A stretch of 64,000 nucleotides of DNA from Escherichia phage vB_EcoM_G37-3. The translations under genes were made by a program, and so were the position numbers. Of the stretch, positions 1-64,000 are shown one piece after another. The notes beneath the pieces were generated by a model. The model worked only from the letters and a program-made list of their open reading frames with translations. It made no database searches and was not told the origin of the DNA. Location of the stretch: the sequence record MK327941.1, one strand, 5' to 3'. Within the stretch, counting starts at the first letter, position 1. Each line of letters begins with the position of its first letter.

Positions 1-14
1 ATTCAAATCTACTT

Positions 15-22
15 TATAAATA
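15..22 (+). promoter_or_regulatory. T4-type late promoter (TATAAATA) for gene 23
   Basis: Exact TATAAATA about 34 nt upstream of the ATG at 56. Confidence 0.7.
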
Positions 23-55
23 CTTTAGGTTAACAACAAACAAGGTTTAAAGAAC

Positions 56-1642
56 ATGAAAACTACCAAAGAACTGATGGAAAAATGGTCCCCGCTGCTG
101 GAGAACGAAAAACTGCCGGAAATCGCAACTGCGTCTAAGCAGAAACTGGTTGCTAAAATTCTGGAATCTCAGGAAGCGGATTTTGCTGTAGACCCGATCT
201 ATAAGGATGAAAAAGTTGTTGAAGCATTCGGTGGCTTTATCGCAGAAGCCGAAGTTGCTGGCGACCACGGTTATGACGCATCTAATATCGCGGCTGGTCA
301 GACTACCGGTGCAATCACCAACGTAGGTCCGGCTGTTATCGGTATGGTTCGCCGTGCTATCCCTAACCTGATCGCATTTGATATTTGTGGTGTTCAGCCG
401 ATGAGCACTCCGACTAGCCAGATCTTTGCAATCCGTTCTGTATACGGTGGCGATCCGCTGAAATCTGGTGCTCGCGAAGCATTCCACCCGATGTATGCAC
501 CTGATGCGTTCCATAGCTCTCTTGCTGCTAAAGGTGCAACCGTAGGTTCACCAACTGGTACTGCATTCGCTAAACTAACTCTTTCCCAGGCTATCGCTGC
601 TGGTGATATCGTATATCACACCTTCGCAGAAACTGGTATTGCGTATCTGCAAAACGTAACTGGTGATTCTGTAACCCCTACCAAAGCAGGTCAAGAAACC
701 GAAGACGAAACTGTTATGAAACTGATCGAAGAAGGTAAATTGGCTGAAATCGCTTATGGTATGGCTACTTCCATTGCCGAAATTCAGGAAGGCTTTAACG
801 GTTCCAGCAATAACCCGTGGGCTGAAATGTCAATGCGTATTGACAAACAGGTTGTTGAAGCGAAATCTCGCCAACTGAAAGCCCGTTACTCTATCGAAGT
901 TGCGCAGGATCTGCGTGCTGTACACGGTATGGATGCTGACGCTGAACTGAATGCTATCCTGGCTAACGAAGTTCTGCTGGAAATCAACCGTGAAATCGTT
1001 GACGTCATCAACTTTACCGCTCAGGTTGGTAAGACTGGTATGACTCAGACCGTTGGTTCTAAAGCTGGTGTATTTGACCTGCAAGACCCGATCGATACTC
1101 GCGGTGCTCGTTGGGCTGGTGAATCCTTCAAATCTCTGATCTACCAGATCGACAAAGAAGCTGCTGAAATCGCTCGTCAGACTGGTCGCGGTGCGGGTAA
1201 CTTTGTTATCGCTTCCCGTAACGTTGTAAACATCCTGGCTTCTGCTGATCAGGGTATCAGTCTTGCTATGCAGGGTGCTGCAAAAGGTCTGAATACCGAC
1301 ACCACTAAAGCTGTTTTCGCTGGTGTTCTGGCTGGTAAGTACAAAGTGTTCATCGACCAGTATGCTCGTCAGGACTACTTCACTGTAGGTTACAAAGGCG
1401 ACAACGAAATGGATGCTGGTATCTACTATGCTCCGTATGTTGCTCTGACTCCGCTGCGTGCAACTGACCCGCAGTCTTTCCACCCGGTTCTGGGCTTCAA
1501 GACTCGCTATGGCATCGGTATTAACCCGTTTGCAGACAGCAAATCCCAGGCACCGTCCGCTCGCATCACCTCCGGTATGTTGAGCAAAGACAGCGTAGGT
1601 AAAAACGCATACTTCCGTCGTGTATGGGTTAAAGGTTGCTAA
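56..1642 (+). CDS. 23: Major capsid protein gp23
   Basis: 528 aa; near-colinear with remembered T4 gp23 (PEIA...AKI..., GDHGY, MVRRAIPNLIAFDICGVQPM, KNAYFRRV). Confidence 0.95.
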   Translation: MKTTKELMEKWSPLLENEKLPEIATASKQKLVAKILESQEADFAVDPIYKDEKVVEAFGGFIAEAEVAGDHGYDASNIAAGQTTGAITNVGPAVIGMVRRAIPNLIAFDICGVQPMSTPTSQIFAIRSVYGGDPLKSGAREAFHPMYAPDAFHSSLAAKGATVGSPTGTAFAKLTLSQAIAAGDIVYHTFAETGIAYLQNVTGDSVTPTKAGQETEDETVMKLIEEGKLAEIAYGMATSIAEIQEGFNGSSNNPWAEMSMRIDKQVVEAKSRQLKARYSIEVAQDLRAVHGMDADAELNAILANEVLLEINREIVDVINFTAQVGKTGMTQTVGSKAGVFDLQDPIDTRGARWAGESFKSLIYQIDKEAAEIARQTGRGAGNFVIASRNVVNILASADQGISLAMQGAAKGLNTDTTKAVFAGVLAGKYKVFIDQYARQDYFTVGYKGDNEMDAGIYYAPYVALTPLRATDPQSFHPVLGFKTRYGIGINPFADSKSQAPSARITSGMLSKDSVGKNAYFRRVWVKGC

Positions 1643-1727
1643 TATAAGCCATTCCTGAAAAACTTCGGTCGGGTGCAATACCCGACTTATCATAAACCTT
1701 ATGACAGTGTAAAGTGTTAATTCCAAA

Positions 1728-1757
1728 GGGAAGACTCGAAAGGGTCTTCCCTTTTGC
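1728..1757 (+). terminator. Rho-independent terminator after gene 23
   Basis: GGGAAGACTC-gaaa-GGGTCTTCCC hairpin followed by TTTTG. Confidence 0.6.
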
Positions 1758-1771
1758 GTATTATATCCCGT

Positions 1772-1779
1772 TATAAATA
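1772..1779 (+). promoter_or_regulatory. Late-promoter-like TATAAATA in the 23-24 intergenic gap
   Basis: Exact TATAAATA; no long ORF follows for about 360 nt. Confidence 0.4.
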
Positions 1780-2142
1780 AGGTTGCAAGCCTATATTCTA
1801 TTTGGAGCGAAAATAGATACACACAACAAAGACAGGAAGATGCAGAACATCGGTGGGTTGCGATCCTAAATCCGGTGGCTATGATATGTGATTGATTTTG
1901 ATGCGGGATTTATTAAAACACAACAAACAATTCCACCAATTTTCGTAGTAACTGCATGGCAAAGGACCAATGAATGAGATGAGCGTTCATGCTGTGATAT
2001 TGGGTCGGATAGATTTGGTAGATATACAGATCTGGTGTATGCCGACCTTGTTATGACATTCCAGCGTGACGCTAGCGGTAATTTTTTGGTTTTGGTACGC
2101 TGTTCCCTGAATTAACCCAAAATTCTCCATAAGGAGGAATGC

Positions 2143-2295
2143 ATGAGTAAGAAAGAAAACAGCTATGTTATGACTCGTAAGGAATACAACGAATTGATGT
2201 TAGCATTAGCTTATGCAATTATTCGTTCTGATCATGCAATTAATCTGGTAAACAAAGTTAACCGTAGCGTTGATAATGTTTCTAGGAAGAAGTAA
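2143..2295 (+). CDS. Small hypothetical protein (50 aa)
   Basis: ATG preceded by AAGGAGG at proper spacing; ORF MSKKENSYVMTRKEYNELML...; below the ORF-track length cutoff. Confidence 0.4.
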   Translation: MSKKENSYVMTRKEYNELMLALAYAIIRSDHAINLVNKVNRSVDNVSRKK

Positions 2296-2334
2296 GTTTA
2301 TTTTTGGAATCCTTTGGATTCCTTTTTCTTTTTG

Positions 2335-2342
2335 TATAAATA
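2335..2342 (+). promoter_or_regulatory. T4-type late promoter for gene 24
   Basis: Exact TATAAATA about 38 nt upstream of ATG 2380. Confidence 0.6.
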
Positions 2343-2379
2343 TGATATATCCATTAAGGCAAATACAGGATTCATAAAC

Positions 2380-3621
2380 ATGACTCATATTTTTACTGAA
2401 CTGTTGCGGGAATCTACTTCCTCAGTAGCTAACCAGACAGCGCGACCGCAACTATTATCATTAACTCGCGCGGTAAACAACCTGATTTTCTCTGATCTGG
2501 TAGCAATCCAGCCAACGGATCAACCAGTATCTGCATTGTACGGCCTACGTTATCTTAATCATGATGGTCAGATGACTTTCCGAACTGCTGCAACCTACGG
2601 TGGCGCGGTTGGTGATCGCACAGAGATTGAAGAGTTTTCAAAAGAAAAATCTTATGACGAAGGCGCACTATTCAAATCAGGCGATGTTGTATACGAAGTT
2701 GTGACCGCTGGTACAGTCGGTGAAGATGCCGAAACTCCAGAAGCTGCGATCTTTAAAGGCGTAATGACAAACAAAATTCGTTTCTATAGCGATTGTGCAT
2801 CGGTAGAATACTTTGAAGATAAAAACACCGAAATTGCGTCTACCTCTATGCAGTTTGACAAGTGGCAAGTTAATGTAGGTTCTCGTAAACTGAAAACCTC
2901 GTTCACCACTGAATTAATGCAGGATCTTGAGGCAAGCCAAATCAACTCTGAAAACTCTGTAATTGATCTTCTGGCTACTGTTGCTTCCGAAGAGATCAAC
3001 AAAGATATTATTCAGAAGTTGATCACTGTATCATCTCGCTATAAAATTAAAGGGATCACCCCTGATGGCGTACTTTCTCTCGTTAGCGTTCAGGATGCAC
3101 CAACACAAGCGCGTGAACTTTACCGCTATGCTTGCGAGATGAGCAATCAAATGTTGCGGACTTCCTCCTTTGCTGGTACATACGTTTTGGCGTCTTCTCG
3201 CGTGGTTGGCCTCCTGCAATCATCCGGTTGGATGGAAGAAACCGACAATGCTCTAAGCGAAGGTCGTCTGCGTTGCGGTCTGGAAGTGTACGCAGACACG
3301 ACAACACCTTTCGATTATATGCTCGTTGGTTGTAAGCACATGATCGGTGATATGGAGAGTGTAGGTTCTCTGTTCTACTCCCCATATACAGAAGCCGACG
3401 GCGCTGGCGCGTATAAGAGCGTAATTGACCCTAATAGCTTCCAGCATCATGTAGCTATTATGAATCGTTATTCACTCTCTGTCAACCCATACACATCAAA
3501 AGTTGATCAGGAAGAACACCAGGTCATCAAGGGTGACGATTGGGGTAAAATGGCTGGGCGTTCAGAAATGTCCTACATTTTAGGAATCGAACTGCCACCG
3601 CTTGAGATTGACAACGCTTAA
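2380..3621 (+). CDS. 24: Capsid vertex protein gp24
   Basis: Homology to T4 gp24 (ELLRESTS, KWQ..V.SRKLKT, MAGRS); start placed at internal ATG 2380 with upstream AAGG. Confidence 0.9.
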   Translation: MTHIFTELLRESTSSVANQTARPQLLSLTRAVNNLIFSDLVAIQPTDQPVSALYGLRYLNHDGQMTFRTAATYGGAVGDRTEIEEFSKEKSYDEGALFKSGDVVYEVVTAGTVGEDAETPEAAIFKGVMTNKIRFYSDCASVEYFEDKNTEIASTSMQFDKWQVNVGSRKLKTSFTTELMQDLEASQINSENSVIDLLATVASEEINKDIIQKLITVSSRYKIKGITPDGVLSLVSVQDAPTQARELYRYACEMSNQMLRTSSFAGTYVLASSRVVGLLQSSGWMEETDNALSEGRLRCGLEVYADTTTPFDYMLVGCKHMIGDMESVGSLFYSPYTEADGAGAYKSVIDPNSFQHHVAIMNRYSLSVNPYTSKVDQEEHQVIKGDDWGKMAGRSEMSYILGIELPPLEIDNA

Positions 3622-4209
3622 CTAAATATCTAACCAAGACAAGTCAGATCCGCCAAAGATTTTTTCGACGGCGGATCTATTTTCTTGATGATATAAGTTA
3701 AAACATGGTATCCCATGTCTACGGGCAACATAAACAGCAATTCGAGTTCCTCCCGAAACGATTCCATTAACTTCTTTCGCCCAGAATATCACACAATCTA
3801 CAGGGTCATCAAGTGTCTCACCTAAGACTTGAGCGACATTTCTAGAAAACAGATTTTGCATGTATAACGGTATAGAACGAGGATTATCATAAACGTGTTC
3901 TAATTCATCCATCGCCAGATTTTTTTGTTCTAAGGTTTGCCATGCAATCACATCATGACCGTTATGCTTGTGGTCATAAAACTTCCAATTTGGAATGAAA
4001 ATTTTTCTATAATCTGGATCGTAATACTTCATGAAAGCATTGTCCATACCGTAAGCCCCTCCAGAATGCGCTACAACGCGATTTTCTGACAATACCCTCC
4101 CAATGGTACTAGCCATTATCAAAATGTCGCTAGGCGCTTTTCTAGAGCCGATTAAAGCACATCTACGAAGTGGTTTTACTCCAAATAGATCTTGTAACTG
4201 GTCAAACAT
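3622..4209 (-). CDS. SLOG/DprA-like Rossmann-fold protein (hypothetical)
   Basis: 195 aa; ALIGSRKAPSDIL...VVAHSGGAYGMDNAF resembles the DprA/Smf nucleotide-binding core; GGAGG RBS before ATG. Confidence 0.4.
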   Translation of the reverse strand: MFDQLQDLFGVKPLRRCALIGSRKAPSDILIMASTIGRVLSENRVVAHSGGAYGMDNAFMKYYDPDYRKIFIPNWKFYDHKHNGHDVIAWQTLEQKNLAMDELEHVYDNPRSIPLYMQNLFSRNVAQVLGETLDDPVDCVIFWAKEVNGIVSGGTRIAVYVARRHGIPCFNLYHQENRSAVEKIFGGSDLSWLDI

Positions 4210-4324
4210 AATATTTCCTCCATAGAAAGCAATATCATACTACAAGTTAATAACAAATACAAGTATCCGCGTAGCGGAAGCGAGCACAGCGAGCAATAAA
4301 ACACTTCCAGTAATTGATTAATAA

Positions 4325-4540
4325 ATGTTCGAAACAAATTTTTATTATTCTATAAGATAAGTCTTCGTTTTGATCATAATTTAATCATACATGTAAAAAC
4401 TACACAAAAGGATATCGCTTCGCGAACTCCTACGGAGTATAACATTTGTGTTACAATATGTAGTGATTAATAATTAACCAAAGATACATTTTCTATGTTC
4501 TAAAGATCTTTCTTCGTTTTGATCATAATTTAATCAAACA
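4325..4540 (-). repeat. Two copies of a conserved intergenic element (core AAAACGAAGA...ATCTT.TAGAA.ATAGAAAAT)
   Basis: Direct repeats TCTTCGTTTTGATCATAATTTAATCA at about 4362 and 4512; third copy at 57204-57292 on the opposite strand. Confidence 0.6.
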
Positions 4541-4589
4541 GTATTAATATTGTGCACATGTAAACTAAAATTATGTTAATAACAGATAC

Positions 4590-4614
4590 AAAAAAGCCGC
4601 CCCGAAGGACGGCT
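4590..4614 (-). terminator. Rho-independent terminator
   Basis: GC-rich hairpin (GCCGTCCTTCGGGGCGGC on minus strand) followed by T6. Confidence 0.6.
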
Positions 4615-4622
4615 AATGTTAA

Positions 4623-5060
4623 TTATTTGTTGATAACGATCTGATTTCGGCGAATGGTAACATTACTCTTAGAGATGATCAGATCATCCGGCACTACGTT
4701 AGTTTTGTATGGTTGGAAGCGAACAAGCATCTGATTGCGTTTAGACCCTTCCTTAATCTTGATTTCCATCTGAATATTGTTGCCTACGTGAGCAACCGCA
4801 ATTTCACCTTTATTCTCATAGACCCACTTGCTGGTAACGTCTCCAGCAAAAGCCTTAATAACTTGCAATGCTTCGTCGTATGCGGTAGAGCTGTGAACTT
4901 TCAGAAGGCCAGCCGTAGCAAGACGGGAGCAGGTGATCGCCGGAGATTGCCAAACATCAACATTAATTTGCTCAATCAGAGTAACACCGCCCTGGTCAAC
5001 TGCTTTGAATGCTTCAAACATTGTCTTTTTCATTGCTACGTGGTTTTTACGGAATTTCAT
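4623..5060 (-). CDS. Hypothetical protein
   Basis: 145-aa ORF, RBS AGAGGTGA, terminator downstream. Confidence 0.6.
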   Translation of the reverse strand: MKFRKNHVAMKKTMFEAFKAVDQGGVTLIEQINVDVWQSPAITCSRLATAGLLKVHSSTAYDEALQVIKAFAGDVTSKWVYENKGEIAVAHVGNNIQMEIKIKEGSKRNQMLVRFQPYKTNVVPDDLIISKSNVTIRRNQIVINK

Positions 5061-5106
5061 AATTAGTCACCTCTATTGATTAGTTATTCAGAATATTAAT
5101 TACAAA

Positions 5107-5382
5107 TCAGGACATTGCCCGTTTGAATGCGTCCATTATAACAGTGTTATTTGGCTTGTCAACACGTTTTTGAACTTTATTTTTAAATTTTTTGTTGATG
5201 TGGTGTTTACGATAAACAACCTTTTCACGGTTGGCGTAAGCCTCTCGTGCATCTTTTACCATCAACCATGCCTTAGCCGCATCTTGTCCGCTGATCCCGC
5301 CAATCTTCTTAGCAATATCAACAAAATTAAGACCGTGGTCTTCGCGTAGCATGTAAACCATTAACGCTGTTTTCTTGTCCAT
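5107..5382 (-). CDS. Hypothetical protein
   Basis: Start at internal ATG 5382 (MDKKTALMVY...) forming an ATGA overlap with the upstream gene. Confidence 0.5.
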   Translation of the reverse strand: MDKKTALMVYMLREDHGLNFVDIAKKIGGISGQDAAKAWLMVKDAREAYANREKVVYRKHHINKKFKNKVQKRVDKPNNTVIMDAFKRAMS

Positions 5383-5579
5383 CACTTCGCCCCATTGACG
5401 ATTAACAGGATAGTGATCAGCACCGGAAACTGGATCATGATAGTGCCAATAAACCGGATAAATGCATTTTCTGACTTCCACACATGACATGCGACTAGCT
5501 GATAGACCATTGTTGAAACCAGAACTAGGATATAAACCGAAAGCGGTGTAACTTCGATTAGTCGGGAAATCTCATTCAT
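5382..5579 (-). CDS. Small hydrophobic (membrane) protein
   Basis: 65 aa, predominantly hydrophobic; translationally coupled to the downstream ORF. Confidence 0.45.
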   Translation of the reverse strand: MNEISRLIEVTPLSVYILVLVSTMVYQLVACHVWKSENAFIRFIGTIMIQFPVLITILLIVNGAK

Positions 5580-5744
5580 ACTTCACCTCATACATTCATA
5601 AACACAACAACGAATAATACAGTAACAGTTATCAACGCCATTTTCAACCCCATATTCATAATATTTTCTTCGCCTCACTATGGACAGTAGCAGGTCGATG
5701 CGTGCCATTATAGGCATCTAAATCGCTCTGTCAAGCACAAAAAC

Positions 5745-5769
5745 AAAAAGCCACCCCGAAGGATGGCTG
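5745..5769 (-). terminator. Rho-independent terminator after hoc
   Basis: Hairpin AGCCATCCTTCGGGGTGGCT plus T-run on minus strand. Confidence 0.6.
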
Positions 5770-5779
5770 ATAGATTTCA

Positions 5780-6990
5780 TTAAGCAGGATGCGTTTCACG
5801 AATGCGTAGAACTCGCTCTAACGTCGCTCGGTCCAGCTTATGTAACTCTTTGGAATGATACATGAAACCATTGCGAGATTCCATGCAAGTGCAATCACTA
5901 TATTTTTCTTCCGCTGCCGCGATCGTCTCCAGATCTTTGGCGTACTTGCTGGTTGAATAAACTTCTCGATCACGCCACTCTAACCCAGCCTCATTGAATT
6001 TAACAATCTCGTCAAATACCCACCATCCAATGTAGATAAATGAAGTTTTGCGCCACGGGATCGGGTGTACGTAACGAAACATTTTAACAACTTCCATTGA
6101 ACATTTTCGGCTTGTACTTGCTGCAACTTCTACTGTTTCATCTTCGATCTGTTGATATAGTTTAGCAACACACCAGAATTTGGCTGTGTCATCGTAAGTA
6201 GCACTCTCTTTGAACAGATGACCGTCTGGCATGATAGAAAATCCTTCCAGTGCTTCGCCGACCTCACTACCGATTAGAGTCGGTGACGGTTGCCCTTCGC
6301 GCTGCAAATACCAGTTATATTTGATCGTCAATTAGGCATACCGCTAGAATCGCCTACAATGTCCTCTGACACAACATAATTAAGTGATATCTCATTACCT
6401 AGTGCCACGGTCTTTGATTCCACCACATCCTGATCTACGTTCATTGTTGCCAGCATGATTTTAGTCGATGCGCTAGCGGCTGAATCTTCCGACTCGCCCC
6501 ACTTTTACAGTATACACGCCGTTTTTATCTGCTGTAAATTCTTGGATCGTAATATCCTTTTTTGTGTCTATAACGTCATCGCCCTTACTCCAACTATAAT
6601 GTAGTTCATAGTTGTCTGCTGGAGTCTTCCCACCAGAAAAATTGACTGTTGCATGTAATTCTACGTCTGTTTGTGATGATACGTAGAATGCTGCGGTTCG
6701 GTGATATTTACGATTAATGCAGCTTCTTCCATGAGGAAAACTTCAGATTCTACTGATGTCATCGTATCGGTATCTTGTACCGTTACTTTATAGCTACCCG
6801 CATTTTCACTTGTTGCGTCTGCTACAGTTAGCGTAGCTGTGCTATTTTCATGCGGTTGGTCGTCTTTTGTCCATGTATATGTCAAATTGCTGGGTAATGG
6901 TTCGTCACCCGCTACAGTCGCCGTTAAGGTGAAACCATCTCCAGCAAGAAAACATCTTTTGTTAGATTGTATTGATACTGTGAAAGCCAT
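5780..6990 (-). pseudogene. hoc: hoc (highly immunogenic outer capsid protein), disrupted by frameshifts
   Basis: N-terminal Ig-like domain (MAFTVSIQ..., TYTWTKDDQ, GSYKVTV) and C-terminal capsid-binding domain (YVHPIPWRKTSFIYIGWWVFDEI...ESRNGFMYH) both match T4 Hoc but lie in different frames; at least three frame changes near 6661-6742, about 6490 and about 6335. Confidence 0.75.
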
Positions 6991-7085
6991 ATAAAGCCAC
7001 TCCCATCGAAAATCCGAATTTAATTAATTGAAATAGTTGATTGTCATCAACCAGATAACCATTGCGAGATTCCAATACATGAGTA

Positions 7086-7250
7086 TTAGAATAGTGATGC
7101 AACGAGGCCGAAATAGTATCGATCTCGTCTGGGTATTTGTTCTGCTATAAAGTCTGCTGTACTAACAACAATCTTTAACAGAAGTGGATGACCAACGGAG
7201 CCATAAACCGGATCTTCTGTTTGATGTAATACATTGATTTTGTTAGACAT
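7086..7250 (-). CDS. Small hypothetical protein (54 aa)
   Basis: ATG at 7250 preceded by GGGAGA RBS. Confidence 0.4.
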   Translation of the reverse strand: MSNKINVLHQTEDPVYGSVGHPLLLKIVVSTADFIAEQIPRRDRYYFGLVASLF

Positions 7251-7330
7251 GTAGTTCTCCCTTTTTAATTGCATAACGGAACTACAATTAAAATTATAAC
7301 AAATATTTCACAACTTTTATCACCCAAAAA

Positions 7331-8056
7331 TTACTTGAGTGTGTGGAATTGGCTATGTTTAGTCTCTCGCACCTTGACAGACCCATCGCGTTTGATATAA
7401 TAGATCAGTGACTTGAGGGTGTCGTGTACATACGCGTGTGGGAAACGCTCTGGATACTTCTTCCAATCTGGAGTATTAACGATCCAGTCGAAAATCCACC
7501 ACGGGCAGGAGTAGTAACCACGACCGCCACCGATCAAACAAATGGTTGGACGGAAACCAGTAAGATCGCAAAATGAATCAGTGTCATGTGCAGGAGAACG
7601 ATGTTCGGCTTCGTCAGAGAAAATGTTTGCTACCGGAGATTTCACTTTAACTTCCGGTGCTTCTTCAACATCTGACTTAACTTCTTCGACCACTGGTTCA
7701 ACTGCTGGAGATTCTTCTTTTGTTTCTTCAATGACGATCTCAGGTTCTTTCATTGCTTCAACCAGAGACGGATCAACTTCGTCGAATACTACTTTATCAT
7801 CTGCGGTGTCTGCTGCCAGAATAAGATCGTTAATACTGGTTCCTTCTGCCGGAGTTTCTTCTTCCATTTCGGAAGCCAGTTTAGTTAATTCGGTTTCTAC
7901 GAACTCGATCATGTTCTCTAGTGAGAACGTCTTTTTGACCTTAATATCAAATTGTTTTGCGTAGTCCGCTAATTCTGTTTTAGCGGTTTTCTGTGCTTCT
8001 TTGTCGTCGGACGCCGCAATAGCGCGGAGTTCTTCGAAATATTCTTTATCAAACAT
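7331..8056 (-). CDS. inh: Inh-like protein (prohead protease inhibitor) with Hoc-type C-terminal domain
   Basis: Acidic middle region; C-terminus CPWWIFDWIVNTPDWKKYPERFPHAYVH resembles Hoc capsid-binding domain; position matches T4 inh. Confidence 0.5.
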   Translation of the reverse strand: MFDKEYFEELRAIAASDDKEAQKTAKTELADYAKQFDIKVKKTFSLENMIEFVETELTKLASEMEEETPAEGTSINDLILAADTADDKVVFDEVDPSLVEAMKEPEIVIEETKEESPAVEPVVEEVKSDVEEAPEVKVKSPVANIFSDEAEHRSPAHDTDSFCDLTGFRPTICLIGGGRGYYSCPWWIFDWIVNTPDWKKYPERFPHAYVHDTLKSLIYYIKRDGSVKVRETKHSQFHTLK

Positions 8057-8082
8057 GTTATTCTCCTGATTGGGGGTGTTTG

Positions 8083-8090
8083 TATAAATA
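8083..8090 (+). promoter_or_regulatory. Late promoter TATAAATA upstream of uvsW
   Basis: Exact TATAAATA about 37 nt upstream of ATG 8127. Confidence 0.5.
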
Positions 8091-8126
8091 TTTGTATACT
8101 GTATTTATTGAGTGAGGCTATTCGCT

Positions 8127-9814
8127 ATGCAAGATATTAAATTCACTTTCTGAACTACTCCCATGTTCAAATTGAATGTAGCGATTCAATTTTATTAGAA
8201 ATGCGAGATTATTTTAGTTTTGAAGTCGAGGGAGCGCGGTTTCAAAAAAGATTTAAGTATGGTGGATGGGATGGGCGTATTCGTCTTTTAGATTACAACG
8301 GAAAGCTGCCAATCGGTCTAACTAAAACCGTGGGAATCTTCGCTAAAAATATGGGCTATAGCGTATGGGTAGATCCTCGCTTATTCGAAAAAGAACAAGT
8401 TACAGAAGAAGAAATTACAAAATGGTGTAATAACTTAGAATTATATTCCGGTGCTAACAGGATCACCCCTCATTGGTATCAATCAAAGGCCGTCTTTGAA
8501 GGTATTTCATCATAAACGCCGTATGTTAGTTTTGCCTACGTCCGCTGGTAAATCTGCGATTGCTTGTATGTTGTCTCGTTGGTACTTAGAGAATTACGAA
8601 GGGAAAGTGTTGATCATCGTTCCTACCACGTCGCTAGTGCTGCAAATGCGTGATGACTTTGTTGATTATCGCCAGTTTCCTTATGAAGCAATTCATACTA
8701 TCATGAGCGGTACTAGTAAACACGTAGGTGATCGCCTGATCGTTGTTAGTACGTGGCAATCTGCATGTAAACAACCTAGTGAGTGGTTCCAACAATTCGG
8801 GATGGTTATTGTTGACGAATGTCACAAGGCCACTGCTAAAACCTGCTAAACATCGTTACTGATATGGATCATTGTCAATTTAAGATCGGCATGACTGGTT
8901 CCCCTCGTGACGGGAAAGCTAACATGATGCAGTATGTCGGGCTTTTCGGTGATATTTCTAAGATCGTGAGTATTGACCGCCTGATGGAAGAAGGGCAGGT
9001 GACAAAACTGAAAATTAACTGTCTTTTCCTTCGTTATACCGATGAGGAATAGCGCGGTTAAGGGGCGAGAATATGCGGAAGAGATCAAGTACATTACATC
9101 TAACCCACGACGAAATAAGTTTGCTTGTAATTTGGCGCTAAAACTCGCTAAGAAGGGCGAAAACGTATTCCTGATGTTCCGCAACACTAAGCACTGAAAA
9201 TTAACTGTCTTTTCCTTCGTTATACCGATGAGGAATGTAGCGCGGTTAAGGGGCGAGAATATGCGGAAGAGATCAAGTACATTACATCTAACCCACGACG
9301 AAATAAGTTTGCTTGTAATTTGGCGCTAAAACTCGCTAAGAAGGGCGAAAACGTATTCCTGATGTTCCGCAACACTAAGCACGGAAAACTTATGTATGAT
9401 GCGTTACAGAAGGTACACGACAAGGTTTATTATATTGACGGTGGAGTTAAGACAGAAGAACGTGATGAATTTAAGAAATTAGCGGAAGGGGAAACCGGGA
9501 TCATTTGCGTTGCATCCTATGGTGTGTTCTCTACTGGTGTTTCCATCAAGAATTTGCATCATGTTATTTTCGGTCATCCAGTGAAGGAATCAACTATCGT
9601 TCGTCAGAGTATCGGTCGTGCATTGCGTAAACATGGTTCTAAGGATATTGCAACGGTCTGGGATCTTATAGATCATCTGGCGGTGAAGACAAAGAGCAAT
9701 AATGCTAAGAAACAGTTTAGCCACCTTAATTATGCTCTTAAACATGCGCTTGAAAGAATAAAAATTTACAACACCGATCGATTCGAATATGTCACGAAAA
9801 CAATCGAGATTTAA
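8127..9814 (+). pseudogene. uvsW: uvsW (DNA/RNA helicase), disrupted by frameshifts and a tandem duplication
   Basis: Fragments in alternating frames match T4 UvsW (FSFE..G.RF, GWDGRIRLLDY, LPTSAGKS, DECH, GSPRDGKANMMQYVG, VFSTGVSIKNLHHV, TVWDLID); frame changes near 8140, 8505 and 8840, plus duplication at 9009-9382. Confidence 0.8.
9009..9382 (+). repeat. Tandem direct duplication inside uvsW (186 bp + 188 bp)
   Basis: Copies 9009-9194 and 9195-9382 identical except for a 2-nt GT indel; copy 1 reads GAG GAA TAG (stop), copy 2 reads through; junction at GAAAA microhomology. Confidence 0.9.
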
Positions 9815-9819
9815 TAAAT

Positions 9820-9844
9820 AGGGGCTTTAATGCCCCTTTATTCT
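9820..9844 (+). terminator. Rho-independent terminator after uvsW
   Basis: AGGGGC-tttaat-GCCCCT followed by TTATTCT. Confidence 0.55.
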
Positions 9845-9857
9845 ACGGAGATTAAAA

Positions 9858-10094
9858 ATGATTAGCTTTAAACGTTTTTTGGTTGAGGCCGCTATTGACG
9901 GTTTCATGCGTAAGATTTATTCTTGTAATACTATCGAGGGATTAAATGAACTTGAGGCATATTATGAGAAGCGCAAGAAAGAAACAGAATTGAAACCTGC
10001 TGATGATATTTCGATCCGTGATGCCATCGCTGGACGCCGTAAGCAATTGGAAGCGGACAACGAGCCAGAAGAGGAGCCGGAAGAGGATTTTTAA
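9858..10094 (+). CDS. uvsW.1: UvsW.1-like small acidic protein
   Basis: 78 aa directly downstream of uvsW; GGAG RBS; position as in T4. Confidence 0.5.
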   Translation: MISFKRFLVEAAIDGFMRKIYSCNTIEGLNELEAYYEKRKKETELKPADDISIRDAIAGRRKQLEADNEPEEEPEEDF

Positions 10095-10099
10095 GATAT

Positions 10100-10124
10100 A
10101 AAAAAGCCCCATCAATGATGGGGC
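10100..10124 (-). terminator. Rho-independent terminator for the minus-strand uvsY-25-26 unit
   Basis: GCCCCATCATTGATGGGGC hairpin followed by T6 on minus strand. Confidence 0.6.
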
Positions 10125-10157
10125 AAAATAAACCAATTAAAATCGGTTATCAACAAA

Positions 10158-10330
10158 TTACATTAACAGCATTGTTTGCTCTACGAGTTGTTCTTGTTCT
10201 TCGCCGTTCGCATCTTCACTAATCGAACGTTCTGTTACTAGCTGTAAGCAGTAGCCAGTGTGAACAACGCCGTTTTCTGTCTGGACGGATAACGCATCCT
10301 CGACAGGTTGTTTACAACAAATACAGATTT
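10158..10330 (-). CDS. Small Cys-containing hypothetical protein (57 aa)
   Basis: ATG preceded by GCAGGAGGAA RBS; MKICICCKQPVEDALSVQ...; position of T4 uvsY.-1. Confidence 0.45.
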
Positions 10331-10355
10331 TCATAAAAATTCCTCCTGCATGTAT

Positions 10356-10763
10356 TTAGCGACCAGATTCCAGCATACGCAATTCTATAGCATTCTTGAT
10401 CGCAAAGCCACGAGATTTAACGATATCAAGTGCGCGACCAGCGAAATCCATTACCATCTGGTAATATGCAATTTTCGTATCAAGCGGTAAGATCTCGTCG
10501 TCTGCTGCCATGACAACTTTCAATTCTGATTTCTCATATTCAGCACGACACCAGTCATCACTACGGTTAGTGTAAAAGTCAAGACGATTTTTCATAGCCT
10601 TTTTCTTTTTAGCCTCAAGAGCAATCGTCTCTCTTTTCGCCTCGCTGTAAATCCTTAACCACTTTGAGTATACTACCGGATTATTCAGCGCCTCCCATTG
10701 CAACTTAGTCGCATCGATCTTCATGTCAGATTCTAATTGTTCTTTCAAATCGTTTAGGTCCAT
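10356..10763 (-). CDS. uvsY: UvsY recombination mediator
   Basis: 135 aa; matches T4 UvsY (KLQWEA.NN...YSKWL, KSRGFAIK). Confidence 0.9.
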   Translation of the reverse strand: MDLNDLKEQLESDMKIDATKLQWEALNNPVVYSKWLRIYSEAKRETIALEAKKKKAMKNRLDFYTNRSDDWCRAEYEKSELKVVMAADDEILPLDTKIAYYQMVMDFAGRALDIVKSRGFAIKNAIELRMLESGR

Positions 10764-10810
10764 AATATCCCCTTATTCACACTAAGACCTATATCATATC
10801 ACACACAAAA

Positions 10811-11197
10811 TCACTTTGCAAGTCTTATGCGTAGTTGTTCAAGATCATCTGGGTTATCTATTACTGAAAAGTAGATTGATACTATGATTGAGTTATCGTC
10901 GTACTGCGGAGTTACTTCTACTGTCAGGTTTCGGACCCGTGGTTCATAGTTTCGGATCGCCTCATTGATGTTTTTTGATAAGGTATCCACCGTCAGTGGG
11001 TTCATGTTCTCAAACAGTGATTTATTGAGATCGCATCCAAACAGTGGATCAAATGGACGAGATCCCTTGCGAGTAGTCACGATCAGTAGAATAGAATCTT
11101 TAACCGCTTTAATCCCTATGTTCTTTTTAACGTCGTTATTCCACGATCTGGATATATTGAGATCCAAATCAGTATACATCTGATTAATAGTTGCCAT
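10811..11197 (-). CDS. 25: Baseplate wedge protein gp25
   Basis: Matches T4 gp25 (TTRKGSRPFDP.FGCDL, FENM.PLT.DT, RNYEPR, FSVIDNPDD); start at ATG 11197 (MATINQMY). Confidence 0.9.
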   Translation of the reverse strand: MATINQMYTDLDLNISRSWNNDVKKNIGIKAVKDSILLIVTTRKGSRPFDPLFGCDLNKSLFENMNPLTVDTLSKNINEAIRNYEPRVRNLTVEVTPQYDDNSIIVSIYFSVIDNPDDLEQLRIRLAK

Positions 11198-11205
11198 GTT
11201 ATACC

Positions 11206-11835
11206 TCAAAGAATTTTAAGGAAACTGGATAGACCTGATAATGAATATACACCAGATTCCCCGCATTCGCACTTGATCGGTACTGCCAGCGTGATTTGAT
11301 TTCTTGTTAGCTCGTCGATCACTTCTTCCACTTTATCCGTGGTAAGCATATCCAGCACGCGGTCAAAGTCCTGTGCGTTCAGGTCGTCTATATTGAATTG
11401 CTGATCGCCGATCACGATATATTCGATACATGCAATTACCATCTGCATAATATCAACATCTTCTGTAAACTTAGGTTGACGAAATTTGATTTTTACTTGC
11501 CCTAAGTCCAGAATATACGGTTCAACTTCTGGTATCTGTGTGCGTGAAACATCAAGAGAGTATACTTTCTCTTTATTGCATACACCACACACCCAAGTAG
11601 CATCAATTTTCATCTTATTGAGGCTGTGACACCATAAGAGAAGAAAAATATATTCTGCTTCGCATTTCTCTAGCTCTAATGCATTGATCCCCGTACATTC
11701 ATGTATGATCTCTATAACAACCTCTGACAGCTTGCCAGTCTCTTTTGCTGCTACCAGTTTTTGAAATTCGCCGAAGGTGAAAGCACGGGCGTGTATCAAC
11801 TTTTCGCCTAATTGGATCTTGAAAAAGTATTGCAT
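11206..11835 (-). CDS. 26: Baseplate hub subunit gp26
   Basis: 209 aa; synteny (25-26 divergent from 51) and size match T4 gp26. Confidence 0.7.
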   Translation of the reverse strand: MQYFFKIQLGEKLIHARAFTFGEFQKLVAAKETGKLSEVVIEIIHECTGINALELEKCEAEYIFLLLWCHSLNKMKIDATWVCGVCNKEKVYSLDVSRTQIPEVEPYILDLGQVKIKFRQPKFTEDVDIMQMVIACIEYIVIGDQQFNIDDLNAQDFDRVLDMLTTDKVEEVIDELTRNQITLAVPIKCECGESGVYSLSGLSSFLKIL

Positions 11836-11877
11836 AATAAAACACCCTTTATAAACACATAGAATTATTTAGTATTT

Positions 11878-11885
11878 TATAAATA
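11878..11885 (+). promoter_or_regulatory. Late promoter TATAAATA for gene 51
   Basis: Exact TATAAATA about 20 nt upstream of RBS/ATG 11906. Confidence 0.6.
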
Positions 11886-11905
11886 CCCGAAAGGGGGATT
11901 ATACC

Positions 11906-12676
11906 ATGAATATTATCCGAATAAAACTACCGGAAGGTGTGCAGAGATTTAAACCATTCACGGTAAAAGATTATAGAGATTTCCTTCTGGTGTCAACTGA
12001 AATTAAGATGAATCCAGAAGAAGAACAAACGATTCTTGATGAGCTATTAGAAGAAATATATCCAGACGTAGATCCGGCATTTCGTGAATATATTTTCCTG
12101 AATGTCTTTACTAGTTCAATTGGTAAAACTAAGATACCGCTTTGTTTTACTTGCCCGACTTGCAACAAAGAAAGAAGAATGTTGCTTAACTTACAGGTTG
12201 AAGCACTAAAACCAATCGTTCTAGAGGCCGCAGGGCTTAAAATAACTTTCCGGTATGTTAAACCATCAACCGACTATGCAAAAACGTTTCTGGATGCGAT
12301 AGAGCGTGTATCTGATGGTATTAATGACTATCTATGGACTGAATTGCCGGAAGAAGTTAGAGAACAGGTTATCGATTCAATCTCATTTTCTGAATTTGAA
12401 GAAGTTGTTAAGCAGATGCACACAATCAAGATCGAACAAAAGATATCTTGTTGTGAGAGTCATGACCTGAAATACATAGGTCTTCTTCCATTATTCAAAT
12501 TGTTGTTGAATCCAGATGAGTTATTCATCTTTTATCGAATAAACCATCTATTGGCAAAATCAAATTATTCTATCAGTGATCTTATGGACATGTTACCCGT
12601 CGAGAGAAACATTGCACTGACACTGGTCGAGAAAGACGTAAAAGAGGCAAACAATGCAAAGAACGGGGTTTCCTAA
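11906..12676 (+). CDS. 51: Baseplate hub assembly catalyst gp51
   Basis: 256 aa; synteny and size. Confidence 0.7.
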   Translation: MNIIRIKLPEGVQRFKPFTVKDYRDFLLVSTEIKMNPEEEQTILDELLEEIYPDVDPAFREYIFLNVFTSSIGKTKIPLCFTCPTCNKERRMLLNLQVEALKPIVLEAAGLKITFRYVKPSTDYAKTFLDAIERVSDGINDYLWTELPEEVREQVIDSISFSEFEEVVKQMHTIKIEQKISCCESHDLKYIGLLPLFKLLLNPDELFIFYRINHLLAKSNYSISDLMDMLPVERNIALTLVEKDVKEANNAKNGVS

Positions 12677-13763
12677 TGTCTCAATAAAACTTTATCAGGA
12701 TTATGAGGCATTTCTAAATCATCGCTTTATAGAATTGGGTGCTACCTTTGTTACAATGACTCTGCGTGATTCGATTCGTGGGGTGAACGAAGGATTGTTG
12801 CAATTCTATGATAATAAGGCGATGCATACAAAATTAAACGGGAGAGAGATCATTCAGATTTCGCTATCCACTGCTAATACAGATGAAGTGTTTAACCGAA
12901 TCTATGGGATCTCTCATAGTAATGTAACAATTGACCAAAAATCCGACAACATTTTAACATTCCAGTTAAAGAGCTATCACGAATCATTAAACCTTAAATT
13001 TTCTCGCTCATTGACAAATAACGCGGTTAATAACGTAACTAGCATGATTGATGCCATCTATAAGGAAGTTCCTTTATGGAAACCTACTATAAAGGGTGAT
13101 AACGTTGTTATTCCTCGTTGTCCGTGGGTTAGTACCATAAATGACTATATGGATTTTGTGAGGGCATACGGGCAAAGCGTAGAAACCGAGTCTTTCGTGT
13201 ATTGCTGGGAAGATTTTGATGGTATAACGATCGCTGGACACGATACAATATTAAAAAATGAGCCAATACCAGCTATAATCTGTGAGCCTAGACTCATGGG
13301 GCAGTTTATTGATATGTCGCCTAATCTGATGGTTTTTAATTTCGAGTGGCAGACTAAGAGCAATGCTAAAGTTAAAAATTCATTTAGCAATGTGACATAC
13401 ACAACTATTGATTTTGTTACTAAGCAGTATAATAAAATTATTGTTGGTAATGGGGATAACATTGCACACTTTGCTCATGGTGGCGCTTATGGCGATTTAA
13501 CTTATAAGAATGCGTTTTTGGAAGGTTCTAAACTTGCCACAATAGAACAATATGATTCATATGCTACCGCCGTGTGTCACGGTAATTTTTCGTTGCGCCC
13601 CGGTATGGTTATTCGATTCTTTGATGAGAAGCAACAAGCACGCAATGATTTTATTGTTGACGAAGTTGTGCATGAAATTAGCCGAGAGCAATCATTAACT
13701 CACCTGTATATGATCGGTAACAGCGAAGAATTACAGGAAGTCAAATTTGAAGGTAAGATATAA
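12654..13763 (+). CDS. 27: Baseplate hub subunit gp27
   Basis: 369 aa; synteny and size. Confidence 0.75.
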   Translation: MQRTGFPNVSIKLYQDYEAFLNHRFIELGATFVTMTLRDSIRGVNEGLLQFYDNKAMHTKLNGREIIQISLSTANTDEVFNRIYGISHSNVTIDQKSDNILTFQLKSYHESLNLKFSRSLTNNAVNNVTSMIDAIYKEVPLWKPTIKGDNVVIPRCPWVSTINDYMDFVRAYGQSVETESFVYCWEDFDGITIAGHDTILKNEPIPAIICEPRLMGQFIDMSPNLMVFNFEWQTKSNAKVKNSFSNVTYTTIDFVTKQYNKIIVGNGDNIAHFAHGGAYGDLTYKNAFLEGSKLATIEQYDSYATAVCHGNFSLRPGMVIRFFDEKQQARNDFIVDEVVHEISREQSLTHLYMIGNSEELQEVKFEGKI

Positions 13764-14281
13764 TGACAGAAACTAAACCTATGTTAAAATTTGTTGTTCC
13801 TGTAAAAAAATTAGAGATAAACGGGAAACATATCAAGATCCCAAAAATGGGGATTAAGCAACATCGATTATTAAAAGATGTTCGTAGCTGTGATGAAACA
13901 TTAAAGATTCTTCTTGATTCAATCTGTCCTGGGTTAAACGCTGCCGAGTCTGAATTGGTTATGCTTAACCTTTGTGCGTTTAATGGTAAGTGTCTGGAAG
14001 AAAAAGATGGTCTTAAGCTGTCTGATGTGTATATTTGTACAGAGACTGAATTTACTTTAAATGGTAAAGTCTTTAAATTTAAAAATCCAATGTATACTTC
14101 TGACCCCATTATCGATGACGCTGATTTCTTGAGTCATCATTATCACGATCCTAGTGTAGACTTCCATGATTTCCCAGCTTTTATTATGGATTGGGCTACA
14201 GGATTAAGAAAAACTATTGCACTGGATACACCGGAAGGTACTATCTATGGTGGAATTAACATATTGGATCGCCTATCATGA
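13763..14281 (+). CDS. 28: Baseplate hub distal subunit gp28
   Basis: 172 aa; synteny; ATGA stop/start overlap at 14278-14281. Confidence 0.7.
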   Translation: MTETKPMLKFVVPVKKLEINGKHIKIPKMGIKQHRLLKDVRSCDETLKILLDSICPGLNAAESELVMLNLCAFNGKCLEEKDGLKLSDVYICTETEFTLNGKVFKFKNPMYTSDPIIDDADFLSHHYHDPSVDFHDFPAFIMDWATGLRKTIALDTPEGTIYGGINILDRLS

Positions 14282-14305
14282 ATGACGCATTAACATCATT
14301 TCGGG

Positions 14306-16009
14306 ATGCGCAAGGAAGCGGAAGAAAACCCGATTGATAAACTTAACAAATTAGATAAACTTGATTCTATTGATAATTTGCAAGCCGCTACCGAATTGGT
14401 GGCGGAGACAGTGGAACAAAAATCTAATGAAGTTGTTGGTGCGGTAGAGGATAACACCGCAGCCAATGAATTGACGGCAGAAAATACACAATCTACCGCT
14501 GGCAATACCCAAAAAACTTATGAAGAATTGCAAAAACTCAATAATTTCTCTTCTCAGATGAATGAGAAATTACGTGGTTTTGGTGTTATGATGGAACGTA
14601 GATTTGGTGTTGTCAGTAAAATGGCTAGCGGTATTGGTGCGATTGAAGAAGCATTGAAAAAACCGGAACAACCGCAAACAATGCCATCACCTCAGCCAGT
14701 TTTGCCTACTGTGCCGGAACAGCCTAATAATGACAACTATCAAGGTCTTCCAAAGAAAAAACCAGATGTTGAGGAACGGAAGAAAAAGAACGCCACAGAT
14801 AAGCGTAATGCAGATTCTATGGAAAATCTTCTTAAAGTTGTTCGTGGAGGATTTAAAGAAACCATAGGTATCTCTAATAAGGTCTTAGGGATGTTATTTA
14901 AGATCACTTTGACCGCTATGGCAGAAGCCGCAAAATGGGGTGCTATTTTGATGGGTATTGTTTTTGTCATTGATACCCTGATGGTTCATTTCAGATATTG
15001 GAGCGATTTATTCGAGACAAAGTTCAGTGAATTTATGGATAAGGCCGGAGAATGGGCTGGTCCTATTAGCGATATTTTAACTACTGTTCGTCAGGTTCGA
15101 GATTATTGGTCTAAAGGCGAATATGGGGAGTTAATTAAATCTCTTGTTATGGGTATTGGTGATGCATTCTATAAAACCTTTATCCAACTTGATCGAATTA
15201 TCACTACTGGTATTGCTAAAATTCTTCGCATGATCCCTGGTATGGGTGATTATGCCGATAAGTTAGAATATGGTGCTTTAAAATCTGCTGTCGCTCAAGG
15301 CTATACGCCAAATGAAAGAGAACTCGAATTAATGGATAAGATCGAGTCTGAACACGAAGAAGACAAATATGGAGAGCGCACAGGATGGACAGGAAAAGCC
15401 CGTGATATTGGCGAAGCTATTGGGGATTCTATTAAGGATAAAGTTAACGAAGGTCTTGTTAGTCTGGGCTGGAGAGATCAAAAGGATGTTGACGCAGAGA
15501 AACGACAAGAAGAATTAAAACGCGGGGAATATAAGTCTGTTTCTGCTGAACAACGATCTGCTAGTCGTAAACTTAGAATTAAAAGCGAGGGCGCGATCAA
15601 TAATATTAATGAAGTTATGGAGAATTTGAGCGGTGACTATGACAAAGAAAGAATGGGAGAGTTGAAAAAGGATATTGATGTTTACCGTGAGCAAGTTCAA
15701 GATCCTACATTAGTTGAAAGTGATCGTTCTCAGTTAGAGCGTCTTATTGAAAAATTTGATGAGATGTATGCTGATAAAACTAAGGGTGTGGTTCCAACTA
15801 ATCCTGTTCCTGCAACTGAAACGGAAACAGCAAAACAAGCGGAACGTACTGAACAAATGCAGAAACAAGCTGCAATCCAGCAACAAACGACAAATCAGAC
15901 CTCAAACGTAAATAATACACAAATTGTAACAAACAATAGAACTATTAAACAGGGTGCACCAACAACTAGAATTGATGCTCCCGGTACAATTAATATGGGG
16001 AACTTTTAA
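14306..16009 (+). CDS. 29: Baseplate hub / tail length determinator gp29
   Basis: 567 aa; synteny; start uncertain (coupled ATG at 14278 is in another frame). Confidence 0.75.
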   Translation: MRKEAEENPIDKLNKLDKLDSIDNLQAATELVAETVEQKSNEVVGAVEDNTAANELTAENTQSTAGNTQKTYEELQKLNNFSSQMNEKLRGFGVMMERRFGVVSKMASGIGAIEEALKKPEQPQTMPSPQPVLPTVPEQPNNDNYQGLPKKKPDVEERKKKNATDKRNADSMENLLKVVRGGFKETIGISNKVLGMLFKITLTAMAEAAKWGAILMGIVFVIDTLMVHFRYWSDLFETKFSEFMDKAGEWAGPISDILTTVRQVRDYWSKGEYGELIKSLVMGIGDAFYKTFIQLDRIITTGIAKILRMIPGMGDYADKLEYGALKSAVAQGYTPNERELELMDKIESEHEEDKYGERTGWTGKARDIGEAIGDSIKDKVNEGLVSLGWRDQKDVDAEKRQEELKRGEYKSVSAEQRSASRKLRIKSEGAINNINEVMENLSGDYDKERMGELKKDIDVYREQVQDPTLVESDRSQLERLIEKFDEMYADKTKGVVPTNPVPATETETAKQAERTEQMQKQAAIQQQTTNQTSNVNNTQIVTNNRTIKQGAPTTRIDAPGTINMGNF

Positions 16010-17067
16010 TGAAAATTAGTGTTATCAATGATGCCGTTGATAGCTTTAAAGCGGGGGTTAAAACCTCCGCTGGTTTTACCTCAAAAAATAAAGGGAAAAC
16101 ATTAACCGCTCAATTCCCCGCTGAACGTGCTAGCGGTAATGATGCTAGCGGTTATTATATCAACGACTTATATAATAATGGTCTGTTATTCACTGCATAC
16201 GATTATACATCTCGTACTACTGGTTCGTTGCGTGATTTCAGGAAAAAGAAAAATGTTGCTAGCGGTTTTGGCGGTAGCGTTAATATCGCTGGTTTTGATT
16301 TAAATTTGGGTGGGAGAAATGCTGCATTTGACCGAGAGGCAATTGCTAATATTCTTCTTCCTCGTAGTCAATCTGACGTTGACGCTGCTAGCCATAAGTT
16401 TAATGATGTTGGTGAATCTGTTATTTCTCGCGGTGGTGGTACTTTAGGCGGTGCTCTTTCTAATATGGCATCTACTGCCGTTTTTGGCGGTATCGAAAGT
16501 ATTACTGGTGGATACCTTGCCGATCACGGTGAGCAGATTTATAATACTGCGCGAAGTATGTATGCTGGTGCTGACGCACGAACTAAAAACTACGTATGGC
16601 ATCTAACCCCACGTAGTATTGAAGACCTTCGCAATATTCTGATCATATACGAAACGTTTTTAGAATTGTCTTATGGTTCTAGTGGTATTTCCAGCACCGC
16701 AAAAGAATTAAAAGCGGAAGTTGATGCGTGGTATAAAAATACACTATTGAGAAAATCCACCCCAGAGGAAGCGAAGAGAAATGATACTCTGTTTGAAGGG
16801 ATCACCGATTTTCTATCAAACGTAATTACTGTATCTAACCCGACAATATGGATGATCTCTAACTTCGGCAAGCGTACATCGTTTGAAGGGCGTAGCGATG
16901 CATTTGGTCCCGCTCAGATCTCAAGTGTACGTCTGGACAAGTCGCCTGATGGTAAGTTTAATGGCCTTGCTATTTCTCCTAACTTGCCGAGTACCTTTGT
17001 TCTGGAAGTATCATTTAGAGAGATCTTGACACTTTCCCGTGGTACTATATTTGGGAGTGCGGCATAA
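16009..17067 (+). CDS. 48: Baseplate tail-tube junction protein gp48
   Basis: 352 aa; synteny and size; ATGA overlap with gp29. Confidence 0.75.
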   Translation: MKISVINDAVDSFKAGVKTSAGFTSKNKGKTLTAQFPAERASGNDASGYYINDLYNNGLLFTAYDYTSRTTGSLRDFRKKKNVASGFGGSVNIAGFDLNLGGRNAAFDREAIANILLPRSQSDVDAASHKFNDVGESVISRGGGTLGGALSNMASTAVFGGIESITGGYLADHGEQIYNTARSMYAGADARTKNYVWHLTPRSIEDLRNILIIYETFLELSYGSSGISSTAKELKAEVDAWYKNTLLRKSTPEEAKRNDTLFEGITDFLSNVITVSNPTIWMISNFGKRTSFEGRSDAFGPAQISSVRLDKSPDGKFNGLAISPNLPSTFVLEVSFREILTLSRGTIFGSAA

Positions 17068-17999
17068 TGTTTGATTTAAATGATTTTAACGAACAAGCCG
17101 CTAACCTTGACTTTCAGCGATCTAACTTATTCAGCGTGGCATTTGCCACCACTCCAAGTAATAAGACACAAGCGATCCTAGAAAGTATGGGTGGTGCGGT
17201 ATATGATATTATACCAAATGCATTAAATGACTATTTCGGGATTACTCGTGGTGATTATACTGACGCATTAACAAATCTTGCTGTACAGGGTGTTAGGCGT
17301 GCTGTTGATTCATCTGGTGTCAAAAAGTATCTTTTAGGTGCAATGTCATCCCGCGTAGTTCAATCTCTTCTGGGGCAATTTGATGTTGGTACATATGCGC
17401 TTGACTGGTTCAATATGGCATATAAGACAAGCGGTCTTCTGGTGTATGCTGTTAAGGTTCCAGAAAACAGATTGAATTATGAAATGGACCGTAACCACAA
17501 TGCGCCAAACATTCGAATTACCGGACGTGATTTTGATCCGCTTGTATTGAGCTTTAGAATGGACTCTAGCGCATCAAACTATAGAGCAATGCAGGATTGG
17601 GTTAACTCAGTAGAAGACCCCGTTACAGGGCTTCGTGCGCTTCCTGTTGACGTTGAAGCAGATATTCAGGTTAACTTACATAACCGAATGGGAGTTCCTC
17701 ACACGATCATGATGTTTAATGGTTGTGTTCCTGTTGGTGTGAGTGCACCGGAATTAACCTATGAAAATAACAACGAAATTACAACATTCGATGTTACTTT
17801 TGCGTATAGGACTATGCAAACTGGTGCTGTAGGAGAGCAAGCCGCGCGAGAATGGATTGAGGATAAGGCAATAAACGCAATAACAAACACTTTCGGTAAT
17901 AATTTACTTGATAGTGGGTTATCTGCTGCTGGTAATGCTTTATCGCGTCTAAATGGCGTTGGTGGGCGTGTGGTGAATACTGTCACTAACTGGTTCTGA
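17067..17999 (+). CDS. 54: Baseplate tail-tube initiator gp54
   Basis: 310 aa; synteny and size; ATGA overlap with gp48. Confidence 0.75.
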   Translation: MFDLNDFNEQAANLDFQRSNLFSVAFATTPSNKTQAILESMGGAVYDIIPNALNDYFGITRGDYTDALTNLAVQGVRRAVDSSGVKKYLLGAMSSRVVQSLLGQFDVGTYALDWFNMAYKTSGLLVYAVKVPENRLNYEMDRNHNAPNIRITGRDFDPLVLSFRMDSSASNYRAMQDWVNSVEDPVTGLRALPVDVEADIQVNLHNRMGVPHTIMMFNGCVPVGVSAPELTYENNNEITTFDVTFAYRTMQTGAVGEQAAREWIEDKAINAITNTFGNNLLDSGLSAAGNALSRLNGVGGRVVNTVTNWF

Positions 18000-18008
18000 T
18001 AAACGAAA

Positions 18009-18033
18009 GGCGGGGATTATCCCCGCCTTTTTA
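18009..18033. terminator. Bidirectional rho-independent terminator
   Basis: GGCGGGGATTATCCCCGCC flanked by AAACGAAA and TTTTTA. Confidence 0.65.
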
Positions 18034-18543
18034 TTTGATTAAATCATCACATTGTTTGCGTAGTTTATAGCGATACTGTTTTGATTGTAGCAATTGAAGT
18101 TTTTCATAATCCCCTTCCTCATATGCAGCCGAAAGATCATCTTGATATGCTGCTTCCGTCCCGATTACACATACTCCAAATTTTCTACGACGGTCGGCAT
18201 CTTCCATTGCTTTGCGATTCATTTCTTCAATTGAATTTTCATGACCATAATAATATTCGTAAATGCGTTTCTTCTCTGCTTCTTTATCTGCCTTAATCTT
18301 TGCGATCTGTTCTGCTGATTCCGGTTGACGACCTAAACGCTGTAATGAGGCGTCTTTCTTTTCAAGGTAGTCAATCACGCAATCTTCAACGCTATTAAAT
18401 GGAAAACGTGACTCTTTCTGCCATCGTTCACATGACCGTACAAACTCGTGTGTATTCTTAGATGCAAGTGCCAGATCATGCACAGCGCACCCATTAAGCA
18501 TAGCCACTAAAGCCGCAAGACCAATCAGTTTAATCATTTTCAT
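18031..18543 (-). CDS. Putative lipoprotein
   Basis: N-terminal signal peptide with lipobox LNGC (MKMIKLIGLAALVAMLNGC). Confidence 0.55.
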   Translation of the reverse strand: MKMIKLIGLAALVAMLNGCAVHDLALASKNTHEFVRSCERWQKESRFPFNSVEDCVIDYLEKKDASLQRLGRQPESAEQIAKIKADKEAEKKRIYEYYYGHENSIEEMNRKAMEDADRRRKFGVCVIGTEAAYQDDLSAAYEEGDYEKLQLLQSKQYRYKLRKQCDDLIK

Positions 18544-19364
18544 TTAGTCACCTCACCGAAAATTGTAAATTGTCTACGATTCTCATCGCCGAAAGATTCT
18601 ACTACGTCGTTTACCTTGACGCAAGTCCCGCGCGGTAAAATTACTTCACATTCGCAAGGGTTCCATGCAATTGACCCAACAACAAAACCTTTATGATCTT
18701 TTACGTCAATTACCCATGATACATTACAAGAATGTTGCATCTTTCCGGTCATTGATTCATATCGATTCTCACAATAAAGGCTAGTGCTGTTTGATAGCCA
18801 TCCTCCAAAGATGATTGGTGTCATGCTGGTAGATACAAAGTTTTTAAAGGTAAACTCCTTATCTTCAATGATACGCTCTATTGTCTGAATGTCAAGATGT
18901 TGACCGCGATAAAGAGTACCGTTTAACTTTTCGGTTTTATCCATGACGCAATCCATCAAATCGACAATCTCTGATATCTCATCGGTCATGTCTTCTTCCC
19001 CTAAGAGAGCACCATTTACCCATTCGTATTGTTCAGACACATAATCACAGATTGCATTATATTCTGCTGGGGTTATGTTGTTATGTTTGTAATGTTTGAA
19101 TACATTATCTCCAAAGTCTTCGGAGTGTACTTCATACATCACATTAATGATTTTCTTGACAAATCCATAATCTTGTGTCTCACGCTCAAGGAAGCGGATA
19201 ACCTTCACATAATCATCAAAGTTAATCTGATCGCTAATCATCTCAGTGATCATGTAACCATTAATCCCCTCAATGTCATATGTTTCAATATAATTGTCCA
19301 TACGTTCCATCATTGATTCGCGTGATTCTTCCGAAAGACGAAAATCCTGTAATTTCTTGAACAT
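18540..19364 (-). CDS. ADP-ribosyltransferase (Mod/Alt-like)
   Basis: R-S-E triad context: TLYRGQ, FVSTS, CECEVILP; own early-type promoter upstream. Confidence 0.65.
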   Translation of the reverse strand: MFKKLQDFRLSEESRESMMERMDNYIETYDIEGINGYMITEMISDQINFDDYVKVIRFLERETQDYGFVKKIINVMYEVHSEDFGDNVFKHYKHNNITPAEYNAICDYVSEQYEWVNGALLGEEDMTDEISEIVDLMDCVMDKTEKLNGTLYRGQHLDIQTIERIIEDKEFTFKNFVSTSMTPIIFGGWLSNSTSLYCENRYESMTGKMQHSCNVSWVIDVKDHKGFVVGSIAWNPCECEVILPRGTCVKVNDVVESFGDENRRQFTIFGEVTK

Positions 19365-19385
19365 TTTAAACCTCCCATATAACAG

Positions 19386-19418
19386 AAAACGGGGCTAGTA
19401 TAAAACTAGTCCCCGTTT
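19386..19418 (-). terminator. Hairpin terminator after alt, overlapping the downstream early promoter
   Basis: CGGGGCTAGTATAAAACTAGTCCCCG inverted repeat flanked by A/T runs. Confidence 0.45.
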
Positions 19419-19425
19419 GAGTCAA
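19397..19425 (-). promoter_or_regulatory. Early sigma70-type promoter with stem-loop (PeSL-like)
   Basis: Minus strand TTGACT-N17-TATACT; hairpin overlaps spacer; RBS GGGAGG follows. Confidence 0.55.
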
Positions 19426-19442
19426 CCATTATTTCTTAAAAA

Positions 19443-21494
19443 TTACATTTTAAATTTATCTGGCATTGCGTCTACAGATACCAGATCAGCGATAAGCTGA
19501 CGTAGAGTTGCCTTATCTGCTTTCTTACGTTCGGTTTTAGCTTCGCTAATGAAGCTGGAGAAAGACAGGTCAGAAGCAGGTTTAACAACACCTTCACGGA
19601 TGAATGCATCGCCGTCCGCGATCATCTCGCCAGATTCTTGTAATGCTGCCAGTTCATTTTTGTTCATAATATGTGCCTCAATGTAATAAGTTTCTTGTGA
19701 ATCCGTCGATGCCGTAGCACGAGTTACCGTATCAAAGGATAACACAACACCGCGAGGAAGTAAAATCTCGCATTCTTTGTAAGCAAATGCTTTGTTACCT
19801 ACTGGCAAGACAGGGATGTTTTCCGCGCCAGCAATGGAGAAAGCAACATTAGCGCCACCTTCACCGCGAGAGCCAGCCATAGAATCAACACCAGCAACGG
19901 CACTAGCCACGTTTGCATTCCAGCCGCCAAAAATGTTAGGTGCAAGGGAAGTGCTCACATAGTTTTTAAAGTAAAACGCTTTTTGCTTACGTGCAGTTTC
20001 CCACATTTGCGACCGGAAGTCCATACCACGATACAGAATAGTACCAGGATCAAGTTTAACGCCATAGTTAGAGAAGGCATTATCCAGTGCATCGCACATC
20101 TTGACCAATTCTTCTGGATCTGCGATTCCCTCAAACTCTTCCAGCTTACGGTCGGTTAGGAAGTTGTTCATATTGATGTATGCTGCATCGGCATATTCGC
20201 TCAACACAAAACCTTCCGCGCCTGGTAGATCAAGATCAATATCTGCCATCATTTCACCCATGTTGCTAGCAATTGCTTCAAACATACCGGAAGCAACATT
20301 ACGTAGGGCATCGGTTTTAATCTGGGTGATATGACTACGCAGCATTTCAGCTTTTACATCTGCTGGCATAGACTGGTCTACTCGATCCATTGCCAGGGCG
20401 GTGATCTTGTTTTCGAATACTTCCTCGCTCATGATTTCTTTTAAGCGTTTGATTGATGCTGCGATAACTTCCGCAGACAATGGATCATATTGATCCTGAA
20501 CTTTTACCAGTTCGCTTACTGCGTATTTTGCATCGGCTTCGCTTTCAAAAATAGTACGCATGAAACCATAGCGAGTGATAATATCACTTGTCCAGTCATT
20601 CAGAGAACGGGCGGTTGAACGTTCTAAGGCTTGACGATCAATCAGAGTATTAAACTGTTTCTTAGGTTCGGCTTCGGTGATATCTTCTTCCGGTTTAAGA
20701 TTAATTTTTTCTGGATGATTCACATAGTCGCTGTTATAGGTCGCTTGAGTTTTCAGCATTTCTTCTTTAGTCAAACGAGATTTAGCCGCTACGCGTTGTT
20801 CCGCTTCCGCGTTTCGTTCTTCTTCTGACACCAGACTAGCCGCATACGCCTCATCTTTAGTCAGAGATTCACCAGTAGCCTTAGATACCCAGCGATCACC
20901 TAAATCACTTTCTACTTTAGTGAACAAGGAATCATCAAGTTTAATCCCTTTAATCTTATCAATCGCCATACCGCGACGCTTGACAACAACTAAAGCGATC
21001 TTTTTGCTGGTCATTACTTCCTGCTGGAATACTTCAAACTTCGGTGTACGACGCACCAAACGCTCTATAACGCGCTTAACCAGTTCGGTCTTACCTTTCA
21101 TGCGGGATACGTTAAAACGGAACATAACAGCGTCTAATTGCGCTTTACGGGCTGTTTCCATAACCACATCAAAAGCACTTGCCATAACTGCAATCGGGTT
21201 ATCGCCTAGACCATTTTTAAGCTGTACAATACGACCGCTTTTGTTCATTTCGCACAGTACAACATGCGCTGTCTTGTCACCCATACGAATGATTTTAGGT
21301 GTTTTGTTGGTGAAGTTACAAAGACGGACAATCACATCTTTATCGCGTGTCTGTACTGCAAAAAGCTGTTTAGGATTCTGCTTAGGCTTTAAGCACTGTA
21401 CCGGAGCAATACTACCAAAGTTTTCTTCCTCTTCCGTCAACAGCCATTTCTCGAAAGATTCAATCATTAGGTCGTCGATTTCTAAGTTAAACAT
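19443..21494 (-). CDS. alt: Alt ADP-ribosyltransferase (packaged)
   Basis: 683 aa (T4 Alt 682 aa); C-terminal ILYRGMDF, YVSTS, ECEILLPRG. Confidence 0.8.
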   Translation of the reverse strand: MFNLEIDDLMIESFEKWLLTEEEENFGSIAPVQCLKPKQNPKQLFAVQTRDKDVIVRLCNFTNKTPKIIRMGDKTAHVVLCEMNKSGRIVQLKNGLGDNPIAVMASAFDVVMETARKAQLDAVMFRFNVSRMKGKTELVKRVIERLVRRTPKFEVFQQEVMTSKKIALVVVKRRGMAIDKIKGIKLDDSLFTKVESDLGDRWVSKATGESLTKDEAYAASLVSEEERNAEAEQRVAAKSRLTKEEMLKTQATYNSDYVNHPEKINLKPEEDITEAEPKKQFNTLIDRQALERSTARSLNDWTSDIITRYGFMRTIFESEADAKYAVSELVKVQDQYDPLSAEVIAASIKRLKEIMSEEVFENKITALAMDRVDQSMPADVKAEMLRSHITQIKTDALRNVASGMFEAIASNMGEMMADIDLDLPGAEGFVLSEYADAAYINMNNFLTDRKLEEFEGIADPEELVKMCDALDNAFSNYGVKLDPGTILYRGMDFRSQMWETARKQKAFYFKNYVSTSLAPNIFGGWNANVASAVAGVDSMAGSRGEGGANVAFSIAGAENIPVLPVGNKAFAYKECEILLPRGVVLSFDTVTRATASTDSQETYYIEAHIMNKNELAALQESGEMIADGDAFIREGVVKPASDLSFSSFISEAKTERKKADKATLRQLIADLVSVDAMPDKFKM

Positions 21495-21534
21495 TTTATA
21501 TCCTCTAGTTGATAACCTATAAACCTATATTTAT

Positions 21535-21563
21535 GAAAACGGGGCTTAACGCCCCCTTTTTAT
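21535..21563. terminator. Hairpin terminator
   Basis: GGGGCTTAACGCCCC hairpin with flanking T/A runs. Confidence 0.45.
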
Positions 21564-21775
21564 TATAATGCACCATCGAGCAATTGCTCTAAGGTGTATC
21601 CTGAATAGTCTTTTTCAATCAGGATATATTTTCCTACTCGTTTAATACAACCGCGCATTTCAACATATTCTGCGTAGTTGATGGTGCGAGTTGTTCCATC
21701 TTCTAGCAAAGCAGTACCGATTTCGTTAATGCGGTCATAAGTTACGTAGGTAATGATGATTTCGATGTTAGCCAT
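21563..21775 (-). CDS. Small hypothetical early protein
   Basis: Start at ATG 21775 (MANIEII...) with AAGGAG RBS downstream of promoter 21810-21838. Confidence 0.55.
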   Translation of the reverse strand: MANIEIIITYVTYDRINEIGTALLEDGTTRTINYAEYVEMRGCIKRVGKYILIEKDYSGYTLEQLLDGAL

Positions 21776-21809
21776 TTGATACTCCTTAGTAGTTCGTTTC
21801 GGTATGTGT

Positions 21810-21838
21810 ATTATAGGGGATCGATGATCCCCTGTCAA
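21810..21838 (-). promoter_or_regulatory. Early promoter with palindromic spacer (PeSL-type)
   Basis: Minus strand TTGACA-GGGGATCATCGATCCCC-TATAAT, A-tract upstream. Confidence 0.7.
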
Positions 21839-21846
21839 CAACTTTT

Positions 21847-22365
21847 TTAGTTATTTTTTAATTGCTCATCTTGCAATAGGGCAATCACATGCTGGCGATG
21901 TTCTTCCGATTGAGGCACACCGAAAAAGTTTGTTTTGTAGAAATACTCTAATCGGTCTTCTCGTGTGCTCTCTTCCATCATGATCGCGGGTAGTCCGAGA
22001 TTTCGGAAACGTCGCTTTTCTGCTGGCGTAAAATCACTGTAATACAACATAGAATCATCATTACCAGCAATGCTAAACTCATCTTTCATAAAGGAGAATA
22101 TTGCGTTTAAACGCTGTTTACCGTCCACGATTTCGATCTCATAGCGAGAGCCATCATCAATCTTAGCCATTGCGATAGCACCAACCGGAAAATCATTAAT
22201 CAGGTTTTCGATAAACATACGTTTGTTTTCGGTGTCCCATACCAAAGGACGCTGATAATCTGGGTTCATGTTGATATATCCATCTTCTAACCACGCCTCA
22301 TAAACAGAGATGACAAAGTTTTTAGTATTGGTATAGTAACGGCGTTTAGGCGTTAAACGGTTCAT
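21847..22365 (-). CDS. DUF262 / ParB-like nuclease-domain protein
   Basis: DYQRPLVWDTENK...VDGKQRLNAI resembles the DUF262 (GmrSD N-terminal) DGQQR motif; start ATG 22365 with CAGGAGA RBS. Confidence 0.5.
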   Translation of the reverse strand: MNRLTPKRRYYTNTKNFVISVYEAWLEDGYINMNPDYQRPLVWDTENKRMFIENLINDFPVGAIAMAKIDDGSRYEIEIVDGKQRLNAIFSFMKDEFSIAGNDDSMLYYSDFTPAEKRRFRNLGLPAIMMEESTREDRLEYFYKTNFFGVPQSEEHRQHVIALLQDEQLKNN

Positions 22366-22366
22366 G

Positions 22367-22699
22367 TTATAGTCTCCTGAATGGATCATCACGTAAATCA
22401 ATATCTTTTAAGAACTCATCCCATGAATGGCGGATATTGTTCTTAATTCTCCAGATAAGCGCAGGGATTGAACGCTCTCCCATCTGGAAGTATGGATCAT
22501 ATGATCCGTATGCCCAATATGCTACTACAATTCCACAATCAGAGCAATAGTATTCTATTTCACTTGCTGGCGACCAAAGTCCATCAATATGATCGGTGAT
22601 CTTGCTTTCGATGTTATGGCTATGACAATCAGGGCAACGGATGCAATGACCTTGTTTATCGTAATTTGACGTTAGCGAATACTTAAACAATCTCATCAT
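22367..22699 (-). CDS. Zinc-finger protein (hypothetical)
   Basis: CIRCPDCHSH...CSDC, two CxxC pairs. Confidence 0.5.
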   Translation of the reverse strand: MMRLFKYSLTSNYDKQGHCIRCPDCHSHNIESKITDHIDGLWSPASEIEYYCSDCGIVVAYWAYGSYDPYFQMGERSIPALIWRIKNNIRHSWDEFLKDIDLRDDPFRRL

Positions 22700-23412
22700 A
22701 GATCCTTATTGGCTTCAAATACTGCCTTTGCGAATCCTCGCGGGGTAAGTGACCTTATAGTCTTTGTTTTCGTTCCTTTCCCGCCTAGCTTAGAATGCTG
22801 TTTACTGTACCCTTTATTAATCTGCAAAGGTTTCTTTTCTGGCATCATAAAGCCTTGTCCGGTCCATAAGCAAGTCTTTTTCGGGTACATATCACGGGCG
22901 GCAATATACTCAGGAAACGTAGGATGCTTATCATCTTCCGGCAAATAACCGCCATATTCCCACGGATGAAACATATAATCAGGCTTACGCCACATGCTAG
23001 AGATAACGCTTACAGGATTCTCTATCATGTAGGGAACTCCTAGCCATTCACCCAAATAAGCGGTTATTTTAGCTGCCCGTACATCATGAACTTGAATCAA
23101 TGGTCCTTGTTCTCGTTTCTTTCGTTCAAAGTGCGCAGCGCCACTAACAGCTAAATTGGTGCACGGTGGGAATGCAAAGATAATATCCGGTTTCCCCCAT
23201 TCAAGGTCCATTGCTCTTTCCAGCCAGTTCAAATCAATCCATGTGTTTACATAGGTAATGTTTGGATGTTCAAATCTGGTATTATACTTTTTGTATGTGC
23301 CGTGGTCGCCATCATCAGCATTAAAGCAGATCACCTTATGACCTGCTTTAGCCCATTCTAGCCCCATTATCCCCGATCCGTCAAAGTTACAGAATATTAA
23401 TTTTTGTTTCAT
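22696..23412 (-). CDS. C5-cytosine methyltransferase-like protein (catalytic core only)
   Basis: Motif I-like FCNFDGSG, motif IV-like FPPCTNLAVSGA, motif VI-like MIENP; no evident target-recognition domain. Confidence 0.45.
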   Translation of the reverse strand: MKQKLIFCNFDGSGIMGLEWAKAGHKVICFNADDGDHGTYKKYNTRFEHPNITYVNTWIDLNWLERAMDLEWGKPDIIFAFPPCTNLAVSGAAHFERKKREQGPLIQVHDVRAAKITAYLGEWLGVPYMIENPVSVISSMWRKPDYMFHPWEYGGYLPEDDKHPTFPEYIAARDMYPKKTCLWTGQGFMMPEKKPLQINKGYSKQHSKLGGKGTKTKTIRSLTPRGFAKAVFEANKDL

Positions 23413-23654
23413 ATACGCCCCTTTAATCCAACACAGATTTTAGAAGGTTCTTTGCCGTGCCACATTAAGTAAAGTCCGTTAATGCGGCCTTGTTTTGTAT
23501 ATGATTCTTTTCTGATCTTCTTATAGTGTCGTGTTTCCTCAGCCGATTGTTTAGAATACCAATCATAAAGGAAGATGAACAAAGGCCACCCATTAGCGGC
23601 CTTAATGCAGTTATTCAAAAATTCCTTATTGCGTTTAATTAATTTTCTTTTCAC
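23409..23654 (-). CDS. Hypothetical protein
   Basis: 81 aa, overlapping-stop coupling with neighbours. Confidence 0.5.
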   Translation of the reverse strand: MKRKLIKRNKEFLNNCIKAANGWPLFIFLYDWYSKQSAEETRHYKKIRKESYTKQGRINGLYLMWHGKEPSKICVGLKGRI

Positions 23655-23902
23655 GCTGCCCCCATTGGTTTGATAGTAACAGAATCTAAAAGACCTTTGT
23701 TAGCCAGTTCGCGGCAAGTTTTCAGATCCGCAACTTCCCAACCAGCCGCAATCAGGTTATCAATCAGGCTGTTAGCAACTTCTTCGCTCATGAAAGAGCA
23801 CTGTTTGCCGATGGTGTAGCGTACACGCTGTAATTTCAGTTTACGGAAGCCTTTAACGTTCAGGTCTTTAGCGATTTTCTTTGCGGTTTCGATGTTAGCC
23901 AT
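23651..23902 (-). CDS. Hypothetical protein
   Basis: 83 aa, first gene after promoter 23943-23971. Confidence 0.5.
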   Translation of the reverse strand: MANIETAKKIAKDLNVKGFRKLKLQRVRYTIGKQCSFMSEEVANSLIDNLIAAGWEVADLKTCRELANKGLLDSVTIKPMGAA

Positions 23903-23942
23903 TGTTTGATTCTCCTAAGTGGTATCTCGTCTTGATGGTTGT

Positions 23943-23971
23943 ATTGTAGGGGAGTTATCCTCCCCTGTCAA
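23943..23971 (-). promoter_or_regulatory. Early promoter with palindromic spacer (PeSL-type)
   Basis: Minus strand TTGACA-GGGGAGGATAACTCCCC-TACAAT. Confidence 0.65.
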
Positions 23972-23985
23972 CACTTTTTATAAAA

Positions 23986-24153
23986 TTATTTGTTAATTTC
24001 TGGTGCGTTGCTAGGATAGTAACCTTCTTTAACACCCAGATATTTTGCAACCATCCCTACAATCTTCTGTGCTACTACAATGTCAAATTTCAGATAATCT
24101 TCGCCGTGGGTTTCAATGATATATGCTTCACATGCTGCTTTAGTCTCGAACAT
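23986..24153 (-). CDS. Small hypothetical protein (55 aa), paralog of 27246-27413
   Basis: AGGAGA RBS; about 90 percent nucleotide identity with second copy. Confidence 0.5.
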   Translation of the reverse strand: MFETKAACEAYIIETHGEDYLKFDIVVAQKIVGMVAKYLGVKEGYYPSNAPEINK

Positions 24154-24186
24154 TTTGATTCTCCTATTTCGTTTCGTTATGTGTGT

Positions 24187-24215
24187 ATTATAGGGGATCT
24201 CCCGATCCCCGTCAA
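24187..24215 (-). promoter_or_regulatory. Early promoter with palindromic spacer (PeSL-type)
   Basis: Minus strand TTGACG-GGGATCGGGAGATCCCC-TATAAT. Confidence 0.6.
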
Positions 24216-24229
24216 CAACTTTTTTAAAA

Positions 24230-24511
24230 TTATTCGTGATTAGTTTCGATGTTGTGCATTTTGCACCAGTTCAGCCAATCACCCAGATCCTGATAGTTAA
24301 TGCTTTTATCTGCTGCCATCGTTTTTGTCTTGATACCCATATGTGCGTTATGAGTAAGCATTTTTACAGTGAACTCAATTTTATCACCTTTAGCTTTAAC
24401 ATCAACCAGTTTGGTCCACTGGCTACCAGCGCCGCGAATGTTCATACCAACGATGTTTCCGATGTATGCTTCTTTGTTTTTCAGGATTTCGGTTGCTTTG
24501 ATGAATTTCAT
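24230..24511 (-). CDS. Hypothetical protein
   Basis: 93 aa, GGAGA RBS. Confidence 0.5.
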   Translation of the reverse strand: MKFIKATEILKNKEAYIGNIVGMNIRGAGSQWTKLVDVKAKGDKIEFTVKMLTHNAHMGIKTKTMAADKSINYQDLGDWLNWCKMHNIETNHE

Positions 24512-24581
24512 TTTTGATTCTCCAGTTCGTTTCGGTATGTGTGTATTATGCTATGTTCTTACTTTGGTGTCAACAACTTTT

Positions 24582-24851
24582 TTAGATATTTTCAGAAATA
24601 AATTTTAAAACTTGACGTAAATGTTTCTCATCTTTGATAGTCGCCGGAAGTTCTTCTTTTACTTCCTGTGCAAGATAGATATTTCCGTTCCAAGTGAAAG
24701 ATCCGTCTTCGTTTACGCGATAGCTGAACATCCACTCGCAATCATTTTCGATTTCATATACACACAGAAGGGTGTAATCGTTAAAGCTATTGATTTCAAG
24801 GTCGAAGCCGTGACGTTTTGCAAAGTTGGTAGTGGTTTTAGTCAGAGCCAT
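24582..24851 (-). CDS. Hypothetical protein
   Basis: 89 aa, AGGAGA RBS. Confidence 0.5.
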   Translation of the reverse strand: MALTKTTTNFAKRHGFDLEINSFNDYTLLCVYEIENDCEWMFSYRVNEDGSFTWNGNIYLAQEVKEELPATIKDEKHLRQVLKFISENI

Positions 24852-24924
24852 TGTTTGATTCTCCTAAATGGTATCTCGTTTCGATGTGTGTATTATGCTA
24901 TAGGCCGGATCTGGTGTCAATGCC

Positions 24925-24954
24925 TTTTTTAAAAAAGCCGACACTAAGGTCGGC
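24925..24954. terminator. Hairpin terminator
   Basis: GCCGACACTAAGGTCGGC flanked by T6 and A6. Confidence 0.55.
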
Positions 24955-24962
24955 TAATAAAA

Positions 24963-25271
24963 TCATTTAGACAAGTAATCATTCTGTGCAATACGGTCGG
25001 CGTATGCTGGTGTTATGTCAATCGCCAGCACTTTAACGCGTGCTTTCTTGCGACCTGGGTTTTCTCGTAACCAGTGCTCATGACCGTGAACATTTTTATA
25101 CTTTGATGCTTCTTCAAATGTACGGATCGGACCTGGGTAATCAGCGTAAAGGATCTCTAGGTCTTCGGTGATGTAAAAATATACATCGTAATTACTGTTC
25201 TCTAGTTTAAGCAGAGAGTTGCGAAATTGTGGTAAATTCTCGCGGGTAAATTCAACTACAAGATTTTTCAT
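24963..25271 (-). CDS. HxHW-family small protein, member 1
   Basis: HGHEHWLRENPGRKKARVKVLAIDITP. Confidence 0.55.
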   Translation of the reverse strand: MKNLVVEFTRENLPQFRNSLLKLENSNYDVYFYITEDLEILYADYPGPIRTFEEASKYKNVHGHEHWLRENPGRKKARVKVLAIDITPAYADRIAQNDYLSK

Positions 25272-25321
25272 AGTGATATCCTCATTCAGATAGATTAAAA
25301 GGGGGCTTAACGCCCCGTATA

Positions 25322-25609
25322 TTAAAACAGTCCTTCCTGTACACCGTAGTAGAGTTCATCGCTGATAATTTCATTAATGCGACGGTGTGCATATTCCTGA
25401 TTTGCGAAGTTATCAGCAAGTTCTACTTTAGTTTCGCCGTCATGAGTCCATTTAGTGATAACTTTACCATCTGCAAATTTGAAGTTGAACTCTTTAGCTA
25501 CTGCATCGCGTACCAGACGTGCGAACTTGTTGTTACGGATTGCATTATCGGTTTCGTGTGCAGCGTGAGCGAATTTGTTAACTTTCAGAGTGATAGTAAT
25601 GTATGCCAT
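25322..25609 (-). CDS. Hypothetical protein, paralog of 28851-29162
   Basis: Shared AKEFN.K core with second copy. Confidence 0.5.
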   Translation of the reverse strand: MAYITITLKVNKFAHAAHETDNAIRNNKFARLVRDAVAKEFNFKFADGKVITKWTHDGETKVELADNFANQEYAHRRINEIISDELYYGVQEGLF

Positions 25610-25655
25610 AATTTGATTCTCCTAGTTAGAAAGTGTATCTCGTTTCGATGGGGAT

Positions 25656-25684
25656 ATTATGCTATATCCCCGATCCGGTGTCAA
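25656..25684 (-). promoter_or_regulatory. Early promoter with inverted repeat flanking the -10
   Basis: Minus strand TTGACA-N17-CATAAT with GGGGATAT / ATATCCCC arms. Confidence 0.55.
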
Positions 25685-25690
25685 CACTTT

Positions 25691-25969
25691 TTATAAAATA
25701 ATTTTTTGATATTTTTCTATGATGTTCGTGTAAGTCACATCAACCGCTAGCACCGTTGCTTCGAATCCACCGTTTAGCCAATGGCTATGATCATGATCGT
25801 GAAAGAAACCTAGACCAGTACGAAGACCTTCTTTATATTCTGCGCGTACATTCAGTTTGTCGTCGATAAACAGATAAAACCATGAATTTTTACTAGGATT
25901 GATGATACAACCTTTCAGATTAGGGAGAATATCACGACTAAGAATAAACTTATCACCTACTTTGAGCAT
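25691..25969 (-). CDS. HxHW-family small protein, member 2
   Basis: HDHDHSHWLNGGFEATVLAVDVT; start at internal ATG. Confidence 0.5.
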   Translation of the reverse strand: MLKVGDKFILSRDILPNLKGCIINPSKNSWFYLFIDDKLNVRAEYKEGLRTGLGFFHDHDHSHWLNGGFEATVLAVDVTYTNIIEKYQKIIL

Positions 25970-25983
25970 AATATTTTCCTCAC

Positions 25984-26292
25984 TTATAAAGTTTGACCGT
26001 TGTTTTTCGCGTAATGCTGAATGCGTGCTTGATCTGCTTCCGCTGGTGATAGATTCCATGCGATCACTACAACTTCTGACGCATCATGATCATTATCACT
26101 TACCCAATGATTATGATTCATACAATTGTTTGCTATCGCGTGAGCAAATGATCTCATTACCGGAGACGTATAATCATAGTAACGGATTTTCAGATTTTCA
26201 TCAACGTACAAGTAGATCGTATACGGCTTATATTCAGTAACCAGTAACAGACAGTTACGCAATTCTGGGAAAATCTTTTTAGTTAATTTCAT
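25984..26292 (-). CDS. HxHW-family small protein, member 3
   Basis: NHNHWVSDNDHDASEVVVIAWN; start at ATG 26292. Confidence 0.5.
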   Translation of the reverse strand: MKLTKKIFPELRNCLLLVTEYKPYTIYLYVDENLKIRYYDYTSPVMRSFAHAIANNCMNHNHWVSDNDHDASEVVVIAWNLSPAEADQARIQHYAKNNGQTL

Positions 26293-26293
26293 T

Positions 26294-26512
26294 TTATAAT
26301 CCTCGGTCGCGGCTATAGTACACGGTACGCCATACAATTTCATGTTTCGTGTCGCTCCAGCACACGATCTCATTTACTCTTAAATCTTTGTTATCAACAA
26401 AAGATGAACATTGTGACGCTTCTTTCATCATTTTATCTGCTGTTTTCTCATCAAATACAGCACAGATTTCTTTATACACTCGATAATCTTTGAATTGACT
26501 CTGGATACTCAT
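26294..26512 (-). CDS. Hypothetical protein, paralog of 26515-26730
   Basis: SQFKDYRVYKEICAVFDEKTADKMMKEASQCSSF versus SKFKEYKAYQQILRVYEPEFAEKMMEDASKCPSF. Confidence 0.45.
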   Translation of the reverse strand: MSIQSQFKDYRVYKEICAVFDEKTADKMMKEASQCSSFVDNKDLRVNEIVCWSDTKHEIVWRTVYYSRDRGL

Positions 26513-26514
26513 AA

Positions 26515-26730
26515 TTAACACCAATCAAGAGTTTTTGAGAAAACCTCTATCCATTGTTGAGTATATGCGGTTTCTTTCCATGATACAATACCAGTAGAAT
26601 AATGGTTTTTGTTTCCAGAAAAGGACGGGCATTTTGATGCATCTTCCATCATCTTTTCGGCGAACTCTGGTTCGTATACCCGCAAAATCTGTTGATATGC
26701 TTTGTATTCTTTAAATTTGCTCATAATCAT
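26515..26730 (-). CDS. Hypothetical protein, paralog of 26294-26512
   Basis: Tandem paralog pair. Confidence 0.45.
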   Translation of the reverse strand: MIMSKFKEYKAYQQILRVYEPEFAEKMMEDASKCPSFSGNKNHYSTGIVSWKETAYTQQWIEVFSKTLDWC

Positions 26731-26989
26731 TCACTACCTTATCAGCTTCTTTTGTTGTTTTTACATCAACTGCGATAACCCGTAAAGGTTCGTCATGGTT
26801 CCACCAATGATCGTGAATATCGGCTTGTGATTTATCACCAAAGGAATCACGAATATCATTTTTACATTTATAGCTAATGTGACCGTCATAGTCAACATAA
26901 AGGTAATTATCGAAAATCGGCGTTTTTAAGATCATACCGAAAAATCTTTCTTTGTGTGTCTTATCCAGTGTTGCAGTAATTCGCATCAT
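26711..26989 (-). CDS. HxHW-family small protein, member 4
   Basis: IHDHWWNHDEPLRVIAVDVKT. Confidence 0.5.
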   Translation of the reverse strand: MMRITATLDKTHKERFFGMILKTPIFDNYLYVDYDGHISYKCKNDIRDSFGDKSQADIHDHWWNHDEPLRVIAVDVKTTKEADKVVNDYEQI

Positions 26990-27001
26990 AATATATTCCT
27001 C

Positions 27002-27181
27002 TTAGAAAGGGATGGTCATTTCTTGAGCTTGTACATTCTCGTTAGGATTAAACTTCATCCAACCGATATTGTCTACCAGCATATGTACATTTTTATCATA
27101 TCCTACGTGAGTAGTCAACACTAAATGTGCTTTACCTTCAACGATGATTTCCATGTACTTCTGAACTTCGATAGCTTTCAT
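27002..27181 (-). CDS. Small hypothetical protein (59 aa)
   Basis: ATG with GGAGA RBS. Confidence 0.4.
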   Translation of the reverse strand: MKAIEVQKYMEIIVEGKAHLVLTTHVGYDKNVHMLVDNIGWMKFNPNENVQAQEMTIPF

Positions 27182-27245
27182 TTTGATTCTCCGTTTGTTG
27201 TCTTGATGGGAGTATCTTACTACTCCCTTTAATCATTGTCAACGA

Positions 27246-27413
27246 TTATTTGTTAATTTCCGGTGCGTTGCTTGGATAGTAGCCTTCTTTAACACCCAGA
27301 TATTTTGCAACCATTCCGGTGATCTTCTGTGCTACTACGATATCGAATTTCAGGTAGTCTTCACCGTGGTTTGCTACAATGTATGCTTCGCATTCTGCTT
27401 TAGTCTGGAACAT
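27246..27413 (-). CDS. Small hypothetical protein (55 aa), paralog of 23986-24153
   Basis: Near-identical second copy. Confidence 0.5.
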   Translation of the reverse strand: MFQTKAECEAYIVANHGEDYLKFDIVVAQKITGMVAKYLGVKEGYYPSNAPEINK

Positions 27414-27447
27414 TTTTGATTCTCCTATATCTCGTTGGTATGTGTGT

Positions 27448-27476
27448 AGTATAGGGGATCACCGATCCCCTGTCAA
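27448..27476 (-). promoter_or_regulatory. Early promoter with palindromic spacer (PeSL-type)
   Basis: Minus strand TTGACA-GGGGATCGGTGATCCCC-TATACT. Confidence 0.65.
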
Positions 27477-27484
27477 CAACTTTT

Positions 27485-27775
27485 TTATTCTTTATACGCA
27501 TATTTCATAAATTTGTCTGCTACTTCATCGGCATGTTCCGATTCTACGCCGGATTCGAGAACAATAGCAAGGTCGGTTTCGTCGTGACCTTCGTACCAGT
27601 GATTATGTGTGTCGTTTGAATCAATATAGAATTTATCACCTTCGTAAGTTCGAGCAAATACATCTAAATTCTCGTCGATGTAAAAGATCCAATCTTCATA
27701 AAGAATAACCGTATTAGCAAGGTTCTTATTACCTTCAACGAAAGGTTCGGCTACAAACAAATCAGTACGTTCCAT
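27485..27775 (-). CDS. HxHW-family small protein, member 5
   Basis: THNHWYEGHDETDLAIVLE. Confidence 0.5.
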   Translation of the reverse strand: MERTDLFVAEPFVEGNKNLANTVILYEDWIFYIDENLDVFARTYEGDKFYIDSNDTHNHWYEGHDETDLAIVLESGVESEHADEVADKFMKYAYKE

Positions 27776-27790
27776 AGTATTTTCCTCAAA

Positions 27791-27952
27791 TTAAGAAAAA
27801 GCGTTGAAAACACCCGCCAACACAACTACGTTAGCGATAAGGCTTAAAAAGCATTTCTTGATACTTTCAGTGCAGATACCAATACTGGCAGGAATTACAC
27901 CGATCACGATAGCATAAAGAATAACTGCGATTTCTTGAAATACACCGTTCAT
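27791..27952 (-). CDS. Small membrane protein (53 aa)
   Basis: Hydrophobic ORF MNGVFQEIAVILYAIVIGVIPASIGI... Confidence 0.35.
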   Translation of the reverse strand: MNGVFQEIAVILYAIVIGVIPASIGICTESIKKCFLSLIANVVVLAGVFNAFS

Positions 27953-28008
27953 AATATTATCCTCAATTTGTGGGAGAGTATTACCCTCCCGATTATTGTT
28001 ATACTACA

Positions 28009-28311
28009 TTACGCAAAATGGCGTGTCAATACTTCTTTTGCTGTTCCGCTAAGATTCTCGATCTCTCCTGGCATAACATCAACCGCCAGAACTTCTACAA
28101 CATCCTCTGATCCTAACCAGTGAGTATGACCTTTGTAGAACTTGATATCCCATTTATCGCTATCGCTAGCCCACCACACATCACCGTCTATAAAGTTGAT
28201 GTAAAGCACACTACGACACATTGAATTAGTTACTTTCAATACTGCGCCTTTCATCTCTTCCACGGTATGGTCTTCCATTTTGAAGACCTCGCCTACCTTA
28301 ACTTTTGCCAT
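28009..28311 (-). CDS. HxHW-family small protein, member 6
   Basis: GHTHWLGSEDVVEVLAVDVMP; start at ATG 28311. Confidence 0.5.
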   Translation of the reverse strand: MAKVKVGEVFKMEDHTVEEMKGAVLKVTNSMCRSVLYINFIDGDVWWASDSDKWDIKFYKGHTHWLGSEDVVEVLAVDVMPGEIENLSGTAKEVLTRHFA

Positions 28312-28312
28312 G

Positions 28313-28579
28313 TTACATGCTCCGAATATGTTTAGATGCATCTTCCAGTTCGTCGATAGTGACACTGTGAGCCAGTAAGTGTACTGGTTGTGGTTCTTCA
28401 CCTTCCATAGTATTGATCAGATGACCGTTTCCTGGGTGGAATGTATCGTTGCCGTTCCAAATAGCATACACATCATCTTCTGTTACGTAGATAATAAGTC
28501 CAATCGGTGATTCTGGTAATTGAAAAATTTTACCCACTGCATCTTTGCGATTGTTTACGATATCTTTTACTGTCTTCAT
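28313..28579 (-). CDS. HxHW-family-related small protein, member 7 (divergent)
   Basis: FHPGNGHLINTMEGEEPQPVHLLAHSVTIDE. Confidence 0.4.
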   Translation of the reverse strand: MKTVKDIVNNRKDAVGKIFQLPESPIGLIIYVTEDDVYAIWNGNDTFHPGNGHLINTMEGEEPQPVHLLAHSVTIDELEDASKHIRSM

Positions 28580-28598
28580 TTAGTTACCTCTCGTTAAA

Positions 28599-28778
28599 TT
28601 ACATCACAATCACGCCAGCCGTTGAAAGTTGATGTTTCAACTGAGCATTTTCTGCTACTGTCAAATCAATGATTTCTTGTGACGCTGCAATCATATAGCC
28701 ATTGGTGATATTGTTTTGCATCAGTTCAATGGTTTCTTCGTTGTAGCGGATTTTAGCGATGATTTCGTTGAAGTTCAT
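28599..28778 (-). CDS. Small hypothetical protein (59 aa)
   Basis: ATG with GGAGA RBS. Confidence 0.4.
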   Translation of the reverse strand: MNFNEIIAKIRYNEETIELMQNNITNGYMIAASQEIIDLTVAENAQLKHQLSTAGVIVM

Positions 28779-28812
28779 GTTTGATTCTCCTAGTTCGTTT
28801 CGGTATGTGTGT

Positions 28813-28842
28813 ATTATAGGGGAGTTTAACCTCCCTTGTCAA
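28813..28842 (-). promoter_or_regulatory. Early promoter with palindromic spacer (PeSL-type)
   Basis: Minus strand TTGACA-AGGGAGGTTAAACTCCCC-TATAAT. Confidence 0.6.
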
Positions 28843-28850
28843 CAACTTTT

Positions 28851-29162
28851 TTAAAGTTTTTCCATGATAACGGTCATAATTACATCTTCTGCGCGGGCGG
28901 TCAGATTATCAGCGTCAGCATGTGGGCGGTTGGTTGTTACAGAGATAACACCGTTGCGCACTGGTTTGATATTGATATCAAGATGATCCGCGAAACGTTC
29001 GCCAGTTACAGAATGAATTTTGGTGTTAAATTCTTTTGCCAGTGCCTTGCGAACTTCACGAATCAGGATAGCGTTTTTCAGTTGGTTCTCCGCGCTCATG
29101 GTCTTCTGGGTGTTCATGGTTCCGTCGAAGTCAATCATTGGCAGCGTTACGATGTATTTCAT
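28851..29162 (-). CDS. Hypothetical protein, paralog of 25322-25609
   Basis: Shared AKEFN.K core. Confidence 0.5.
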   Translation of the reverse strand: MKYIVTLPMIDFDGTMNTQKTMSAENQLKNAILIREVRKALAKEFNTKIHSVTGERFADHLDINIKPVRNGVISVTTNRPHADADNLTARAEDVIMTVIMEKL

Positions 29163-29207
29163 TTTTGATTCTCCGTTTAAGAAAGTGTGTTTCGTTTTGA
29201 TGTGTGT

Positions 29208-29236
29208 AGTATAGGGGATACGTGATCCCCTGTCAA
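29208..29236 (-). promoter_or_regulatory. Early promoter with palindromic spacer (PeSL-type)
   Basis: Minus strand TTGACA-GGGGATCACGTATCCCC-TATACT. Confidence 0.65.
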
Positions 29237-29249
29237 CAACTTTTTTGAA

Positions 29250-29594
29250 TTATTTTTTCATGAGCTTAATGGCTTCTTCCATAGCCAGCACATTTCGATA
29301 GTTAGGGTATCGTGTTAGATCGTCATACATTCGCTTAAGGGTGGAAACTTCCTCAAACTCTGGGTTTTCTAGATACAGTTGAACAAATTGTTTCTCTACC
29401 ATCTCGGCTTTTAGCTTGTCTGCTTGTTCCTGTTCATATGATTTCGTTGGACCCAACACCAACAAAATGATAAAGGTGATCAACGGGCTAATGATCAATG
29501 ATAGGATAACATAACCGATAACGCTACGGTTTAAACGGCTTGCGTACATGCCTACCAGGAAAACAAAAAGGATATAGATAAACAGAAAGAACAT
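29250..29594 (-). CDS. Membrane protein (hypothetical)
   Basis: Hydrophobic N-terminal half. Confidence 0.5.
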   Translation of the reverse strand: MFFLFIYILFVFLVGMYASRLNRSVIGYVILSLIISPLITFIILLVLGPTKSYEQEQADKLKAEMVEKQFVQLYLENPEFEEVSTLKRMYDDLTRYPNYRNVLAMEEAIKLMKK

Positions 29595-29601
29595 ATAATG
29601 G

Positions 29602-30075
29602 TTACTCCTTATTTTCGCGCTCGTACTTTTCGAAATAAAATTCTACTGGCTGGTCATGAATTGACAGCAAGCCAAAGCGTTTAGCCGCTCGCAATCCCAT
29701 ATTGCGCTGAATGTACTTCTGGAAGTTCTCGCGTATACACTTACGCCAGTATTCTAAGCCCATACAGCTTTTATAAAGATTGCATTGCACACACGCCGGA
29801 TTCATGTTATCAAGTATATCATGTTCCGGTTTATGCATTCCTACAACCTTATACTTCCACGATCCATCATCATTACGGGCAATTCGTCCATTTTCATCAT
29901 AGACTACCTTTGAGCGTCGCAATACTGGTTTGATGTGGTCTGCGTGCCAGCGATCCCCTAGTTCCTCGCCACAATAGGCACAACGTCCACCATATTTCAT
30001 TTTCAGGATCTGGCGTTGCTCTTTCTTTGACAATTTTTTAGGTTTAGGGGCTTTCGCCCCTTCATTATCACACAT
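29602..30075 (-). CDS. HNH endonuclease
   Basis: CAYCGE...HADHIKP...CVQCN motif set. Confidence 0.65.
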   Translation of the reverse strand: MCDNEGAKAPKPKKLSKKEQRQILKMKYGGRCAYCGEELGDRWHADHIKPVLRRSKVVYDENGRIARNDDGSWKYKVVGMHKPEHDILDNMNPACVQCNLYKSCMGLEYWRKCIRENFQKYIQRNMGLRAAKRFGLLSIHDQPVEFYFEKYERENKE

Positions 30076-31570
30076 CGAATACCTCTTTTACTGTATTTGC
30101 AGTGGTCTTGTCGTAGCGAATACGTTTGATGATCGGGAGAAATAAAGAGAACTCCGGTTCATCTTCTTTACGTGATTTGCTGCGGATATACCCGTTGCAT
30201 GTCATCTCAATGACTTTTCCAATCAGGTTATGACGGTCAGCCCATAACATTTCTCGGTCGAGTTCATTTCGACGATCGAACGGAATTACACGTTCAATAC
30301 CATCATCACCTTTTTCGGTTGTAGTGTCGGTTAATCCCGATCCGGTGTTAGTCATCATTCGTCCGCACGCACTACGGACAGTAAAACCGCCTACCTTATT
30401 GGGGTCTTTACTATGCGGATATACATCAACAATTTCCGCGTCGAAGTCAATCACTTCTTTAAATTTAACCTGATCTTTACTACGGCGATCTTCAAATACA
30501 CCATGTAAATTTTTAAGGATAATACCTTCTAAGCCCATGTTTACATAGCGATGATATACTTCGCGAGCTTCATCTATATTGTTAACTACAGTGTTTTCGA
30601 TTATCTGAACACGAGGATCGTTAAGTTCTTCAACAATCTGTTTTAGTTCTTCGAATCGATCTTTATATTGCTTCGTTGCTTTCTCGTTTCCGTAATACAC
30701 ATCACGGTCGATAACATCCCAGACAGTATAAACAATACATTGGGCTTCTTCTTTTGGAATAGTTCCTTTAAGTGATTTGTTGAGGATACCATTTCCGGTC
30801 TGACGGTCTGCAACAACGGATTCTTTTACTGCTTCCGCTACTGGCGTTAATGGCATTTCCTCTTCTTCAAATATCCATGACAGAGTACCATCATAAACGC
30901 TTTCAACGAAGTTCTGCGCTGGTGTTTGCGAAAGGGTAGGCATATATACCAATTCGCCATCTAGAACAATTCCACGGCCTCGTAGACGCTCTAAAACCGC
31001 AAACAAATCATCAAGTCCCTGATAGGTATTACCTGAACGGGTATAGATTGCTAATGTTTCCCCGTCAATATCAGCCATACCACGAGCACCATCGCTTTTA
31101 AGTTGTGCATACGCCGGATACTTGATATTAGCAATAGCCTTATCAGAATATGACGATGCAAGGTGACACGGTTGCTGGGGGATCAGTTTCTTCCATACCT
31201 TGTTTGCAGTGGTAGCGGAACAACCACATTCCAGATCACGATTCAGGACCATCATTGCAACTTTAGCATCATCTTCTGACAAGCAAGTCAGAGTATCGGT
31301 AACTAGCTGTAATGCTGCGTTACCAGTTACTTGACGCGTGGCAAGTTTATTTTTAAAGACCTGTAATGCACCGGATAAAGACAATACAGACGAATAACGC
31401 GATGGTTTATCGTATTTCTTTACGCCAAACGTAACCTGTTTGCAATATGCCAGATAAAAGCATTCTTTCAGTGTTTCATTGCTTGCAGATTCTTTCAGGA
31501 TCTTTTCTTTCAGCGATGTTTTGTCTGTTGCTGCAAGCTGGTTAATGATATTAAGAATTGACATTTTCAC
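30068..31570 (-). CDS. 30: DNA ligase gp30
   Basis: 500 aa; KADGAR lysine-adenylation motif; extended similarity to T4 ligase. Confidence 0.9.
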   Translation of the reverse strand: MKMSILNIINQLAATDKTSLKEKILKESASNETLKECFYLAYCKQVTFGVKKYDKPSRYSSVLSLSGALQVFKNKLATRQVTGNAALQLVTDTLTCLSEDDAKVAMMVLNRDLECGCSATTANKVWKKLIPQQPCHLASSYSDKAIANIKYPAYAQLKSDGARGMADIDGETLAIYTRSGNTYQGLDDLFAVLERLRGRGIVLDGELVYMPTLSQTPAQNFVESVYDGTLSWIFEEEEMPLTPVAEAVKESVVADRQTGNGILNKSLKGTIPKEEAQCIVYTVWDVIDRDVYYGNEKATKQYKDRFEELKQIVEELNDPRVQIIENTVVNNIDEAREVYHRYVNMGLEGIILKNLHGVFEDRRSKDQVKFKEVIDFDAEIVDVYPHSKDPNKVGGFTVRSACGRMMTNTGSGLTDTTTEKGDDGIERVIPFDRRNELDREMLWADRHNLIGKVIEMTCNGYIRSKSRKEDEPEFSLFLPIIKRIRYDKTTANTVKEVFDV

Positions 31571-32030
31571 CTCGTTTTGTTAAACGTTCACGAATATCAT
31601 TGAGGATACTACAAAATTCCGATTCAGTCAATATAGTCTTTAACGGATCAGTTCCACCTATGCTATGACGTAATTTCTTATTTCCTGTAGCGAGTAATGC
31701 TTTACAAAATTCTGGGTTATTCCGTGCCATCGTAACAAATGCCAGATGTACCAGTCTGTAATAATGCTCACTCATTCGATGAATCGGGCGACCCTGAAAA
31801 TATAACATGTGATTCTCAATCTTTTCAGTTCTTCCGGTTCTTTTTGCTTTGCCACCGTGCATCAAAAAGATTTCTCTTTGTCTCTGAGGGTTCTTAAATC
31901 TTAGCCCCTGTAAAAATCCTTCTGTGCTGTTAATATCGCAACCAAATAGACGGAATGGTCTTTTATTGAAATTACTCAATTCACCAGATGGATAAGGTCC
32001 ACCCGCATAGATATCAATTTCAGAAGTCAT
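31551..32030 (-). CDS. NADAR-domain protein (YbiA-like)
   Basis: ELSNF...PF...NSTEGFLQGLRF matches the NADAR signature (E. coli YbiA: DFSNF...PI...PTSEHYFQAQKF). Confidence 0.55.
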   Translation of the reverse strand: MTSEIDIYAGGPYPSGELSNFNKRPFRLFGCDINSTEGFLQGLRFKNPQRQREIFLMHGGKAKRTGRTEKIENHMLYFQGRPIHRMSEHYYRLVHLAFVTMARNNPEFCKALLATGNKKLRHSIGGTDPLKTILTESEFCSILNDIRERLTKRGENVNS

Positions 32031-32184
32031 TGAAACTAATCTCGCTAATCAGAGAGAACGGATCATAATCGTCATTAGGAATATCGATAGTAATCGAATG
32101 AGGATTTACCCATACACCAAACTGGTCTTCTTCGGTGAATACTTCGGTATGGATTTCGTGGATGTTTACATTCATAGTTTTCAT
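32024..32184 (-). CDS. Small hypothetical protein (53 aa)
   Basis: ATG with AAGGAA RBS. Confidence 0.35.
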
Positions 32185-32228
32185 AATAAAATTCCTTAAT
32201 AATCAATAACTTACAAAATCATATAGCC

Positions 32229-32255
32229 AAAATATAGGCGGGATTATTACCCGCC
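32229..32255 (-). terminator. Rho-independent terminator after gene 31
   Basis: GGCGGGTAATAATCCCGCC hairpin plus T-rich tail on minus strand. Confidence 0.55.
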
Positions 32256-32266
32256 GTTTAAAATCA

Positions 32267-32590
32267 TTAACCGTAAACTACCACAATATTCTGTTTGTGC
32301 GTTACAGTCCATTTCAGGTCGATCTCTTCTTCCTTCTTAACGCCGTTAATAACGTCTGGATGAGGAACTTTATTAAGTTTCCCATGAGGAAGCAATACAG
32401 TCTTGCCCAGCAATTCTTTATCAACGTTATCACCGATATCAATAATCTTACCGACTAAAGGAATCTCTCCCATAGTTCGTTTTTGCTCTATGATAATACC
32501 AAAATCGCTCTTTACTTCGGTCCCTGCGCTTTCCGCTTTAGCTTCAATGATCACATAGTCACCAAGTGCTTTAGGAGTTTTAACGGTCAT
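32267..32590 (-). CDS. 31: Co-chaperonin gp31 (GroES-like)
   Basis: 107 aa; GDYVII, VPHP motif; synteny with T4 gp31. Confidence 0.75.
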   Translation of the reverse strand: MTVKTPKALGDYVIIEAKAESAGTEVKSDFGIIIEQKRTMGEIPLVGKIIDIGDNVDKELLGKTVLLPHGKLNKVPHPDVINGVKKEEEIDLKWTVTHKQNIVVVYG

Positions 32591-32631
32591 AATTTTCTTA
32601 CCTCTTCAATTCATCTCAATAGTAAATTATT

Positions 32632-33242
32632 TTATTTCGCGACCTTTGGATTTCGCCGCAGACCGGAATGTATTTGCGCTATACAACAATAAGAAACATT
32701 AAACATATCAGCTATAATTTGCTTCTTAACTTTTCCTTTAAGCCGCATTATTTCTTCGACTTGCGCATTTGTCAGTTTTGCCCGTGAGTGGTTTTCACCG
32801 ACATTGTTATTGAGTCCAGTTCTAAATGAATGTCTCATATTTTCTAGTAAGGTTACTATTTCTAGATTCCACACATAATTGCAGGTTTTACACCATTGAT
32901 GTGATTAACCTCAAGTCCGGTAACGTCTCCTAGAAATGCATTTGCTACAAGTCGATGTATCTTTTCGGCTTTAACTGAGATTTTACCATTGTCTTTTTGT
33001 TTTGACAATGTTGAATAATAATATCCATATCGGTCTAAAATTGGTTTTATTATTTTACCAACACGTTTTTGTTTTACGAGCTTAATATTACCGGGAGAAA
33101 CTTCTCTATAAAATTCGATACTTCGGTCAATAGATCTCAATCTACCATAATTAGAGATTTCATACCACGGATAACCTACAGCTTGTCTCCATTCTTCCGG
33201 CGCTGGTAATATGATATTATCATCTTTTGTTTCCATTGTCAA
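32632..33242 (-). pseudogene. HNH homing endonuclease (NUMOD4 + HNH_3), frameshifted
   Basis: N-terminal ORF has YEISNYGRLRS and HRLVANAF...VNHINGVK, then stops; next frame continues NLEIVTLLENMRHSFRTGL; single frame change near 32870. Confidence 0.6.
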
Positions 33243-33565
33243 CTGCCACCGTAAATTTCGACGATCTGCGCTGGAGTCAGCCCATCCACATTAATCAGAC
33301 TATCAAGCCCAAAACTACGGAAACCTTCAACTGCAATTTCATATACTGGCAAAGATGTTTCTGATTCTTTACGCGGTTTTTCAACATTCGGAACTAACCA
33401 CTTTTCGTATGTTTCAAACGGCATCAGTGCCGGATCTCGCGTGGCGATCATCTCGCGGACAGTACCATCTTTCTTAGTAAACTGCAAAGAGTGAGTACCG
33501 ACCGAAAACATTTTCTTTAGTGCTTCACGAAGTGCGATATTATCAACTTGTTCAGTCATTATCAA
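33239..33565 (-). CDS. Hypothetical protein
   Basis: 108 aa. Confidence 0.5.
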   Translation of the reverse strand: MIMTEQVDNIALREALKKMFSVGTHSLQFTKKDGTVREMIATRDPALMPFETYEKWLVPNVEKPRKESETSLPVYEIAVEGFRSFGLDSLINVDGLTPAQIVEIYGGS

Positions 33566-34058
33566 TACCCTTCAAATCAGTCAATAATGCTTTTGGAATA
33601 CGCGTGATTGTAATATCTGTATTATTCAGAATATCAGCCCAATCACGCCCACCATTTCGATCATATGTGTCGCAATAGTATAAATGTTTAATTCCACTGT
33701 TTGCAATTGCTTTAGCGCAATCTGGACACGGTGAAGCAGTACACCACATACTAGCGCCTTCAATCGATACACCGCTACGGGCAGCAAACAAAATAGCATT
33801 TAATTCAGCATGGATCTCGTTTTTCTGTGACCATGCACTATGCTCTGGTCGTTTTTCTGGGATCATTTTGCCGTCATCATCCAGCCAACCGTTTTTATGT
33901 GCATGACAGCTACAATTTACTTGCCCTGCTGGAGTTCCGTTAAATCCAGTAGAAATGATTCGCCCGTCTTTTTCGATCAGTGCGCCTACCTTCCACGAAA
34001 CACATTTAGAGTTCTTTGCGATCAGATAGGCGATCTGCATGTAAGTTTGTGACAACAT
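33552..34058 (-). CDS. cd: dCMP deaminase
   Basis: Zinc-binding deaminase motifs HAELNAI and PCPDC. Confidence 0.85.
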   Translation of the reverse strand: MLSQTYMQIAYLIAKNSKCVSWKVGALIEKDGRIISTGFNGTPAGQVNCSCHAHKNGWLDDDGKMIPEKRPEHSAWSQKNEIHAELNAILFAARSGVSIEGASMWCTASPCPDCAKAIANSGIKHLYYCDTYDRNGGRDWADILNNTDITITRIPKALLTDLKGIDND

Positions 34059-34079
34059 AATATAATCCTCACATATTAA

Positions 34080-34283
34080 TTAACCGTATACGCGAAAGTA
34101 TTCTACTGATCCGTCGCTATACTGTTTTACATTGAATGTATTCACACCATGATTATTTCTCATGATGACATATACACTGCGACGTTCATCGCTAAACGGC
34201 ATAACTGGCGCTGGTTCAATATCAACACTAAAACCACGGTTAGCAAGTGCTTCGCCTAATTGCTTGAGTTTATCGGTAAACAT
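34080..34283 (-). CDS. Hypothetical protein
   Basis: 67 aa. Confidence 0.45.
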   Translation of the reverse strand: MFTDKLKQLGEALANRGFSVDIEPAPVMPFSDERRSVYVIMRNNHGVNTFNVKQYSDGSVEYFRVYG

Positions 34284-35161
34284 TAAAATTCTCCGTAGTT
34301 AACCTGAAAACATTCTACACCAATTGAGCGGTACATGTCAACCACTTGATCGCGGTCATCTACCGCCAAAACAACATGATAACGCGGTGCAATTTCAGAG
34401 AAGAAGATCTCTTTCTTCACTTCATGATCAGGACGACGATCATTAGTTTCACGTTGAAAGTGATCACTAGGTTCAATACCCTGTTCACGCAGCCATTGCA
34501 GAGTATCTTCTTCGCAAACATCCTCACGCCCTGAGCATGTAATGATACGATAGCCATTATCACGATACAGTTTAAGCATTTCGATCACTTGCGGACGAGG
34601 TTTATCTTCTTTGACCTTTGTCCAGTCAAACGGATGACGACCGCCCTTATCCGCTAATGTCCCATCAATATCAAAGATCACTGCCTTTGGCAGCATGGTA
34701 TTCGGTTTGTATACTTCTTGACCCATATATTCCTGCATCAGATAAAATTGGTTACGCAAATGAGAAAGTGGAATTGCTTTCTCGCCGCGATAGAAATTAC
34801 GTTTCTTTAGTGTCTCAAATGATTCATTGAACACTTGTTCAGTATACACCGCGTTAAATTCTTTTGCAAGTTCTTTGTAGAATACACGATGTTTTTCTTT
34901 CAGGTTGGTATCGGAGATAATGATACTCAATCCGCGTGATAGAGTCTCACGAGCAATCATTCTCTGAATAGACTCTACCAGTTTTTCTTTTTCCTTAGTA
35001 TACTTGTATTTCAAATGTGAGTCAACACCAAACAACATAAGACGAAGATCATCGCGATTCACATTACGATAATTACTAAACCGTTTACACGTTTCCATAG
35101 CCCATGTAGTTTTACCGGACCCAGAACAACCAACGGTTAAAATCACTTCACATTTCGGCAT
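34283..35161 (-). CDS. pseT: Polynucleotide 5-kinase / 3-phosphatase
   Basis: P-loop GCSGSGKTT, HAD-like DIDGTL; start at ATG 35161 (MPKCEVIL) with ATGA overlap. Confidence 0.85.
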   Translation of the reverse strand: MPKCEVILTVGCSGSGKTTWAMETCKRFSNYRNVNRDDLRLMLFGVDSHLKYKYTKEKEKLVESIQRMIARETLSRGLSIIISDTNLKEKHRVFYKELAKEFNAVYTEQVFNESFETLKKRNFYRGEKAIPLSHLRNQFYLMQEYMGQEVYKPNTMLPKAVIFDIDGTLADKGGRHPFDWTKVKEDKPRPQVIEMLKLYRDNGYRIITCSGREDVCEEDTLQWLREQGIEPSDHFQRETNDRRPDHEVKKEIFFSEIAPRYHVVLAVDDRDQVVDMYRSIGVECFQVNYGEF

Positions 35162-35613
35162 TATTTCTCCTTCGGTTTGCACCGTTCCTCATTAAGTTCT
35201 TTTCGATAATAACACATGATCAACTTACTTTCAAGTGTATATCTCTTAATATCCGCAAGCCAGACTCTAAATTTTTGGGAGTCCTCCCACGACATAGAAA
35301 CTCTAGGTTTACCGTCTATTGTATCCACTTTCAGGTCAATGTCAACTTTTTCTATTGGTGCTGGTAGTGAAGGATGTAATTTCGGTTCCTGTGAATAATG
35401 GTCCAGTGTACACGAAGAAAGCGCAAATACAATAGGCACAGCGAAAACATGGATTATGGCGGTCTGAAAATTCTTATGTGCTTTCTTAAACATCCAGTGT
35501 ATCACGAAAATTGAAAACACCATCAGGATAATAATGCTTGCACCTATCCCCAGATAATCAACCAGATTAAAATTGCTTATCTGCTCTTGCGTAGGCAATA
35601 TTTCTATGCTCAT
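35161..35613 (-). CDS. Putative o-spanin (lipoprotein); start uncertain
   Basis: Internal Met followed by signal peptide and lipobox LSSC; adjacent to i-spanin candidate. Confidence 0.4.
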   Translation of the reverse strand: MSIEILPTQEQISNFNLVDYLGIGASIIILMVFSIFVIHWMFKKAHKNFQTAIIHVFAVPIVFALSSCTLDHYSQEPKLHPSLPAPIEKVDIDLKVDTIDGKPRVSMSWEDSQKFRVWLADIKRYTLESKLIMCYYRKELNEERCKPKEK

Positions 35614-35933
35614 TTAGTAGCCTCCTTTAATTCTTCGGTAAACTCCTTAAATGAGTCATTAAGCTGTTTCTCTACCAACTTGGGTTTTTGTGCTACTACA
35701 TAGCCTCGTGTAGCGTCTTTCATTGCTTTGTTTTGTTCTTCTGCAAACTTAGTTCTTATTCCGTACATCTCCTTTTGTAGTGAGTCTACAATCTTCATCT
35801 TTTCATCTGTCTTTTTCTTATACTCTGTAAATTCCTGATTCAGTCGATCTACCTCCTTTTTATTTTCCCACCACATATTACCACCTACCCCTAGCAAGAC
35901 AGAGATGATAACAATGTATATCAGCTTTGACAT
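35610..35933 (-). CDS. Putative i-spanin
   Basis: N-terminal transmembrane helix followed by charged coiled-coil-like region. Confidence 0.45.
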   Translation of the reverse strand: MSKLIYIVIISVLLGVGGNMWWENKKEVDRLNQEFTEYKKKTDEKMKIVDSLQKEMYGIRTKFAEEQNKAMKDATRGYVVAQKPKLVEKQLNDSFKEFTEELKEATK

Positions 35934-35976
35934 ATTACCCCCAACGACAAAAGGCGGGAACTAGCCCCGCTTATTA

Positions 35977-37146
35977 TTACCAATCAATCTTATCAGCCGG
36001 AATCAGTTTCTTATAATTCCGTAGATAGTAAGTTTTCATTGAATCCAGAATACGGTCATAATCAAGACCATCAAATGCAATCATCAGACACATGAAAATA
36101 TATGCTTGTGCATCACCGTGTTTACGTGATTCGATAGTCGCATTTGATGCATATGTCTTTCTGTCTTCTCCCGCGTGTGCGTTATAAAATTCTGTTGCTG
36201 TCGTGAAGGCATTGCGAAGAATAGACCTGAATGCTTCCTCGAATAGCTCGATTCGTTCCAGTGCTTCCGGTTCGCCTTCATATGCAGCACGCAAATCATC
36301 GGTTTCGCTTTCTACGACATAGTAGATCAGGTTATTAGGAAACATCGATGTGTTTTTAATGTTATGCACACCAATATACCATTCACTCTTCACTTTGAAC
36401 ATTTGACCGTCTTTAGTGCGTGCAACAATTCCTTCGATACCTTCTGCGATCCGAACTTCATCAAGAATATTGCTAAAACGCGCTGAATCAACCTGTAACG
36501 CATTTACCAGATGAGAACGTAGGATTGCGTCAGCAAATAGCATTTGATGCGGTACGTACTCTCCTGTGACGTTATGGCGTACATTCAGAAGTGTTAGCGA
36601 CGGTTCAGAATATTCTACAACAATTCGGTTGCTGGGCGCTGTATATTCAAAGTTGAAAGTATAATCAGACCCAATATCAGCAATCTTAGCGCGTAGATCC
36701 GCATACTTCTCTGAATACAGAAGACCGTTTGCTCTCTCTGCTTGGCTTGAGTACAAGGCCGCTTTAGACTTCAACTGAACATAGCCGTTATCAATGTATG
36801 TGCTTACTAGACTACCGTCCATTTTGTCCATGACCATTTCCACATCTTCCGGCTTAAAGCGAGCGCGATCATTCTCACCCAAATTAAAAAACTTCTCCAT
36901 AGGACGAGATGCGATGCGGACCGGACGACCTTTATCGTCAATTTCAAACATGATCCCGCGACACTCTAACGCATCTGGTTTATTCCACATTTCCGGTTTG
37001 CTCAAGTACAGATAGCTAAAAATGCGCATACGGGTTTGCATCGCCGTAATTTCATCTTTGTAATAGAACGTATCAGATCCGTCACATAGTGCCATCAGAT
37101 TTTTGAACAATGCTAAAACTTTTTTGTTGTTTTCTTTTGTTGACAT
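35977..37146 (-). CDS. rnlA: RNA ligase 1
   Basis: Extended similarity to T4 RnlA (ECRGIMFE, PVRIASRPMEKFFNL, KxDGSLVSTY, NFE). Confidence 0.9.
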   Translation of the reverse strand: MSTKENNKKVLALFKNLMALCDGSDTFYYKDEITAMQTRMRIFSYLYLSKPEMWNKPDALECRGIMFEIDDKGRPVRIASRPMEKFFNLGENDRARFKPEDVEMVMDKMDGSLVSTYIDNGYVQLKSKAALYSSQAERANGLLYSEKYADLRAKIADIGSDYTFNFEYTAPSNRIVVEYSEPSLTLLNVRHNVTGEYVPHQMLFADAILRSHLVNALQVDSARFSNILDEVRIAEGIEGIVARTKDGQMFKVKSEWYIGVHNIKNTSMFPNNLIYYVVESETDDLRAAYEGEPEALERIELFEEAFRSILRNAFTTATEFYNAHAGEDRKTYASNATIESRKHGDAQAYIFMCLMIAFDGLDYDRILDSMKTYYLRNYKKLIPADKIDW

Positions 37147-37543
37147 AATTTGTGTTCCATTCTGGTTTAAATTTGGTGATCAAAACAGGTTCTTCGATAT
37201 CGGCAGTGCTTATAATATCTTTACCCGTTGGATTCTCAATATATAACTCAAAGCACTGGCGGTAATAGAATGTTACTGTCTTCCCTTCCTCTAGCGCCTT
37301 ATGAATATTCTTACTCTTGCGAGTATCCGCTGTTGGTGTTTGTCTGTTAATGCTAGTCCGGTAATAATTGATCCGCTTTCTGAGATTGACAGTCTGACCA
37401 ATGTATACCAGTTCATCATCAACCACAATAGCATAAAGAACATTTAAACGGTTCTTCTGAGGCGGTAGAATCACATCACCATCTTTACACTCTAAACATG
37501 AATATTTAACGAATCCATAGTTTTCTATTAGCTCATTAATCAT
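37082..37543 (-). CDS. denA: GIY-YIG endonuclease (endonuclease II-like)
   Basis: GIY-YIG motif LYAIVVDDELVYIGQTVNLRKRINYY; position adjacent to rnlA as T4 denA. Confidence 0.6.
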   Translation of the reverse strand: MINELIENYGFVKYSCLECKDGDVILPPQKNRLNVLYAIVVDDELVYIGQTVNLRKRINYYRTSINRQTPTADTRKSKNIHKALEEGKTVTFYYRQCFELYIENPTGKDIISTADIEEPVLITKFKPEWNTNYVNKRKQQKSFSIVQKSDGTM

Positions 37544-37559
37544 TATCCTTTCCTCACGT

Positions 37560-37590
37560 CACAACAAAGGCGGGATTTCTCCCGCCCACC
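37560..37590 (-). terminator. Rho-independent terminator
   Basis: GGCGGGAGAAATCCCGCC hairpin plus T-rich tail. Confidence 0.5.
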
Positions 37591-37593
37591 TTA

Positions 37594-37992
37594 TTAACTT
37601 TCCAGAATATCGCGAGCTTCGTTACGCTCCTTGATGATTTTCAGGACAAATTCCAGTTTTTCTTTGTTTAGTGTTCCGTTTTCCATTGCTTCTTTGACGG
37701 TAAACACTCCGCCACCTTGCCCGTATACAGTGACAGTGATTTCACCTAACATCGTGGTATGAAAACCGCCAATTTTCGGTGATTCGAAAGAAACAATTAC
37801 CTCGCGGACAGTATTACCGTCGTTGATTTCTGAGAGGGTAATGTCGTTTTTGTAGGCGGTTGCTTTAACCATACGGATCAGCATAGTCTGATCTGGGGAG
37901 ATGGTCATTTTGTCCATTGCATGTTGCAATGCAGCGTAACCGAAAACTTTAACGAAGTCCAGAACGTCTTTGCGAGTTTGAAATTTAATCAT
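37594..37992 (-). CDS. Hypothetical protein
   Basis: 132 aa downstream of early promoter. Confidence 0.55.
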   Translation of the reverse strand: MIKFQTRKDVLDFVKVFGYAALQHAMDKMTISPDQTMLIRMVKATAYKNDITLSEINDGNTVREVIVSFESPKIGGFHTTMLGEITVTVYGQGGGVFTVKEAMENGTLNKEKLEFVLKIIKERNEARDILES

Positions 37993-38015
37993 CTTGATAC
38001 TCCTTAGTTGTTTTG

Positions 38016-38044
38016 GTATGGGAGTATCTTACTACTCCCGTGAT
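38016..38044 (-). promoter_or_regulatory. Early promoter, second PeSL class (inverted repeat spanning the -10)
   Basis: Minus strand TTGACA-N17-TAAGAT within GGGAGTAGTAAGATACTCCC palindrome. Confidence 0.6.
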
Positions 38045-38063
38045 ATGCTGTCAACTGCTTTTT

Positions 38064-38212
38064 TATGCAACCGCAAACATCAACATTTGAACATTCTTGG
38101 CTGTCTGGCTTTCAAAGTTCTGACATTCTTTGATAATGTCCTCTACTTTCTCGCCGGAGATCTCCGCGTAAGTTTCGATTGCCATTTTAAGTACCGCGTC
38201 AAAGTTGTTCAT
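38064..38212 (-). CDS. Small hypothetical protein (49 aa)
   Basis: ATG start; ORF MNNFDAVLKMAIETYAEISGEKVEDIIKECQNFESQTAKNVQMLMFAVA. Confidence 0.3.
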
Positions 38213-38279
38213 TTGATTCTCCTTAAAGTGTATTTCGTTTCGATGGGGGTATATTACTACCCCCGTTTCATGCTGTCAA

Positions 38280-38498
38280 CTACTTTTTAATGACAAGTTC
38301 GAATTTTGCTACCTTGCGTCCTCGTTTATTGAAAGCAACCCACGGACGGTTTTCAATGTAGAACAATTCTTCACCAATAATGAATACTGGCTGATTGTAA
38401 AGGCGACCCATCAGGTCACGCTGGCGAATGGTAGTAGATTCGTATACTTCGCCCACTACAAAGTGTTTGCTGATAGAGTCGGTGCAAGTAAATTTCAT
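38280..38498 (-). CDS. Hypothetical protein
   Basis: 72 aa. Confidence 0.45.
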   Translation of the reverse strand: MKFTCTDSISKHFVVGEVYESTTIRQRDLMGRLYNQPVFIIGEELFYIENRPWVAFNKRGRKVAKFELVIKK

Positions 38499-38567
38499 TT
38501 TGATTCTCCTTTGTTTCGTTTCGATGGGAGTATCTTACTACCCCCGTTATTCAGTGTCAACTACTTT

Positions 38568-38786
38568 TTACTTGTTGTATTCATTCCACCATTGGGTGAG
38601 CTTATCAATTATTTTTGTGTTTCTATCCAACTTCTCCCACCGTTTTCTAGGGTTTATCAACCGGAATAGGTAAGGTGTACTTGTTAAGTGAACTCGGTCA
38701 ATGTAGTGATTGATGTACTGCTTTTCGATTCTAAGTTTCATCTTTTTACGATGAAAATATGCAATGACTTGTTCTTCTGTTTCCAT
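38568..38786 (-). CDS. Hypothetical protein
   Basis: 72 aa. Confidence 0.45.
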   Translation of the reverse strand: METEEQVIAYFHRKKMKLRIEKQYINHYIDRVHLTSTPYLFRLINPRKRWEKLDRNTKIIDKLTQWWNEYNK

Positions 38787-38846
38787 ATGTTCCTCCGTTT
38801 CGATGTGCGTATTATGCTATGGCAAGATCAGATTGTCAACACCCAA

Positions 38847-38878
38847 TAACAAAAAAGTCGCCACGATGGGCGACTTTG
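38847..38878 (-). terminator. Rho-independent terminator
   Basis: AGTCGCCCATCGTGGCGACT hairpin followed by T6. Confidence 0.6.
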
Positions 38879-38886
38879 AACAAACA

Positions 38887-39363
38887 TTAATCATGACCGT
38901 GATTTGCAATATCCGCTCGCGTCTTATCTTTGTGATTTCCTACGTCAAAGACACGATAACCATTTTCACGCAAAACTTTAATCACTTCTGGGTTATCCTC
39001 AAAGACTCCGACAACTTCATCTTTATCAAAGGATTTAATTACCTCTAATTTGATGTGATAGTCTTTACGGGAATCGGTACGGCCTCTCATAAAGATTTTA
39101 TCAAAACACACCCCGTTAGAAATTAACCAATCAATTGTTTCCATGTAAGCATGTGAACTTCGTCCGGTGAGGATGTAAATCAAATGCCCGTTGTCGGAAA
39201 GAGCATTAATAACACGAATTACATCGTAAATGGGGGAATCTCCCCCACATGCCTTGTTATATTCGATCCATGACTCGACTTTATCAAGATTTTCGGTTGG
39301 CATCTTTGCTAGTCGATGCGTTGGATCTGTGATCGTAAAATCTAAATCGACAAAATATATCAT
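38887..39363 (-). CDS. HAD-superfamily hydrolase-like protein
   Basis: N-terminal DLDFTI (DxD motif I). Confidence 0.4.
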   Translation of the reverse strand: MIYFVDLDFTITDPTHRLAKMPTENLDKVESWIEYNKACGGDSPIYDVIRVINALSDNGHLIYILTGRSSHAYMETIDWLISNGVCFDKIFMRGRTDSRKDYHIKLEVIKSFDKDEVVGVFEDNPEVIKVLRENGYRVFDVGNHKDKTRADIANHGHD

Positions 39364-40523
39364 AGATATTTCCCGAATCGGTTGTAGTCGTCGTCTGTTA
39401 AATCGGTATTAACCTGAGATACCAGATACATAATCTCTACTTCTTGCGCTGCATTCTGTACTTCGTCAGAGTTCAACCATTTACGCATCCACGGTAACGG
39501 ATGACGACGAACACTAAACGGGCTTTTCAGTCCGGCAGCACGCATACGGGAATCTGCCAGGTATTCTACATAGGTTTTCAGAATTTCCGGTGACAGGTTA
39601 GGAATTGCCCCCATTGCGAATAGGTGGTCTACCCATTCTTTTTCTTGCTCGACAACATCCAGAAAGATTTTCGTTGCTTCACCTTCAAGTTCTTCCGCAA
39701 TCTGTTTCCACTCATCACCATCAACCCCCGTTTGCCATTGACGAATAATGTATTGTGTGCCTTTTAAGTGAAGTTGTTCATCACGCGCAATAAATTTCAT
39801 GATCTTCGCGTTACCTTCCAGTAAACCACGTTCGGCAAAGCTGAAAGTACATGCAAAGGACACATAAAAACGAATTGCTTCCAGTGCATTGACGCAGTGT
39901 GCACACAGATAAATCGAAGCCATCAGATCTCGTTTTGTATCTTCAAAAAATCTTCTTGCATCATCTAATGCTGTCTGGTCGTCTCGTTCTTCCCAATAGC
40001 GGAGATCTTCTTTTGCATTCTCATACTTACGAATCCAATAAAGAACATCATCATAATATTTCCCGATAGATTCCGCTCGCTTCATGATAGCAGGGTTATC
40101 GATGATCTGGTCGAACTCACTAGCCGGATCAATGAAACAGTTACGCATAATGTGTGTATAGCTTCGGCTATGAATCGTTTCGCTGAATGTCCATGTTTGC
40201 AACCATGTATCGAGAGTTGGATCAGATACAATTGGACCAAATACACGGGCTGGCGCTCTGCCTTGAATCGAATCTAGCAAAGTTTGATAACGTAAGTTCT
40301 CGGTGAAGAAACGCTTTTCAACATCGCTCATATTCAGATATTGAATGCGGTCAGTTGCAAGTGAAATCTCTTCTGGACGCCAGAAAAATGACAACTGCTT
40401 CTCGATCAACTCTTCAAATACTTGATGACGCTGAATATCATAACGAGCAATCCCTAAATCACTACCAAAAAACATCGGTTCGGTCATAATATCAACATGT
40501 TCACGATTAAATACGCTCATCAC
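39360..40523 (-). CDS. nrdB: Ribonucleotide reductase small subunit
   Basis: 387 aa; R2-type ferritin-like motifs; synteny. Confidence 0.85.
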   Translation of the reverse strand: MMSVFNREHVDIMTEPMFFGSDLGIARYDIQRHQVFEELIEKQLSFFWRPEEISLATDRIQYLNMSDVEKRFFTENLRYQTLLDSIQGRAPARVFGPIVSDPTLDTWLQTWTFSETIHSRSYTHIMRNCFIDPASEFDQIIDNPAIMKRAESIGKYYDDVLYWIRKYENAKEDLRYWEERDDQTALDDARRFFEDTKRDLMASIYLCAHCVNALEAIRFYVSFACTFSFAERGLLEGNAKIMKFIARDEQLHLKGTQYIIRQWQTGVDGDEWKQIAEELEGEATKIFLDVVEQEKEWVDHLFAMGAIPNLSPEILKTYVEYLADSRMRAAGLKSPFSVRRHPLPWMRKWLNSDEVQNAAQEVEIMYLVSQVNTDLTDDDYNRFGKYL

Positions 40524-41062
40524 TATTCTCCATCAATTTTGTTTATATTGTAACCCATGTTGCCTTTTTCTATTTCTCTCAACGCAACTGAATTAAACGC
40601 TCTTGCCGCATCTTGTTCGCTATCAAATCTCCCTATATGAACACTCTTTCCTTGTATATTAATATGAACTAGCCATCTATTTGTGTACTTACACCAACTT
40701 ACCCCGTTATATTTTGATGATGCACCTTTAAATTTAGTTCTGTTTCGATTGTTGACAGAATAATCAGTACCTCGTAAATTTTCTATATGATTGTTCAGCT
40801 TGTTTCGGTCGATGTGATCTATAACTTTAGGCTTATGCCCGTGAAACATATGATAAATCACATGATGTATTAACTTCTTTCTATTGTCTACTGTTAGTTG
40901 AAGATATCCCCCATTATGTGGACTTCCAACCTCATCACCAACTTTAACTTTATTGCTTGTTGAAACCTTTCTGAAAAGTTTACCATCTTCGTATTTAAAT
41001 AGATAATGATACCTTTCGTAAAGTATTCGGTCCTCTTCCGTATAATGTATTACCTCATACAT
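40523..41062 (-). CDS. HNH-AP2 homing endonuclease (mobE-like position)
   Basis: HNH (HHVIYH...IDHIDRNKLNNHIENLR) plus AP2 domain (YNGVSW...GRFDSEQDAARAFN); located between nrdA and nrdB. Confidence 0.65.
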   Translation of the reverse strand: MYEVIHYTEEDRILYERYHYLFKYEDGKLFRKVSTSNKVKVGDEVGSPHNGGYLQLTVDNRKKLIHHVIYHMFHGHKPKVIDHIDRNKLNNHIENLRGTDYSVNNRNRTKFKGASSKYNGVSWCKYTNRWLVHINIQGKSVHIGRFDSEQDAARAFNSVALREIEKGNMGYNINKIDGE

Positions 41063-41079
41063 AATATTTTACTCACTTT

Positions 41080-41245
41080 TTAACACAAAAGAACTTAGTA
41101 TTTCTGTTAACTTCGCTATCCTGCTGCAATTCCTGCACAGCTTCAAAACAATTTTGATGTGATGAAAACTCTACGCTGGTAACAGTTCCTTTATTATATA
41201 CGCCTACGCTAACGGAAAGCAATAACCATACAGTAGCCATTATCC
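41080..41245 (-). CDS. Small hypothetical protein (55 aa)
   Basis: ATG start; hydrophobic N-terminus MATVWLLLSVSVGVY. Confidence 0.3.
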
Positions 41246-41407
41246 TACAACCTCAAAGCATTTATCATCAGGAAGAATAGCCCATTCTACGCCATATTCA
41301 TCCTCAACGTAGTAGCAAGCCCCATCATGTCGAGCATCATATACATCACCGACAACAAAGCTATCAGCTAGCTAAAAATCTACAGCAACACATTTTAATT
41401 TGGTCAT
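41243..41407 (-). CDS. Small early ORF with in-frame TAG at codon 12
   Basis: Early promoter and GTGAGGA RBS precede ATG 41407; MTKLKCVAVDF-TAG-LADSFVVGDVYDARHDGACYYVEDEYGVEWAILPDDKCFEVVG. Confidence 0.3.
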
Positions 41408-41438
41408 AATAAAATCCTCACTTGTTTTTGATGGTTGT

Positions 41439-41467
41439 ATTATAGCGGGGATTTCTCCCCGCGTCAA
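41439..41467 (-). promoter_or_regulatory. Early promoter with palindromic spacer (PeSL-type)
   Basis: Minus strand TTGACG-CGGGGAGAAATCCCCGC-TATAAT. Confidence 0.65.
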
Positions 41468-41475
41468 CAGTTATT

Positions 41476-43719
41476 TTACAGCTTACAGGATGAACACTCG
41501 CTAGCGTCTTCCGTACCATCAGCACCATCACGCACGTTAGCGTAATACAGTGTCTTGAGGCCGTAATATTGAGCAAACAGCATATCATCTAACACATCAG
41601 CAATATCGACTTTACCAGTCTTATAAGTGCTTGGATCATAGGATGTATTGGAACTAATCGCCTGATCTACAAACTTCTGCATGATCGCTGCCAGTGTCAG
41701 ATAGGGCTTGTTACCTTTCTTGATCAGTGTCCAAAGCAGGTCAATAACATCAGCATTATTCTCTACGTTCGGAATAACCTGATTAAATTGCCCTTCTTTC
41801 GATCCTTTAACCGATACAATCCCGCGAGGCGGTTCAATACCGTTTGTGCTGTTAGATACCTGAGAAGATGACTCACAAGGCATCAGCGCCGAAAGCGTAC
41901 TGTTACGAATGCCATATTTTTTCAGGTCTTCGCGCAGTTCTTCCCAATCCATCTCATACACCGGATCAACCAGTTCATCTACTGTCTTTTTGTACCAGTC
42001 GATAGGAAGTTCACCGCGACCATAGCGTGTTTCGTGCATCAGTTCGCAAGCACCCTTCTCTTTAGCCAGTCGCACACTAGCCTTAATCAGAGCATATTGC
42101 AAGCGTTCAAACGTTTTATGCGTAAACTCGTTAGCGTCTTCATATGTGAAGAAATTATCTGCTAGATATGATGCAAAGTTAGTCACGCCAACGCCCAGAG
42201 ATCGACGTTTTTTGGCTGTCAGAGCTTGTTCTACAGGATAATCCTGATAATCTAACAGGTTGTCAAGTGCACGCACCATAACCATAGCAATGCGTTCTAC
42301 TTCTTCCATATTTTCGATATCGAAATTACCTAAAACATATGCTGCCAAAGTACATAGGCTAATTTCTGAATCATCACGACCCATCGGTTTTGTTGGCAGA
42401 GCAATTTCACAACACAGGTTAGATTGTTTAATCGGTGCTACATTACGAATAAACGCCCCGTGATTGTTCATGTTGTCTGTGAACGCTGGATAGATTCGAC
42501 CAGTGTTAAAACGTTCAATTGCCACCGCTAAAAACAGGTCTTCGGCTTTAACACGAGTTTTACGAACACTCGGATCTTTTTCCAGTTTTTCGTAAAGCTG
42601 ACGGAAACCTTCCTCATCTCGGAAGTACAGATCCCACAACAAGCCACCTGCAACATCTGGACTAAACAGAGTAATGTAATCCCGTTTAAGGAATCGCTCT
42701 ACCATCAGGTTATTAATCTGTACGCCGTAATCAAGATGACGAATGCGGTTATCTTCTACCCCCTTATTGTTCTTTAACACAATCAGACTTTCAAACTCTA
42801 AATGCCACATTGGGTAATAGAGAGTCGCCGCCCCGCCACGAATACCGCCTTGTGAGCATGACTTAACGGCAGTCTGAAAATGTTTCCAGAATGGGATAAC
42901 TCCAGTATGACGAACTTCACCATGCCCGATCTTAGATCCTTCCGCGCGAATCATGCCAGCGTTGATACCGATACCAGCACGCTTGCTAATATACTTGATG
43001 ATTGCATTTGCGGTTTCATTAATACCCTGCAATGAGTCATCACTTTCAATCACCACACACGAACTAAATTGGCGTGTTGGGGTACGCACACCTGCCATAA
43101 TCGGAGTAGGCAGAGAGATTTGCTTATTCGCAACCGCATTATAAAAATCAATCACATGTTCAAGTCGATTTTCTGTCTCTTCTTGATGCAAGCACATACC
43201 GATCAGCATATACGCAAATTGCGGTGTTTCGATGATTTTCTTAGTGCTGCGATCCTGAACAAGATATTTCTCTTTTAACTGCATCGCACCAGCATAGGTC
43301 ATTTTAAAATCAAGTTTATGGTCGATGAATTTCTCCAGATATTCCACTTCTTCACGGGAATACTTTTGCAGAATTTCACGATCATATTTTCCGGTTGCAA
43401 TATTACGCTCAATATGGCTGTAAAAATCAATCGGTTGGAATTGACCGTATACTGATTTGCGAAGCGCGAACATTGCAAGGTTACTTGCTACATATTGATA
43501 ATCAGGTGTTTCTACAGTAATGTTATCTGCTGCGACCTTAATCAATACTTTCTGGATATCATTGGTAGACATACCTTCTGTCAGAAGTGGTTCAACCATA
43601 TCAAACAATTCATATGGATCAACGTTATGACCTTCGGCTGCCGCTTCCAGAATTTTCATTACTTTTTCTTTTTCAAACGGAACAGTCAGACCGGAAGACT
43701 TAACAACATTTTTAATCAT
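41476..43719 (-). CDS. nrdA: Ribonucleotide reductase large subunit
   Basis: 747 aa; ATP-cone N-terminus, C-terminal CSSCKL-type tail; synteny. Confidence 0.9.
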   Translation of the reverse strand: MIKNVVKSSGLTVPFEKEKVMKILEAAAEGHNVDPYELFDMVEPLLTEGMSTNDIQKVLIKVAADNITVETPDYQYVASNLAMFALRKSVYGQFQPIDFYSHIERNIATGKYDREILQKYSREEVEYLEKFIDHKLDFKMTYAGAMQLKEKYLVQDRSTKKIIETPQFAYMLIGMCLHQEETENRLEHVIDFYNAVANKQISLPTPIMAGVRTPTRQFSSCVVIESDDSLQGINETANAIIKYISKRAGIGINAGMIRAEGSKIGHGEVRHTGVIPFWKHFQTAVKSCSQGGIRGGAATLYYPMWHLEFESLIVLKNNKGVEDNRIRHLDYGVQINNLMVERFLKRDYITLFSPDVAGGLLWDLYFRDEEGFRQLYEKLEKDPSVRKTRVKAEDLFLAVAIERFNTGRIYPAFTDNMNNHGAFIRNVAPIKQSNLCCEIALPTKPMGRDDSEISLCTLAAYVLGNFDIENMEEVERIAMVMVRALDNLLDYQDYPVEQALTAKKRRSLGVGVTNFASYLADNFFTYEDANEFTHKTFERLQYALIKASVRLAKEKGACELMHETRYGRGELPIDWYKKTVDELVDPVYEMDWEELREDLKKYGIRNSTLSALMPCESSSQVSNSTNGIEPPRGIVSVKGSKEGQFNQVIPNVENNADVIDLLWTLIKKGNKPYLTLAAIMQKFVDQAISSNTSYDPSTYKTGKVDIADVLDDMLFAQYYGLKTLYYANVRDGADGTEDASECSSCKL

Positions 43720-43788
43720 ATTACCTCACTTCATATTTTAGCAGGAACAAGTTTTATCCTCCATATTGGGGGCTTTCGCCCCCTTTGT

Positions 43789-45009
43789 TTATACTGCCAT
43801 TTGAGCGGTGATCGCTGGATGGCTTTGATAGTTGTGAATTTTAAAATCTTTCGGAGTCTTTGTCAATACCTCATCTAAAGATTTAAATTCCGGCAACTCA
43901 ATTGTTGGTTTATCAAACGGAACACGGCTTAACTGTTCCATAACTTGATCAAAATGGTTTTTGTAAATGTGAGTATCTCCACCAGAGAAAATCAGTTCTC
44001 CTACCTCAAGATCACACATTTTCGCTATGATGTGAGTTAACAGCGCATAGCTGGCGACGTTAAAGGGCAAGCCCAAAAAGCAGTCTACGCTTCGCTGAAA
44101 CCACATACAAGACAGTTTACCTTCATTGACGTAGAATTGTACGAACGGATGACATACACCCAATACAGCATTATGTGTTCCTTGTACGTTCCATGAGTCA
44201 ATGATGATACGTCGATCCGTTGGATTGTTTTTAATTTGTTCAATCACGTTTTGTAACTGGTCTTCCCAAATCTTCGGGCGATAGACATATTCTTCATCGT
44301 CTTTAGTGCTTGATGTGTCTACGTCCATACTAACAAACATCGTGGTATCCGGTGCTATAATATCCCCACCCAGATAATCACTATCAAGCAGATAACCGAA
44401 ATAACCATCATCTACCCATTCCTGGAATCCCCACAAGCAATATGCATCATTAACAAAATTAGATTGAGTCTTCCAGTGGTCTGCTACCAGAATATAATCA
44501 AACTCTTCATAACGCATACCACGCCAGATAGCACATAAACGGTCTTCTGTGTCATTGGTTGGCGTAAAGTCTTCTACCCACGGGTGCTTAAATGTATGTG
44601 TATATTTGCTCTTAACGCGCTTAATTTTGATTTCACCATGTGGATGAATCGGTTTGCGTCGCCACGCCATACCATACATATTGCCGACATTATAACCATT
44701 GAATCGCAAGGGATTCTTTTCTTTCATATCAAGACAGTTGCCGCGCCAAATATCAAAGGCTTCCTCGTCAAACTTGCCGCGTGTAATTTCCTGTAAGCGA
44801 CGGCGGTCAAGTGATCCATCCATAAACCATAGCAATTCGCCAATTACAGAGGCTGTAGCCATCTTTTTAGTGGTCAGTAATGGGAAACCCTTGCTTAAAT
44901 CAATTCGCATCTCTGCGCCGAATTTAGAGAGCGTACCTACCCCCGTGCGGTCTTCACGAGGACAGCCATTATCAAGAACATCACGCAATAGTTTCAAATA
45001 TTCTTTCAT
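43789..45009 (-). CDS. td: Thymidylate synthase with about 125-aa internal insertion
   Basis: TS motifs (DRTGVGT, RRIIIDSWN, VCHPFVQFYV, RSVDCFLGLPFNVASYALL, GDTHIY) in one 406-aa ORF; T4 Td is 286 aa. Confidence 0.8.
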   Translation of the reverse strand: MKEYLKLLRDVLDNGCPREDRTGVGTLSKFGAEMRIDLSKGFPLLTTKKMATASVIGELLWFMDGSLDRRRLQEITRGKFDEEAFDIWRGNCLDMKEKNPLRFNGYNVGNMYGMAWRRKPIHPHGEIKIKRVKSKYTHTFKHPWVEDFTPTNDTEDRLCAIWRGMRYEEFDYILVADHWKTQSNFVNDAYCLWGFQEWVDDGYFGYLLDSDYLGGDIIAPDTTMFVSMDVDTSSTKDDEEYVYRPKIWEDQLQNVIEQIKNNPTDRRIIIDSWNVQGTHNAVLGVCHPFVQFYVNEGKLSCMWFQRSVDCFLGLPFNVASYALLTHIIAKMCDLEVGELIFSGGDTHIYKNHFDQVMEQLSRVPFDKPTIELPEFKSLDEVLTKTPKDFKIHNYQSHPAITAQMAV

Positions 45010-45250
45010 CCCACATCACCTTTTTCTTATTGATTGCTTTCTTACGCAGTTTTGCTACTGTCTCGTCAATGTCTATAAAGATAACACCACGGTCGAATAT
45101 AGTAGCAGGTCTTGATATATCGCTATTTTCTTGCACAGGAAGCCATGATGCGCTCGCTTCATCATAGAGATATTGTAAACCGTAATAATCTACGGCTACT
45201 GCGTAGTTTTCACTGGTAGCTGACCATAATTGAATAATACCGACTTTCAT
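44981..45250 (-). CDS. Hypothetical protein
   Basis: Start at ATG 45250 (MKVGIIQLW), overlapping-stop coupling with upstream zinc-ribbon ORF. Confidence 0.4.
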   Translation of the reverse strand: MKVGIIQLWSATSENYAVAVDYYGLQYLYDEASASWLPVQENSDISRPATIFDRGVIFIDIDETVAKLRKKAINKKKVMWDERIFETIA

Positions 45251-45333
45251 TATTGTTCCCGTCCGCAATGTAAACACCGACTACCAGCAAACATCAAAGA
45301 TTCACCACAATGTTTGCACTCATAATCTGTCAG
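45241..45333 (-). CDS. Zinc-ribbon micro-protein (29 aa)
   Basis: MKILTDYECKHCGESLMFAGSRCLHCGREQ; GAAGG RBS. Confidence 0.35.
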
Positions 45334-45343
45334 AATTTTCATG

Positions 45344-45925
45344 TTACGCCTTCTTACGTTCTAAAATTTGTTCGCTGATCAGGTAATCATCAAGGAAGTA
45401 ATTATGTTCTTCTTTTGTTGCAAAGTCAAAATATAATTCCTGAATCATTTCCTTAGAGATGCCAACATCATATTCAAACGGATCATTAATTCCTGGTCGT
45501 TGAACATACGTTAACACAATACGGTCCGCAAAGTCAACTGCTTTTTCAATCAGGGAAGGTCCGCCAATAACGCTTACCAAACCTTGCAATTTCTCTATGA
45601 CTTCTAATAATTCCTTCAATCCACCATCATTAGTAATCGCGGTATACACATCTGGTTGGTCGCCGTTTTTTGCTTTCGGTGCTGGCTTACTGGTATCGGT
45701 GCTAACAACCACATTCACACGACCTTCCAGTGCTTTAGGGAGACTTTCAAAGGTATTACGTCCCATTACAACCGCCGCAAGATCAACATCTCCCATAGTG
45801 CGCATTTTAAAGTTTTCCATGTCCTTTTTGATTGGACGTCCCCACGGTAAACCGCCTTTAAAACCAAAAGCCCAATTTTCATCTGACATTTTAGTATCAC
45901 CAATCGCAAATACACATTGAATCAT
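45344..45925 (-). CDS. frd: Dihydrofolate reductase
   Basis: 193 aa (same as T4 Frd); GLPWGRP motif. Confidence 0.85.
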   Translation of the reverse strand: MIQCVFAIGDTKMSDENWAFGFKGGLPWGRPIKKDMENFKMRTMGDVDLAAVVMGRNTFESLPKALEGRVNVVVSTDTSKPAPKAKNGDQPDVYTAITNDGGLKELLEVIEKLQGLVSVIGGPSLIEKAVDFADRIVLTYVQRPGINDPFEYDVGISKEMIQELYFDFATKEEHNYFLDDYLISEQILERKKA

Positions 45926-45940
45926 AATATAAATCTCCCA

Positions 45941-46270
45941 TCAAATCAGTTTGAAATAGTTTTCGTTTACATTTTCTTCTGTGATTGCTGTCTTAAATTC
46001 TTGACCGTTATCCGGTGTGATGAAATAACGGTCAGAATAATCACGAAAACGTTTTAAGTGAGATACCCCAACATTAACACCATTTTCCCAAAAACGAAAG
46101 GTAATCATTTTTGGTTCATATCGATAGTCGCTGGTTAACACAGTACCATCACCGCGACGGGCTTCATAAACCGTAATACATTCACGATTAGCGGCTTTAA
46201 GGCATTCTTCAATAGTGCCGCATGAGATAATACTTACTTTTTCATCTACGATTTGTTCTACAGTCCACAT
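45941..46270 (-). CDS. Hypothetical protein
   Basis: Start ATG 46270 with GAGGAT RBS; sigma70-like promoter upstream. Confidence 0.5.
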   Translation of the reverse strand: MWTVEQIVDEKVSIISCGTIEECLKAANRECITVYEARRGDGTVLTSDYRYEPKMITFRFWENGVNVGVSHLKRFRDYSDRYFITPDNGQEFKTAITEENVNENYFKLI

Positions 46271-46317
46271 AATATAATCCTCTCTTTGTTTCGATATGTG
46301 CATTATACACTATTGCG

Positions 46318-47541
46318 TTACGCTGTCAACTCTTTTTCAAAAGATTTTACGATATACATGATGGTGCTCAATTCGGACGGCGCTACTGTCTCTGTGTAGC
46401 CATCCGGCATATCTTCTTTCGAGATATAGGAAGTTTTACCTTTCATTGCTTCCTTGATTTTGTTCTCTAATTCTAAGATCTTTTGACCGTCTTGTAAAGT
46501 CAATTCATAAAAGATCTCATGATCGAACTTTGAAACACGAGATTGGTTTCTCATGCGCTCATGTGTTTCTTTGTTTGTTATTCCAAATTTCACGCCAACA
46601 AAGGAATCATTGTTGGTTAATTTCTGTATATAAAGAGTTCCTGTCTTTAATGCCTGATAACCATGCTTAGAACACAACGGGCAGCGTGTTCCGCGATTAA
46701 CAAAATTATCAATAGTTACATCCCATTCATGGTTACGTTCGCATGTCAGAAGTATTCTTGTTAATGCACCTTTCCACTTTCCTGAAATCCCAATAAATTT
46801 TAGTCTGTTGGTTTCGCATATTTTTTTAATTTGTTTTAATCGGTCACTTTTTGTTATTGGTGCTGTTCCGCTACATTTGCGACACCGACGACCTAGTTTG
46901 AACTTATCATAACTTTGTTCGTAAATGTGATTATTAGGACACTCAAATTTAAGTTTAGTTTTTGTTCCTCTCCATTCCCCAATTATACCCAAAAATTTAT
47001 AATCTCCTTTATTTTCATTTATATAAGATAAGGAATCTTCTTTATCATGCATCTTGCCCCCGTTACATAAAGGACATCTTGTTTTTTGATGAATGAAATC
47101 TGTATATGTTGGTTGGTATGTGTGTCCGTTTGTACAGTTCATAATGAGTCTTGTTCTGCTATTTTTATACTCCCCACCAACAAAACCAACAAATACATCG
47201 TTTGTTTCTTGTTTTATTCTTTCTATCACATTGTTTGGGTTTAATCTTTGAGAATCAACCACACATTTCTTACACGAAACTTTTTTCCTGATATTTGCTA
47301 GAGTTGATGTGTATTCATGCTTGTTATTACATAATATAAGAGCTTTTGTTTTGAGACCAGACCATTCTCCAACAAACCCCATGAAAGAATAACCAACTTC
47401 CAAACATGAATTTTTTACAACATTTTCCCAATAGAAGGGAGTTTTCGTGTTTCCTTTTATTTCTATACGAATCTCGTGTGCTTGACGTACCAACATATTT
47501 TTATCCTCCGTTGTTTCGATGATTGTATTATACATTACCAC
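46318..47541 (-). CDS. Zinc-ribbon-repeat protein with C-terminal T5orf172 (GIY-YIG-like) domain
   Basis: Four repeats of F.G..GEW.G..T...L.C...H.....Y..F....RC..C; C-terminal GTLYIQKL...VGVKFGITN..THERMRNQ. Confidence 0.5.
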   Translation of the reverse strand: MVMYNTIIETTEDKNMLVRQAHEIRIEIKGNTKTPFYWENVVKNSCLEVGYSFMGFVGEWSGLKTKALILCNNKHEYTSTLANIRKKVSCKKCVVDSQRLNPNNVIERIKQETNDVFVGFVGGEYKNSRTRLIMNCTNGHTYQPTYTDFIHQKTRCPLCNGGKMHDKEDSLSYINENKGDYKFLGIIGEWRGTKTKLKFECPNNHIYEQSYDKFKLGRRCRKCSGTAPITKSDRLKQIKKICETNRLKFIGISGKWKGALTRILLTCERNHEWDVTIDNFVNRGTRCPLCSKHGYQALKTGTLYIQKLTNNDSFVGVKFGITNKETHERMRNQSRVSKFDHEIFYELTLQDGQKILELENKIKEAMKGKTSYISKEDMPDGYTETVAPSELSTIMYIVKSFEKELTA

Positions 47542-47615
47542 ATCAGCATGTCAATACATTTTCATAAAATTTTAGGCAATAAAAAAGCCTTCCCGAAGGA
47601 AGGCTTTAAAATTCA

Positions 47616-48590
47616 TTACATCCCTAACAGAGCGTCAAGATCATCCAGATCAGAAGCGGAGGAAGTACCGCCACCCAGGTCCAGAGATGCCATCAGATCA
47701 TCAGCGGAAGAATCTAACGCCGTGCTAGCTGCGTTAATACCAACTACAGTGCTAACCGCGTTAATACCAGCATCGAATGCATTCATCTGTGCGTCAAAAT
47801 CGTCAAGCTGGCTGTTAATCGCTGCCGCAGCACTGGAAGCCGCAGCACCAGCTACCATAGACACACCCATAGTTTTCTTAAATTTGGTTTCCAGTTCATC
47901 GAACGGTTTAAACTGGCTAGGCGCTACAATCTCACTCAGGTCAACCATGTTTTCCATCAGATATTTCTGATATGCTTCGTCTTCAATTTTCGGAAGCTGT
48001 GATTGCTGCATGAAACGAGAATCATCATAGTTCTGGTGTTTATCAACCTTCTTAGCTTTCAGGAGGAAGTTAGCACCGGAGAACACACAAGTTACATCTA
48101 CCGGAACTTCGCCCATATCGGTATTCACGTTCACCATTGCAACGATCTTATCATAAATTTTCTGACCGAAGCGGAATTTGAATACCTTACCTTCATTTTC
48201 TGGTGCTTGAGGATCTTTCAGTACCAGAATATTTGCGTAGTAAGAGGCTTTACGCTTAATCAGTTGCCATTCGGTTTTATCGGTATTGTACAGGTCTTTT
48301 TCGTTAATATATTTGCACACAGGGCAAGAATCAAAATCACCGTGGGTGCTTGAGCAGTTTTCCCAATACCATTTACCATTAACTTTGAAGGAATGGTTTA
48401 CCAGTTTCACAATCGGCAGACCGTCTTCTGTCTTAGACGGCAGGAAGCGAATCAGGGCTTCACCGTTACCTGCTGCATCAGTCTTAATCTTCCACTCTTT
48501 CGGATCTTCTTTGGAGAAACCGTTGCCACCTTTCAGTGCGGCCAGTTGAGCTTGCAGTTTGGAAGAATCTTGGCGTTTAAACATATTCAC
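47616..48590 (-). CDS. 32: Single-stranded DNA-binding protein gp32
   Basis: Strong match to T4 gp32 ([49 protein letters not shown]). Confidence 0.95.
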
Positions 48591-48620
48591 TATTCCTTCT
48601 TTTGATTAATTTACTAGACT

Positions 48621-48648
48621 ATTATACAGATTTAAATTTACTTGTCAA
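48621..48648 (-). promoter_or_regulatory. Sigma70-type promoter upstream of gene 59
   Basis: Minus strand TTGACA-N16-TATAAT. Confidence 0.5.
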
Positions 48649-49325
48649 CTATTTGTTTCGGCTTTTAATTGAGATATTTCTTTACACTCTTTAACTACTT
48701 TAACAAATAATGCTCTTGCTTTTGCGGCGTCAATAACAAGTAGTTTCTTGTACGCCTTCATTTTAACACTATAAGTTTGCCAAATCAAGTCTTTGGCTAC
48801 CTTGTCGTGTTCGTCGATTATATTTAGAAAGCTATCTAACAACATAAACGACTCAAACGATATAATCCGATTTTGCAGTAGTTTAAAGATACCGCTAGTT
48901 TCGGTTGCGGGATTGTATGTAATTAGCTCTTTAAGAGTAACCCCGCGTTTCTCTGAGAAGTATACCAGACTTTTAATGTCATCGTCAAATCGTGTTGCTG
49001 CATCGGTTATCTTTCCTATGTATTCCATATAAAAGCCGTATGCGTCAACATCAGTGATTTCACCTACCCATGCATCGGTATTAGCTACCAGATTGCTTAG
49101 GAATAGGAAGTATAATTCTCTTAGATTGTACTTTTCCGCTAATTTTGCGAAATAATACTTATCTCTGCGTTTATTGAATGCGGCATCAGACAACCGCATC
49201 CTCCAATTGTATTTTACGCAATCATAACGCCCGTTCATGTGAGCTTTCATCATGCAATATAACATATACACAGATTTAGCATTAATTCGCATATCTGGAT
49301 CTGGAGGAAGACGGTTTCTGATCAT
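48645..49325 (-). CDS. 59: Helicase loader gp59
   Basis: Matches T4 gp59 (KSVYMLY...HMNGRYD..KYNW.MR.SDAA..KRRDKY.F.KL). Confidence 0.9.
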   Translation of the reverse strand: MIRNRLPPDPDMRINAKSVYMLYCMMKAHMNGRYDCVKYNWRMRLSDAAFNKRRDKYYFAKLAEKYNLRELYFLFLSNLVANTDAWVGEITDVDAYGFYMEYIGKITDAATRFDDDIKSLVYFSEKRGVTLKELITYNPATETSGIFKLLQNRIISFESFMLLDSFLNIIDEHDKVAKDLIWQTYSVKMKAYKKLLVIDAAKARALFVKVVKECKEISQLKAETNS

Positions 49326-49334
49326 ACATACCCC

Positions 49335-49604
49335 TTAAATATCGAGAGTGTTTGTCGGTTCGTCGATCACTCCCTTCCTGAGCGTTCTATTTACTATACA
49401 TTCTTGTGTGATCTTGTCAATAATGGACACTGGAATATATTTCTGATAGTGACCATATTCGATAGAGTTTTCCTCTACAAACTGCGTTGTCGCTTCAAGA
49501 TAAGTCAATCCATCTTCAACAACCAGTTTTTCGATTGCAAGACCGTTTGCTGTTTTATTCGCGGCTTTTACCGCATGTTCATTAAGCATTGAACACCCGA
49601 TCAT
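49335..49604 (-). CDS. 33: Putative late-transcription accessory protein gp33
   Basis: Assigned by synteny (between 59 and dsbA) and size only. Confidence 0.4.
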   Translation of the reverse strand: MIGCSMLNEHAVKAANKTANGLAIEKLVVEDGLTYLEATTQFVEENSIEYGHYQKYIPVSIIDKITQECIVNRTLRKGVIDEPTNTLDI

Positions 49605-49857
49605 AGAGTTCTACCGCTTCGTCGCGTTCTGCTTCGAAGGTTTCGCGCTGTTGCTGGTGATACAGTTTAAACAGAATGCCCCACATTTTACCATCTACGC
49701 CTAATTCTTCTTTAGCACGCTGTTTGATCTCTTTGATCTTATCGCCATATGCTTCTTGAATGGTTTTCTGATCGCTGGCTTCTTTAATCAGTTGTGCCAG
49801 GGTATTTCCGTGTACATTTTCATCGAATACTACTTTTTCTTTTTTCTGTTCAGTCAT
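49582..49857 (-). CDS. dsbA: Putative DsbA (dsDNA-binding late transcription protein)
   Basis: 91 aa (T4 DsbA 89 aa); synteny only. Confidence 0.45.
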   Translation of the reverse strand: MTEQKKEKVVFDENVHGNTLAQLIKEASDQKTIQEAYGDKIKEIKQRAKEELGVDGKMWGILFKLYHQQQRETFEAERDEAVELYDRVFNA

Positions 49858-49862
49858 AATAT

Positions 49863-50459
49863 TTAACCCTCTTTCGTCATTAATTGAAAACCACGTTCAG
49901 CTTTTGAGATTTCGCTAGGACTTAAATCGTCACCCACATATTCTAGCATCATTTCTCGGATAATGTCAAGTGCTTTTTCATCACCTGATTTTAACTCGAA
50001 CTCAAGTTCATAGTGAGCGTCTCCCATTACTTCGCCGACTTTGCAATAATAGAAAGTGTCTTTGCACATTTCCACTATAGCACCCTCAAGGTCAAGTGTC
50101 AATGACTTGCGGTATGTCATGACTTGCAGTAAAGGAACGATAAGGTCGGAGTTTACGCCTAGACTATCAACATAGTGATAGAAATCATCCATTGTTGAAA
50201 AAGTAATTTCTTCTCGGTTGAAGAGTCCAGATTCACTATCACCTATTTTGACCATGATCAATGATCTATTAACGTCAAGTCGAGCATAAATTCCTTTTCG
50301 ACGCAGTGCATGATCTTCGGTATCATAATAAAATTCGTGTTTTAGAGTGTTAGCACGATCTACTAGATTGCACCCGTCATACATTGCCACCCACAAATCA
50401 CAGATGGTTTCGACGCCAATTTGTGAGTGTGCATAGTATTTTAATTCAAGTTCTTTCAT
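49863..50459 (-). CDS. CYTH-like (triphosphate tunnel metalloenzyme-like) protein
   Basis: N-terminal MKELELKYY (ExExK-type strand) and later ELEFELK; inserted between dsbA and rnh relative to T4. Confidence 0.35.
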   Translation of the reverse strand: MKELELKYYAHSQIGVETICDLWVAMYDGCNLVDRANTLKHEFYYDTEDHALRRKGIYARLDVNRSLIMVKIGDSESGLFNREEITFSTMDDFYHYVDSLGVNSDLIVPLLQVMTYRKSLTLDLEGAIVEMCKDTFYYCKVGEVMGDAHYELEFELKSGDEKALDIIREMMLEYVGDDLSPSEISKAERGFQLMTKEG

Positions 50460-50469
50460 CTGTCAACCC

Positions 50470-51417
50470 TTAGAACTCACCAATTTTCTGCAACATTTTA
50501 ACTAACGCATTTGTTACAAAATAGTTATAAATTTTACCGCGTGGTGCTGGTTTAGATTTCTCCCATGCTAACAAAATTTCATATTCGATGTTATCGGGAA
50601 TAAATTCAAAATCAATAAGTTCGCGGTTTTCGTCAAAGCGTCGTGCTTCTTCCTCTGTCATCAAAGACTTTGGATCTTCGGCATCGAAAATTTGCTCTAA
50701 CCATTTGGTTGCAATTGGTTTAGCTCGTTCTCCTTCAAGTCGTGAGATAATGAAATCACTACGGCACTTGATCGAAGCTACACCGTCTTTTGCGTCACCC
50801 TTAACACATTTTACCATAAGGTCTTTGTAAGGGCTACCATATTTGCATTTCTTCCATGCTTTCTGTACTGGCGCCCACTGTTTCACGTTTTTGTATTTGT
50901 GCAACTGTGTGTAGTCACCATCGCCGGAGTTGATTAGCACCTGACGACCTTCTACAGAAAACTTTTTAGTTAATACAGCGATTATATCATCCGCTTCAAC
51001 TTTGTCAACCTTAATAACGTGATAAGGCATGTTCTCTTTAAACTCTTCGGTGATCTTATTGATCGCAGCAAAGATCATCTCCCAATCACGCGGATCTGCG
51101 TCTCGTTTTTCCTTACGGTTGCGTTTATAGTAAGGGGCGATATCACGTCGCCAGTAACCTTTACTTGAATCAAAGGCAAGTACCGTAATAGGGTATTGCT
51201 CTTTGAATTTTGTCATATTATAACGCATGGTGTCAAGGATAAGATGACGGATCATGCCTTCATTAATAGGATCTTCCGGTTTAAAGGTATGCGAGATAGT
51301 AGCAATCATAAGCTGCGACATATCAATCAAATGCACACCTTCCGGCAGTTTATCTTCTGGATCATCGAAGAAATCATTAAGTGTAGCGGTAGTTTTTGTA
51401 AACGGGTTATACGTCAT
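50470..51417 (-). CDS. rnh: RNase H (5-3 exonuclease)
   Basis: Matches T4 RNase H (GYWRRD.A.YYK.NR, SGDGD.TQLHKY.NVKQW, PPRGKIY.YFV). Confidence 0.9.
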   Translation of the reverse strand: MTYNPFTKTTATLNDFFDDPEDKLPEGVHLIDMSQLMIATISHTFKPEDPINEGMIRHLILDTMRYNMTKFKEQYPITVLAFDSSKGYWRRDIAPYYKRNRKEKRDADPRDWEMIFAAINKITEEFKENMPYHVIKVDKVEADDIIAVLTKKFSVEGRQVLINSGDGDYTQLHKYKNVKQWAPVQKAWKKCKYGSPYKDLMVKCVKGDAKDGVASIKCRSDFIISRLEGERAKPIATKWLEQIFDAEDPKSLMTEEEARRFDENRELIDFEFIPDNIEYEILLAWEKSKPAPRGKIYNYFVTNALVKMLQKIGEF

Positions 51418-51419
51418 AA

Positions 51420-51605
51420 TTAAGTTCTCTCCACTCTCACAACAACATATTCGCCAAACGAGTTAGATACTTCACGATCATACCCGTATTTCTCCATAAC
51501 TCGCAGAATTGCATTGTTTAGTTCTGCGCGAAAATAATTATAATCCTTATCAGGTATTCTGTCAACTATCCATTTTGCACCGTCTGACAAATCAAATTTA
51601 ACCAT
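51420..51605 (-). CDS. Hypothetical protein
   Basis: 61 aa. Confidence 0.45.
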   Translation of the reverse strand: MVKFDLSDGAKWIVDRIPDKDYNYFRAELNNAILRVMEKYGYDREVSNSFGEYVVVRVERT

Positions 51606-51611
51606 AATATA

Positions 51612-52193
51612 TCATCCTCTTTTTGGAAAATTTAAATAAGCATACTCGCCAACTATTTCATGTGCTGCACGGTCATAAGCCTTAGCCGCCTCAACTTCTG
51701 TCTCAAAGTATCCTAGATGTATATTCTTTCGATTGATAACAATATACGCCTTCCACGGCTTTTTCTTGCTTGGTGATAATGATACACCTTTATATTTGCT
51801 ATGGCAAGCCTTTTTCTTTGAGACGTTAAACTGATTTTGCTGTTCGGTTGCTTCTCTCATGTTTGACGGTCTATTGTTAGTTTTGTCTTGGTCTATGTGA
51901 TCTATTCGTTCAACCTGAGTACCATACTCTAAAAACCAGACAACTCTATGTACAAACAGATTAAGTTTATGACCATTGTTGTAAAATGTAAAGTATAAAT
52001 ATCCTTCTTTATGGAGACATACCCTTACCACATCACCTTTTTTGTATATGGACCCTTCTTTTCGGAATCCAGCAGCTACAGAATCCTTTAAATGGTATAA
52101 TATTCCATCGACATGATAGAATCTACCTTTTATCGCTTTCTGTGTCTCGATATCCCAAAATTTTGTTTTTGCCACAACAAACACCTCACACAA
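51612..52193 (-). CDS. HNH-AP2 homing endonuclease
   Basis: HRVVWFLEYG...IDHIDQDKTNNR (HNH) and YKGVS...GYFETEVEAAKAYD (AP2); between rnh and gene 34. Confidence 0.6.
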   Translation of the reverse strand: MCEVFVVAKTKFWDIETQKAIKGRFYHVDGILYHLKDSVAAGFRKEGSIYKKGDVVRVCLHKEGYLYFTFYNNGHKLNLFVHRVVWFLEYGTQVERIDHIDQDKTNNRPSNMREATEQQNQFNVSKKKACHSKYKGVSLSPSKKKPWKAYIVINRKNIHLGYFETEVEAAKAYDRAAHEIVGEYAYLNFPKRG

Positions 52194-52227
52194 TAAATAA
52201 TTTCATATTATAACAGGAGACCCAATA

Positions 52228-55200
52228 ATGGCAGATTTTTCTCAACATTTCAAGGCCACCTTTGGCTTTGACGCTGGTAATGAAAAGGTCGTCAATGTAG
52301 CATACGCAGATAAAAACACATCAACGGATGCGGTCAACGTTGAATTTTTCAATTACCATAATGGTATTACTCAGTATGACACAACTCGCGGTTATGATCA
52401 ATACGGAACTACAATCTATCAAAACCGTCCGTATTATGCAAAAGAAGATATCACAAAGCCAGCGGGTGATTTTGACCCGACGAAATGGCAAGCACTGCGC
52501 AACGATCCACGTTGGGATTATATTGCAGCAACTTCCGGTGATACTCCTTTAAAGTCTGGTGATTATATCGCAGCAGATGGTCAATTTGCAAACTTGACTT
52601 TCTCTATGCCAAACAAACCAGCAGAGGGAGACACTATAACAGTAAAAGATATCGGTGGCAAGTGTGGTGTTAACGAATTATCGTTCTTGAGTTCAGGGCA
52701 TGAGTTTTACCATAACGGTAATGTGTATAACCGAAAATGGTATTGCACTACCCCGTATGCAATGAACTATTTCATCTTTGTTCGTAATCGTTGGCATGTT
52801 TATCAGACAGGAACAGAGCCACGCGGTGTGTACGCACAGCCAGCGATTGATGCTATTCAAATGCAGAATGGTGATCAGGTATTTCGTCGTAGTTCGTTGG
52901 GTAATATTACCTTAGTGCTTCCTAAGTTTGCCAACAATGGCGACATGATCCAGACTACAGATCTTGACGGGTTAACCGCAACCAACCACGTTACGGTTAA
53001 AGTTCATGAGCACGCAGAAGAACAATCAATTGGCACGTCCGGTCTAAAAGAGATTATCGGTAAGCGTAGCGGTCATGGTGTATTCATATTTGACAAACCG
53101 GAAAACTTATGGCGTTTGTGGGATGGTGATCAGTCTGTTCGCTTGAATCCTATCATTAGTGATACTCGCTTATCCCCTAATAGCTATGTTGCAGTATTTG
53201 GTGATCGTGATGTTGCCTTGACTTTACCGACCAATGTCGAGCCGGGTGATCGCATTCAAGTTTCTATGCAGTATATGCACGGAAACCAGACTTGCCGAAT
53301 CATTACCTCAGAAGAGGATACAAAAATCCTTATGCAGAAAAACATGGTTCAGTTTCCTAAGCGTAGCGAGTACCCATTCAATGGGACCGATACATGGACG
53401 GGAGTATCTGAATTGTCTTTCAACGCTGCAAATGATTATGTACCTTATCTGGAGTTCTCTTATTCAGAAGGTGATGATGGTAAGAAATACTGGTTGGTGG
53501 CACATGCTCACCCGATTGTAGAACGAGTAGATCCGACTCGTAAAGATCGTGTTGGTGTAATTGCACTGGCTACCCAGGATGAAACAAACAAAAACCATGA
53601 AGATAATCCTAGCGACGAAGTTGCGGTGACTCCAAAGGTTCTGGCTAACAAAACAGCCAACGAAACTCGACGCGGTATTGCTCGCATTGCGACTCAAGCG
53701 GAAACGCATCAAGATACTGGTTCCAGCTTCCTGGATGATGTTATCGTTACGCCTAAAAAGTTAAATGATTGTGTTGCTACCGAAGCCCGTCGTGGTGTAA
53801 TGGAAATTGCAACTCAACATGAAACCAACGAAGGTTTAGACGATACTCGCGCAATAACTCCTAAGAAGTTAGAAGAACGTCGCGCTTCCGAAGATCTCGC
53901 TGGTATTGCTGAAATTGTTCAGGTTGGCGGTAGTGCTGCCACTCGACGTGGCGAAGCTGGTACAGGGATCTATAACATCAACGACCATGCTAAAATTGTT
54001 ACGCCACAAAACATCAACGAAGTCAAGGCGACCGAAACTTCCCGTGGTGTTGGCTATCTGGCAACTGACGCGGAAGTGCAAGGGGCTACAGAATCAACCC
54101 CGCAAGATGCTTTACTAATCACGACTCGCACGCTAACGAAGCGTACTGCTACAGAATCGCGTACTGGTATCGCTGAAATTGCAACTCAGGAAGAAACAAA
54201 CTTAGGTCAAAGTGATAACCATATCATCACGCCTAAAAAGCTGCATACTCGCCGCGCAACGGAAACTTTACACGGTTTAGCAGAAATTGCAACTCAGTCG
54301 GAATTTGACGCAGGTCGTGACGATGCTCGCATTTCTACCCCATTGAAGATTAAAACCTTCTTTGAGAATGCACAGCGTTTGAAAGTAGATCCGACTCAGG
54401 GGCTTAACCTTACGGGTGACTTGTGGCAAGGTATCACGATCAGCGGTCTTGATGCAACCGAAGACACAAAAGGTGTCGCTAAAGTTGCTACTACTCAGCT
54501 TACGGATGTTGGTCAAGATGATACTACAATCATCACGCCTAAAAAGCTGCAAGGCAAAAAAGCCACCGAAGGTAAAGAAGGTATTATCCGCGTTGGTACT
54601 CAAGCCGAAACCGTGGCTGGTACACTGGCTAATGTAGCAATTTCTCCGAAGAACTTCAAATATGTTGTTCAGACAGAGGATACATGGAAAGCAACCGAAG
54701 CTCGTCGTGGATTCTTGAAAGTTGCTACTCAGGAAAACTGTTTTGTTGGTGATAATCTGCAAGGTTCTACTCAAGAACTAGGAAACTACCAGCATGACGG
54801 AATTGCTGTTACCCCTAAAGGATTAAACTACGCACTTGCTAATTTCTTACCTAAGATGGCAACTGCCCAGAATAGTTTGAAATTGGGTAACGTAGATGCC
54901 GCTAAATGGGCGCGTAGAGACATTGACCAGACCATTGAGAGCAATTACACGTTTAATAAAAACGTTAACGTGAAGGGCGATTTAGAGTGCTTAAAATCAG
55001 GTTCCTTTGAAACTCTGTTTGTGACTAAGAACTCGACTGATGATCCGAGTAATGGTCATCTGGTGTTGGGTGAGCGTGGAGTTGACGGTCACACCGGAAT
55101 TACTCTGCATGGCACAACCGCATCGGAAGGCATGGAAAACTCATGGTCTATTATCGTTGGTGGCACTGGAACATCTCAAGTTGTTGATAGTAATGCTATC

Positions 55201-55968
55201 GCTTTCGGTAAAATCAATGATGGTGGAGTCGTCGAGCATTACGCCTTTGCTATGGAACACAATGGCGACGCGACAGCATATAGAGACTTTATTGCAGGTC
55301 GTAACCTGTATGCGAAACAAGGCGGTTTATACATTGTTGACCAGTCTAATCCGGCAATGACTCGTTCCCCAGATGGTATGCTGAATATCGGTCACGGTGG
55401 AAGTGTTAACATCAAGGCAGGTCATCAAACGTTAACTACAGAGATCGCCGGACAGAAATATCAGATCGTCCACGCAGGAAACGCAGACGAAGTTCTTAAC
55501 CGTCAGTTTGTTAAGAATGCTGGCGATACAATGGTCGGTAAGCTGACTATGGATAATGCGCCTATTGTTTCTGTTAAGCATGAAGCTAGCGCGGCAACCG
55601 CTCCGGCAATCAGCAACATCGGTTTCTGGAATATGCGCGTTACTACCCAGAACATCAAAGAAACTTATCCAGAGAAGAAAAACGGTACTCTGATGCAATG
55701 GGGTACTGACGCGGACGGGCTTACCCAGCTTTGGTCCCCCGATGGTACTCATAAACATTATATCCGTTCCGGTACTGGTGGTCAATGGACCGCATGGGGT
55801 GAAATTTACACCAAACAGAATAAGCCTACCGCTCAGGAAATCGGGGCAGTAGTTGCAGAAGGTGGTTTAATGAACTCTATGACGGTTCGTGACTGGATCA
55901 AAGTTGGTAATGTTAAAATCATCGCCAATAATCTGACTCGTACCGTAGACTTTATCTGGGAAGACTAA
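52228..55968 (+). CDS. 34: Long tail fiber proximal subunit gp34
   Basis: 1246 aa; N-terminus matches T4 gp34 (DAG..K..NVA.AD...TD.VNV, QYD.TRGY); synteny. Confidence 0.85.
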   Translation: MADFSQHFKATFGFDAGNEKVVNVAYADKNTSTDAVNVEFFNYHNGITQYDTTRGYDQYGTTIYQNRPYYAKEDITKPAGDFDPTKWQALRNDPRWDYIAATSGDTPLKSGDYIAADGQFANLTFSMPNKPAEGDTITVKDIGGKCGVNELSFLSSGHEFYHNGNVYNRKWYCTTPYAMNYFIFVRNRWHVYQTGTEPRGVYAQPAIDAIQMQNGDQVFRRSSLGNITLVLPKFANNGDMIQTTDLDGLTATNHVTVKVHEHAEEQSIGTSGLKEIIGKRSGHGVFIFDKPENLWRLWDGDQSVRLNPIISDTRLSPNSYVAVFGDRDVALTLPTNVEPGDRIQVSMQYMHGNQTCRIITSEEDTKILMQKNMVQFPKRSEYPFNGTDTWTGVSELSFNAANDYVPYLEFSYSEGDDGKKYWLVAHAHPIVERVDPTRKDRVGVIALATQDETNKNHEDNPSDEVAVTPKVLANKTANETRRGIARIATQAETHQDTGSSFLDDVIVTPKKLNDCVATEARRGVMEIATQHETNEGLDDTRAITPKKLEERRASEDLAGIAEIVQVGGSAATRRGEAGTGIYNINDHAKIVTPQNINEVKATETSRGVGYLATDAEVQGATESTPQDALLITTRTLTKRTATESRTGIAEIATQEETNLGQSDNHIITPKKLHTRRATETLHGLAEIATQSEFDAGRDDARISTPLKIKTFFENAQRLKVDPTQGLNLTGDLWQGITISGLDATEDTKGVAKVATTQLTDVGQDDTTIITPKKLQGKKATEGKEGIIRVGTQAETVAGTLANVAISPKNFKYVVQTEDTWKATEARRGFLKVATQENCFVGDNLQGSTQELGNYQHDGIAVTPKGLNYALANFLPKMATAQNSLKLGNVDAAKWARRDIDQTIESNYTFNKNVNVKGDLECLKSGSFETLFVTKNSTDDPSNGHLVLGERGVDGHTGITLHGTTASEGMENSWSIIVGGTGTSQVVDSNAIAFGKINDGGVVEHYAFAMEHNGDATAYRDFIAGRNLYAKQGGLYIVDQSNPAMTRSPDGMLNIGHGGSVNIKAGHQTLTTEIAGQKYQIVHAGNADEVLNRQFVKNAGDTMVGKLTMDNAPIVSVKHEASAATAPAISNIGFWNMRVTTQNIKETYPEKKNGTLMQWGTDADGLTQLWSPDGTHKHYIRSGTGGQWTAWGEIYTKQNKPTAQEIGAVVAEGGLMNSMTVRDWIKVGNVKIIANNLTRTVDFIWED

Positions 55969-56002
55969 TTAAAGGGGGCGAAAGCCCCCCTATGGGGTTA
56001 TT

Positions 56003-57142
56003 ATGACACAAGAGATAGAATTACGCAACACTGGAATTAGGTTTGCGCATTTCGACGAAGACTCTGCGACATTTACCAGCATTTCAGAAAATAACTCTGT
56101 GATGTATAAGCTGGAAGTGCGCGGATCTAATGCGGATTCTACCAAACCAGCAAGAATTAGATTTAATGGAGTGGAGATCGTCGGGACTGGCTATGAGACT
56201 GGCCTAAACTTTAAAGTTTTTACTCCAACTGGACAATTGCACGAAGAAAAGGTATTCTATGGTCGTGGTGCTGTATTGGCAATGCGTGATTATCTTTATT
56301 TGCTAAAAGGCGACTATATCATTGCGATGGCAACGCATGGAGAATTGTTTGCAGATCCGATAAGTGATGATATATTTTCTAAGCTGGGATCTGTATCATT
56401 CCCGAATCACATTTTGTTACAGCAAATGCCTCGTGTATCCTATGCAGCAATTTATTCTACTAAAATGGGTAAAATTGTGTGCGAAGGGATGCAAGCAACG
56501 CACGGAGAAGGTCAAGATTCGTCTATACAAATTGAGAAAGTTTATGATACTATAGACGATCTTGCAATAACAGGAACACCACAACGATTTTTAGATTATC
56601 CGGTTGAGTATGTTAGCGAAGATGCCGAACATTTCGAGATAATACAATGGCCTCATGATGAGATCAGCGCACCACTTGAACATTTTAACATAAAGGCAGG
56701 TGACAAACTATCAATATCCTTTGAATTGTTCCGTGATAGTGCCGCAGCCGCAGCCAACGTAACAGCGCGTTTCTATCACAACTACTTCACTGATGGACAA
56801 TATCAAACTGGCGTTCGTTATAATGCCAGCCAGAAAGATCAATGGGAAAAGTTTGAAACCGTCTATACCGTACCGGAAGGAGTTGATAGTGTTGCCACTG
56901 GTTGTATCAGATATCCAACCAACTCAAATGAAGGTATTGTTAAAATTAGAAACATACTAATAACGCCGATCAGTGGAGTCGTCAAAACTACTGGTCCTAC
57001 TTCCTTTGGTGTTAACGGTATTAGAACAACTCACATTCAGGATAACGGTAATTTCGATAACCCTGTTATGAGTCTTCTTAAACTACCTAGAGACAATAAA
57101 CATATCACATCCAACAACTTTAAAGAGTTCGATGTTGATTAA
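56003..57142 (+). CDS. 35: Long tail fiber hinge connector gp35
   Basis: 379 aa; synteny and size. Confidence 0.7.
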   Translation: MTQEIELRNTGIRFAHFDEDSATFTSISENNSVMYKLEVRGSNADSTKPARIRFNGVEIVGTGYETGLNFKVFTPTGQLHEEKVFYGRGAVLAMRDYLYLLKGDYIIAMATHGELFADPISDDIFSKLGSVSFPNHILLQQMPRVSYAAIYSTKMGKIVCEGMQATHGEGQDSSIQIEKVYDTIDDLAITGTPQRFLDYPVEYVSEDAEHFEIIQWPHDEISAPLEHFNIKAGDKLSISFELFRDSAAAAANVTARFYHNYFTDGQYQTGVRYNASQKDQWEKFETVYTVPEGVDSVATGCIRYPTNSNEGIVKIRNILITPISGVVKTTGPTSFGVNGIRTTHIQDNGNFDNPVMSLLKLPRDNKHITSNNFKEFDVD

Positions 57143-57154
57143 CATTTTTAACAA

Positions 57155-57184
57155 GCCGATCCTCGTGGTCGGCTTTATTTTTAT
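57155..57184 (+). terminator. Rho-independent terminator after gene 35
   Basis: GCCGATCCTCGTGGTCGGC hairpin followed by T-run. Confidence 0.6.
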
Positions 57185-57203
57185 ACAGTTGGTTAAAACA
57201 TAA

Positions 57204-57292
57204 CCAAAACGAAGAAAGATCTTTAGAATAATAGAAAATTTGTTTCGGTTAAAAAATAGTCAGTGCCTACGGCACGTCGCGAAGCGATATTT
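57204..57292 (+). repeat. Third copy of the conserved intergenic element seen at 4325-4540
   Basis: CCAAAACGAAGAAAGATCTTTAGAATAATAGAAAATTTGTTTCGG and CGCGAAGCGATAT blocks shared with the 4.3-4.5 kb region. Confidence 0.6.
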
Positions 57293-57303
57293 TGTTAACA
57301 TTC

Positions 57304-57311
57304 TATAAATA
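57304..57311 (+). promoter_or_regulatory. Late promoter TATAAATA for gene 36
   Basis: Exact TATAAATA about 33 nt upstream of ATG 57345. Confidence 0.6.
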
Positions 57312-57344
57312 CTCGGAACTATAACTAATTTTTGAGGTTACTTT

Positions 57345-58835
57345 ATGGCAGATTTGAAACATGGATCTACTGTAGGCGGATCTCCCATTTGGACGCAAGG
57401 AAACTTGACGATCCAGCCAGCGGGGGATCAGCTTTTCTACAAAGGTCATAAAATCTATACCGCTTTTGATAAACCTTCGGCTGCCGATTTTGATGCTGTT
57501 AGTGCATCCGAAGGTGGCACATTTCAAAAGCAAGTTCATTTCGAGGAAGGTTTAAGCGTAGGTAGCGCATCGGCTGGAGAAACCAAAAAGAACGGGATCT
57601 TTAAAGGAAATAGTGATGCGGCTAACTTTGATGGTGTAAGTTGGGGTTTGCATTCGTGGAAATCTATTGGTTTTGTTAATGCTCGTGATGATGTTATCAT
57701 GGCTTATATTGACACTACCACAGGTGATTTTAAAACTAAAGGGACTATCGAAGGGACAACCATTAAAGACACAGGTCAACGCGTCTATAGCCCTGTTAAT
57801 AAACCAACGAATAATGATTTAGATTTGGTGTCTCGTCGCGGTGATACCCTCACAGGAACATATAATTTAAACACTGTCACTGTTAAACTATCGGTTGATT
57901 CGAAATTAATTGCAAGGGAACGTGATTTAATTAATTTTGATGCGACTAAGATCTATTATGGTAACGTTCTTGATACGTTGGTCTTCCGAAGTAAAGATGA
58001 GCCTACCATTTTTGTTAATGGCAGAGAAGGTCGTTTTTATCACACCAACAATAAACCAACTAAAGCCGATGTTGGGCTAGGCAATGTCACCAATGATGCA
58101 CAGGTTAAACGTGCTGGTGATATTATGGAAGGTAACTTGCAAGCACCTAGAATGTTGGCGACAAACGATCCTGCTGGTCCTAATGAATTGGTTCGTTTGA
58201 GCTACTTTGAGAGAAAATCAATGGTAGCAAATCCAACCATCATTGGAAACGTTGATTGGAACACTCTTATTAATCGCGGTATCTATCGTGTGGAAAATGC
58301 TGGGTCAGGTACTAATAAACCGTCTGATAGCTATTATAACGGCGTTTTGATGGTATATCGCCCAGAAGATGCGGTCGGTACTCGTCGAATTGTTCAGGTG
58401 TATTATCCTGAATCTATTGACCATCCGATGTGCTGGCGTTCTTGTTCTAATGAATCATGGACTGCATGGAACTATGTAGATCACCGTAAATTGGCTGATA
58501 TTCGCTATGTTAACGTCACTGGCGATACCATGACAGGACCGTTAACTGTTCCGGCTGCAAACGGTGTTAGAACGGCTAGAGGTGCATATAATGGTGATAA
58601 CTACTATGCCGGGTTAAATAGTGCTGACGGCACGGCTATGATTCACCGTATCAGCGATATTAAAGCCACTGAAAAATTGGGTATTACACATGATTCGAAA
58701 GCTGTTTTCGTTAAATCGCGTGGAAATACTCAAGCCACAGACCGCTATGAACTTTACCACGAAGGGCATAAACCTACCCCTGCCGAAGTTGGTGCGGTTC
58801 CACTTAATGCGGTGATTGATTTCGGTACTTTCTAA
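57345..58835 (+). CDS. 36: Long tail fiber distal connector gp36
   Basis: N-terminus MADLKHGSTVGGSPIW.QGN matches T4 gp36; 496 aa, longer than T4 (221 aa). Confidence 0.75.
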   Translation: MADLKHGSTVGGSPIWTQGNLTIQPAGDQLFYKGHKIYTAFDKPSAADFDAVSASEGGTFQKQVHFEEGLSVGSASAGETKKNGIFKGNSDAANFDGVSWGLHSWKSIGFVNARDDVIMAYIDTTTGDFKTKGTIEGTTIKDTGQRVYSPVNKPTNNDLDLVSRRGDTLTGTYNLNTVTVKLSVDSKLIARERDLINFDATKIYYGNVLDTLVFRSKDEPTIFVNGREGRFYHTNNKPTKADVGLGNVTNDAQVKRAGDIMEGNLQAPRMLATNDPAGPNELVRLSYFERKSMVANPTIIGNVDWNTLINRGIYRVENAGSGTNKPSDSYYNGVLMVYRPEDAVGTRRIVQVYYPESIDHPMCWRSCSNESWTAWNYVDHRKLADIRYVNVTGDTMTGPLTVPAANGVRTARGAYNGDNYYAGLNSADGTAMIHRISDIKATEKLGITHDSKAVFVKSRGNTQATDRYELYHEGHKPTPAEVGAVPLNAVIDFGTF

Positions 58836-58839
58836 TTTT

Positions 58840-58866
58840 AGCGGGGATTCTCTCCCCGCTTTTCTA
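58840..58866 (+). terminator. Rho-independent terminator after gene 36
   Basis: AGCGGGGATTCTCTCCCCGCT followed by TTTCT. Confidence 0.5.
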
Positions 58867-58905
58867 AATAATATTATTCTAATAACCGTTTAAGGATTTT
58901 ATAAA

Positions 58906-61770
58906 ATGGCAGATTTAAACAGAATCCAATTTAAACGCACTAGCACTAAAGGTCGTAAACCTGATGCTAGTACGATGTATCCGGGGGAATTGGCAATCAA
59001 CCTTGCGGATCAATACATGTTTACTAAAAATGATTCGGGGACTCTCATCAATTTAAGTTGTCCTCCGGTGTATAACCGTGACGTTATAATGGCGGGTAAG
59101 GTTAAAGGGAATGATTATATTTTAAGCAAAACCGCTAATTATTTTGAAGACCAAACCGCGCGAGATCTTAATTATTTTGGTGCGTTTCGACCGAATAATG
59201 CTGATGGTTGGTCTAACTTGATTCTGAACATTCCTCATCCCAGCGGTAAAGCACACGGTCGCGGTTTTGAGTTCCAATATGGGTCCAGCTCACCTCAAGT
59301 TAAAACCTATGGCTTTGATAAAGATGGTAATAAGCGATTCAGCTTTCGCATGTATCACGAAGGTGATAAGCCTAGTCCGTCAGAATTAAATGTGTACAGC
59401 AAACAAGAAGTAGATCGGATGTTCCAAAAGACACTTGATTTTGGAACTGAGTCTGGTTGGTTTAAAATTGCTACTGTATATCTTCCGCAACACTTCGGTC
59501 GTAGTGCTAAAATTAGATTGGTTGGTGGTAATGGCTATAATGTAGGAAAGACAGATCGATGTAATATTATTGAATTAGTGTTGCGGAATGGCAACAATGC
59601 CCCTAAAGGAATTAATATTGTTGCTTATCATCACATTTCTGGGGGTGAAAACCAATTTTGTGCTATTAATACAAGCGACGATAATTATGATATATATGCT
59701 TATTATTTCGGACATACATCATTTGTTCTTGCTGAATATCAAGCGTCTACCGGTGTTAATTTAACTGTACTTGATCGACCTGAATATGTCGGCGAAAAAC
59801 CTGTAGCTGATCATATCTATGATGCATATACAATATACTCCTTTAACAGTTTCAGTAACCGTGGAACGTTAAATTTTGCTGGAAACCCTCAAGGCCAATA
59901 TGACATTGAGCATATGAACGAACAACCGACAAATGCTAAAAAGATGTTGCGTCGGTTTAGAAGCTCTGCTCTTTCCACTATCTGGCATGAAACCGTTGAT
60001 GACCAGAATTATCGTCTTGCCACTGGCTTTACAGATTCAGGTCAACAATTATTGCTGACAACAACCGGGTTACATGTCAAGAGATTAACATTGGATGGCG
60101 GTGCTGCGGGTGGAAATGCTGGTATTGATATTCGTCGAGGACCAAACGAAGCAAGCCATTTTAATTTTATGGATTATCGCACTGGTCAAGATGTTCGTAA
60201 TGGCTGGTTTGGTTTTGGTGATTTGACGACCAAAGATTTTATTTGGTGGAACGATAACGGTCAAAACTCGATAAACTTGGTCGAAAACGGTGAATTACAG
60301 ATTTCTGGCGGTAAAGGCCAGAAAATTGTAATGAATAGCGAAGTTGCATTATCTGAAAATGCTCGTTTGGCTGTTAGAGGTGGTAATTATGGCGTGATAT
60401 TCCGTAATGATGGAACGAGCTTTCATCTGCTTACTACCGATTTAAAAGATTCTTTTGGTAGTTGGAATAATCGCAGACCGTTCAGTTATGATTTCGCCGA
60501 AGGTGGATTAGATCTAGGTGGCACAACGACCGCTCGTTGTTTACATCTGGGAATTGATGGTAGTACCCGCATCGAGGATAACTTAGTTTTCCGGGCTGGA
60601 TCTCGTCAATCAATGGACTATATTGAAATGATCCATTGGGGTAACAGTAATATCGCTCGTGACAACGTTTTGAGTATGAAAGACTCGAAAGGATTCCTTG
60701 CTGAATTTGAACGCGTGGGTGGGACTAACGGCGTTAAAACCAGATTATTTGGCGAAACCTTCACTGACGGTACATTATACCTAAATCAGATGAATAATAG
60801 CTCTGAACGATTCTCTATCAACAATTGGGGAAATTCAGAAGTTGGACGCGCGGCAGTAATGGAGATCGGTGATTCCAAAGGTTATCACTTCTATACTGAA
60901 CGTAGAACAGATAACACCGTTTTATTTGATGTAGCTGGTGCTTTGACCGTGCATGGACCTAACGGAATAACCATCAAAAACTCAACTGGTGCACGCCATA
61001 TCTGGTTTAGAGATGACAGCGAATCGGAAAAGGCTGTTATCTGGGCTACAGATGAGGGTATTTTACATATTCGCAATAACCACGGTGGACAATTTAGTCA
61101 TCACTTCCAGGGTGCAATGATTAAAGCGGGAGAGCGTGTTCCATATAATAGTGAATACGCTCTTATCCGTGGTGATATTTCCGGTGGTGCATGGGTAGAC
61201 TGGCGAGCGCGTCCGGCTGGATTGTTGGTAGACTGTCAGGACTCACGAAATCAAGCATATAACATTTGGAAAGCTACTCATTGGGGCGAACAGCACCTTG
61301 CGGCGATGGGTGTTCATGCTGGCGGTGGTAATCCTCATGTTGTATTGCATGTGGGTGGGAATGATTATGCATTTGCATCTAACGGTGATTTTACTGCTGG
61401 TGCTGCTGTATATTGTAACGACGTTTATATTCGTTCTGACCGTCGTCTGAAAATTAATGTTGAAGACTACGAAGAGAATGCGGTAGATAAGGTAAATAAA
61501 CTCAAAGTTAAAACCTATGATAAAGTTAAATCTCTTTCTGACCGCGAAGTTATCGGCCATGAGATTGGTATTATCGCACAGGATTTGCAAGAAGTATTAC
61601 CGGAAGCTGTTAGCACTTCTAGTGTCGGATCTCAGGATAACCCAGAAGAAATTTTAACAATTTCAAACTCCGCAGTGAACGCGCTGTTAATTAAAGCGAT
61701 CCAAGAAATGAGCGAAGAAAATAAAATCCTTCGTGAACGTCTTGCTGCAATTGAGGCTAAATTAGGGTAA
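58906..61770 (+). CDS. 37: Long tail fiber distal subunit gp37 with C-terminal intramolecular chaperone-like domain
   Basis: N-terminus RIQFKRTSTKGRKPDAS..GELAINL matches T4 gp37; C-terminus IRSDRRLKINVED...GIIAQDLQEV resembles the S74 autoproteolytic chaperone domain. Confidence 0.8.
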   Translation: MADLNRIQFKRTSTKGRKPDASTMYPGELAINLADQYMFTKNDSGTLINLSCPPVYNRDVIMAGKVKGNDYILSKTANYFEDQTARDLNYFGAFRPNNADGWSNLILNIPHPSGKAHGRGFEFQYGSSSPQVKTYGFDKDGNKRFSFRMYHEGDKPSPSELNVYSKQEVDRMFQKTLDFGTESGWFKIATVYLPQHFGRSAKIRLVGGNGYNVGKTDRCNIIELVLRNGNNAPKGINIVAYHHISGGENQFCAINTSDDNYDIYAYYFGHTSFVLAEYQASTGVNLTVLDRPEYVGEKPVADHIYDAYTIYSFNSFSNRGTLNFAGNPQGQYDIEHMNEQPTNAKKMLRRFRSSALSTIWHETVDDQNYRLATGFTDSGQQLLLTTTGLHVKRLTLDGGAAGGNAGIDIRRGPNEASHFNFMDYRTGQDVRNGWFGFGDLTTKDFIWWNDNGQNSINLVENGELQISGGKGQKIVMNSEVALSENARLAVRGGNYGVIFRNDGTSFHLLTTDLKDSFGSWNNRRPFSYDFAEGGLDLGGTTTARCLHLGIDGSTRIEDNLVFRAGSRQSMDYIEMIHWGNSNIARDNVLSMKDSKGFLAEFERVGGTNGVKTRLFGETFTDGTLYLNQMNNSSERFSINNWGNSEVGRAAVMEIGDSKGYHFYTERRTDNTVLFDVAGALTVHGPNGITIKNSTGARHIWFRDDSESEKAVIWATDEGILHIRNNHGGQFSHHFQGAMIKAGERVPYNSEYALIRGDISGGAWVDWRARPAGLLVDCQDSRNQAYNIWKATHWGEQHLAAMGVHAGGGNPHVVLHVGGNDYAFASNGDFTAGAAVYCNDVYIRSDRRLKINVEDYEENAVDKVNKLKVKTYDKVKSLSDREVIGHEIGIIAQDLQEVLPEAVSTSSVGSQDNPEEILTISNSAVNALLIKAIQEMSEENKILRERLAAIEAKLG

Positions 61771-61809
61771 TTGGAAAGCGGGGAGAAAATCCCCGCTAAG
61801 GATTCTTAT

Positions 61810-62106
61810 ATGGGATATTGGGTCAGTAGTGAAATTAATACTAAAATCGATGCTTTAAAATGGCATGTATTTGATATTCCTAACGGCTATGGTACTGCTC
61901 GCGCTGGCGTTGCTGTCATGCGTCATAATGCTGGTGGTGGATGGTCTGATGCACATATTAACGTAGATGGTTTGACCGTTGCTCGTCGTCGTGGTGGGTC
62001 CAATTGGGGATCTACTATAAATTCGTTTGTTCCTGCTGGCTGTACCGTCTCCTTTGGTTTAGGGGGTGAAGGTGGTGTTGAATATTTTAAATTCATGGAG
62101 TTTTAA
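61810..62106 (+). CDS. Glycine-rich small protein, tandem paralog A (FDIPNG family)
   Basis: ATG 61810 with AAGGA RBS; FDIPNGYG, NAGGGW, TVSFGLGGEGG. Confidence 0.55.
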   Translation: MGYWVSSEINTKIDALKWHVFDIPNGYGTARAGVAVMRHNAGGGWSDAHINVDGLTVARRRGGSNWGSTINSFVPAGCTVSFGLGGEGGVEYFKFMEF

Positions 62107-62108
62107 TT

Positions 62109-62414
62109 ATGGCTGGATGGATAAATCAAAGAATGTCAAACGCTATTAGTATTTGGGCTAATGGTGGATATTTTGATATCCCTAACGGTTGGGTCACTGA
62201 TTCATGCGGAATTGTTTTTGCTCATATGGAAGCCATTAACGGTGCTGGTGATCTTGGTTCTGAATTGGCTGTAAATGGATTGATTGAATCAGGTCATCAC
62301 GCTGGTAATGCCGGAAGTTGGGGCGCTAGTTCTTTAGTTGGCGCTGGTGCTACCGTTAGCTTTACATTGGGTAAAGGTAGTTTGCATTATTTCAAATTCA
62401 GGAGAATGCACTAA
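62109..62414 (+). CDS. Glycine-rich small protein, tandem paralog B
   Basis: GGAG RBS; FDIPNGW, ESGHHAGNAGSWG, TVSFTLG. Confidence 0.55.
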   Translation: MAGWINQRMSNAISIWANGGYFDIPNGWVTDSCGIVFAHMEAINGAGDLGSELAVNGLIESGHHAGNAGSWGASSLVGAGATVSFTLGKGSLHYFKFRRMH

Positions 62415-62716
62415 TGGCATTTTGGGTAGATGGCGCTTTGGGGAATAGGGCGGGTAAAGCAAATCAAGGATGGTTTGATATTCCTAACGGTTGGACAGCC
62501 GACGCTTTCGGGACTATTTCATTTTCCGCTCATTCTTCCGGTGGTGGCGGCGGTGACTCTGAATTGTTTATTCATGGTTTTTGTGTTTCTGGAAGCCATA
62601 AGGGTCATGATTGGGGACAGATCCATTCTTGTATTGCACCGCAAGGGGCGGTAATTACCGTTAGCACAAATAGGGGGGTCGCTCATCTTCGTTATAGACG
62701 TTTGAGCAACCGCTAA
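62414..62716 (+). CDS. Glycine-rich small protein, tandem paralog C
   Basis: AGGAGA RBS; FDIPNGW, SSGGGGGD, SGSHKGHDWG. Confidence 0.55.
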   Translation: MAFWVDGALGNRAGKANQGWFDIPNGWTADAFGTISFSAHSSGGGGGDSELFIHGFCVSGSHKGHDWGQIHSCIAPQGAVITVSTNRGVAHLRYRRLSNR

Positions 62717-62771
62717 ATAAATAGAATTACGGAAAACTCCCAGGGAAGGGAACTACTAAGGAGAAACGGCT

Positions 62772-63011
62772 ATGGTCTATAATATCGTCATTGGTGCTTT
62801 GTCTAATTTCGGAATGAAACTATTGTCAAAGTTAATTAGTGAAAAGATGCTCACTAAAATTTTCTTCTATTGCGCTCGTCGTCTTGCGGCTTATACCAAT
62901 ACGCCAATTGATGATCGTTTTGTGGAAGAGCTTTATAAGGAGTTTAATAAAGATCAGTCAGAAGATAGCAACGAGCAAAATAAAAATAGTGATAGTCAAG
63001 TACCTAAATAA
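62772..63011 (+). CDS. Small hypothetical protein with hydrophobic N-terminus
   Basis: AAGGAGA RBS; 79 aa. Confidence 0.5.
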   Translation: MVYNIVIGALSNFGMKLLSKLISEKMLTKIFFYCARRLAAYTNTPIDDRFVEELYKEFNKDQSEDSNEQNKNSDSQVPK

Positions 63012-63044
63012 GAATACACTGTCATAGTTATCTTAGGGCATTAT

Positions 63045-63701
63045 ATGCAAGTTTCTGAAAAAGGGAAAGACTTTGCTATCTCAAATGTCCTGCGCGCTAT
63101 TTTCACAACTAAAAGCACGGAGTTGCTCGTACTTCGTGTTTTTGCTGCCGTCGTGTTGTCTATATTAGCATTTGTCGTTTATAGTAAAAACGAGTTATTT
63201 GCCTTGTATAAAGAGACTCGTTATGAGACTTATGCTCACGTTCTCCAGGTAGAGAAAGACCGCAATTTTGATAATGCAGCACAGGAGCAGTTACAGATAG
63301 TTCATGTGTCGGCTAATGCCGATTTTTCTGCTGTTTTTAGTTTTCGTCCGAAAAACCTAAACTATTTTGTTGATTTGGTGGCATATGAAGGAAAGTTACC
63401 TCATACAATCGACGAAAAGAATTTAGGCGGATTCCCTATCAATAAAACGAGTGAAGAATATCGTAGGCATCTTTTAGGTAAATCCTATTTTACCGATAAA
63501 GATTTCCAGTATATTCCATCAAGAGAAAAGAAATTAGAGAGTATCGATATAGGGTTTATGTATTCTTGCCCTATATTCAATCTCGATAATGTCTATTCTG
63601 GTAGTATCGCCATTGCATGGAAGAATAAACCGGATATTGACATTGAGAATTTAGATACTCTTTGCAATCAATCTGCCAGAATCCTCGGAAGGATTAGATA
63701 A
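63045..63701 (+). CDS. t: Holin
   Basis: 218 aa; strong match to T4 holin T (LEQLQIVH.S..ADFSAV.SFRPKNLNYFVD..AYEGKLP, YSCP.FNLDN.Y.G, ARILGR). Confidence 0.9.
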   Translation: MQVSEKGKDFAISNVLRAIFTTKSTELLVLRVFAAVVLSILAFVVYSKNELFALYKETRYETYAHVLQVEKDRNFDNAAQEQLQIVHVSANADFSAVFSFRPKNLNYFVDLVAYEGKLPHTIDEKNLGGFPINKTSEEYRRHLLGKSYFTDKDFQYIPSREKKLESIDIGFMYSCPIFNLDNVYSGSIAIAWKNKPDIDIENLDTLCNQSARILGRIR

Positions 63702-63706
63702 CTTAA

Positions 63707-63739
63707 AGGGGAAGCCTTTCGGCCTCCCCTTCTTTTTTA
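63707..63739 (+). terminator. Rho-independent terminator after holin gene
   Basis: AGGGGAAGCC-tttc-GGCCTCCCCT followed by T-run. Confidence 0.65.
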
Positions 63740-63985
63740 TTGGCGCATAGAAGCCCCTGAATCACATTTTGACGCTGTATGATGAAAACATGTAGCGTAC
63801 CAGTCATCGGCTTGTTTGTCTTCGTCAGAAAACGCATAATTTCGTTGTATGCCGTTTTCTACTTTGACCAGTGCAATAGCTGTTTCTGGAAGATCAATCA
63901 ATCGGACAAAATCACCATCTTCCCACTCTACACGAGCAATATCATAGCCCATCTCAAAGTATACAATCGCTTGTTCTAATTTCAT
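63737..63985 (-). CDS. Hypothetical protein
   Basis: 82 aa, convergent with holin gene. Confidence 0.45.
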   Translation of the reverse strand: MKLEQAIVYFEMGYDIARVEWEDGDFVRLIDLPETAIALVKVENGIQRNYAFSDEDKQADDWYATCFHHTASKCDSGASMRQ

Positions 63986-64000
63986 TCTGGAAACTTCCCG

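Follow-up and report, generated by a model that had tools for sequence, protein, structure and literature searches.

Promoter-early stem-loop cassettes in the alt-gp30 hyperplastic region of an RB49-like coliphage

We analyzed a 64,000-nucleotide stretch of Escherichia phage vB_EcoM_G37-3 (MK327941.1; hereafter the window) and found that the repeated promoter cassettes on its minus strand are the promoter-early stem-loops (PeSLs) of RB49-type coliphages, elements that have already been published. The best explanation, to which we assign a probability of about 85%, is that each cassette is at once an early promoter, a read-through hairpin, a leader with a Shine-Dalgarno sequence and a recombination substrate. 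The window derives from a Krischvirus (RB49-like T4-type coliphage), its closest record being phage FL15 (97% identity). Positions 21800-29245 form a hyperplastic region bounded by alt and DNA ligase gp30; it corresponds by orthology to RB49 ORF185-ORF211 and phi1 ORF185-ORF212, and it was in the alt-gp30 hyperplastic region that PeSLs were defined (Arbiol et al. 2010, Genome Biol Evol 2:140; PMC2839356). Naming each cassette by the first T of its minus-strand -35, cassette 29236 is identical to RB49 PeSL211/210 at 96 of 96 bases, cassette 27476 is a near-identical ortholog of PeSL206/205 of RB49 and phi1, mismatched only at two bases in and beside the -10 and at a few bases at the very 5' end, and cassette 24215 is the ortholog of phi1 PeSL193/191. 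Furthermore, the GEC-3S record has promoters annotated at sites orthologous to window cassettes. Genus, locus and architecture (AT-rich tract, TTGACA-N17-TATAAT, polyG/polyC stem-loop, Shine-Dalgarno, ATG) are therefore those of the RB49/phi1 PeSLs, two tested elements of which are identical or near-identical to window cassettes; the differences, namely the isolate's own pattern of presence and absence and a weakened stem at 28842, are nonessential. Thus, the likeness to RB49-type PeSLs proposed in the initial annotation is a correct rediscovery of published elements at their original locus, and nothing new.

Each cassette is an intergenic module of 70-100 bp consisting of an A-tract, TTGACA, a spacer of 17-18 nt, a -10 hexamer, a conserved leader and GGAGAATCAAA-ATG. 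Eleven lie within 21800-29245 (21838, 23971, 24215, 24573, 24920, 25684, 27242, 27476, 28029, 28842 and 29236), and with the other family members (19425, 38054, 38279, 38560, 38839, 41467, 46329 and 47554) there are about 19 across the window, so that the earlier count of at least 14 fell short. In a motif search over the window, a relaxed pattern, TTGAC[AG]-N16-18-(TATAAT, TATACT, TACAAT, CATAAT, TAAGAT or TAATAT), matched 26 minus-strand sites and one plus-strand site, whereas 0.35 per strand was expected from 100 dinucleotide shuffles; a chance origin of the matches is excluded. A separate promoter scan of the interval returned 11 sites, all on the minus strand and matching 10-12 of 12 consensus positions. 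The copies are clearly paralogous, and GATC recurs at spacer positions 4-7, hairpin-less copies included.

A G/C-rich hairpin is placed in the spacer in seven copies and across the -10 in five. The spacer palindromes, originally described as class 1, are present in all seven of the following minus-strand cassettes. Cassette 21838 (21773-21852; -35 at 21838-21833, -10 TATAAT at 21815-21810, Shine-Dalgarno GGAGTATCAA, ATG at 21775) has the spacer GGGGATCATCGATCCCC at 21832-21816 with the palindrome GGGGATCatcGATCCCC, and its hairpin is predicted at -12.8 kcal/mol (z -4.7). The others are at 23900-23990 (GGGGAGgataaCTCCCC; -35 23971, -10 TACAAT, Shine-Dalgarno GGAGAATCAAAC), 24151-24233 (GGGGATCgggaGATCCCC; -35 TTGACG at 24215, the final base of which belongs to the stem), 27411-27490 (GGGGATCggtGATCCCC; -35 27476), 29160-29252 (GGGGATcacgtATCCCC; -35 29236), 41405-41480 (CGGGGAgaaaTCCCCG; -35 TTGACG at 41467) and 28776-28856 (-35 28842, 18-nt spacer, -9.2 kcal/mol). 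The last carries AGGGAGG where its relatives have GGGGAGG, which mispairs A with C and weakens the stem to 5 bp.

The class 2 inverted repeat across the -10, GGGAGTAgtaagaTACTCCC, was likewise found on the minus strand, at 27242 (27179-27250; -10 TAAGAT, hairpin followed by AUCAAGAC with no U-run) and 38054 (37990-38068), with variants at 38279 (38210-38293; GGGGGTAgtaataTACCCCC, GGGGGTA/TACCCCC) and 38560 (38496-38574; GGGGGTAgtaagaTACTCCC, with a G.T wobble). Both of the two classes first distinguished exist, but the minus-strand family holds further types. The CATAAT-type cassette 25684 (25607-25700) has a different -10-spanning hairpin (GGGGATATagcataATATCCCC, arms GGGGATAT/ATATCCCC, -14.4 kcal/mol), and the promoter TTGACT-17-TATACT at 19425 (19362-19440), downstream of alt and annotated as a promoter in GEC-3S, has a -10-spanning hairpin GGGGACTAGttttataCTAGCCCC followed by GTTTTCTG (z -3.7). 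At 28029 (27950-28029), the promoter TTGACA-17-TAGTAT has a hairpin GGGAGggtaatactCTCCC downstream of the -10, and its Shine-Dalgarno, GAGGATAATATT, is not of the GGAG type. Canonical intrinsic terminators stand upstream of the -35 of two CATAAT-type cassettes, 24920 (24849-24962; AGCCGACcttagtGTCGGCT plus TTTTTT at 24955-24936, immediately upstream) and 38839 (38784-38874; GTCGCCcatcGTGGCGAC plus TTTTTT at 38874-38851), and cassette 47554 (47494-47600; leader CATCGAAACAAC) has a terminator-like CCTTCGGGAAGG plus CTTTTTT in the same place. The CATAAT-type cassette 24573 (24509-24590) is hairpin-less, and 46329 (46268-46345), whose leader CATATCGAAACAA is common to the family, has no convincing hairpin. 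PeSLs were published with the stem-loop in one of five positions (PMC2839356), and all five positional subclasses occur in the window.

The varied stems, compensatory changes, G.T excess and stability of the hairpins point to selection on their structure. Six or more stems of unrelated sequence are found at the same positions, and the stem AGGGGATC/GATCCCCT is invariant over 43 copies carrying seven different loops. Of 22 promoters, 10 have stems of 7 bp or more, as compared to 1.2% of 37-mers drawn at random from the window, a contrast whose binomial P value overstates independence because the copies are paralogous; in same-architecture promoters of unrelated viral contigs, 9 of 48 have such stems compared to 0.8 expected. 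Compensatory changes were seen in the TAAGAT type (AU:8, GC:3, GU:1), where an A-T pair in cassette 38054 is G-C in 38279 and a G.T wobble intermediate in 38560, in the CATAAT type (three doubly changed pairs) and in the spacer type (TA to GC). Formal covariation tests are weak, with 7-85 of 500 shuffles reaching the observed percentage of paired cells on few distinct, related rows. Internal G.T pairs outnumber A.C pairs about 5 to 1, which points to pairing in sense-strand RNA. The embedded hairpins, at -9 to -14 kcal/mol, equal the region's canonical terminators (-11 kcal/mol) in stability and, lying within the promoter, either in its spacer or over the -10, they are confined to transcripts that read through from upstream.

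With regard to expression, the A-rich UP-like tract and near-consensus sigma-70 promoter would fire on host RNA polymerase immediately post-infection. Mapping of 5' ends agrees with the RB49 early-promoter consensus (PMC1524935), and the PeSL206/205 promoter gave about 13,000 Miller units (PMC2839356); early sigma-70 firing has been shown for these orthologs and is probable for the window promoters. The embedded hairpin would in turn attenuate or terminate the transcript arriving from the upstream gene. Assayed as a terminator, the stem-loop of PeSL211/210 lowered lacZ expression downstream of it to an extent similar to rrnB T1 (PMC2839356), and the spacer hairpins other than 29236 may act likewise. 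The embedded hairpins resemble intrinsic (Rho-independent) terminators in stability and in lying directly after a stop codon, but differ in the U-run: after the spacer hairpins comes UAUAAUAC, after those across the -10 comes AUCAAGAC or AUCGAAAC, no canonical U-tract in either case, and the position of the U-run is filled by the A/U-only -10 hexamer (UAUAAU) or AUCAAGAC. A terminator scan called none of the embedded hairpins terminator-like, and the region also contains true T-run terminators, at 24936-24955, 25302-25316, 21541-21555 and 38851-38874. For the -10-spanning hairpins termination is doubtful, since with no canonical U-tract it extrapolates from one assayed element of the spacer type. 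The missing U-tract after the -10-spanning hairpins, the confinement of the hairpin to read-through RNA and the fact that a drop in lacZ alone cannot separate termination from processing or decay (PMC2839356) would all fit a role as 3'-end protectors against 3' exonucleases, or as RNase III processing sites, for the upstream message. However, PeSL211/210 performed like rrnB T1 in its assay, and a stem of 7-8 bp is short for an RNase III substrate; we therefore regard this alternative as unlikely, though the strongest of those considered.

The conserved leader, ending in GGAGAAUCAAA-AUG, provides a strong Shine-Dalgarno sequence. A GGAG Shine-Dalgarno precedes 14 of 15 cassette-first genes but only 3 of 15 operon-internal genes, a contrast made larger by the common descent of the copies. 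The RegB/S1 cleavage consensus of T4-type early mRNAs is GGAGRAYARAA (Durand et al. 2006; PMC1702504), and RB49 encodes a RegB homolog and has cleavage sites that fit it. GGAGAAUCAAA fits at 10 of 11 positions, differing at position 8, where it has C and RegB/S1 sites prefer A. We infer that the cassette Shine-Dalgarno is a putative RegB/S1 cleavage site, at which cleavage might switch early messages off.

The modules also appear long and alike enough for phage homologous recombination between copies, by which units of a cassette plus a small ORF would be deleted, inserted or duplicated, each with its own expression signals. The association of PeSLs with ORFan indels and chimeric junctions has been published, and mini-circle intermediates were detected by inverse PCR (PMC2839356); our own evidence is comparative. 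Comparing the window with 13 relatives, at least seven gene gains or losses leave one chimeric cassette. Cassette 21838 is chimeric, made up of the two cassettes found on either side of ORF186 in FL15; ORF186 itself is lost in the window. A single chimeric cassette likewise marks the junction of the PTE-Eco09 deletion of 27487-28776 and of the losses of ORF191 in Brandy, JK32 and UPWr_E1, of 21850-24153 in MIZ4 and of 38071-38208 in JSE. Insertion points lie at 24230 and 24930, with ORF192 inserted at cassette 24215 in RB49 and ORF195/196 at cassette 24920 in RB49, Brandy, W115, JK32 and MIZ4; the window isolate is without ORF186, ORF192 and ORF195/196 and keeps ORF211 and the 28313-28579 ORF. 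The paralog duplications noted nearby are borne out by 23986-24153 and 27246-27413 (89% protein-level identity), where the duplicated unit is the upstream cassette plus ORF (23986-24226 / 27246-27487), starting in the cassette A-tract and ending at the stop codon. Thus, the chimeric junctions support the proposal of modular gene shuffling, in which cassettes would recombine with one another. Of 20 distinct breakpoints, about 10 are within cassettes, and cassettes make up about 10% of the interval, an enrichment that could partly reflect selection against breaks inside genes.

The crossovers are dispersed, lying in the A-tract/-35 (PTE-Eco09), between the -10 and the leader (ORF186 loss) and upstream of the -35 (24930), a spread over the whole cassette that indicates homologous rather than site-specific recombination; the region contains no integrase or recombinase gene. 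Both observations speak against the palindromes acting as DNA, whether as sites for a dimeric phage protein (an early-promoter repressor or recombination factor) or as integron-like cruciforms that are cut or resolved. This possibility was raised by Arbiol et al. (PMC2839356), and it draws on the strongly conserved GGGG...CCCC core, on the GATC that persists in hairpin-less copies and on loop variants on one stem that include reverse-complement pairs (ACC/GGT, GCC/GGC), suggesting that a DNA hairpin or palindrome is at least occasionally processed. However, five hairpin positions with unrelated stems are hard to fit to one sequence-specific protein, and the G.T excess favors single-stranded sense pairing, making it improbable. 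Least plausible of all is that functionless palindromes hitch-hike on strong promoters duplicated around the genome and homogenized by gene conversion: paralogy, hairpin-less members (24573, 46329) and weak covariation statistics would suit it, but not an invariant stem under varying loops, double changes with G.T intermediates, unrelated stems in different registers, extended stems in unrelated viral contigs, the PeSL211/210 assay, or the canonical terminator that often lies just upstream where the embedded hairpin is missing (24920, 38839, 47554), as if substituting for it.

Compared to other systems, the PeSL/PmSL elements of other T4-like phages (Comeau et al. 2014; PMC4122927) are also composite promoter-terminator motifs at exchange points in hyperplastic regions, but their promoters differ (TTTACW...TAYWAT in T4/PST, TTGYVH...TAWWAT in KVP40/nt-1), whereas the window cassettes have a near-perfect sigma-70 consensus. 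Integron gene cassettes and phage 'morons' are similarly small genes moving as units with their own expression signals; unlike integrons, the cassettes here have no integrase or attC-type site and cross over across about 80 bp of homology, and in contrast to 'morons', recombination here acts on the flanking regulatory repeats themselves. The cassettes were already known as PeSLs, at the same locus as the first description and assays. Our analysis adds the missing U-tail of the -10-spanning hairpins together with the RegB/S1-like Shine-Dalgarno, the GATC recurrence and the loop reverse-complement pairs, the latter three not being mentioned in PMC2839356. Altogether, gene content in this region changes in large part through the cassettes, but not through them alone, roughly half of the region's indel breakpoints lying elsewhere.

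The interval 21800-29245 was matched by 63 phage records, and every well-covering match was a Krischvirus, the group of RB49-like T4-type coliphages, with Escherichia phage FL15 as the best match (96.6% identity, 100% query coverage). When the interval was taken with its flanks (query 19300-31700), alt, the RNA polymerase ADP-ribosyltransferase gene (19443-21494, minus strand), was found on one side and the DNA ligase gene gp30 (30068-31570, minus strand) on the other. The minus strand carries every gene of the region, and the orthologous stretch in RB49 and phi1 runs from ORF185 to ORF211/212. It is from this same locus that the elements used in the original experiments on promoter-early stem-loop (PeSL) cassettes were drawn (Arbiol et al., 2010; PMC2839356). 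PeSLs, of which phi1 and RB49 hold 52 and 51, mostly upstream of ORFans in hyperplastic regions, were defined by an AT-rich tract, a sigma-70 consensus promoter, a polyG/polyC stem-loop, and a Shine-Dalgarno (SD) sequence with ATG (PMC2839356). All of the sequence-level defining features recur in the window cassettes: sigma-70-like boxes with about 17 bp spacing, the AT-rich tract, the stem-loop, and the SD with its start codon. The setting is likewise shared, upstream of ORFans in the alt-gp30 hyperplastic region. With cassettes named by the coordinate of the first T of the -35 on the minus strand, cassette 29236 was identical to RB49 PeSL211/210 at 96 of 96 positions, cassette 27476 differed from PeSL206/205 by two bases in or next to the -10 and by a few at the extreme 5' edge, and phi1 PeSL193/191 is the counterpart of cassette 24215. 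Furthermore, the GEC-3S record annotates promoters at sites orthologous to the cassettes. Thus, the likeness to RB49-type PeSLs proposed in the initial annotation extends to identity of locus and, in cassette 29236, of sequence, and the cassettes are the already known PeSL element, refound at its type locus.

Read along the minus strand, the modules are ordered as stop codon, AAAAAAGTTG, TTGACA, 17-18 nt, a TATAAT-like hexamer, ACACACAT(A)CCGAAACGA..., (A)GGAGAATCAAA(A), and ATG. The A-tract, AAAAAAGTTG or TAAAAAGTG, lies directly 5' of TTGACA in nearly all copies, and in an alignment of 14 copies TTGAC, parts of the -10, the leader, and GGAG-A-TCAA were invariant or nearly so. The SD and start codon close the 3' end and lead into ORFs without a Pfam family; a Pfam search with ten cassette-driven small ORFs returned no family (one sub-threshold PROCT match was ignored). 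A promoter pattern that admitted each of the six -10 hexamers seen in the copies matched 26 times on the minus strand and once on the plus strand, compared to 0.35 matches per strand in dinucleotide shuffles. In a separate scan of the interval, 11 sites agreed with the consensus at 10-12 of 12 positions, every one of them on the minus strand; sites with 9 of 12 occurred at chance level. The earlier count of at least 14 minus-strand promoters is therefore an undercount, with 11 cassettes inside the interval (-35 starts at 21838, 23971, 24215, 24573, 24920, 25684, 27242, 27476, 28029, 28842, and 29236) and eight family members elsewhere in the window (19425, 38054, 38279, 38560, 38839, 41467, 46329, and 47554), all on the minus strand.

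The copies differ in the position of their stem-loop. Palindromes fill the spacer in seven copies (21838, 23971, 24215, 27476, 28842, 29236, and 41467), and a stem spans the -10 in six, with 19425 counted among them. In the latter, the inverted repeat GGGAGTA-gtaaga-TACTCCC is present at 27242 and 38054, with variants at 38279 and 38560 (TAAGAT type), and a distinct stem of the CATAAT type, GGGGATAT/ATATCCCC, is found at 25684, with GGGTGTAT/ATACACCC in relatives. Three copies have a true terminator just 5' of the -35 (24920, 38839, and 47554), one has a hairpin 3' of the -10 (28029), and two have none (24573 and 46329). Both kinds of inverted repeat in the initial annotation are thus present, but its division into two sequence classes was too narrow; the placements instead agree with the five positional PeSL subclasses described previously (PMC2839356). 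Stems of at least 7 bp were found in 10 of 22 promoters compared to 1.2% of random window 37-mers, the copies being paralogs and hence not independent events. RNA folding gave -9.2 to -14.4 kcal/mol for the hairpins (z-scores -2.5 to -4.7), a stability equal to that of the region's two canonical terminators (about -11 kcal/mol). Cassette 28842 (28813-28842) reads AGGGAGG where relatives read GGGGAGG, and the resulting A.C mismatch, the sole such case among the stems examined, leaves a 5-bp stem and a weaker hairpin of -9.2 kcal/mol. An Rfam scan of the whole window returned zero families at the gathering threshold.

What these hairpins do can be approached through the assayed elements. The stem-loop of PeSL211/210 lowered downstream lacZ about as far as rrnB T1 did, the promoter output of PeSL206/205 was about 13,000 Miller units (PMC2839356), and 5'-end mapping was reported to agree with the RB49 early-promoter consensus (PMC1524935). 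Promoter and terminator/attenuator activity of the window copies in vivo would follow from their sequence identity to these RB49 elements, which is the evidence for it; promoter function and attenuation by spacer hairpins are accordingly predicted from what was measured on published elements of the same or nearly the same sequence. The embedded hairpins lie 5' of the predicted transcription start or overlap it, and would therefore fold only in RNA arriving from the upstream gene, where each could act as an insulator between neighbouring early units. Canonical intrinsic terminators share the G/C-rich hairpin with the cassettes but are excluded, as the U-rich tract is absent: no U-run was found 3' of the embedded hairpins and a terminator scan called none of them. 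The tail of the spacer hairpins, UAUAAUAC, is the -10 itself, composed solely of A and U, and that of the -10-spanning hairpins is AUCAAGAC or AUCGAAAC. Because no U-run is present there, termination by the -10-spanning class is an extrapolation, and a role of these hairpins as 3'-end protectors or processing sites is a live alternative. Copies without an embedded hairpin often have a canonical terminator just upstream (24920, 38839, and 47554), and this replacement suggests that a terminator-like function is needed at cassettes. Separately, a terminator hairpin, GGGGCGTTAAGCCCC with a T-run, is present in two copies (21541-21555 and 25302-25316); the first lies between ORF185 and alt and, with a T-run on each strand, looks bidirectional.

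Structure was compared across cassettes of three origins (the window, 13 annotated relatives, and IMG/VR contigs of Krischvirus), a sample that contained 29 distinct helices. The stem AGGGGATC/GATCCCCT occurred 43 times with seven different loops; loops drift while stems are kept constant. Compensatory changes were found in each class: one stem pair of the TAAGAT type was AU in eight cases, GC in three, and GU in one, both sides were altered in three pairs of the CATAAT type, and the spacer type showed a T-A to G-C change. In formal covariation analysis of three hand-built alignments, of which the spacer-type one combines two registers, shuffle controls were exceeded weakly, the rows being few and related. 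These counts are consistent with selected structure but short of decisive. Given the weak P values, the argument is instead drawn from qualitative features: stems that stay constant, loops that vary, and the occurrence of several unrelated stems. Internal G.T pairs outnumbered A.C pairs by about 5:1, an excess that favours pairing of the sense-strand RNA and is suggestive though not statistically significant; the stems of Arbiol et al. likewise show G-T pairs (PMC2839356).

The SD region of the cassettes, GGAGAAUCAAA, matched the RegB/S1 cleavage consensus GGAGRAYARAA (PMC1702504) at 10 of 11 positions in 11 cassettes. All 13 occurrences of GGAG[AT]ATCAA in the window were on the minus strand and within cassettes. 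A GGAG-type SD preceded 14 of 15 cassette-first genes compared to 3 of 15 operon-internal genes, which mostly have GAGGA-type sites, a contrast that the shared ancestry of the copies exaggerates. In RB49, a RegB homolog is encoded and cleavage sites are known (PMC1702504), and RegB is unmentioned in the PeSL paper (PMC2839356). A RegB/S1 target is a single-stranded 11-nt GGAGRAYARAA at or near the SD of an early mRNA, and the likeness of the cassette SD to it is one of sequence; it suggests that every cassette may also bear its own shut-off signal.

Loops on the stem AGGGGATC/GATCCCCT also included two reverse-complement pairs (ACC/GGT and GCC/GGC), where about 0.24 pairs are expected by chance; at the PeSL206/205 site (27448-27476) the loop is ACC in phi1 and GGT in the window and RB49. 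Such pairs are consistent with occasional palindrome flipping or gene conversion between copies. GATC was found at spacer positions 4-7 of spacer-hairpin cassettes, often twice (GGGGATCnnnGATCCCC), in the window and in comparison loci L001-L009, and also in many hairpin-less CATAAT cassettes (CCAGATC, CCGGATC, and TAAGATC). The tetramer is enriched in the spacers and over-represented across the whole window (352 compared to 256 in dinucleotide shuffles), and a link to Dam methylation is possible, function and shared ancestry not being separable. The loop pairs and paired GATC sites hint that the hairpins also form in DNA, with palindromes flipped via intrastrand template switching or arm-to-arm recombination, as promoter switches sensitive to supercoiling or replication and as hot spots of structure-directed recombination, a reading we consider quite improbable. 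If a spacer hairpin were extruded, the -35/-10 spacing would be lost; if a -10-spanning hairpin were, its single-stranded loop would expose the -10. The paired GATC (Dam) sites might tune the switch further, and the conserved GGAGAAUCAAA would couple it to RegB-mediated shut-off. A G4...C4 hairpin filling a sigma-70-type spacer was also found outside Krischvirus, among IMG/VR contigs L011-L094, in relatives of jumbo enterobacterial phages (Salmonella phage Munch/7t3 and GAP32), in T4-like Synechococcus cyanophages, and in an unclassified group repeating TTGACAGGGGAGATTATCTCCCCTAATATT. The IMG/VR pattern TTGACAGGGG-N9-10-CCCCTA returned 85 stretches, by rough estimate about chance for a 16-base pattern in so large a collection, so that the raw count is meaningless; the informative signal is solely the excess of extended stems (at least 7 bp in 9 of 48 distinct IMG/VR spacers, 0.8 expected). 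Were the DNA-level reading true, the hairpin-in-spacer promoter would be a general phage design principle.

Among the genes near the cassettes, six small minus-strand proteins of about 90-100 aa (24963-25271, 25691-25969, 25984-26292, 26711-26989, 27485-27775, and 28009-28311) share the motif H-x-H-W followed by (V/L)LA(I/V)D(V/I); pairwise BLAST linked four of the six at 26-36% identity, and none matched a Pfam family. Codon 12 of the ORF driven by cassette 41467 (41241-41405, minus strand) is an in-frame TAG (MTKLKCVAVDF*LADSFVVGDVYDARHDG...). Past this stop the ORF resembles the protein of 38280-38498; it may be a nonsense allele or pseudogene.

Finally, breakpoints were mapped by aligning 19300-31700 against 13 relatives. 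Recurrent breakpoints sit in cassettes, with one cassette left at the junction to which both flanks align, and at least seven events were indels leaving a single chimeric cassette. ORF186 is absent from the window, PHB13, PTE-Eco09, and JK32, and cassette 21838 is a chimera whose upstream half matches FL15 PeSL187/186 and whose leader matches PeSL186/185. ORF191 is absent from Brandy, JK32, and UPWr_E1 (86-bp overlap), 27487-28776 from PTE-Eco09 with a chimeric junction and a crossover in the A-tract/-35, and 38071-38208 from JSE (90-bp overlap). At 24230, RB49 carries ORF192 and JSE a different gene, and at 24930 several phages carry ORF195/196 between the terminator and the -35. MIZ4 lacks the six genes of 21850-24153, a deletion running from cassette to cassette with a 77-bp overlap. 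This deletion takes in the minus-strand operon 21847-23654 and the next two small ORFs; the operon encodes a GmrSD_N/DUF262-domain protein (E 4e-20), a zinc-ribbon-like protein, a 238-aa protein annotated in relatives as a C-5 cytosine methyltransferase (no match in our Pfam search), and a small ORF. Cassettes hold about 10 of 20 distinct breakpoints while covering about 10% of the interval, and the other half lie outside them, e.g. at 23411/23638, 26509, 28315/28577, and 29615.

An integron-like site-specific system, which relies on a recombinase of its own and crosses over at one set point, is ruled out by the dispersed crossovers and the absence of a recombinase in the region. The crossover position varies between events, as expected of homologous but not site-specific recombination, and cassette-bounded indels by recombination between copies are likewise a property of the published PeSLs, for which inverse PCR detected mini-circles around ORF192 and ORF210 (PMC2839356). 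The paralogs 23986-24153 and 27246-27413 (89% amino-acid identity) were duplicated as upstream cassette plus ORF, with similarity from A-tract to stop codon, and fit a re-inserted cassette-bounded unit, in keeping with the shuffling model invoked for them in the initial annotation. Adjacent small ORFs at 26294-26512 and 26515-26730 (40% protein identity) form a tandem duplicate without bounding cassettes.

Categorically, then, the window itself holds nothing new, and the -10-spanning hairpins lacking a U-tail, the RegB-like SD, and the reverse-complement loop pairs refine a known element in ways that are cheap to test. The shuffling model has a limit, in that about half of the breakpoints fall outside cassettes, but genomes deposited since 2010 support it independently, with the same cassettes forming the junctions of one- to six-gene indels. 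Few concrete mechanisms have been put forward by which a large lytic phage could exchange small accessory genes and still keep its core genome intact, and PeSLs are one of them.

Follow-up and report, generated by a model that had tools for sequence, protein, structure and literature searches.

Gene content and layout

The window, which is the whole 64-kb stretch of DNA that was analyzed, is a Krischvirus (RB49-like) genome. The region was 97 to 99% identical to the corresponding DNA in 57 Krischvirus records, and its genes match RB49p190 to p187. It contains a minus-strand early unit of five genes, g1 to g5, which correspond to RB49p190, p189.1, p189, p188, and p187. The unit is preceded by a PeSL-type early promoter, TTGACA-17-TACAAT, at positions 23943 to 23971 of the minus strand, which matches the consensus at 11 of 12 positions.

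All five genes are on the minus strand. g1 (23651 to 23902) encodes an 83-aa homolog of RB49p190 (phrog_14908). g2 (23409 to 23654) has a GTG start and encodes an 81-aa homolog of RB49p189.1 (phrog_7065). g3 (22696 to 23412) encodes a 238-aa homolog of RB49p189, a short Dcm-like C5-cytosine methyltransferase with the motifs FxGSG, PPC (C84), and ENP (E131). g4 (22367 to 22699) encodes a 110-aa homolog of RB49p188 with a Cys4 zinc ribbon (phrog_2993). g5 (21847 to 22365) encodes a 172-aa homolog of RB49p187, a stand-alone DUF262 (GmrSD_N) protein with the motifs YQR..W, DGKQR, and NxxGVPQSEEH. An NCBIfam profile search with the g1 to g5 proteins gave no useful match.

The stop codon of g1 and the GTG start of g2 overlap in GTGA. 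The g2/g3 and g3/g4 junctions are both ATGA overlaps. The ATG of g5 begins one base past the TAA of g4, with GGAG 9 nt upstream of the start. The five genes are a single early sigma-70 transcription unit and are translationally coupled. An earlier note on this DNA had described five coupled genes behind a consensus early promoter, one of them encoding a zinc-finger protein, and the junctions, the promoter, and the zinc ribbon of g4 agree with it. The note did not recognize the arrangement from T4, and the arrangement is indeed absent from T4. It is already known as the annotated RB49p190-p187 cassette of RB49-like coliphages, and the RB49 reference genome has listed these genes since 2003.

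g1 and g2 are ORFans. g1 gave weak repeat-like matches to PPR proteins and to the C terminus of a DRT reverse transcriptase. Phage JK32 lacks g2 through a precise deletion, so the gene is dispensable. A g2 homolog was also not detected in a metagenomic relative (L083).

PeSL borders

The 17-nt spacer of the cassette promoter is filled by an inverted repeat, GGGGAG..CTCCCC, which makes it a stem-loop. The window has 6 matches to the pattern TTGACN-GGG(11)CCC-TAYAAT, and shuffling gave an expectation of 0.01. This class of motif, the PeSL, has been reported for RB49 and phi1 (PMC2839356, PMC4122927). The next PeSL promoter and stem-loop lies at 21810 to 21838 (minus strand) and matches the consensus at 12 of 12 positions. 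It is both the downstream border of the cassette and the promoter of g6 (21563 to 21775, minus strand), which encodes a 70-aa homolog of RB49p185. g6 forms a separate PeSL cassette, with an intrinsic terminator 3' of it at 21555-21541.

PeSLs thus bound the unit on both sides (23943-23971 and 21810-21838), with five open reading frames between them. The cassette lies in the hyperplastic region from alt to DNA ligase. RB49p186 and ORFan192 are in RB49 and are missing here, and their presence varies among relatives. Both marks of a PeSL cassette were found, namely flanking PeSLs and indel polymorphism at the borders among close relatives.

The methyltransferase-like protein

Motif I of g3 is F10-D-G12-S13-G14. 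It is invariant in close members of the family and looser across the wider family. Motif IV is F81-P82-P83-C84, and motif VI is E131-N132-P133. C84, E131, and P133 do not vary among 69 diverse family members, and P82 and N132 hardly vary. Structure comparison gave a class I S-adenosylmethionine (SAM) methyltransferase fold with the C5-methyltransferase topology. The best structural matches were DNMT3A and DNMT3B, and the C-terminal helix of g3 occupies the motif IX/X position.

Structure comparison alone placed g3; a sequence-only search of the PDB, with a single sequence or a profile, gave nothing significant. The Pfam DNA_methylase model (PF00145) scored 14.6 bits over residues 10 to 100 only, below its gathering cutoff of 22. 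In an hhalign comparison with M.HhaI, motifs IV and VI of g3 fell in register with PCQ and ENV, but at a nonsignificant E value of 0.19, and the alignment is only illustrative.

No recognizable QxRxR of motif VIII was found in g3, and the variable target-recognition domain between motifs VIII and IX is absent. No other part of the family is as conserved as the segment in that position (residues 136 to 203, 68 residues), whose mean column entropy is 1.80 versus 2.68 for residues 1 to 76. Its conservation across the family argues for a substrate common to the whole family. g3 thus has the C5-cytosine methyltransferase fold but no variable target-recognition domain of the classical kind. The earlier note had read a 238-aa protein with motifs I, IV, and VI and no target-recognition domain, and both the fold and the family conservation bear it out.

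g3 matches phrog_757 at an E value of 2e-90 over residues 1 to 237. Its family numbered 7,309 members in 90% clusters and 1,159 representatives at 50%; nearly all were 220 to 260 aa long. A gene of this family was found in 1,523 phage records, many of them labeled Dcm or C5 methylase.

The characterized relative is the Dcm of phage K42 (KarlJaspers-like, Drexlerviridae). This protein is the trigger of retron Ec86 (bioRxiv 10.1101/2023.08.16.553469). It is encoded by a 711-bp gene, is active in E. coli when expressed by itself, and raises 5mC on msDNA as measured by LC-MS (bioRxiv 10.1101/2023.08.16.553469). Its quadruple mutant (C82, E128, K175, K176) is inactive, and its CCWGG specificity was proposed by analogy and from msDNA motif mutants rather than from a methylome (bioRxiv 10.1101/2023.08.16.553469). 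A 711-bp Drexlerviridae homolog (236 aa) has exactly C82, E128, K175, and K176 and is 55% identical to g3 over 238 aa. The corresponding residues of g3 are C84, E131, K178, and K179. Full-length homology, a size of ~230 aa, and the conserved C/E/KK active-site residues place g3 with K42 Dcm in the short phage Dcm family (phrog_757). Methyltransferase activity has been established by others in the homolog and is predicted for g3.

g3 might instead not be a plain DNA methylase. It could transfer another group (for example, carboxymethyl from Cx-SAM) or act on RNA or a nucleotide. Its motifs, PPC-T and ENP, depart from the classical forms, and the Pfam score is under threshold. However, a family member makes 5mC in DNA, and the best structural matches are DNA methyltransferases (DNMT3A and DNMT3B). 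We regard this alternative as hardly credible.

The DUF262 protein

g5 matched Pfam GmrSD_N (PF03235) at an E value of 5e-20, with 72.9 bits against a cutoff of 33.2. It contains the motifs YQRxxVW, DGKQR, and NxxGVPQSEEH. It is a true DUF262 domain with the ParB/Srx fold. It covers positions 9 to 183 of the 417-position phrog_1583 and 5 to 105 of the 199-position Pfam model, and it ends after the ParB/Srx-type domain. An HNH/DUF1524 nuclease domain was sought in g5 and in its neighbors g1, g2, g4, and g6, and no nuclease-family match was found. The best 120 of 2,869 relatives in the g5 subfamily contain PF03235 alone and are 160 to 298 aa long.

In GmrSD enzymes, DUF262 is the ParB-like domain that binds NTP; it is not the nuclease domain. 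The conserved GmrSD nuclease motif sits in GmrD, and NTP binding is the role assigned to DGQQR (PMC4619093, PMC12373910). The earlier note had called the 172-aa product a DUF262 nuclease-domain protein. The DUF262 motif and fold hold; the nuclease label does not.

The locus might be read as a restriction-modification-like pair, with g3 marking self DNA and g5 cleaving DNA that is unmarked or carries a different mark. The methylase does adjoin a domain named after GmrSD. Older literature gave GmrS nuclease activity, and some ParB-fold proteins are named nucleases. Against this reading, g5 has no DUF1524/HNH domain, the DGQQR motif belongs to NTP binding, the linkage is not conserved (see below), and the virion DNA of a near-identical phage has no detectable modification. 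The pair is largely refuted by domain content, and we give it almost no weight.

g5 could also be an anti-defense decoy. It would co-assemble or compete with host enzymes of the GmrSD/BrxU, SspE, or DndB/DndI type and shield 5mC-marked phage DNA from type IV restriction. DUF262 enzymes occur as dimers or as two-gene GmrS/GmrSD pairs of a ParB_n-only protein and a ParB_n-HNH partner (PMC12373910). g5 is an early gene, and its homologs occupy accessory early regions in many phages and prophages. Its best PADLOC matches are the defense proteins NsnA (1e-20) and PD-T4-2_A (6e-12). However, its sequence identity to solved host DUF262 enzymes is 12 to 17%, which is low for co-assembly. The insensitivity of the related phage TB34 to BrxU was reported to be due simply to its unmodified DNA (PMC13390438). 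A decoy is unlikely.

Gene neighborhoods in other phages

We retrieved 79 non-Krischvirus viral loci with a g3 homolog. None of the 79 had a homolog of g1, g2, g4, or g5 within 4 kb, HMM search included. Loci with a g4 or g5 homolog in the other phages examined had no g3 homolog. Homologs of g4 in Felixounavirus, JenP1-like, and other phages are remote from any g3 or g5 homolog. Homologs of g5 in RB43, Matisse, Salmonella prophages, and other phages adjoin unrelated genes. We also considered a conserved pair of zinc ribbon and DUF262 and rejected it; in RB43 and Matisse, the protein encoded upstream of the g5 homolog has a hydrophobic tail and is unrelated.

The conserved linkage that would mark a restriction-modification-like or self/nonself module was not found. 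The earlier note had suggested that a modification enzyme beside a nuclease domain forms such a self/nonself module. This suggestion is not supported, given the unlinked g3 loci, the g4 and g5 loci that lack g3, and the activity of K42 Dcm alone.

Another possibility is that g5, with its ParB fold, and perhaps g4 form an activator or targeting subunit of g3, providing loading on double-stranded DNA (dsDNA) or sequence recognition. The three genes are translationally coupled and always occur together in Krischvirus, and g3 has no classical target-recognition domain. There is a precedent in ParB176, which is required by 5mYOX176 on dsDNA (PMC13229309). RB43-like phages carry both a C5 methylase (PMC8056088) and a g5 homolog. 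Even so, a DUF262 or g4 homolog is near the methylase in none of the 79 other viral loci, K42 Dcm works when expressed alone, and g5 homologs elsewhere have unrelated neighbors. Conservation of the putative g3 recognition segment across the family means that no lineage-specific partner is needed. We consider an activator role improbable.

Modification of phage DNA

The g1 to g5 operon is ~99% identical to that of Krischvirus TB34. TB34 had no detectable modified nucleosides by HPLC/MS (PMC13390438). This result excludes bulk modification only, since 26 CCWGG sites in 64 kb would be ~0.2% of cytosines. CCWGG is depleted 3-fold in the window, with 26 sites observed versus 72 expected. Such depletion is unexpected if the sites are fully protected; deamination of 5mC could also deplete them.

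E. coli B is the listed host in four Krischvirus records. BL21(DE3) natively carries retron Ec86 (bioRxiv 10.1101/2023.08.16.553469). Either g3 fails to set off this sensor or the phage escapes it.

Phage SAP carries 5hmC and glucosylated cytosine, and TB34 carries neither (PMC13390438). g1 to g5 are identical between the two, and the operon was rejected on this ground as the cause of the difference. Over 4.4 kb, the only differences were the lengths of T runs beside PeSL -35 boxes, a G indel, and an 80-bp PeSL duplication. The G indel is a single base ~1.2 kb upstream of the cassette. The modification profile of SAP matches the one reported there for Tequatrovirus phages (PMC13390438). From this match, we infer that the SAP profile may come from a mixed DNA preparation and not from a pathway of Krischvirus.

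A self/nonself partner of g3 could lie elsewhere in the genome. The idea that methylation shields phage cytosine DNA from a phage-encoded DenA (endonuclease II) homolog has been raised for the RB43 and RB49 groups (PMC8056088). The window does encode a DenA-like GIY-YIG endonuclease at 37082-37543 (phrog_1111, E value of 2e-52), which is 27% identical to RB43 DenA. However, TB34 has no bulk modification, and members of the g3 family are frequent in DenA-less phages such as Drexlerviridae. g3 and the DenA-like gene are 14 kb apart, with no genetic linkage. This explanation appears very unlikely.

Interpretation

The locus is probably a PeSL-bounded accessory cassette in which independent functions have been gathered in Krischvirus. 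In this reading, g3 is an orphan methyltransferase, and there is no methylase-nuclease system. The gene structure, the folds, the family memberships, and the lack of conserved linkage are observed. g3 did not fall in a nonmethyltransferase family, and g5 did not lack the DUF262 fold, so the observation in the earlier note stands; its functional inference does not.

Within the short phage Dcm family, g3 would be an orphan enzyme that uses SAM to methylate C5 of cytosine in DNA. Cys84 would attack C6 of a flipped cytosine, Glu131 would protonate N3, and the methyl group would go to C5. The enzyme most likely acts early in infection, on phage DNA that is being replicated, and marks a motif that is short and sparse. 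The candidate motif is CCWGG, as proposed for K42 Dcm. This mark would likely weaken restriction at that motif, but it would also expose the phage to sensors such as retron Ec86. The most likely role of g5 is that of an accessory factor in conflict between phage and host or between phages, where it would bind DNA or protein in an NTP-dependent way and act by itself. It cannot cut DNA through a GmrD-type site, because no such site is present. g1, g2, and g4 would presumably have functions of their own.

On the other side, g3, g4, and g5 are tightly coupled in translation and occur together without exception in the Krischvirus genomes seen, which is compatible with a functional link.

There is a small chance that g3, g4, and g5 cooperate in Krischvirus, with g4 and g5 loading or targeting g3 on phage dsDNA or with g5 poisoning host DUF262 type IV nucleases to which 5mC-marked phage DNA would otherwise be exposed. 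If the latter is true, g5 would be the first phage-encoded DUF262 decoy.

The locus itself holds little for discovery. Many records already label g3 a DNA methyltransferase or Dcm, and both an activity and an immune sensor, retron Ec86, have been published for its family. RB49-like phages, which serve as unmodified-DNA controls, probably contain sparse 5mC of phage origin, and this retron may sense them. For this very common methylase family, which has no target-recognition domain, CCWGG is only a candidate target motif. The short DUF262-only family (~2,900 relatives, mostly from phage early regions) would be a reasonable target for an anti-defense screen.

Comparison with known systems

g3 shares with M.HhaI, M.HaeIII, and the DNMT3A/3B catalytic domain (PF00145) a Rossmann-type fold, FxGxG, a Pro-Cys nucleophile, the ENx glutamate, and a C-terminal helix. 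It is ~90 residues shorter than M.HhaI. It reads PPC-T and ENP, whereas classical C5-cytosine methyltransferases read PCQ and ENV. K42 Dcm is of the same family and similar size (236 versus 238 aa), and both predicted folds are DNMT3A-like. The carrier of g3 is a T4-like myovirus with the gene inside a PeSL cassette, whereas K42 is a siphovirus.

g5 shares with the type IV enzymes GmrSD, BrxU, SspE, and DndI the N-terminal DUF262 ParB/Srx domain, YQR..W, and DG(Q/K)QR. Unlike GmrSD-family enzymes, it is a 172-aa, phage-encoded early protein with no linker, no DUF1524/HNH domain, and no partner nuclease nearby. GmrS1 of the two-gene GmrS/GmrSD system (ECOR17; PMC12373910) is likewise a DUF262 protein without a nuclease. 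However, GmrS1 adjoins and works with the nuclease partner GmrSD2 (PMC12373910), and g5 has no such neighbor.

The ParB-like activators of phage 5-methylpyrimidine dioxygenases (PMC13229309) resemble g5 as ParB-fold proteins encoded beside a postreplicative DNA-modifying enzyme. Their pairing is conserved and functionally required (PMC13229309), whereas the g3/g5 pairing is confined to one genus and the g3 enzyme family works alone elsewhere.

The locus shares its border motifs, its hyperplastic site, and its gain and loss of open reading frames with the PeSL mobile regulatory cassettes of RB49 and phi1 (PMC2839356, PMC4122927). We found no difference from these cassettes, and the locus is an instance of that architecture.

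Cassette layout and genome setting

The cassette lies on the minus strand. Every element of the five-gene early unit described in the earlier note is present. The promoter, TTGACA-17-TACAAT, is located at 23971-23943. It is followed by g1 (83 aa; RB49p190; 23902-23651), g2 (81 aa with a GTG start; RB49p189.1; 23654-23409), g3 (238 aa; RB49p189; 23412-22696), g4 (110 aa; RB49p188; 22699-22367), and g5 (172 aa; RB49p187; 22365-21847). The successive junctions from g1 to g5 are GTGA, ATGA, ATGA, and TAAcATG. The promoter spacer forms a perfect stem-loop. The window contains six copies of the pattern TTGACN-GGG(11)CCC-TAYAAT where 0.01 would be expected; this pattern is the promoter/stem-loop (PeSL) promoter/terminator cassette known from RB49 and phi1 (PMC2839356, PMC4122927). 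The PeSLs are located on the minus strand at 21810-21838, 23943-23971, 24187-24215, 27448-27476, 29208-29236, and 41439-41467. The unit is closed by a second PeSL at 21838-21810.

Two neighboring PeSL cassettes of the RB49 reference are absent here, namely RB49p186 (between g5 and the next gene downstream, g6) and ORFan192 (between p191 and p193). Their presence is variable within Krischvirus. g2 shows a clean deletion in JK32 and is apparently missing from one metagenomic relative, with the g1 stop fused to the g3 start.

Residues 43 to 75 of g1 look like one pentatricopeptide-type helical hairpin. It matches designer PPR proteins (phmmer E of ~1e-9), yet no individual stretch is significant alone. 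It also has a weak PADLOC match to the C terminus of the DRT reverse transcriptase RT_UG35 (E of 2.6e-5).

Bases 21500-24200 align at 97 to 99% identity with 57 Krischvirus phage records, among them RB49, phi1, JSE, TB34, SAP, and Sf20. The GC content of the window is ~40%. The genes flanking the cassette region are T4-type. One flank encodes the major head protein, baseplate hub genes, tail tube, Alt, and a second ADP-ribosyltransferase. The other encodes DNA ligase, polynucleotide kinase, RNA ligase, a DenA-like endonuclease, NrdAB, thymidylate synthase, gp32, and gp59. The cassette therefore belongs to the run of small early genes that separates alt from gene 30.

The DenA (endonuclease II)-like GIY-YIG endonuclease (37082-37543, minus strand) matches phrog_1111 (E of 2e-52) and is 27% identical to RB43 DenA. 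It is encoded by a phage with cytosine DNA; how a phage with such an enzyme spares its own DNA is a question posed previously (PMC8056088). The thymidylate synthase open reading frame (43789-45009, minus strand) encodes 406 aa. Its Pfam match is split in two near residue 110 by ~130 to 140 aa inserted in frame, and the insert lacks obvious intein ends. Scattered among the nucleotide-metabolism genes on the minus strand are three genes for probable homing or HNH-type endonucleases (46318-47541, 40523-41062, and 29602-30075). Their products are a protein with CapR plus treble-clef domains, one with HNH_3 plus AP2, and an HNH/endonuclease VII-like protein.

The methyltransferase-like protein g3

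PHROG 757 ("DNA methyltransferase") covers g3 end to end (E of 2e-90). The Pfam DNA_methylase model scores 14.6 bits, which is under threshold, and covers only the N-terminal 90 residues. Sequence searches of the PDB returned no match to g3. The AlphaFold2 model, built from an alignment of 69 diverse relatives, is confident (pLDDT of 93.6). Within the family, C84 (motif IV, PPC) and E131 and P133 (motif VI, ENP) do not vary. Because of the PHROG match, the model, and these invariant residues, the description of g3 as a C5-methyltransferase-like core without a target-recognition domain (TRD) is correct.

We found 7,309 relatives of g3 in 90% clusters, or 1,159 representatives at the 50% identity level, and with few exceptions they are 220 to 260 aa long. 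A relative is encoded in 1,523 of 50,697 phage records, with carriers in Drexlerviridae, Dhillonvirus, Vequintavirinae, Seunavirus, and others, and is often annotated as Dcm or C5 methylase. A DNA-cytosine methyltransferase was already listed as an RB49-group feature in a 2021 survey of Tevenvirinae (PMC8056088).

A 2023 preprint traced escape of the Drexlerviridae phage K42 from retron Ec86 to mutations in a 711-bp dcm gene (10.1101/2023.08.16.553469). K42 Dcm expressed alone increases 5-methylcytosine on msDNA by LC-MS, its C82A/E128A/K175A/K176A mutant is inactive, and its predicted structure superposes on DNMT3A (same study). The 711-bp homolog of phage tonijn (Drexlerviridae) shares 55% identity with g3 over the full length and has exactly C82, E128, K175, and K176, which correspond to C84, E131, K178, and K179 in g3. 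g3 is a member of a known family with an experimentally tested homolog.

Residues 136 to 203 of g3, where other C5 methylases have a variable TRD, are the most conserved part of the family. This detail is new. It suggests that the short phage Dcm family has one common substrate or motif and not diversified specificities.

Predicted DNA modification

Most likely, g3 is made early and methylates C5 of cytosines in phage DNA at a sparse motif, with incidental methylation of host DNA. No modified nucleosides are detected by HPLC/MS in TB34 (PMC13390438), whose operon is ~99% identical to the cassette here, and bulk DNA modification is therefore excluded. The window contains 26 CCWGG sites (~0.2% of cytosines), so motif-level methylation would escape that assay. 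CCWGG is the assumed motif of K42 Dcm, with support only from msDNA mutants (10.1101/2023.08.16.553469), and it is a possible target of g3.

Of 64 six-base palindromes, 24 have zero occurrences in the 64-kb window, including the EcoRI, HindIII, BamHI, PstI, SalI, KpnI, NcoI, XhoI, SacI, and SmaI sites. Only 34 of 4,032 nonpalindromic hexamers are absent. Observed/expected ratios are 0.35 for GGCC, 0.36 for CCWGG, 0.32 for CCSGG, and 1.03 (at expectation) for GATC. Such very strong avoidance is consistent with a T4-like phage whose cytosines are unmodified and which depends on site avoidance. CCWGG is depleted threefold, like many restriction sites, which fits either incomplete protection or 5mC decay.

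TB34 and SAP, both Krischvirus, are reported to be 99.96% identical, with TB34 unmodified and SAP carrying 5hmC and glucosylated cytosine (PMC13390438). We compared them across a 4.4-kb stretch that includes the cassette, and g1 to g5 do not differ. The only differences are an 80-bp tandem PeSL duplication, T-run lengths adjoining -35 boxes, and an indel of one G ~1.2 kb upstream of the cassette. It seems possible that the SAP result came from a mixed DNA preparation, since its modification profile is that of Tequatrovirus phages in the same study (PMC13390438).

Linkage outside Krischvirus

The earlier note proposed a methylase-nuclease module for self/non-self discrimination or anti-restriction. 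We searched 4 kb either side of the gene in the best 80 viral loci encoding a g3 relative (1 Krischvirus and 79 others), using tblastn, phmmer, and a DUF262 HMM. Homologs of g1, g2, g4, or g5 were found within this distance at 0 of the 79 other loci. Conserved genes near the g3 relatives belong to the replication module (helicases, Dam, polymerase, and small ORFs). g5 homologs adjoin unrelated genes in RB43, Slopekvirus (Matisse), other phages, and Salmonella lambdoid prophages, where a short DUF262-only gene occupies an accessory slot between recE/recT and xis/int. g4 homologs are likewise alone in Felixounavirus, JenP1-like, and other phages. These loci argue against the proposed module, and g5 as a partner of the methylase g3 drew no positive support and is very improbable. 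The simplest reading is that unrelated accessory genes were assembled behind one promoter by PeSL-mediated shuffling. In RB43-like phages, which have a C5 methylase (PMC8056088), a g5 homolog is also present but is not adjacent to the methylase gene. Because both genes are present there and the linkage test spanned 4 kb, C5 methylases and g5 homologs may be associated at the genome level.

In the Salmonella prophages, an Nmad5-domain gene lies two genes downstream of the short DUF262-only gene.

The DUF262 protein g5

g5 passes Pfam GmrSD_N (DUF262; E of 5e-20) and contains the motifs YQRxxVW and DGKQR. A PDB search with a profile of its subfamily retrieves DndI and BrxU through their DUF262 chains. 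g5 itself covers phrog_1583 only over the first 183 of 417 positions, and the Pfam DUF262 model over only 105 of 199. Its structure model is of moderate quality. A profile search retrieved 2,869 relatives, and the best 120 of these are 160 to 298 aa long with PF03235 alone. A C-terminal NxxGVPQSEEH is invariant among the relatives.

In GmrSD-family enzymes, DUF262 is a ParB/Srx-type NTP-binding module and the nuclease is a separate DUF1524/HNH domain (PMC4619093, PMC12373910). No DUF1524/HNH domain was found in g5 or any neighbor. The reading in the earlier note holds in part: its fold assignments stand, while its nuclease label for g5, like its self/non-self module, does not. A decoy function against host DUF262 nucleases is unlikely, with no positive support. 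We infer that g5 acts alone as a nucleotide-dependent binding protein and takes part in conflict with the host or with other phages. The cassette arrangement itself is already known and annotated.

Follow-up and report, generated by a model that had tools for sequence, protein, structure and literature searches.

Promoter-early stem-loop (PeSL) cassettes, and the mini-circles that they mediate, were described in hyperplastic region 3 of the T4-type phages RB49 and phi1 by Arbiol et al. in 2010 (PMC2839356). Experiments in RB49/phi1 addressed PeSL193/192, PeSL206/205 and PeSL211/210 for promoter and terminator activity, which was demonstrated, and also demonstrated the ORF191-194 and ORF210 mini-circles during infection; the circles described for this locus carry ORF191-194, ORF192-193 or ORF210, and formation of the ORF210 circle was shown experimentally in both RB49 and phi1 (PMC2839356). 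Neither this paper nor that of Comeau et al. 2014 (PMC4122927) mentions paralogues or duplication. Here we analysed the corresponding locus in a 64,000-nucleotide stretch (the window) of Escherichia phage vB_EcoM_G37-3 (MK327941.1), for which an earlier note had reported three pairs of duplicated small genes. We consider it very probable that these are three old pairs of true paralogues, of three different ages, residing in a region that is shuffled by PeSLs.

Results

The window belongs to an RB49-like (Krischvirus) T4-type coliphage. Over 6 kb, the locus is 96.5% identical to that of phage FL15 and 94% identical to that of RB49, and it corresponds gene for gene to RB49 ORF190-211. The interval at 23.9-29.3 kb is 'hyperplastic region 3' (RB49 ORFs 190-211), in which some 20 small early minus-strand genes are arranged in cassettes, each headed by a PeSL, and which varies between relatives. 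The genes are classed as early from their promoter type and from the published work (PMC2839356). All six gene ranges proposed earlier turned out to be exact minus-strand ORFs, stop codons included (Table 1), and no further copies of the three families were found elsewhere in the 64 kb window.

A PeSL runs from an AT-rich tract through a consensus sigma-70 promoter and a G-run/C-run stem-loop to a Shine-Dalgarno site. The repeated promoter cassettes of the earlier note are indeed present: nine sigma-70 promoters with stem-loops, all intergenic, lie on the minus strand, and each agrees with the consensus in at least 11 of 12 positions. Their -35 and -10 boxes are separated by ~17 nt, and the preceding AT-rich tract holds the stop codon of the upstream gene. 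The G-run, loop and C-run lie between the promoter boxes or overlap them, with predicted hairpins of -9.2 to -14.3 kcal/mol (z -1.7 to -3.9 versus shuffles). Eleven sites on the minus strand carry GGAGAATCAA(A)ATG, which comprises the Shine-Dalgarno site and the start of the small ORF that follows.

Table 1. Features of the locus (positions in the window)
Feature	Coordinates	Strand	Details
PeSL downstream of copy A = ORF190-homologue promoter	23903..23985	-	3' half of chimeric PeSL in Brandy/JK32/UPWr_E1
Pair 1 copy A, 55-aa protein, RB49 ORF191 type, single-gene PeSL module	23986..24153	-	100% aa identity to Phi1/FL15/JSE ORF191 homologues; phrog_8009 E 7e-38
PeSL upstream of copy A	24154..24229	-	AT-rich tract, TTGACG, GGGATCGGGAGATCCC stem-loop, TATAAT, GGAG Shine-Dalgarno; hairpin -13.9 kcal/mol
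3,260-bp repeat unit: copy B + ORF204-ORF193 homologues + copy-A PeSL	24154..27413	-	start-to-start spacing 3260; absent from Cognac, FL04
Hairpin terminator GGGGCGTTAAGCCCC + T-run after ORF198-type gene	25302..25316	-	-11 kcal/mol
Pair 3 member, 95 aa, ORF198 type, predicted beta-alpha-beta-beta-alpha fold	25322..25609	-	AF2 model pLDDT 81.6, pTM 0.76
PeSL upstream of ORF198-type gene	25610..25690	-	stem-loop overlaps -10 box; hairpin -14.3 kcal/mol
Pair 2 downstream member, 72 aa, ORF201 type	26294..26512	-	phrog_8471 E 3e-33
Pair 2 upstream member, 71 aa, ORF202 type	26515..26730	-	phrog_8471 E 1e-36
Degenerate PeSL downstream of copy B = ORF204-homologue promoter	27182..27245	-	TTGACA-17-TAAGAT; stem-loop overlaps -10 box; hairpin -12.2 kcal/mol
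Pair 1 copy B, 55-aa protein, RB49 ORF205 type, single-gene PeSL module	27246..27413	-	100% identical to RB49/JSE/MIZ4 ORF205
PeSL upstream of copy B	27414..27484	-	TTGACA, GGGGATCGGTGATCCCC stem-loop, TATACT, GGAG Shine-Dalgarno; hairpin -12.8 kcal/mol
PeSL downstream of ORF210-type gene = ORF209-homologue promoter	28779..28850	-	12/12 promoter consensus match
Pair 3 member, 103 aa, ORF210 type, single-gene PeSL module	28851..29162	-	absent from Brandy/JK32/UPWr_E1, chimeric PeSL at site
PeSL upstream of ORF210-type gene	29163..29249	-	promoter + hairpin analysis

The genes of pair 1 are identical at 145 of 168 nucleotides in a full global alignment (86.3%, versus 51.4±2.8% for shuffles) and at 87% of 172 nt in a repeat scan; the pair is thus real, at an identity slightly lower than the 'about 90 percent' first given. 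Their proteins share 49 of 55 residues (89%; E 1e-37). With dN of 0.055 and dS of 0.75 (dN/dS about 0.07), purifying selection acts on both copies. The copies had been called near-identical and recent, a description that does not hold: across phages, dS between them is 0.54-1.18, versus 0-0.13 between orthologues. Of 58 Krischvirus records, 51 retain the two copies as separate orthologous lineages, so the duplication is an old one that has become fixed.

The similarity of pair 1 is gene-specific: it runs from the Shine-Dalgarno/ATG to the stop codon and is flanked by a PeSL at each end. The PeSLs upstream of copies A and B are 82% identical, and the copy-A PeSL is 82% identical to that of ORF209 and 81% to that of ORF185. 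As the flanking PeSLs resemble each other no more than other PeSLs do, the similarity is confined to ATG-to-stop. Co-duplication of the PeSLs was rejected, given that the copy-A PeSL is equally close to those of ORF209 and ORF185, as was a duplication spanning neighbouring genes, ORF204/ORF190 and ORF206/ORF193 being without similarity. From the topology only, with no intermediate seen and the PeSLs flanking the copies not specifically related, we infer that an ORF module bounded by PeSLs was copied into another PeSL site. The module would have been excised as a PeSL mini-circle and then reinserted, or passed on by an equivalent PeSL-by-PeSL exchange between replicating genomes, before the sampled Krischviruses diverged.

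Alternatively, the two copies might be alleles captured independently from different phages (xenologues) by PeSL-mediated exchange. One route would be Campbell-type integration of a ~3.3 kb circle with a diverged ORF191 allele and cargo; such a homologue-carrying circle, once integrated, itself yields direct repeats flanking the cargo. The PeSL model permits transfer between co-infecting phages (PMC2839356), the dS of 0.75 far exceeds orthologue divergence, and homologues exist beyond the genus, in siphovirus swi2 (72%) and in a metagenomic contig (83%). Copies A and B, however, resemble each other (89% aa) more than they resemble these outgroups and are mutual closest relatives among the homologues in 1.84 billion representative proteins and 50,697 phage records, and no cargo-only phage was found. 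We regard independent capture as unlikely and prefer duplication within the lineage. The family is tiny: an exhaustive HMMER search with the pair 1 profile returned 9 hits in the 1.84 billion representatives, of which about 4 are credible, and offered no hint of function. The model of the 55-aa protein, two helices and a disordered tail, is of low confidence (pLDDT 67, pTM 0.37).

The copies lie in direct orientation, 3,260 bp apart, and sequence variants among relatives indicate that they still recombine, both by short gene-conversion tracts in either direction and through crossing over, within the PeSL or 5' UTR, with loss of the intervening 3.26 kb. Copy A of the window and of Cognac has B-type bases at nt 108-120, copy B has A-type bases at nt 51-75 in Brandy and at nt 69-75 in KMB43, and polymorphisms at nt 132, 141 and 153 are common to both copies. 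Constraint on an overlapping element, or on an invariant C-terminal peptide (KEGYYPSNAPEIN, shared unchanged by both copies and the 83% outgroup), is an improbable source of the near-identity in the 3' third, because it does not yield the same synonymous alternatives in both copies, whereas the variable sites at nt 100-165 are synonymous with the same alternative bases segregating in both, and the Brandy and KMB43 patches lie in the 5' part.

Copy number across related isolates, a comparison suggested in the earlier note, does differ, with junctions inside the cassettes. In Cognac and FL04 the intervening 3.26 kb is missing, giving the gene order 206-191-190 with ORF206 joined to a single A-type copy. 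Their crossover points differ (between 5' UTR and ATG in Cognac, in the -35/stem-loop in FL04), and their flanks match two-copy relatives, those of Cognac resembling RB49 and those of FL04 resembling MIZ4. Modules are present or absent between relatives, with junctions in PeSLs that leave one chimeric PeSL, as in modular shuffling: such absences were seen in Brandy, JK32 and UPWr_E1, where the chimeric PeSL stands exactly at the sites of the ORF191 and ORF210 modules, in MIZ4 (ORF186-191) and in Cognac and FL04 (ORF193-205). We judge the one-copy topologies to be derived, that is, probable deletions, solely on the basis of shared variants in the flanks and of conversion patches, with 7-9 sequences sampled for each copy; they could in principle be ancestral empty sites instead. 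The single copy in Cognac or FL04, known here from sequence records alone, may also be an assembly collapse. The paper on Cognac and Brandy (PMC9569957) does not mention the deletions.

The adjacent genes of pair 2 were borne out at the protein level, with 25 of 63 residues identical (40%; E 2e-17) and a Smith-Waterman score of 135 versus 24.5±4.6 for shuffles (0/5000); nucleotide identity is only 57.5% versus 51.6±2.4%. The stop and start are 2 nt apart within a six-gene operon, and no promoter or PeSL lies between the genes. The earlier proposal that the duplications were mediated by the repeated promoter cassettes therefore suits pair 1, a cassette-bounded module with a PeSL on each side, but is not indicated for pair 2. 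The latter is an older head-to-tail tandem duplication in a polycistronic unit, apparently without involvement of PeSLs. The ORF201-type gene is missing from JSE and KMB43, and the Phi1/MIZ4 allele is just 62% identical. L011, a distant metagenomic relative, has a single homologue, closer to the ORF202 type (38%) than to the ORF201 type (29%). The true start of the ORF202-type gene is likely the second ATG at 26724.

Pair 3 had been listed as paralogous on a par with the others. At the nucleotide level its identity is that of chance (51.9% versus 50.5±1.8% for shuffles), and what stands is a remote homology, supported indirectly by a shared PHROG, a bridging gene of phage SP18 and matching predicted folds. 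Both the ORF198-type and the ORF210-type protein match phrog_7474 full-length (E about 4e-43), and both match SP18 gp146. The BFVD model of the kvi orthologue matches our ORF198-type model (TM 0.96), and an independent BFVD model of RB49 ORF210 matches it with TM 0.59-0.67, probability 0.99 and the same order of secondary structures. Word-indexed searches gave too few relatives (2 close ones for the ORF198 type, 1 for the ORF210 type and only 4 for the ORF191 type of pair 1), which ruled out independent deep profiles.

We think it unlikely that the members of pair 3 are not homologous, in which case their 24-residue match (...VR.A.AKEFN.K) would be due to chance or convergence, and gp146 would be a chimera linking unrelated proteins. 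The default BLASTP E value of 8.1, the chance-level nucleotide identity and the failure of the C-terminal halves to align all fit such a reading, and gp146 may be a recombinant rather than a neutral bridge, because its N-terminus is ORF210-like and its C-terminus ORF198-like. The two alignments, however, each cover most of gp146 and overlap at residues 14-88. Moreover, the Smith-Waterman score of the local match (55 versus 26.2±4.7; z about 6) was reached by only 2 of 5000 shuffles, the profile clustering by the PHROG authors placed both proteins in phrog_7474, and the folds agree as above. Remote homology of pair 3 would reflect either an ancient duplication or two separately captured members of a single small family of proteins, each with its own PeSL at its head; the sequences appear too diverged for the mode of origin to be told.

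The predicted ORF198-type model has the beta-alpha-beta-beta-alpha fold that DinI family proteins form in about 80 residues, and resembles E. coli DinI, a RecA modulator (PDB 1GHH / 7YWA), in fold only. Five ORF198/210 members gave no Pfam hit to the DinI family (PF06183) at E up to 10, a PDB sequence profile search gave no match at E up to 10, and hhalign against E. coli DinI gave E 0.16. The pI values are 6.4 and 8.1, and the C-terminal helix, strongly acidic in the DinI family, whose members bind RecA filaments, is only mildly acidic here. That the family comprises DinI-fold modulators of a recombinase filament (host RecA or phage UvsX), which mobile PeSL cassettes would carry and duplication would have diversified, is a speculative idea which we think improbable. 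If true, a phage with recombination-remodelled variable regions would also carry cassette-borne regulators of recombination or SOS; the DinI-like fold is a cheap, testable lead for early genes without annotation.

Discussion

Repeated promoter/stem-loop cassettes are already documented to shuffle genes in this variable region, and for this reason the finding is an ordinary one. It carries little weight as discovery and its value is confirmatory: both mechanism and locus have been in print since 2010, for near-identical phages. The new elements are the paralogy, the occurrence of gene conversion and the deletion variants found in nature. When carried in two copies, a cassette gene forms a 3.26 kb direct repeat that converts and deletes, and so provides a natural measure of the turnover of the region.

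Tandem and dispersed paralogue families of T4-type phages likewise consist of small, dispensable genes with early promoters that vary among close relatives and diverge fast after duplication. The genes described here differ from those families in that none could be related by sequence to a named T4 gene, and Pfam gave nothing significant for the six proteins. As early, dispensable and variably present genes, they most likely encode accessory host-interaction factors.

The closest system is that of RB49/phi1 (PMC2839356; PMC4122927), with the same locus (ORF190-211), the same cassette architecture and the same modules, ORF191-194 and ORF210. The crossovers fall in the zones mapped by Arbiol et al. 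2010, from the -10 box to the ATG and in the stem-loop. Beyond the PeSL papers, two of the cassette genes here are paralogues that would act as a 3.26 kb direct repeat, with gene conversion between them, and public genomes of field isolates now hold the excision and deletion products that the mini-circle model predicts.

Results

A 6 kb query spanning the duplicated genes matched 58 phage records, all of them Krischvirus (RB49-like, "pseudo-T-even"); the closest was Escherichia phage FL15 (96.5%), while RB49 was 94% identical. The genes of the variable region correspond one-to-one to RB49 ORF189.1-ORF211 and are all encoded on the minus strand, with a DNA methyltransferase gene on one side and HNH endonuclease and gp30 ligase genes on the other. 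RB49 ORF192, 195, 196 and 196.1 are missing, as they are from phi1. Arbiol et al. 2010 (PMC2839356) described this locus as hyperplastic region 3; the promoter-early stem-loop cassette (PeSL) that they defined combines an AT-rich tract with a consensus sigma-70 promoter, a stem-loop acting as terminator and a Shine-Dalgarno site. The repeated promoter cassettes reported in the earlier note are indeed present. Nine intergenic minus-strand promoters, each agreeing with the consensus at 11 or more of the 12 positions, show the complete PeSL layout in the window, with hairpins of -9 to -14 kcal/mol.

Features of the window (ORF numbers are RB49 gene types)
Feature	Coordinates	Strand	Remark
Pair 1, copy A (ORF191)	23986-24153	minus	55 aa
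Pair 1, copy B (ORF205)	27246-27413	minus	55 aa
Pair 2, ORF201	26294-26512	minus	72 aa
Pair 2, ORF202	26515-26730	minus	71 aa
Pair 3, ORF198	25322-25609	minus	95 aa
Pair 3, ORF210	28851-29162	minus	103 aa
H-x-H-W family	24963-25271, 25691-25969, 25984-26292, 26711-26989, 27485-27775, 28009-28311	minus	six paralogues
ORF207-position gene	27791-27952	minus	53 aa, predicted membrane protein
ORF208b	28313-28579	minus	88 aa
DNA methyltransferase gene	22696-23412
PeSL spacers (examples)	27453-27469, 24193-24209, 21815-21831
Hairpin GGGGCGTTAAGCCCC	25302-25316, 21541-21555		15 nt, identical; terminator-like sites 3.8 kb apart
Transcription unit		minus	PeSL, 210
Transcription unit		minus	PeSL, 209-208b-208a-207-206
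Transcription unit		minus	PeSL, 205
Transcription unit		minus	PeSL, 204-203-202-201-200-199
Transcription unit		minus	PeSL, 198 (terminator), 197 (terminator)
Transcription unit		minus	PeSL, 194
Transcription unit		minus	PeSL, 193
Transcription unit		minus	PeSL, 191
Transcription unit		minus	PeSL, 190 and beyond

All six ranges proposed to form three duplicated pairs are exact ORFs. The observation was partly confirmed and its interpretation partly supported: pairs 1 and 2 stand, whereas pair 3 is at chance by nucleotides and is related only through indirect lines. Copies A and B of pair 1 are identical at 145 of 168 nt (86.3%; shuffles, 51.4±2.8%) and at 49 of 55 residues, and emerged from a repeat scan as a 172-nt repeat at 87%, somewhat below the "about 90 percent" claimed. 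Their description as "near-identical" and "recent" is not supported. The copies differ by a dN of 0.055 and a dS of 0.75 (0.54-1.18 in other phages), against a dS of 0-0.13 between phages for orthologues of either copy, each being nearly invariant from phage to phage, and a tblastn census found both copies in 51 of the 58 records. The duplication is therefore older than the sampled genus, and the dN/dS of about 0.07 indicates that both copies are under purifying selection.

The pair 1 family is very small: among 1.84 billion representative proteins, about four gave credible matches. The copies share 89% identity with each other, more than with their only homologues outside the genus, on a metagenomic contig (83%) and in Escherichia phage vB_EcoS_swi2 (72%; 3001-3156). 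The latter homologue lies in an unrelated 47.6 kb siphovirus, between its portal and terminase genes and on the opposite strand, which indicates that this gene has spread horizontally. A low-confidence model of the 55-aa protein shows two helices and, in addition, the invariant tail KEGYYPSNAPEIN.

Likeness between the pair 1 copies is gene-specific, running from the Shine-Dalgarno site/ATG to the stop codon, and their neighbouring genes are unrelated to each other. Copying of the PeSLs together with the genes is ruled out, because the flanking PeSLs are no closer to each other (82%) than to other PeSLs (81-82%). The duplicated unit was therefore one ORF between PeSLs. We infer that a PeSL-bounded module would have been inserted into another PeSL, for which the topology is as expected.

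Diagnostic sites show that copies A and B still recombine, through what appear to be short gene-conversion tracts in both directions. Copy A of the window carries copy-B bases at positions 108, 114, 117 and 120, which are absent from copy A of Phi1, FL15, FL04 and RB49; copy A of Cognac resembles it at 114-120. Conversely, A-type bases occupy six diagnostic sites in a row in copy B of Brandy (nt 51-75) and three in copy B of KMB43 (nt 69-75). At 132, 141 and 153 the two copies share synonymous polymorphisms.

Copy number varies across related isolates, as a comparison suggested in the earlier note revealed. In Cognac and FL04 the 3,260 bp separating the copies are missing, and ORF206 is immediately followed by a single A-type copy and then ORF190. 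In Cognac the upstream PeSL, including its 5′ UTR, is B-type, and A-type sequence begins between the Shine-Dalgarno site and the ATG; FL04 crosses over to A-type in the -35/stem-loop. Since the flanks have variants otherwise seen only in two-copy relatives (RB49 for Cognac, MIZ4 for FL04), these states most simply reflect two independent deletions, probably via crossing-over between the repeats. Next to the deletion junction, FL04 has an annotated 519-nt ORF (6355-6873) that resembles ORF206 at 72% in its 3′ part; it may be a fusion, or its start may be mis-called. Brandy, JK32 and UPWr_E1 have, in place of the ORF191 module, one chimeric PeSL with the 5′ half of the ORF191 PeSL and the 3′ half of the ORF190 PeSL, and a second chimera at the ORF210(+211) site. 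In MIZ4 the ORF193 PeSL is fused to the ORF185 PeSL, without ORF186-191. Among the 58 records the ORF198 type occurs in 56 and the ORF210 type in 43; pair 2 genes are found in 56, 53 of which have both members. For every pair there are natural isolates with just one of the two members, which means that all these genes are non-essential.

Pair 2 was borne out at the protein level (25 of 63 residues identical, E 2e-17), its nucleotide identity being barely above shuffles (57.5% versus 51.6±2.4%). The genes are separated by 2 nt (TAATTATG) and occupy the middle of a six-gene unit, with no promoter between them. JSE and KMB43 lack ORF201, and the Phi1/MIZ4 allele of it is just 62% identical to that of the window. 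A divergent metagenomic T4-type phage with the same ligase-to-Alt backbone (ENA ERZ27235406 k119_4708, 5494-9761) has one homologue, 38% identical to the ORF202 type and 29% to the ORF201 type. Pair 2 goes back to an old tandem duplication, one copy of which evolves fast and is dispensable; cassettes are not implicated. The variable region of the metagenomic phage, a useful outgroup, is differently stocked: the ORF190, 193, 194, 198, 201/202 and 209 types each have a single homologue there, two genes are ORF206-like, and homologues of ORF191/205 and ORF210 are absent.

For pair 3, the nucleotide identity of 51.9% is that of shuffles (50.5±1.8%) and default BLASTP gave E 8.1, so the pair is not visible as originally described. 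A local match of 24 residues scored 55 by Smith-Waterman (shuffles, 26.2±4.7) and was equalled in 2 of 5000 shuffles. Both proteins, however, match phrog_7474 end to end (E about 4e-43). Gp146 of Shigella phage SP18 matches the ORF198 type at 45% (pairwise E 3e-15) and the ORF210 type at 32% (E 6e-13), both alignments coinciding on residues 14-88; as its N-terminus is ORF210-like and its C-terminus ORF198-like, it could be a recombinant rather than a plain bridge. The AlphaFold model of the ORF198 type (pLDDT 81.6, pTM 0.76; beta-alpha-beta-beta-alpha order) agrees with independent BFVD models of the kvi orthologue (TM 0.96) and of RB49 ORF210 (TM 0.59-0.67, probability 0.99). These three indirect lines indicate that the pair 3 members are remote homologues. 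In RB49, ORF210 (6814-7140) has an 18-nt stretch repeated in tandem and in frame (ERFADH twice); the window, Phi1, JSE and others lack this duplication.

Pfam searches with the pair proteins gave no significant match, and the three PHROGs matched are annotated as of unknown function. The variable region also encodes a paralogue family of roughly 92-102 aa with an H-x-H-W motif (ORF197, 199, 200, 203, 206 and 208 types); ORF197 and ORF200 match at E 2e-15 and the remainder at 1e-3 to 5e-6, and several match phrog_9345. In JSE the ORF199-201 homologues are swapped for two additional members. Among the first nine comparison loci, the ORF207-position gene was found only in FL15 and the ORF208b type only in FL15 and JSE; the latter has a 57% homologue in a metagenomic contig. 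Both are local allele replacements within the operon, without PeSL bounds.

Discussion

The predicted fold of the ORF198/210 family recalls DinI, the E. coli RecA modulator, a lead that we consider very doubtful. By sequence, hhalign gave E 0.16 for DinI and a PDB profile search gave no match; DinI is acidic, unlike these proteins (pI 6.4 and 8.1).

PHROGs already places each of the three pairs together, and neither PeSL paper (PMC2839356, PMC4122927) mentions duplication or paralogues. What is new here is modest: an old direct repeat made up of two cassette genes, gene conversion acting on that repeat, the presence in field isolates of the deletion and excision products that had been predicted, and a DinI-like fold predicted for one family. 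Papers on phages with 94-96% identity to this one had already described the locus, the cassettes and how they recombine. Neighbouring PeSLs recombine to yield mini-circles with ORF191-194, ORF192-193 or ORF210, detected by inverse PCR, and the junction zones of the isolates are those mapped experimentally for the mini-circles (PMC2839356).
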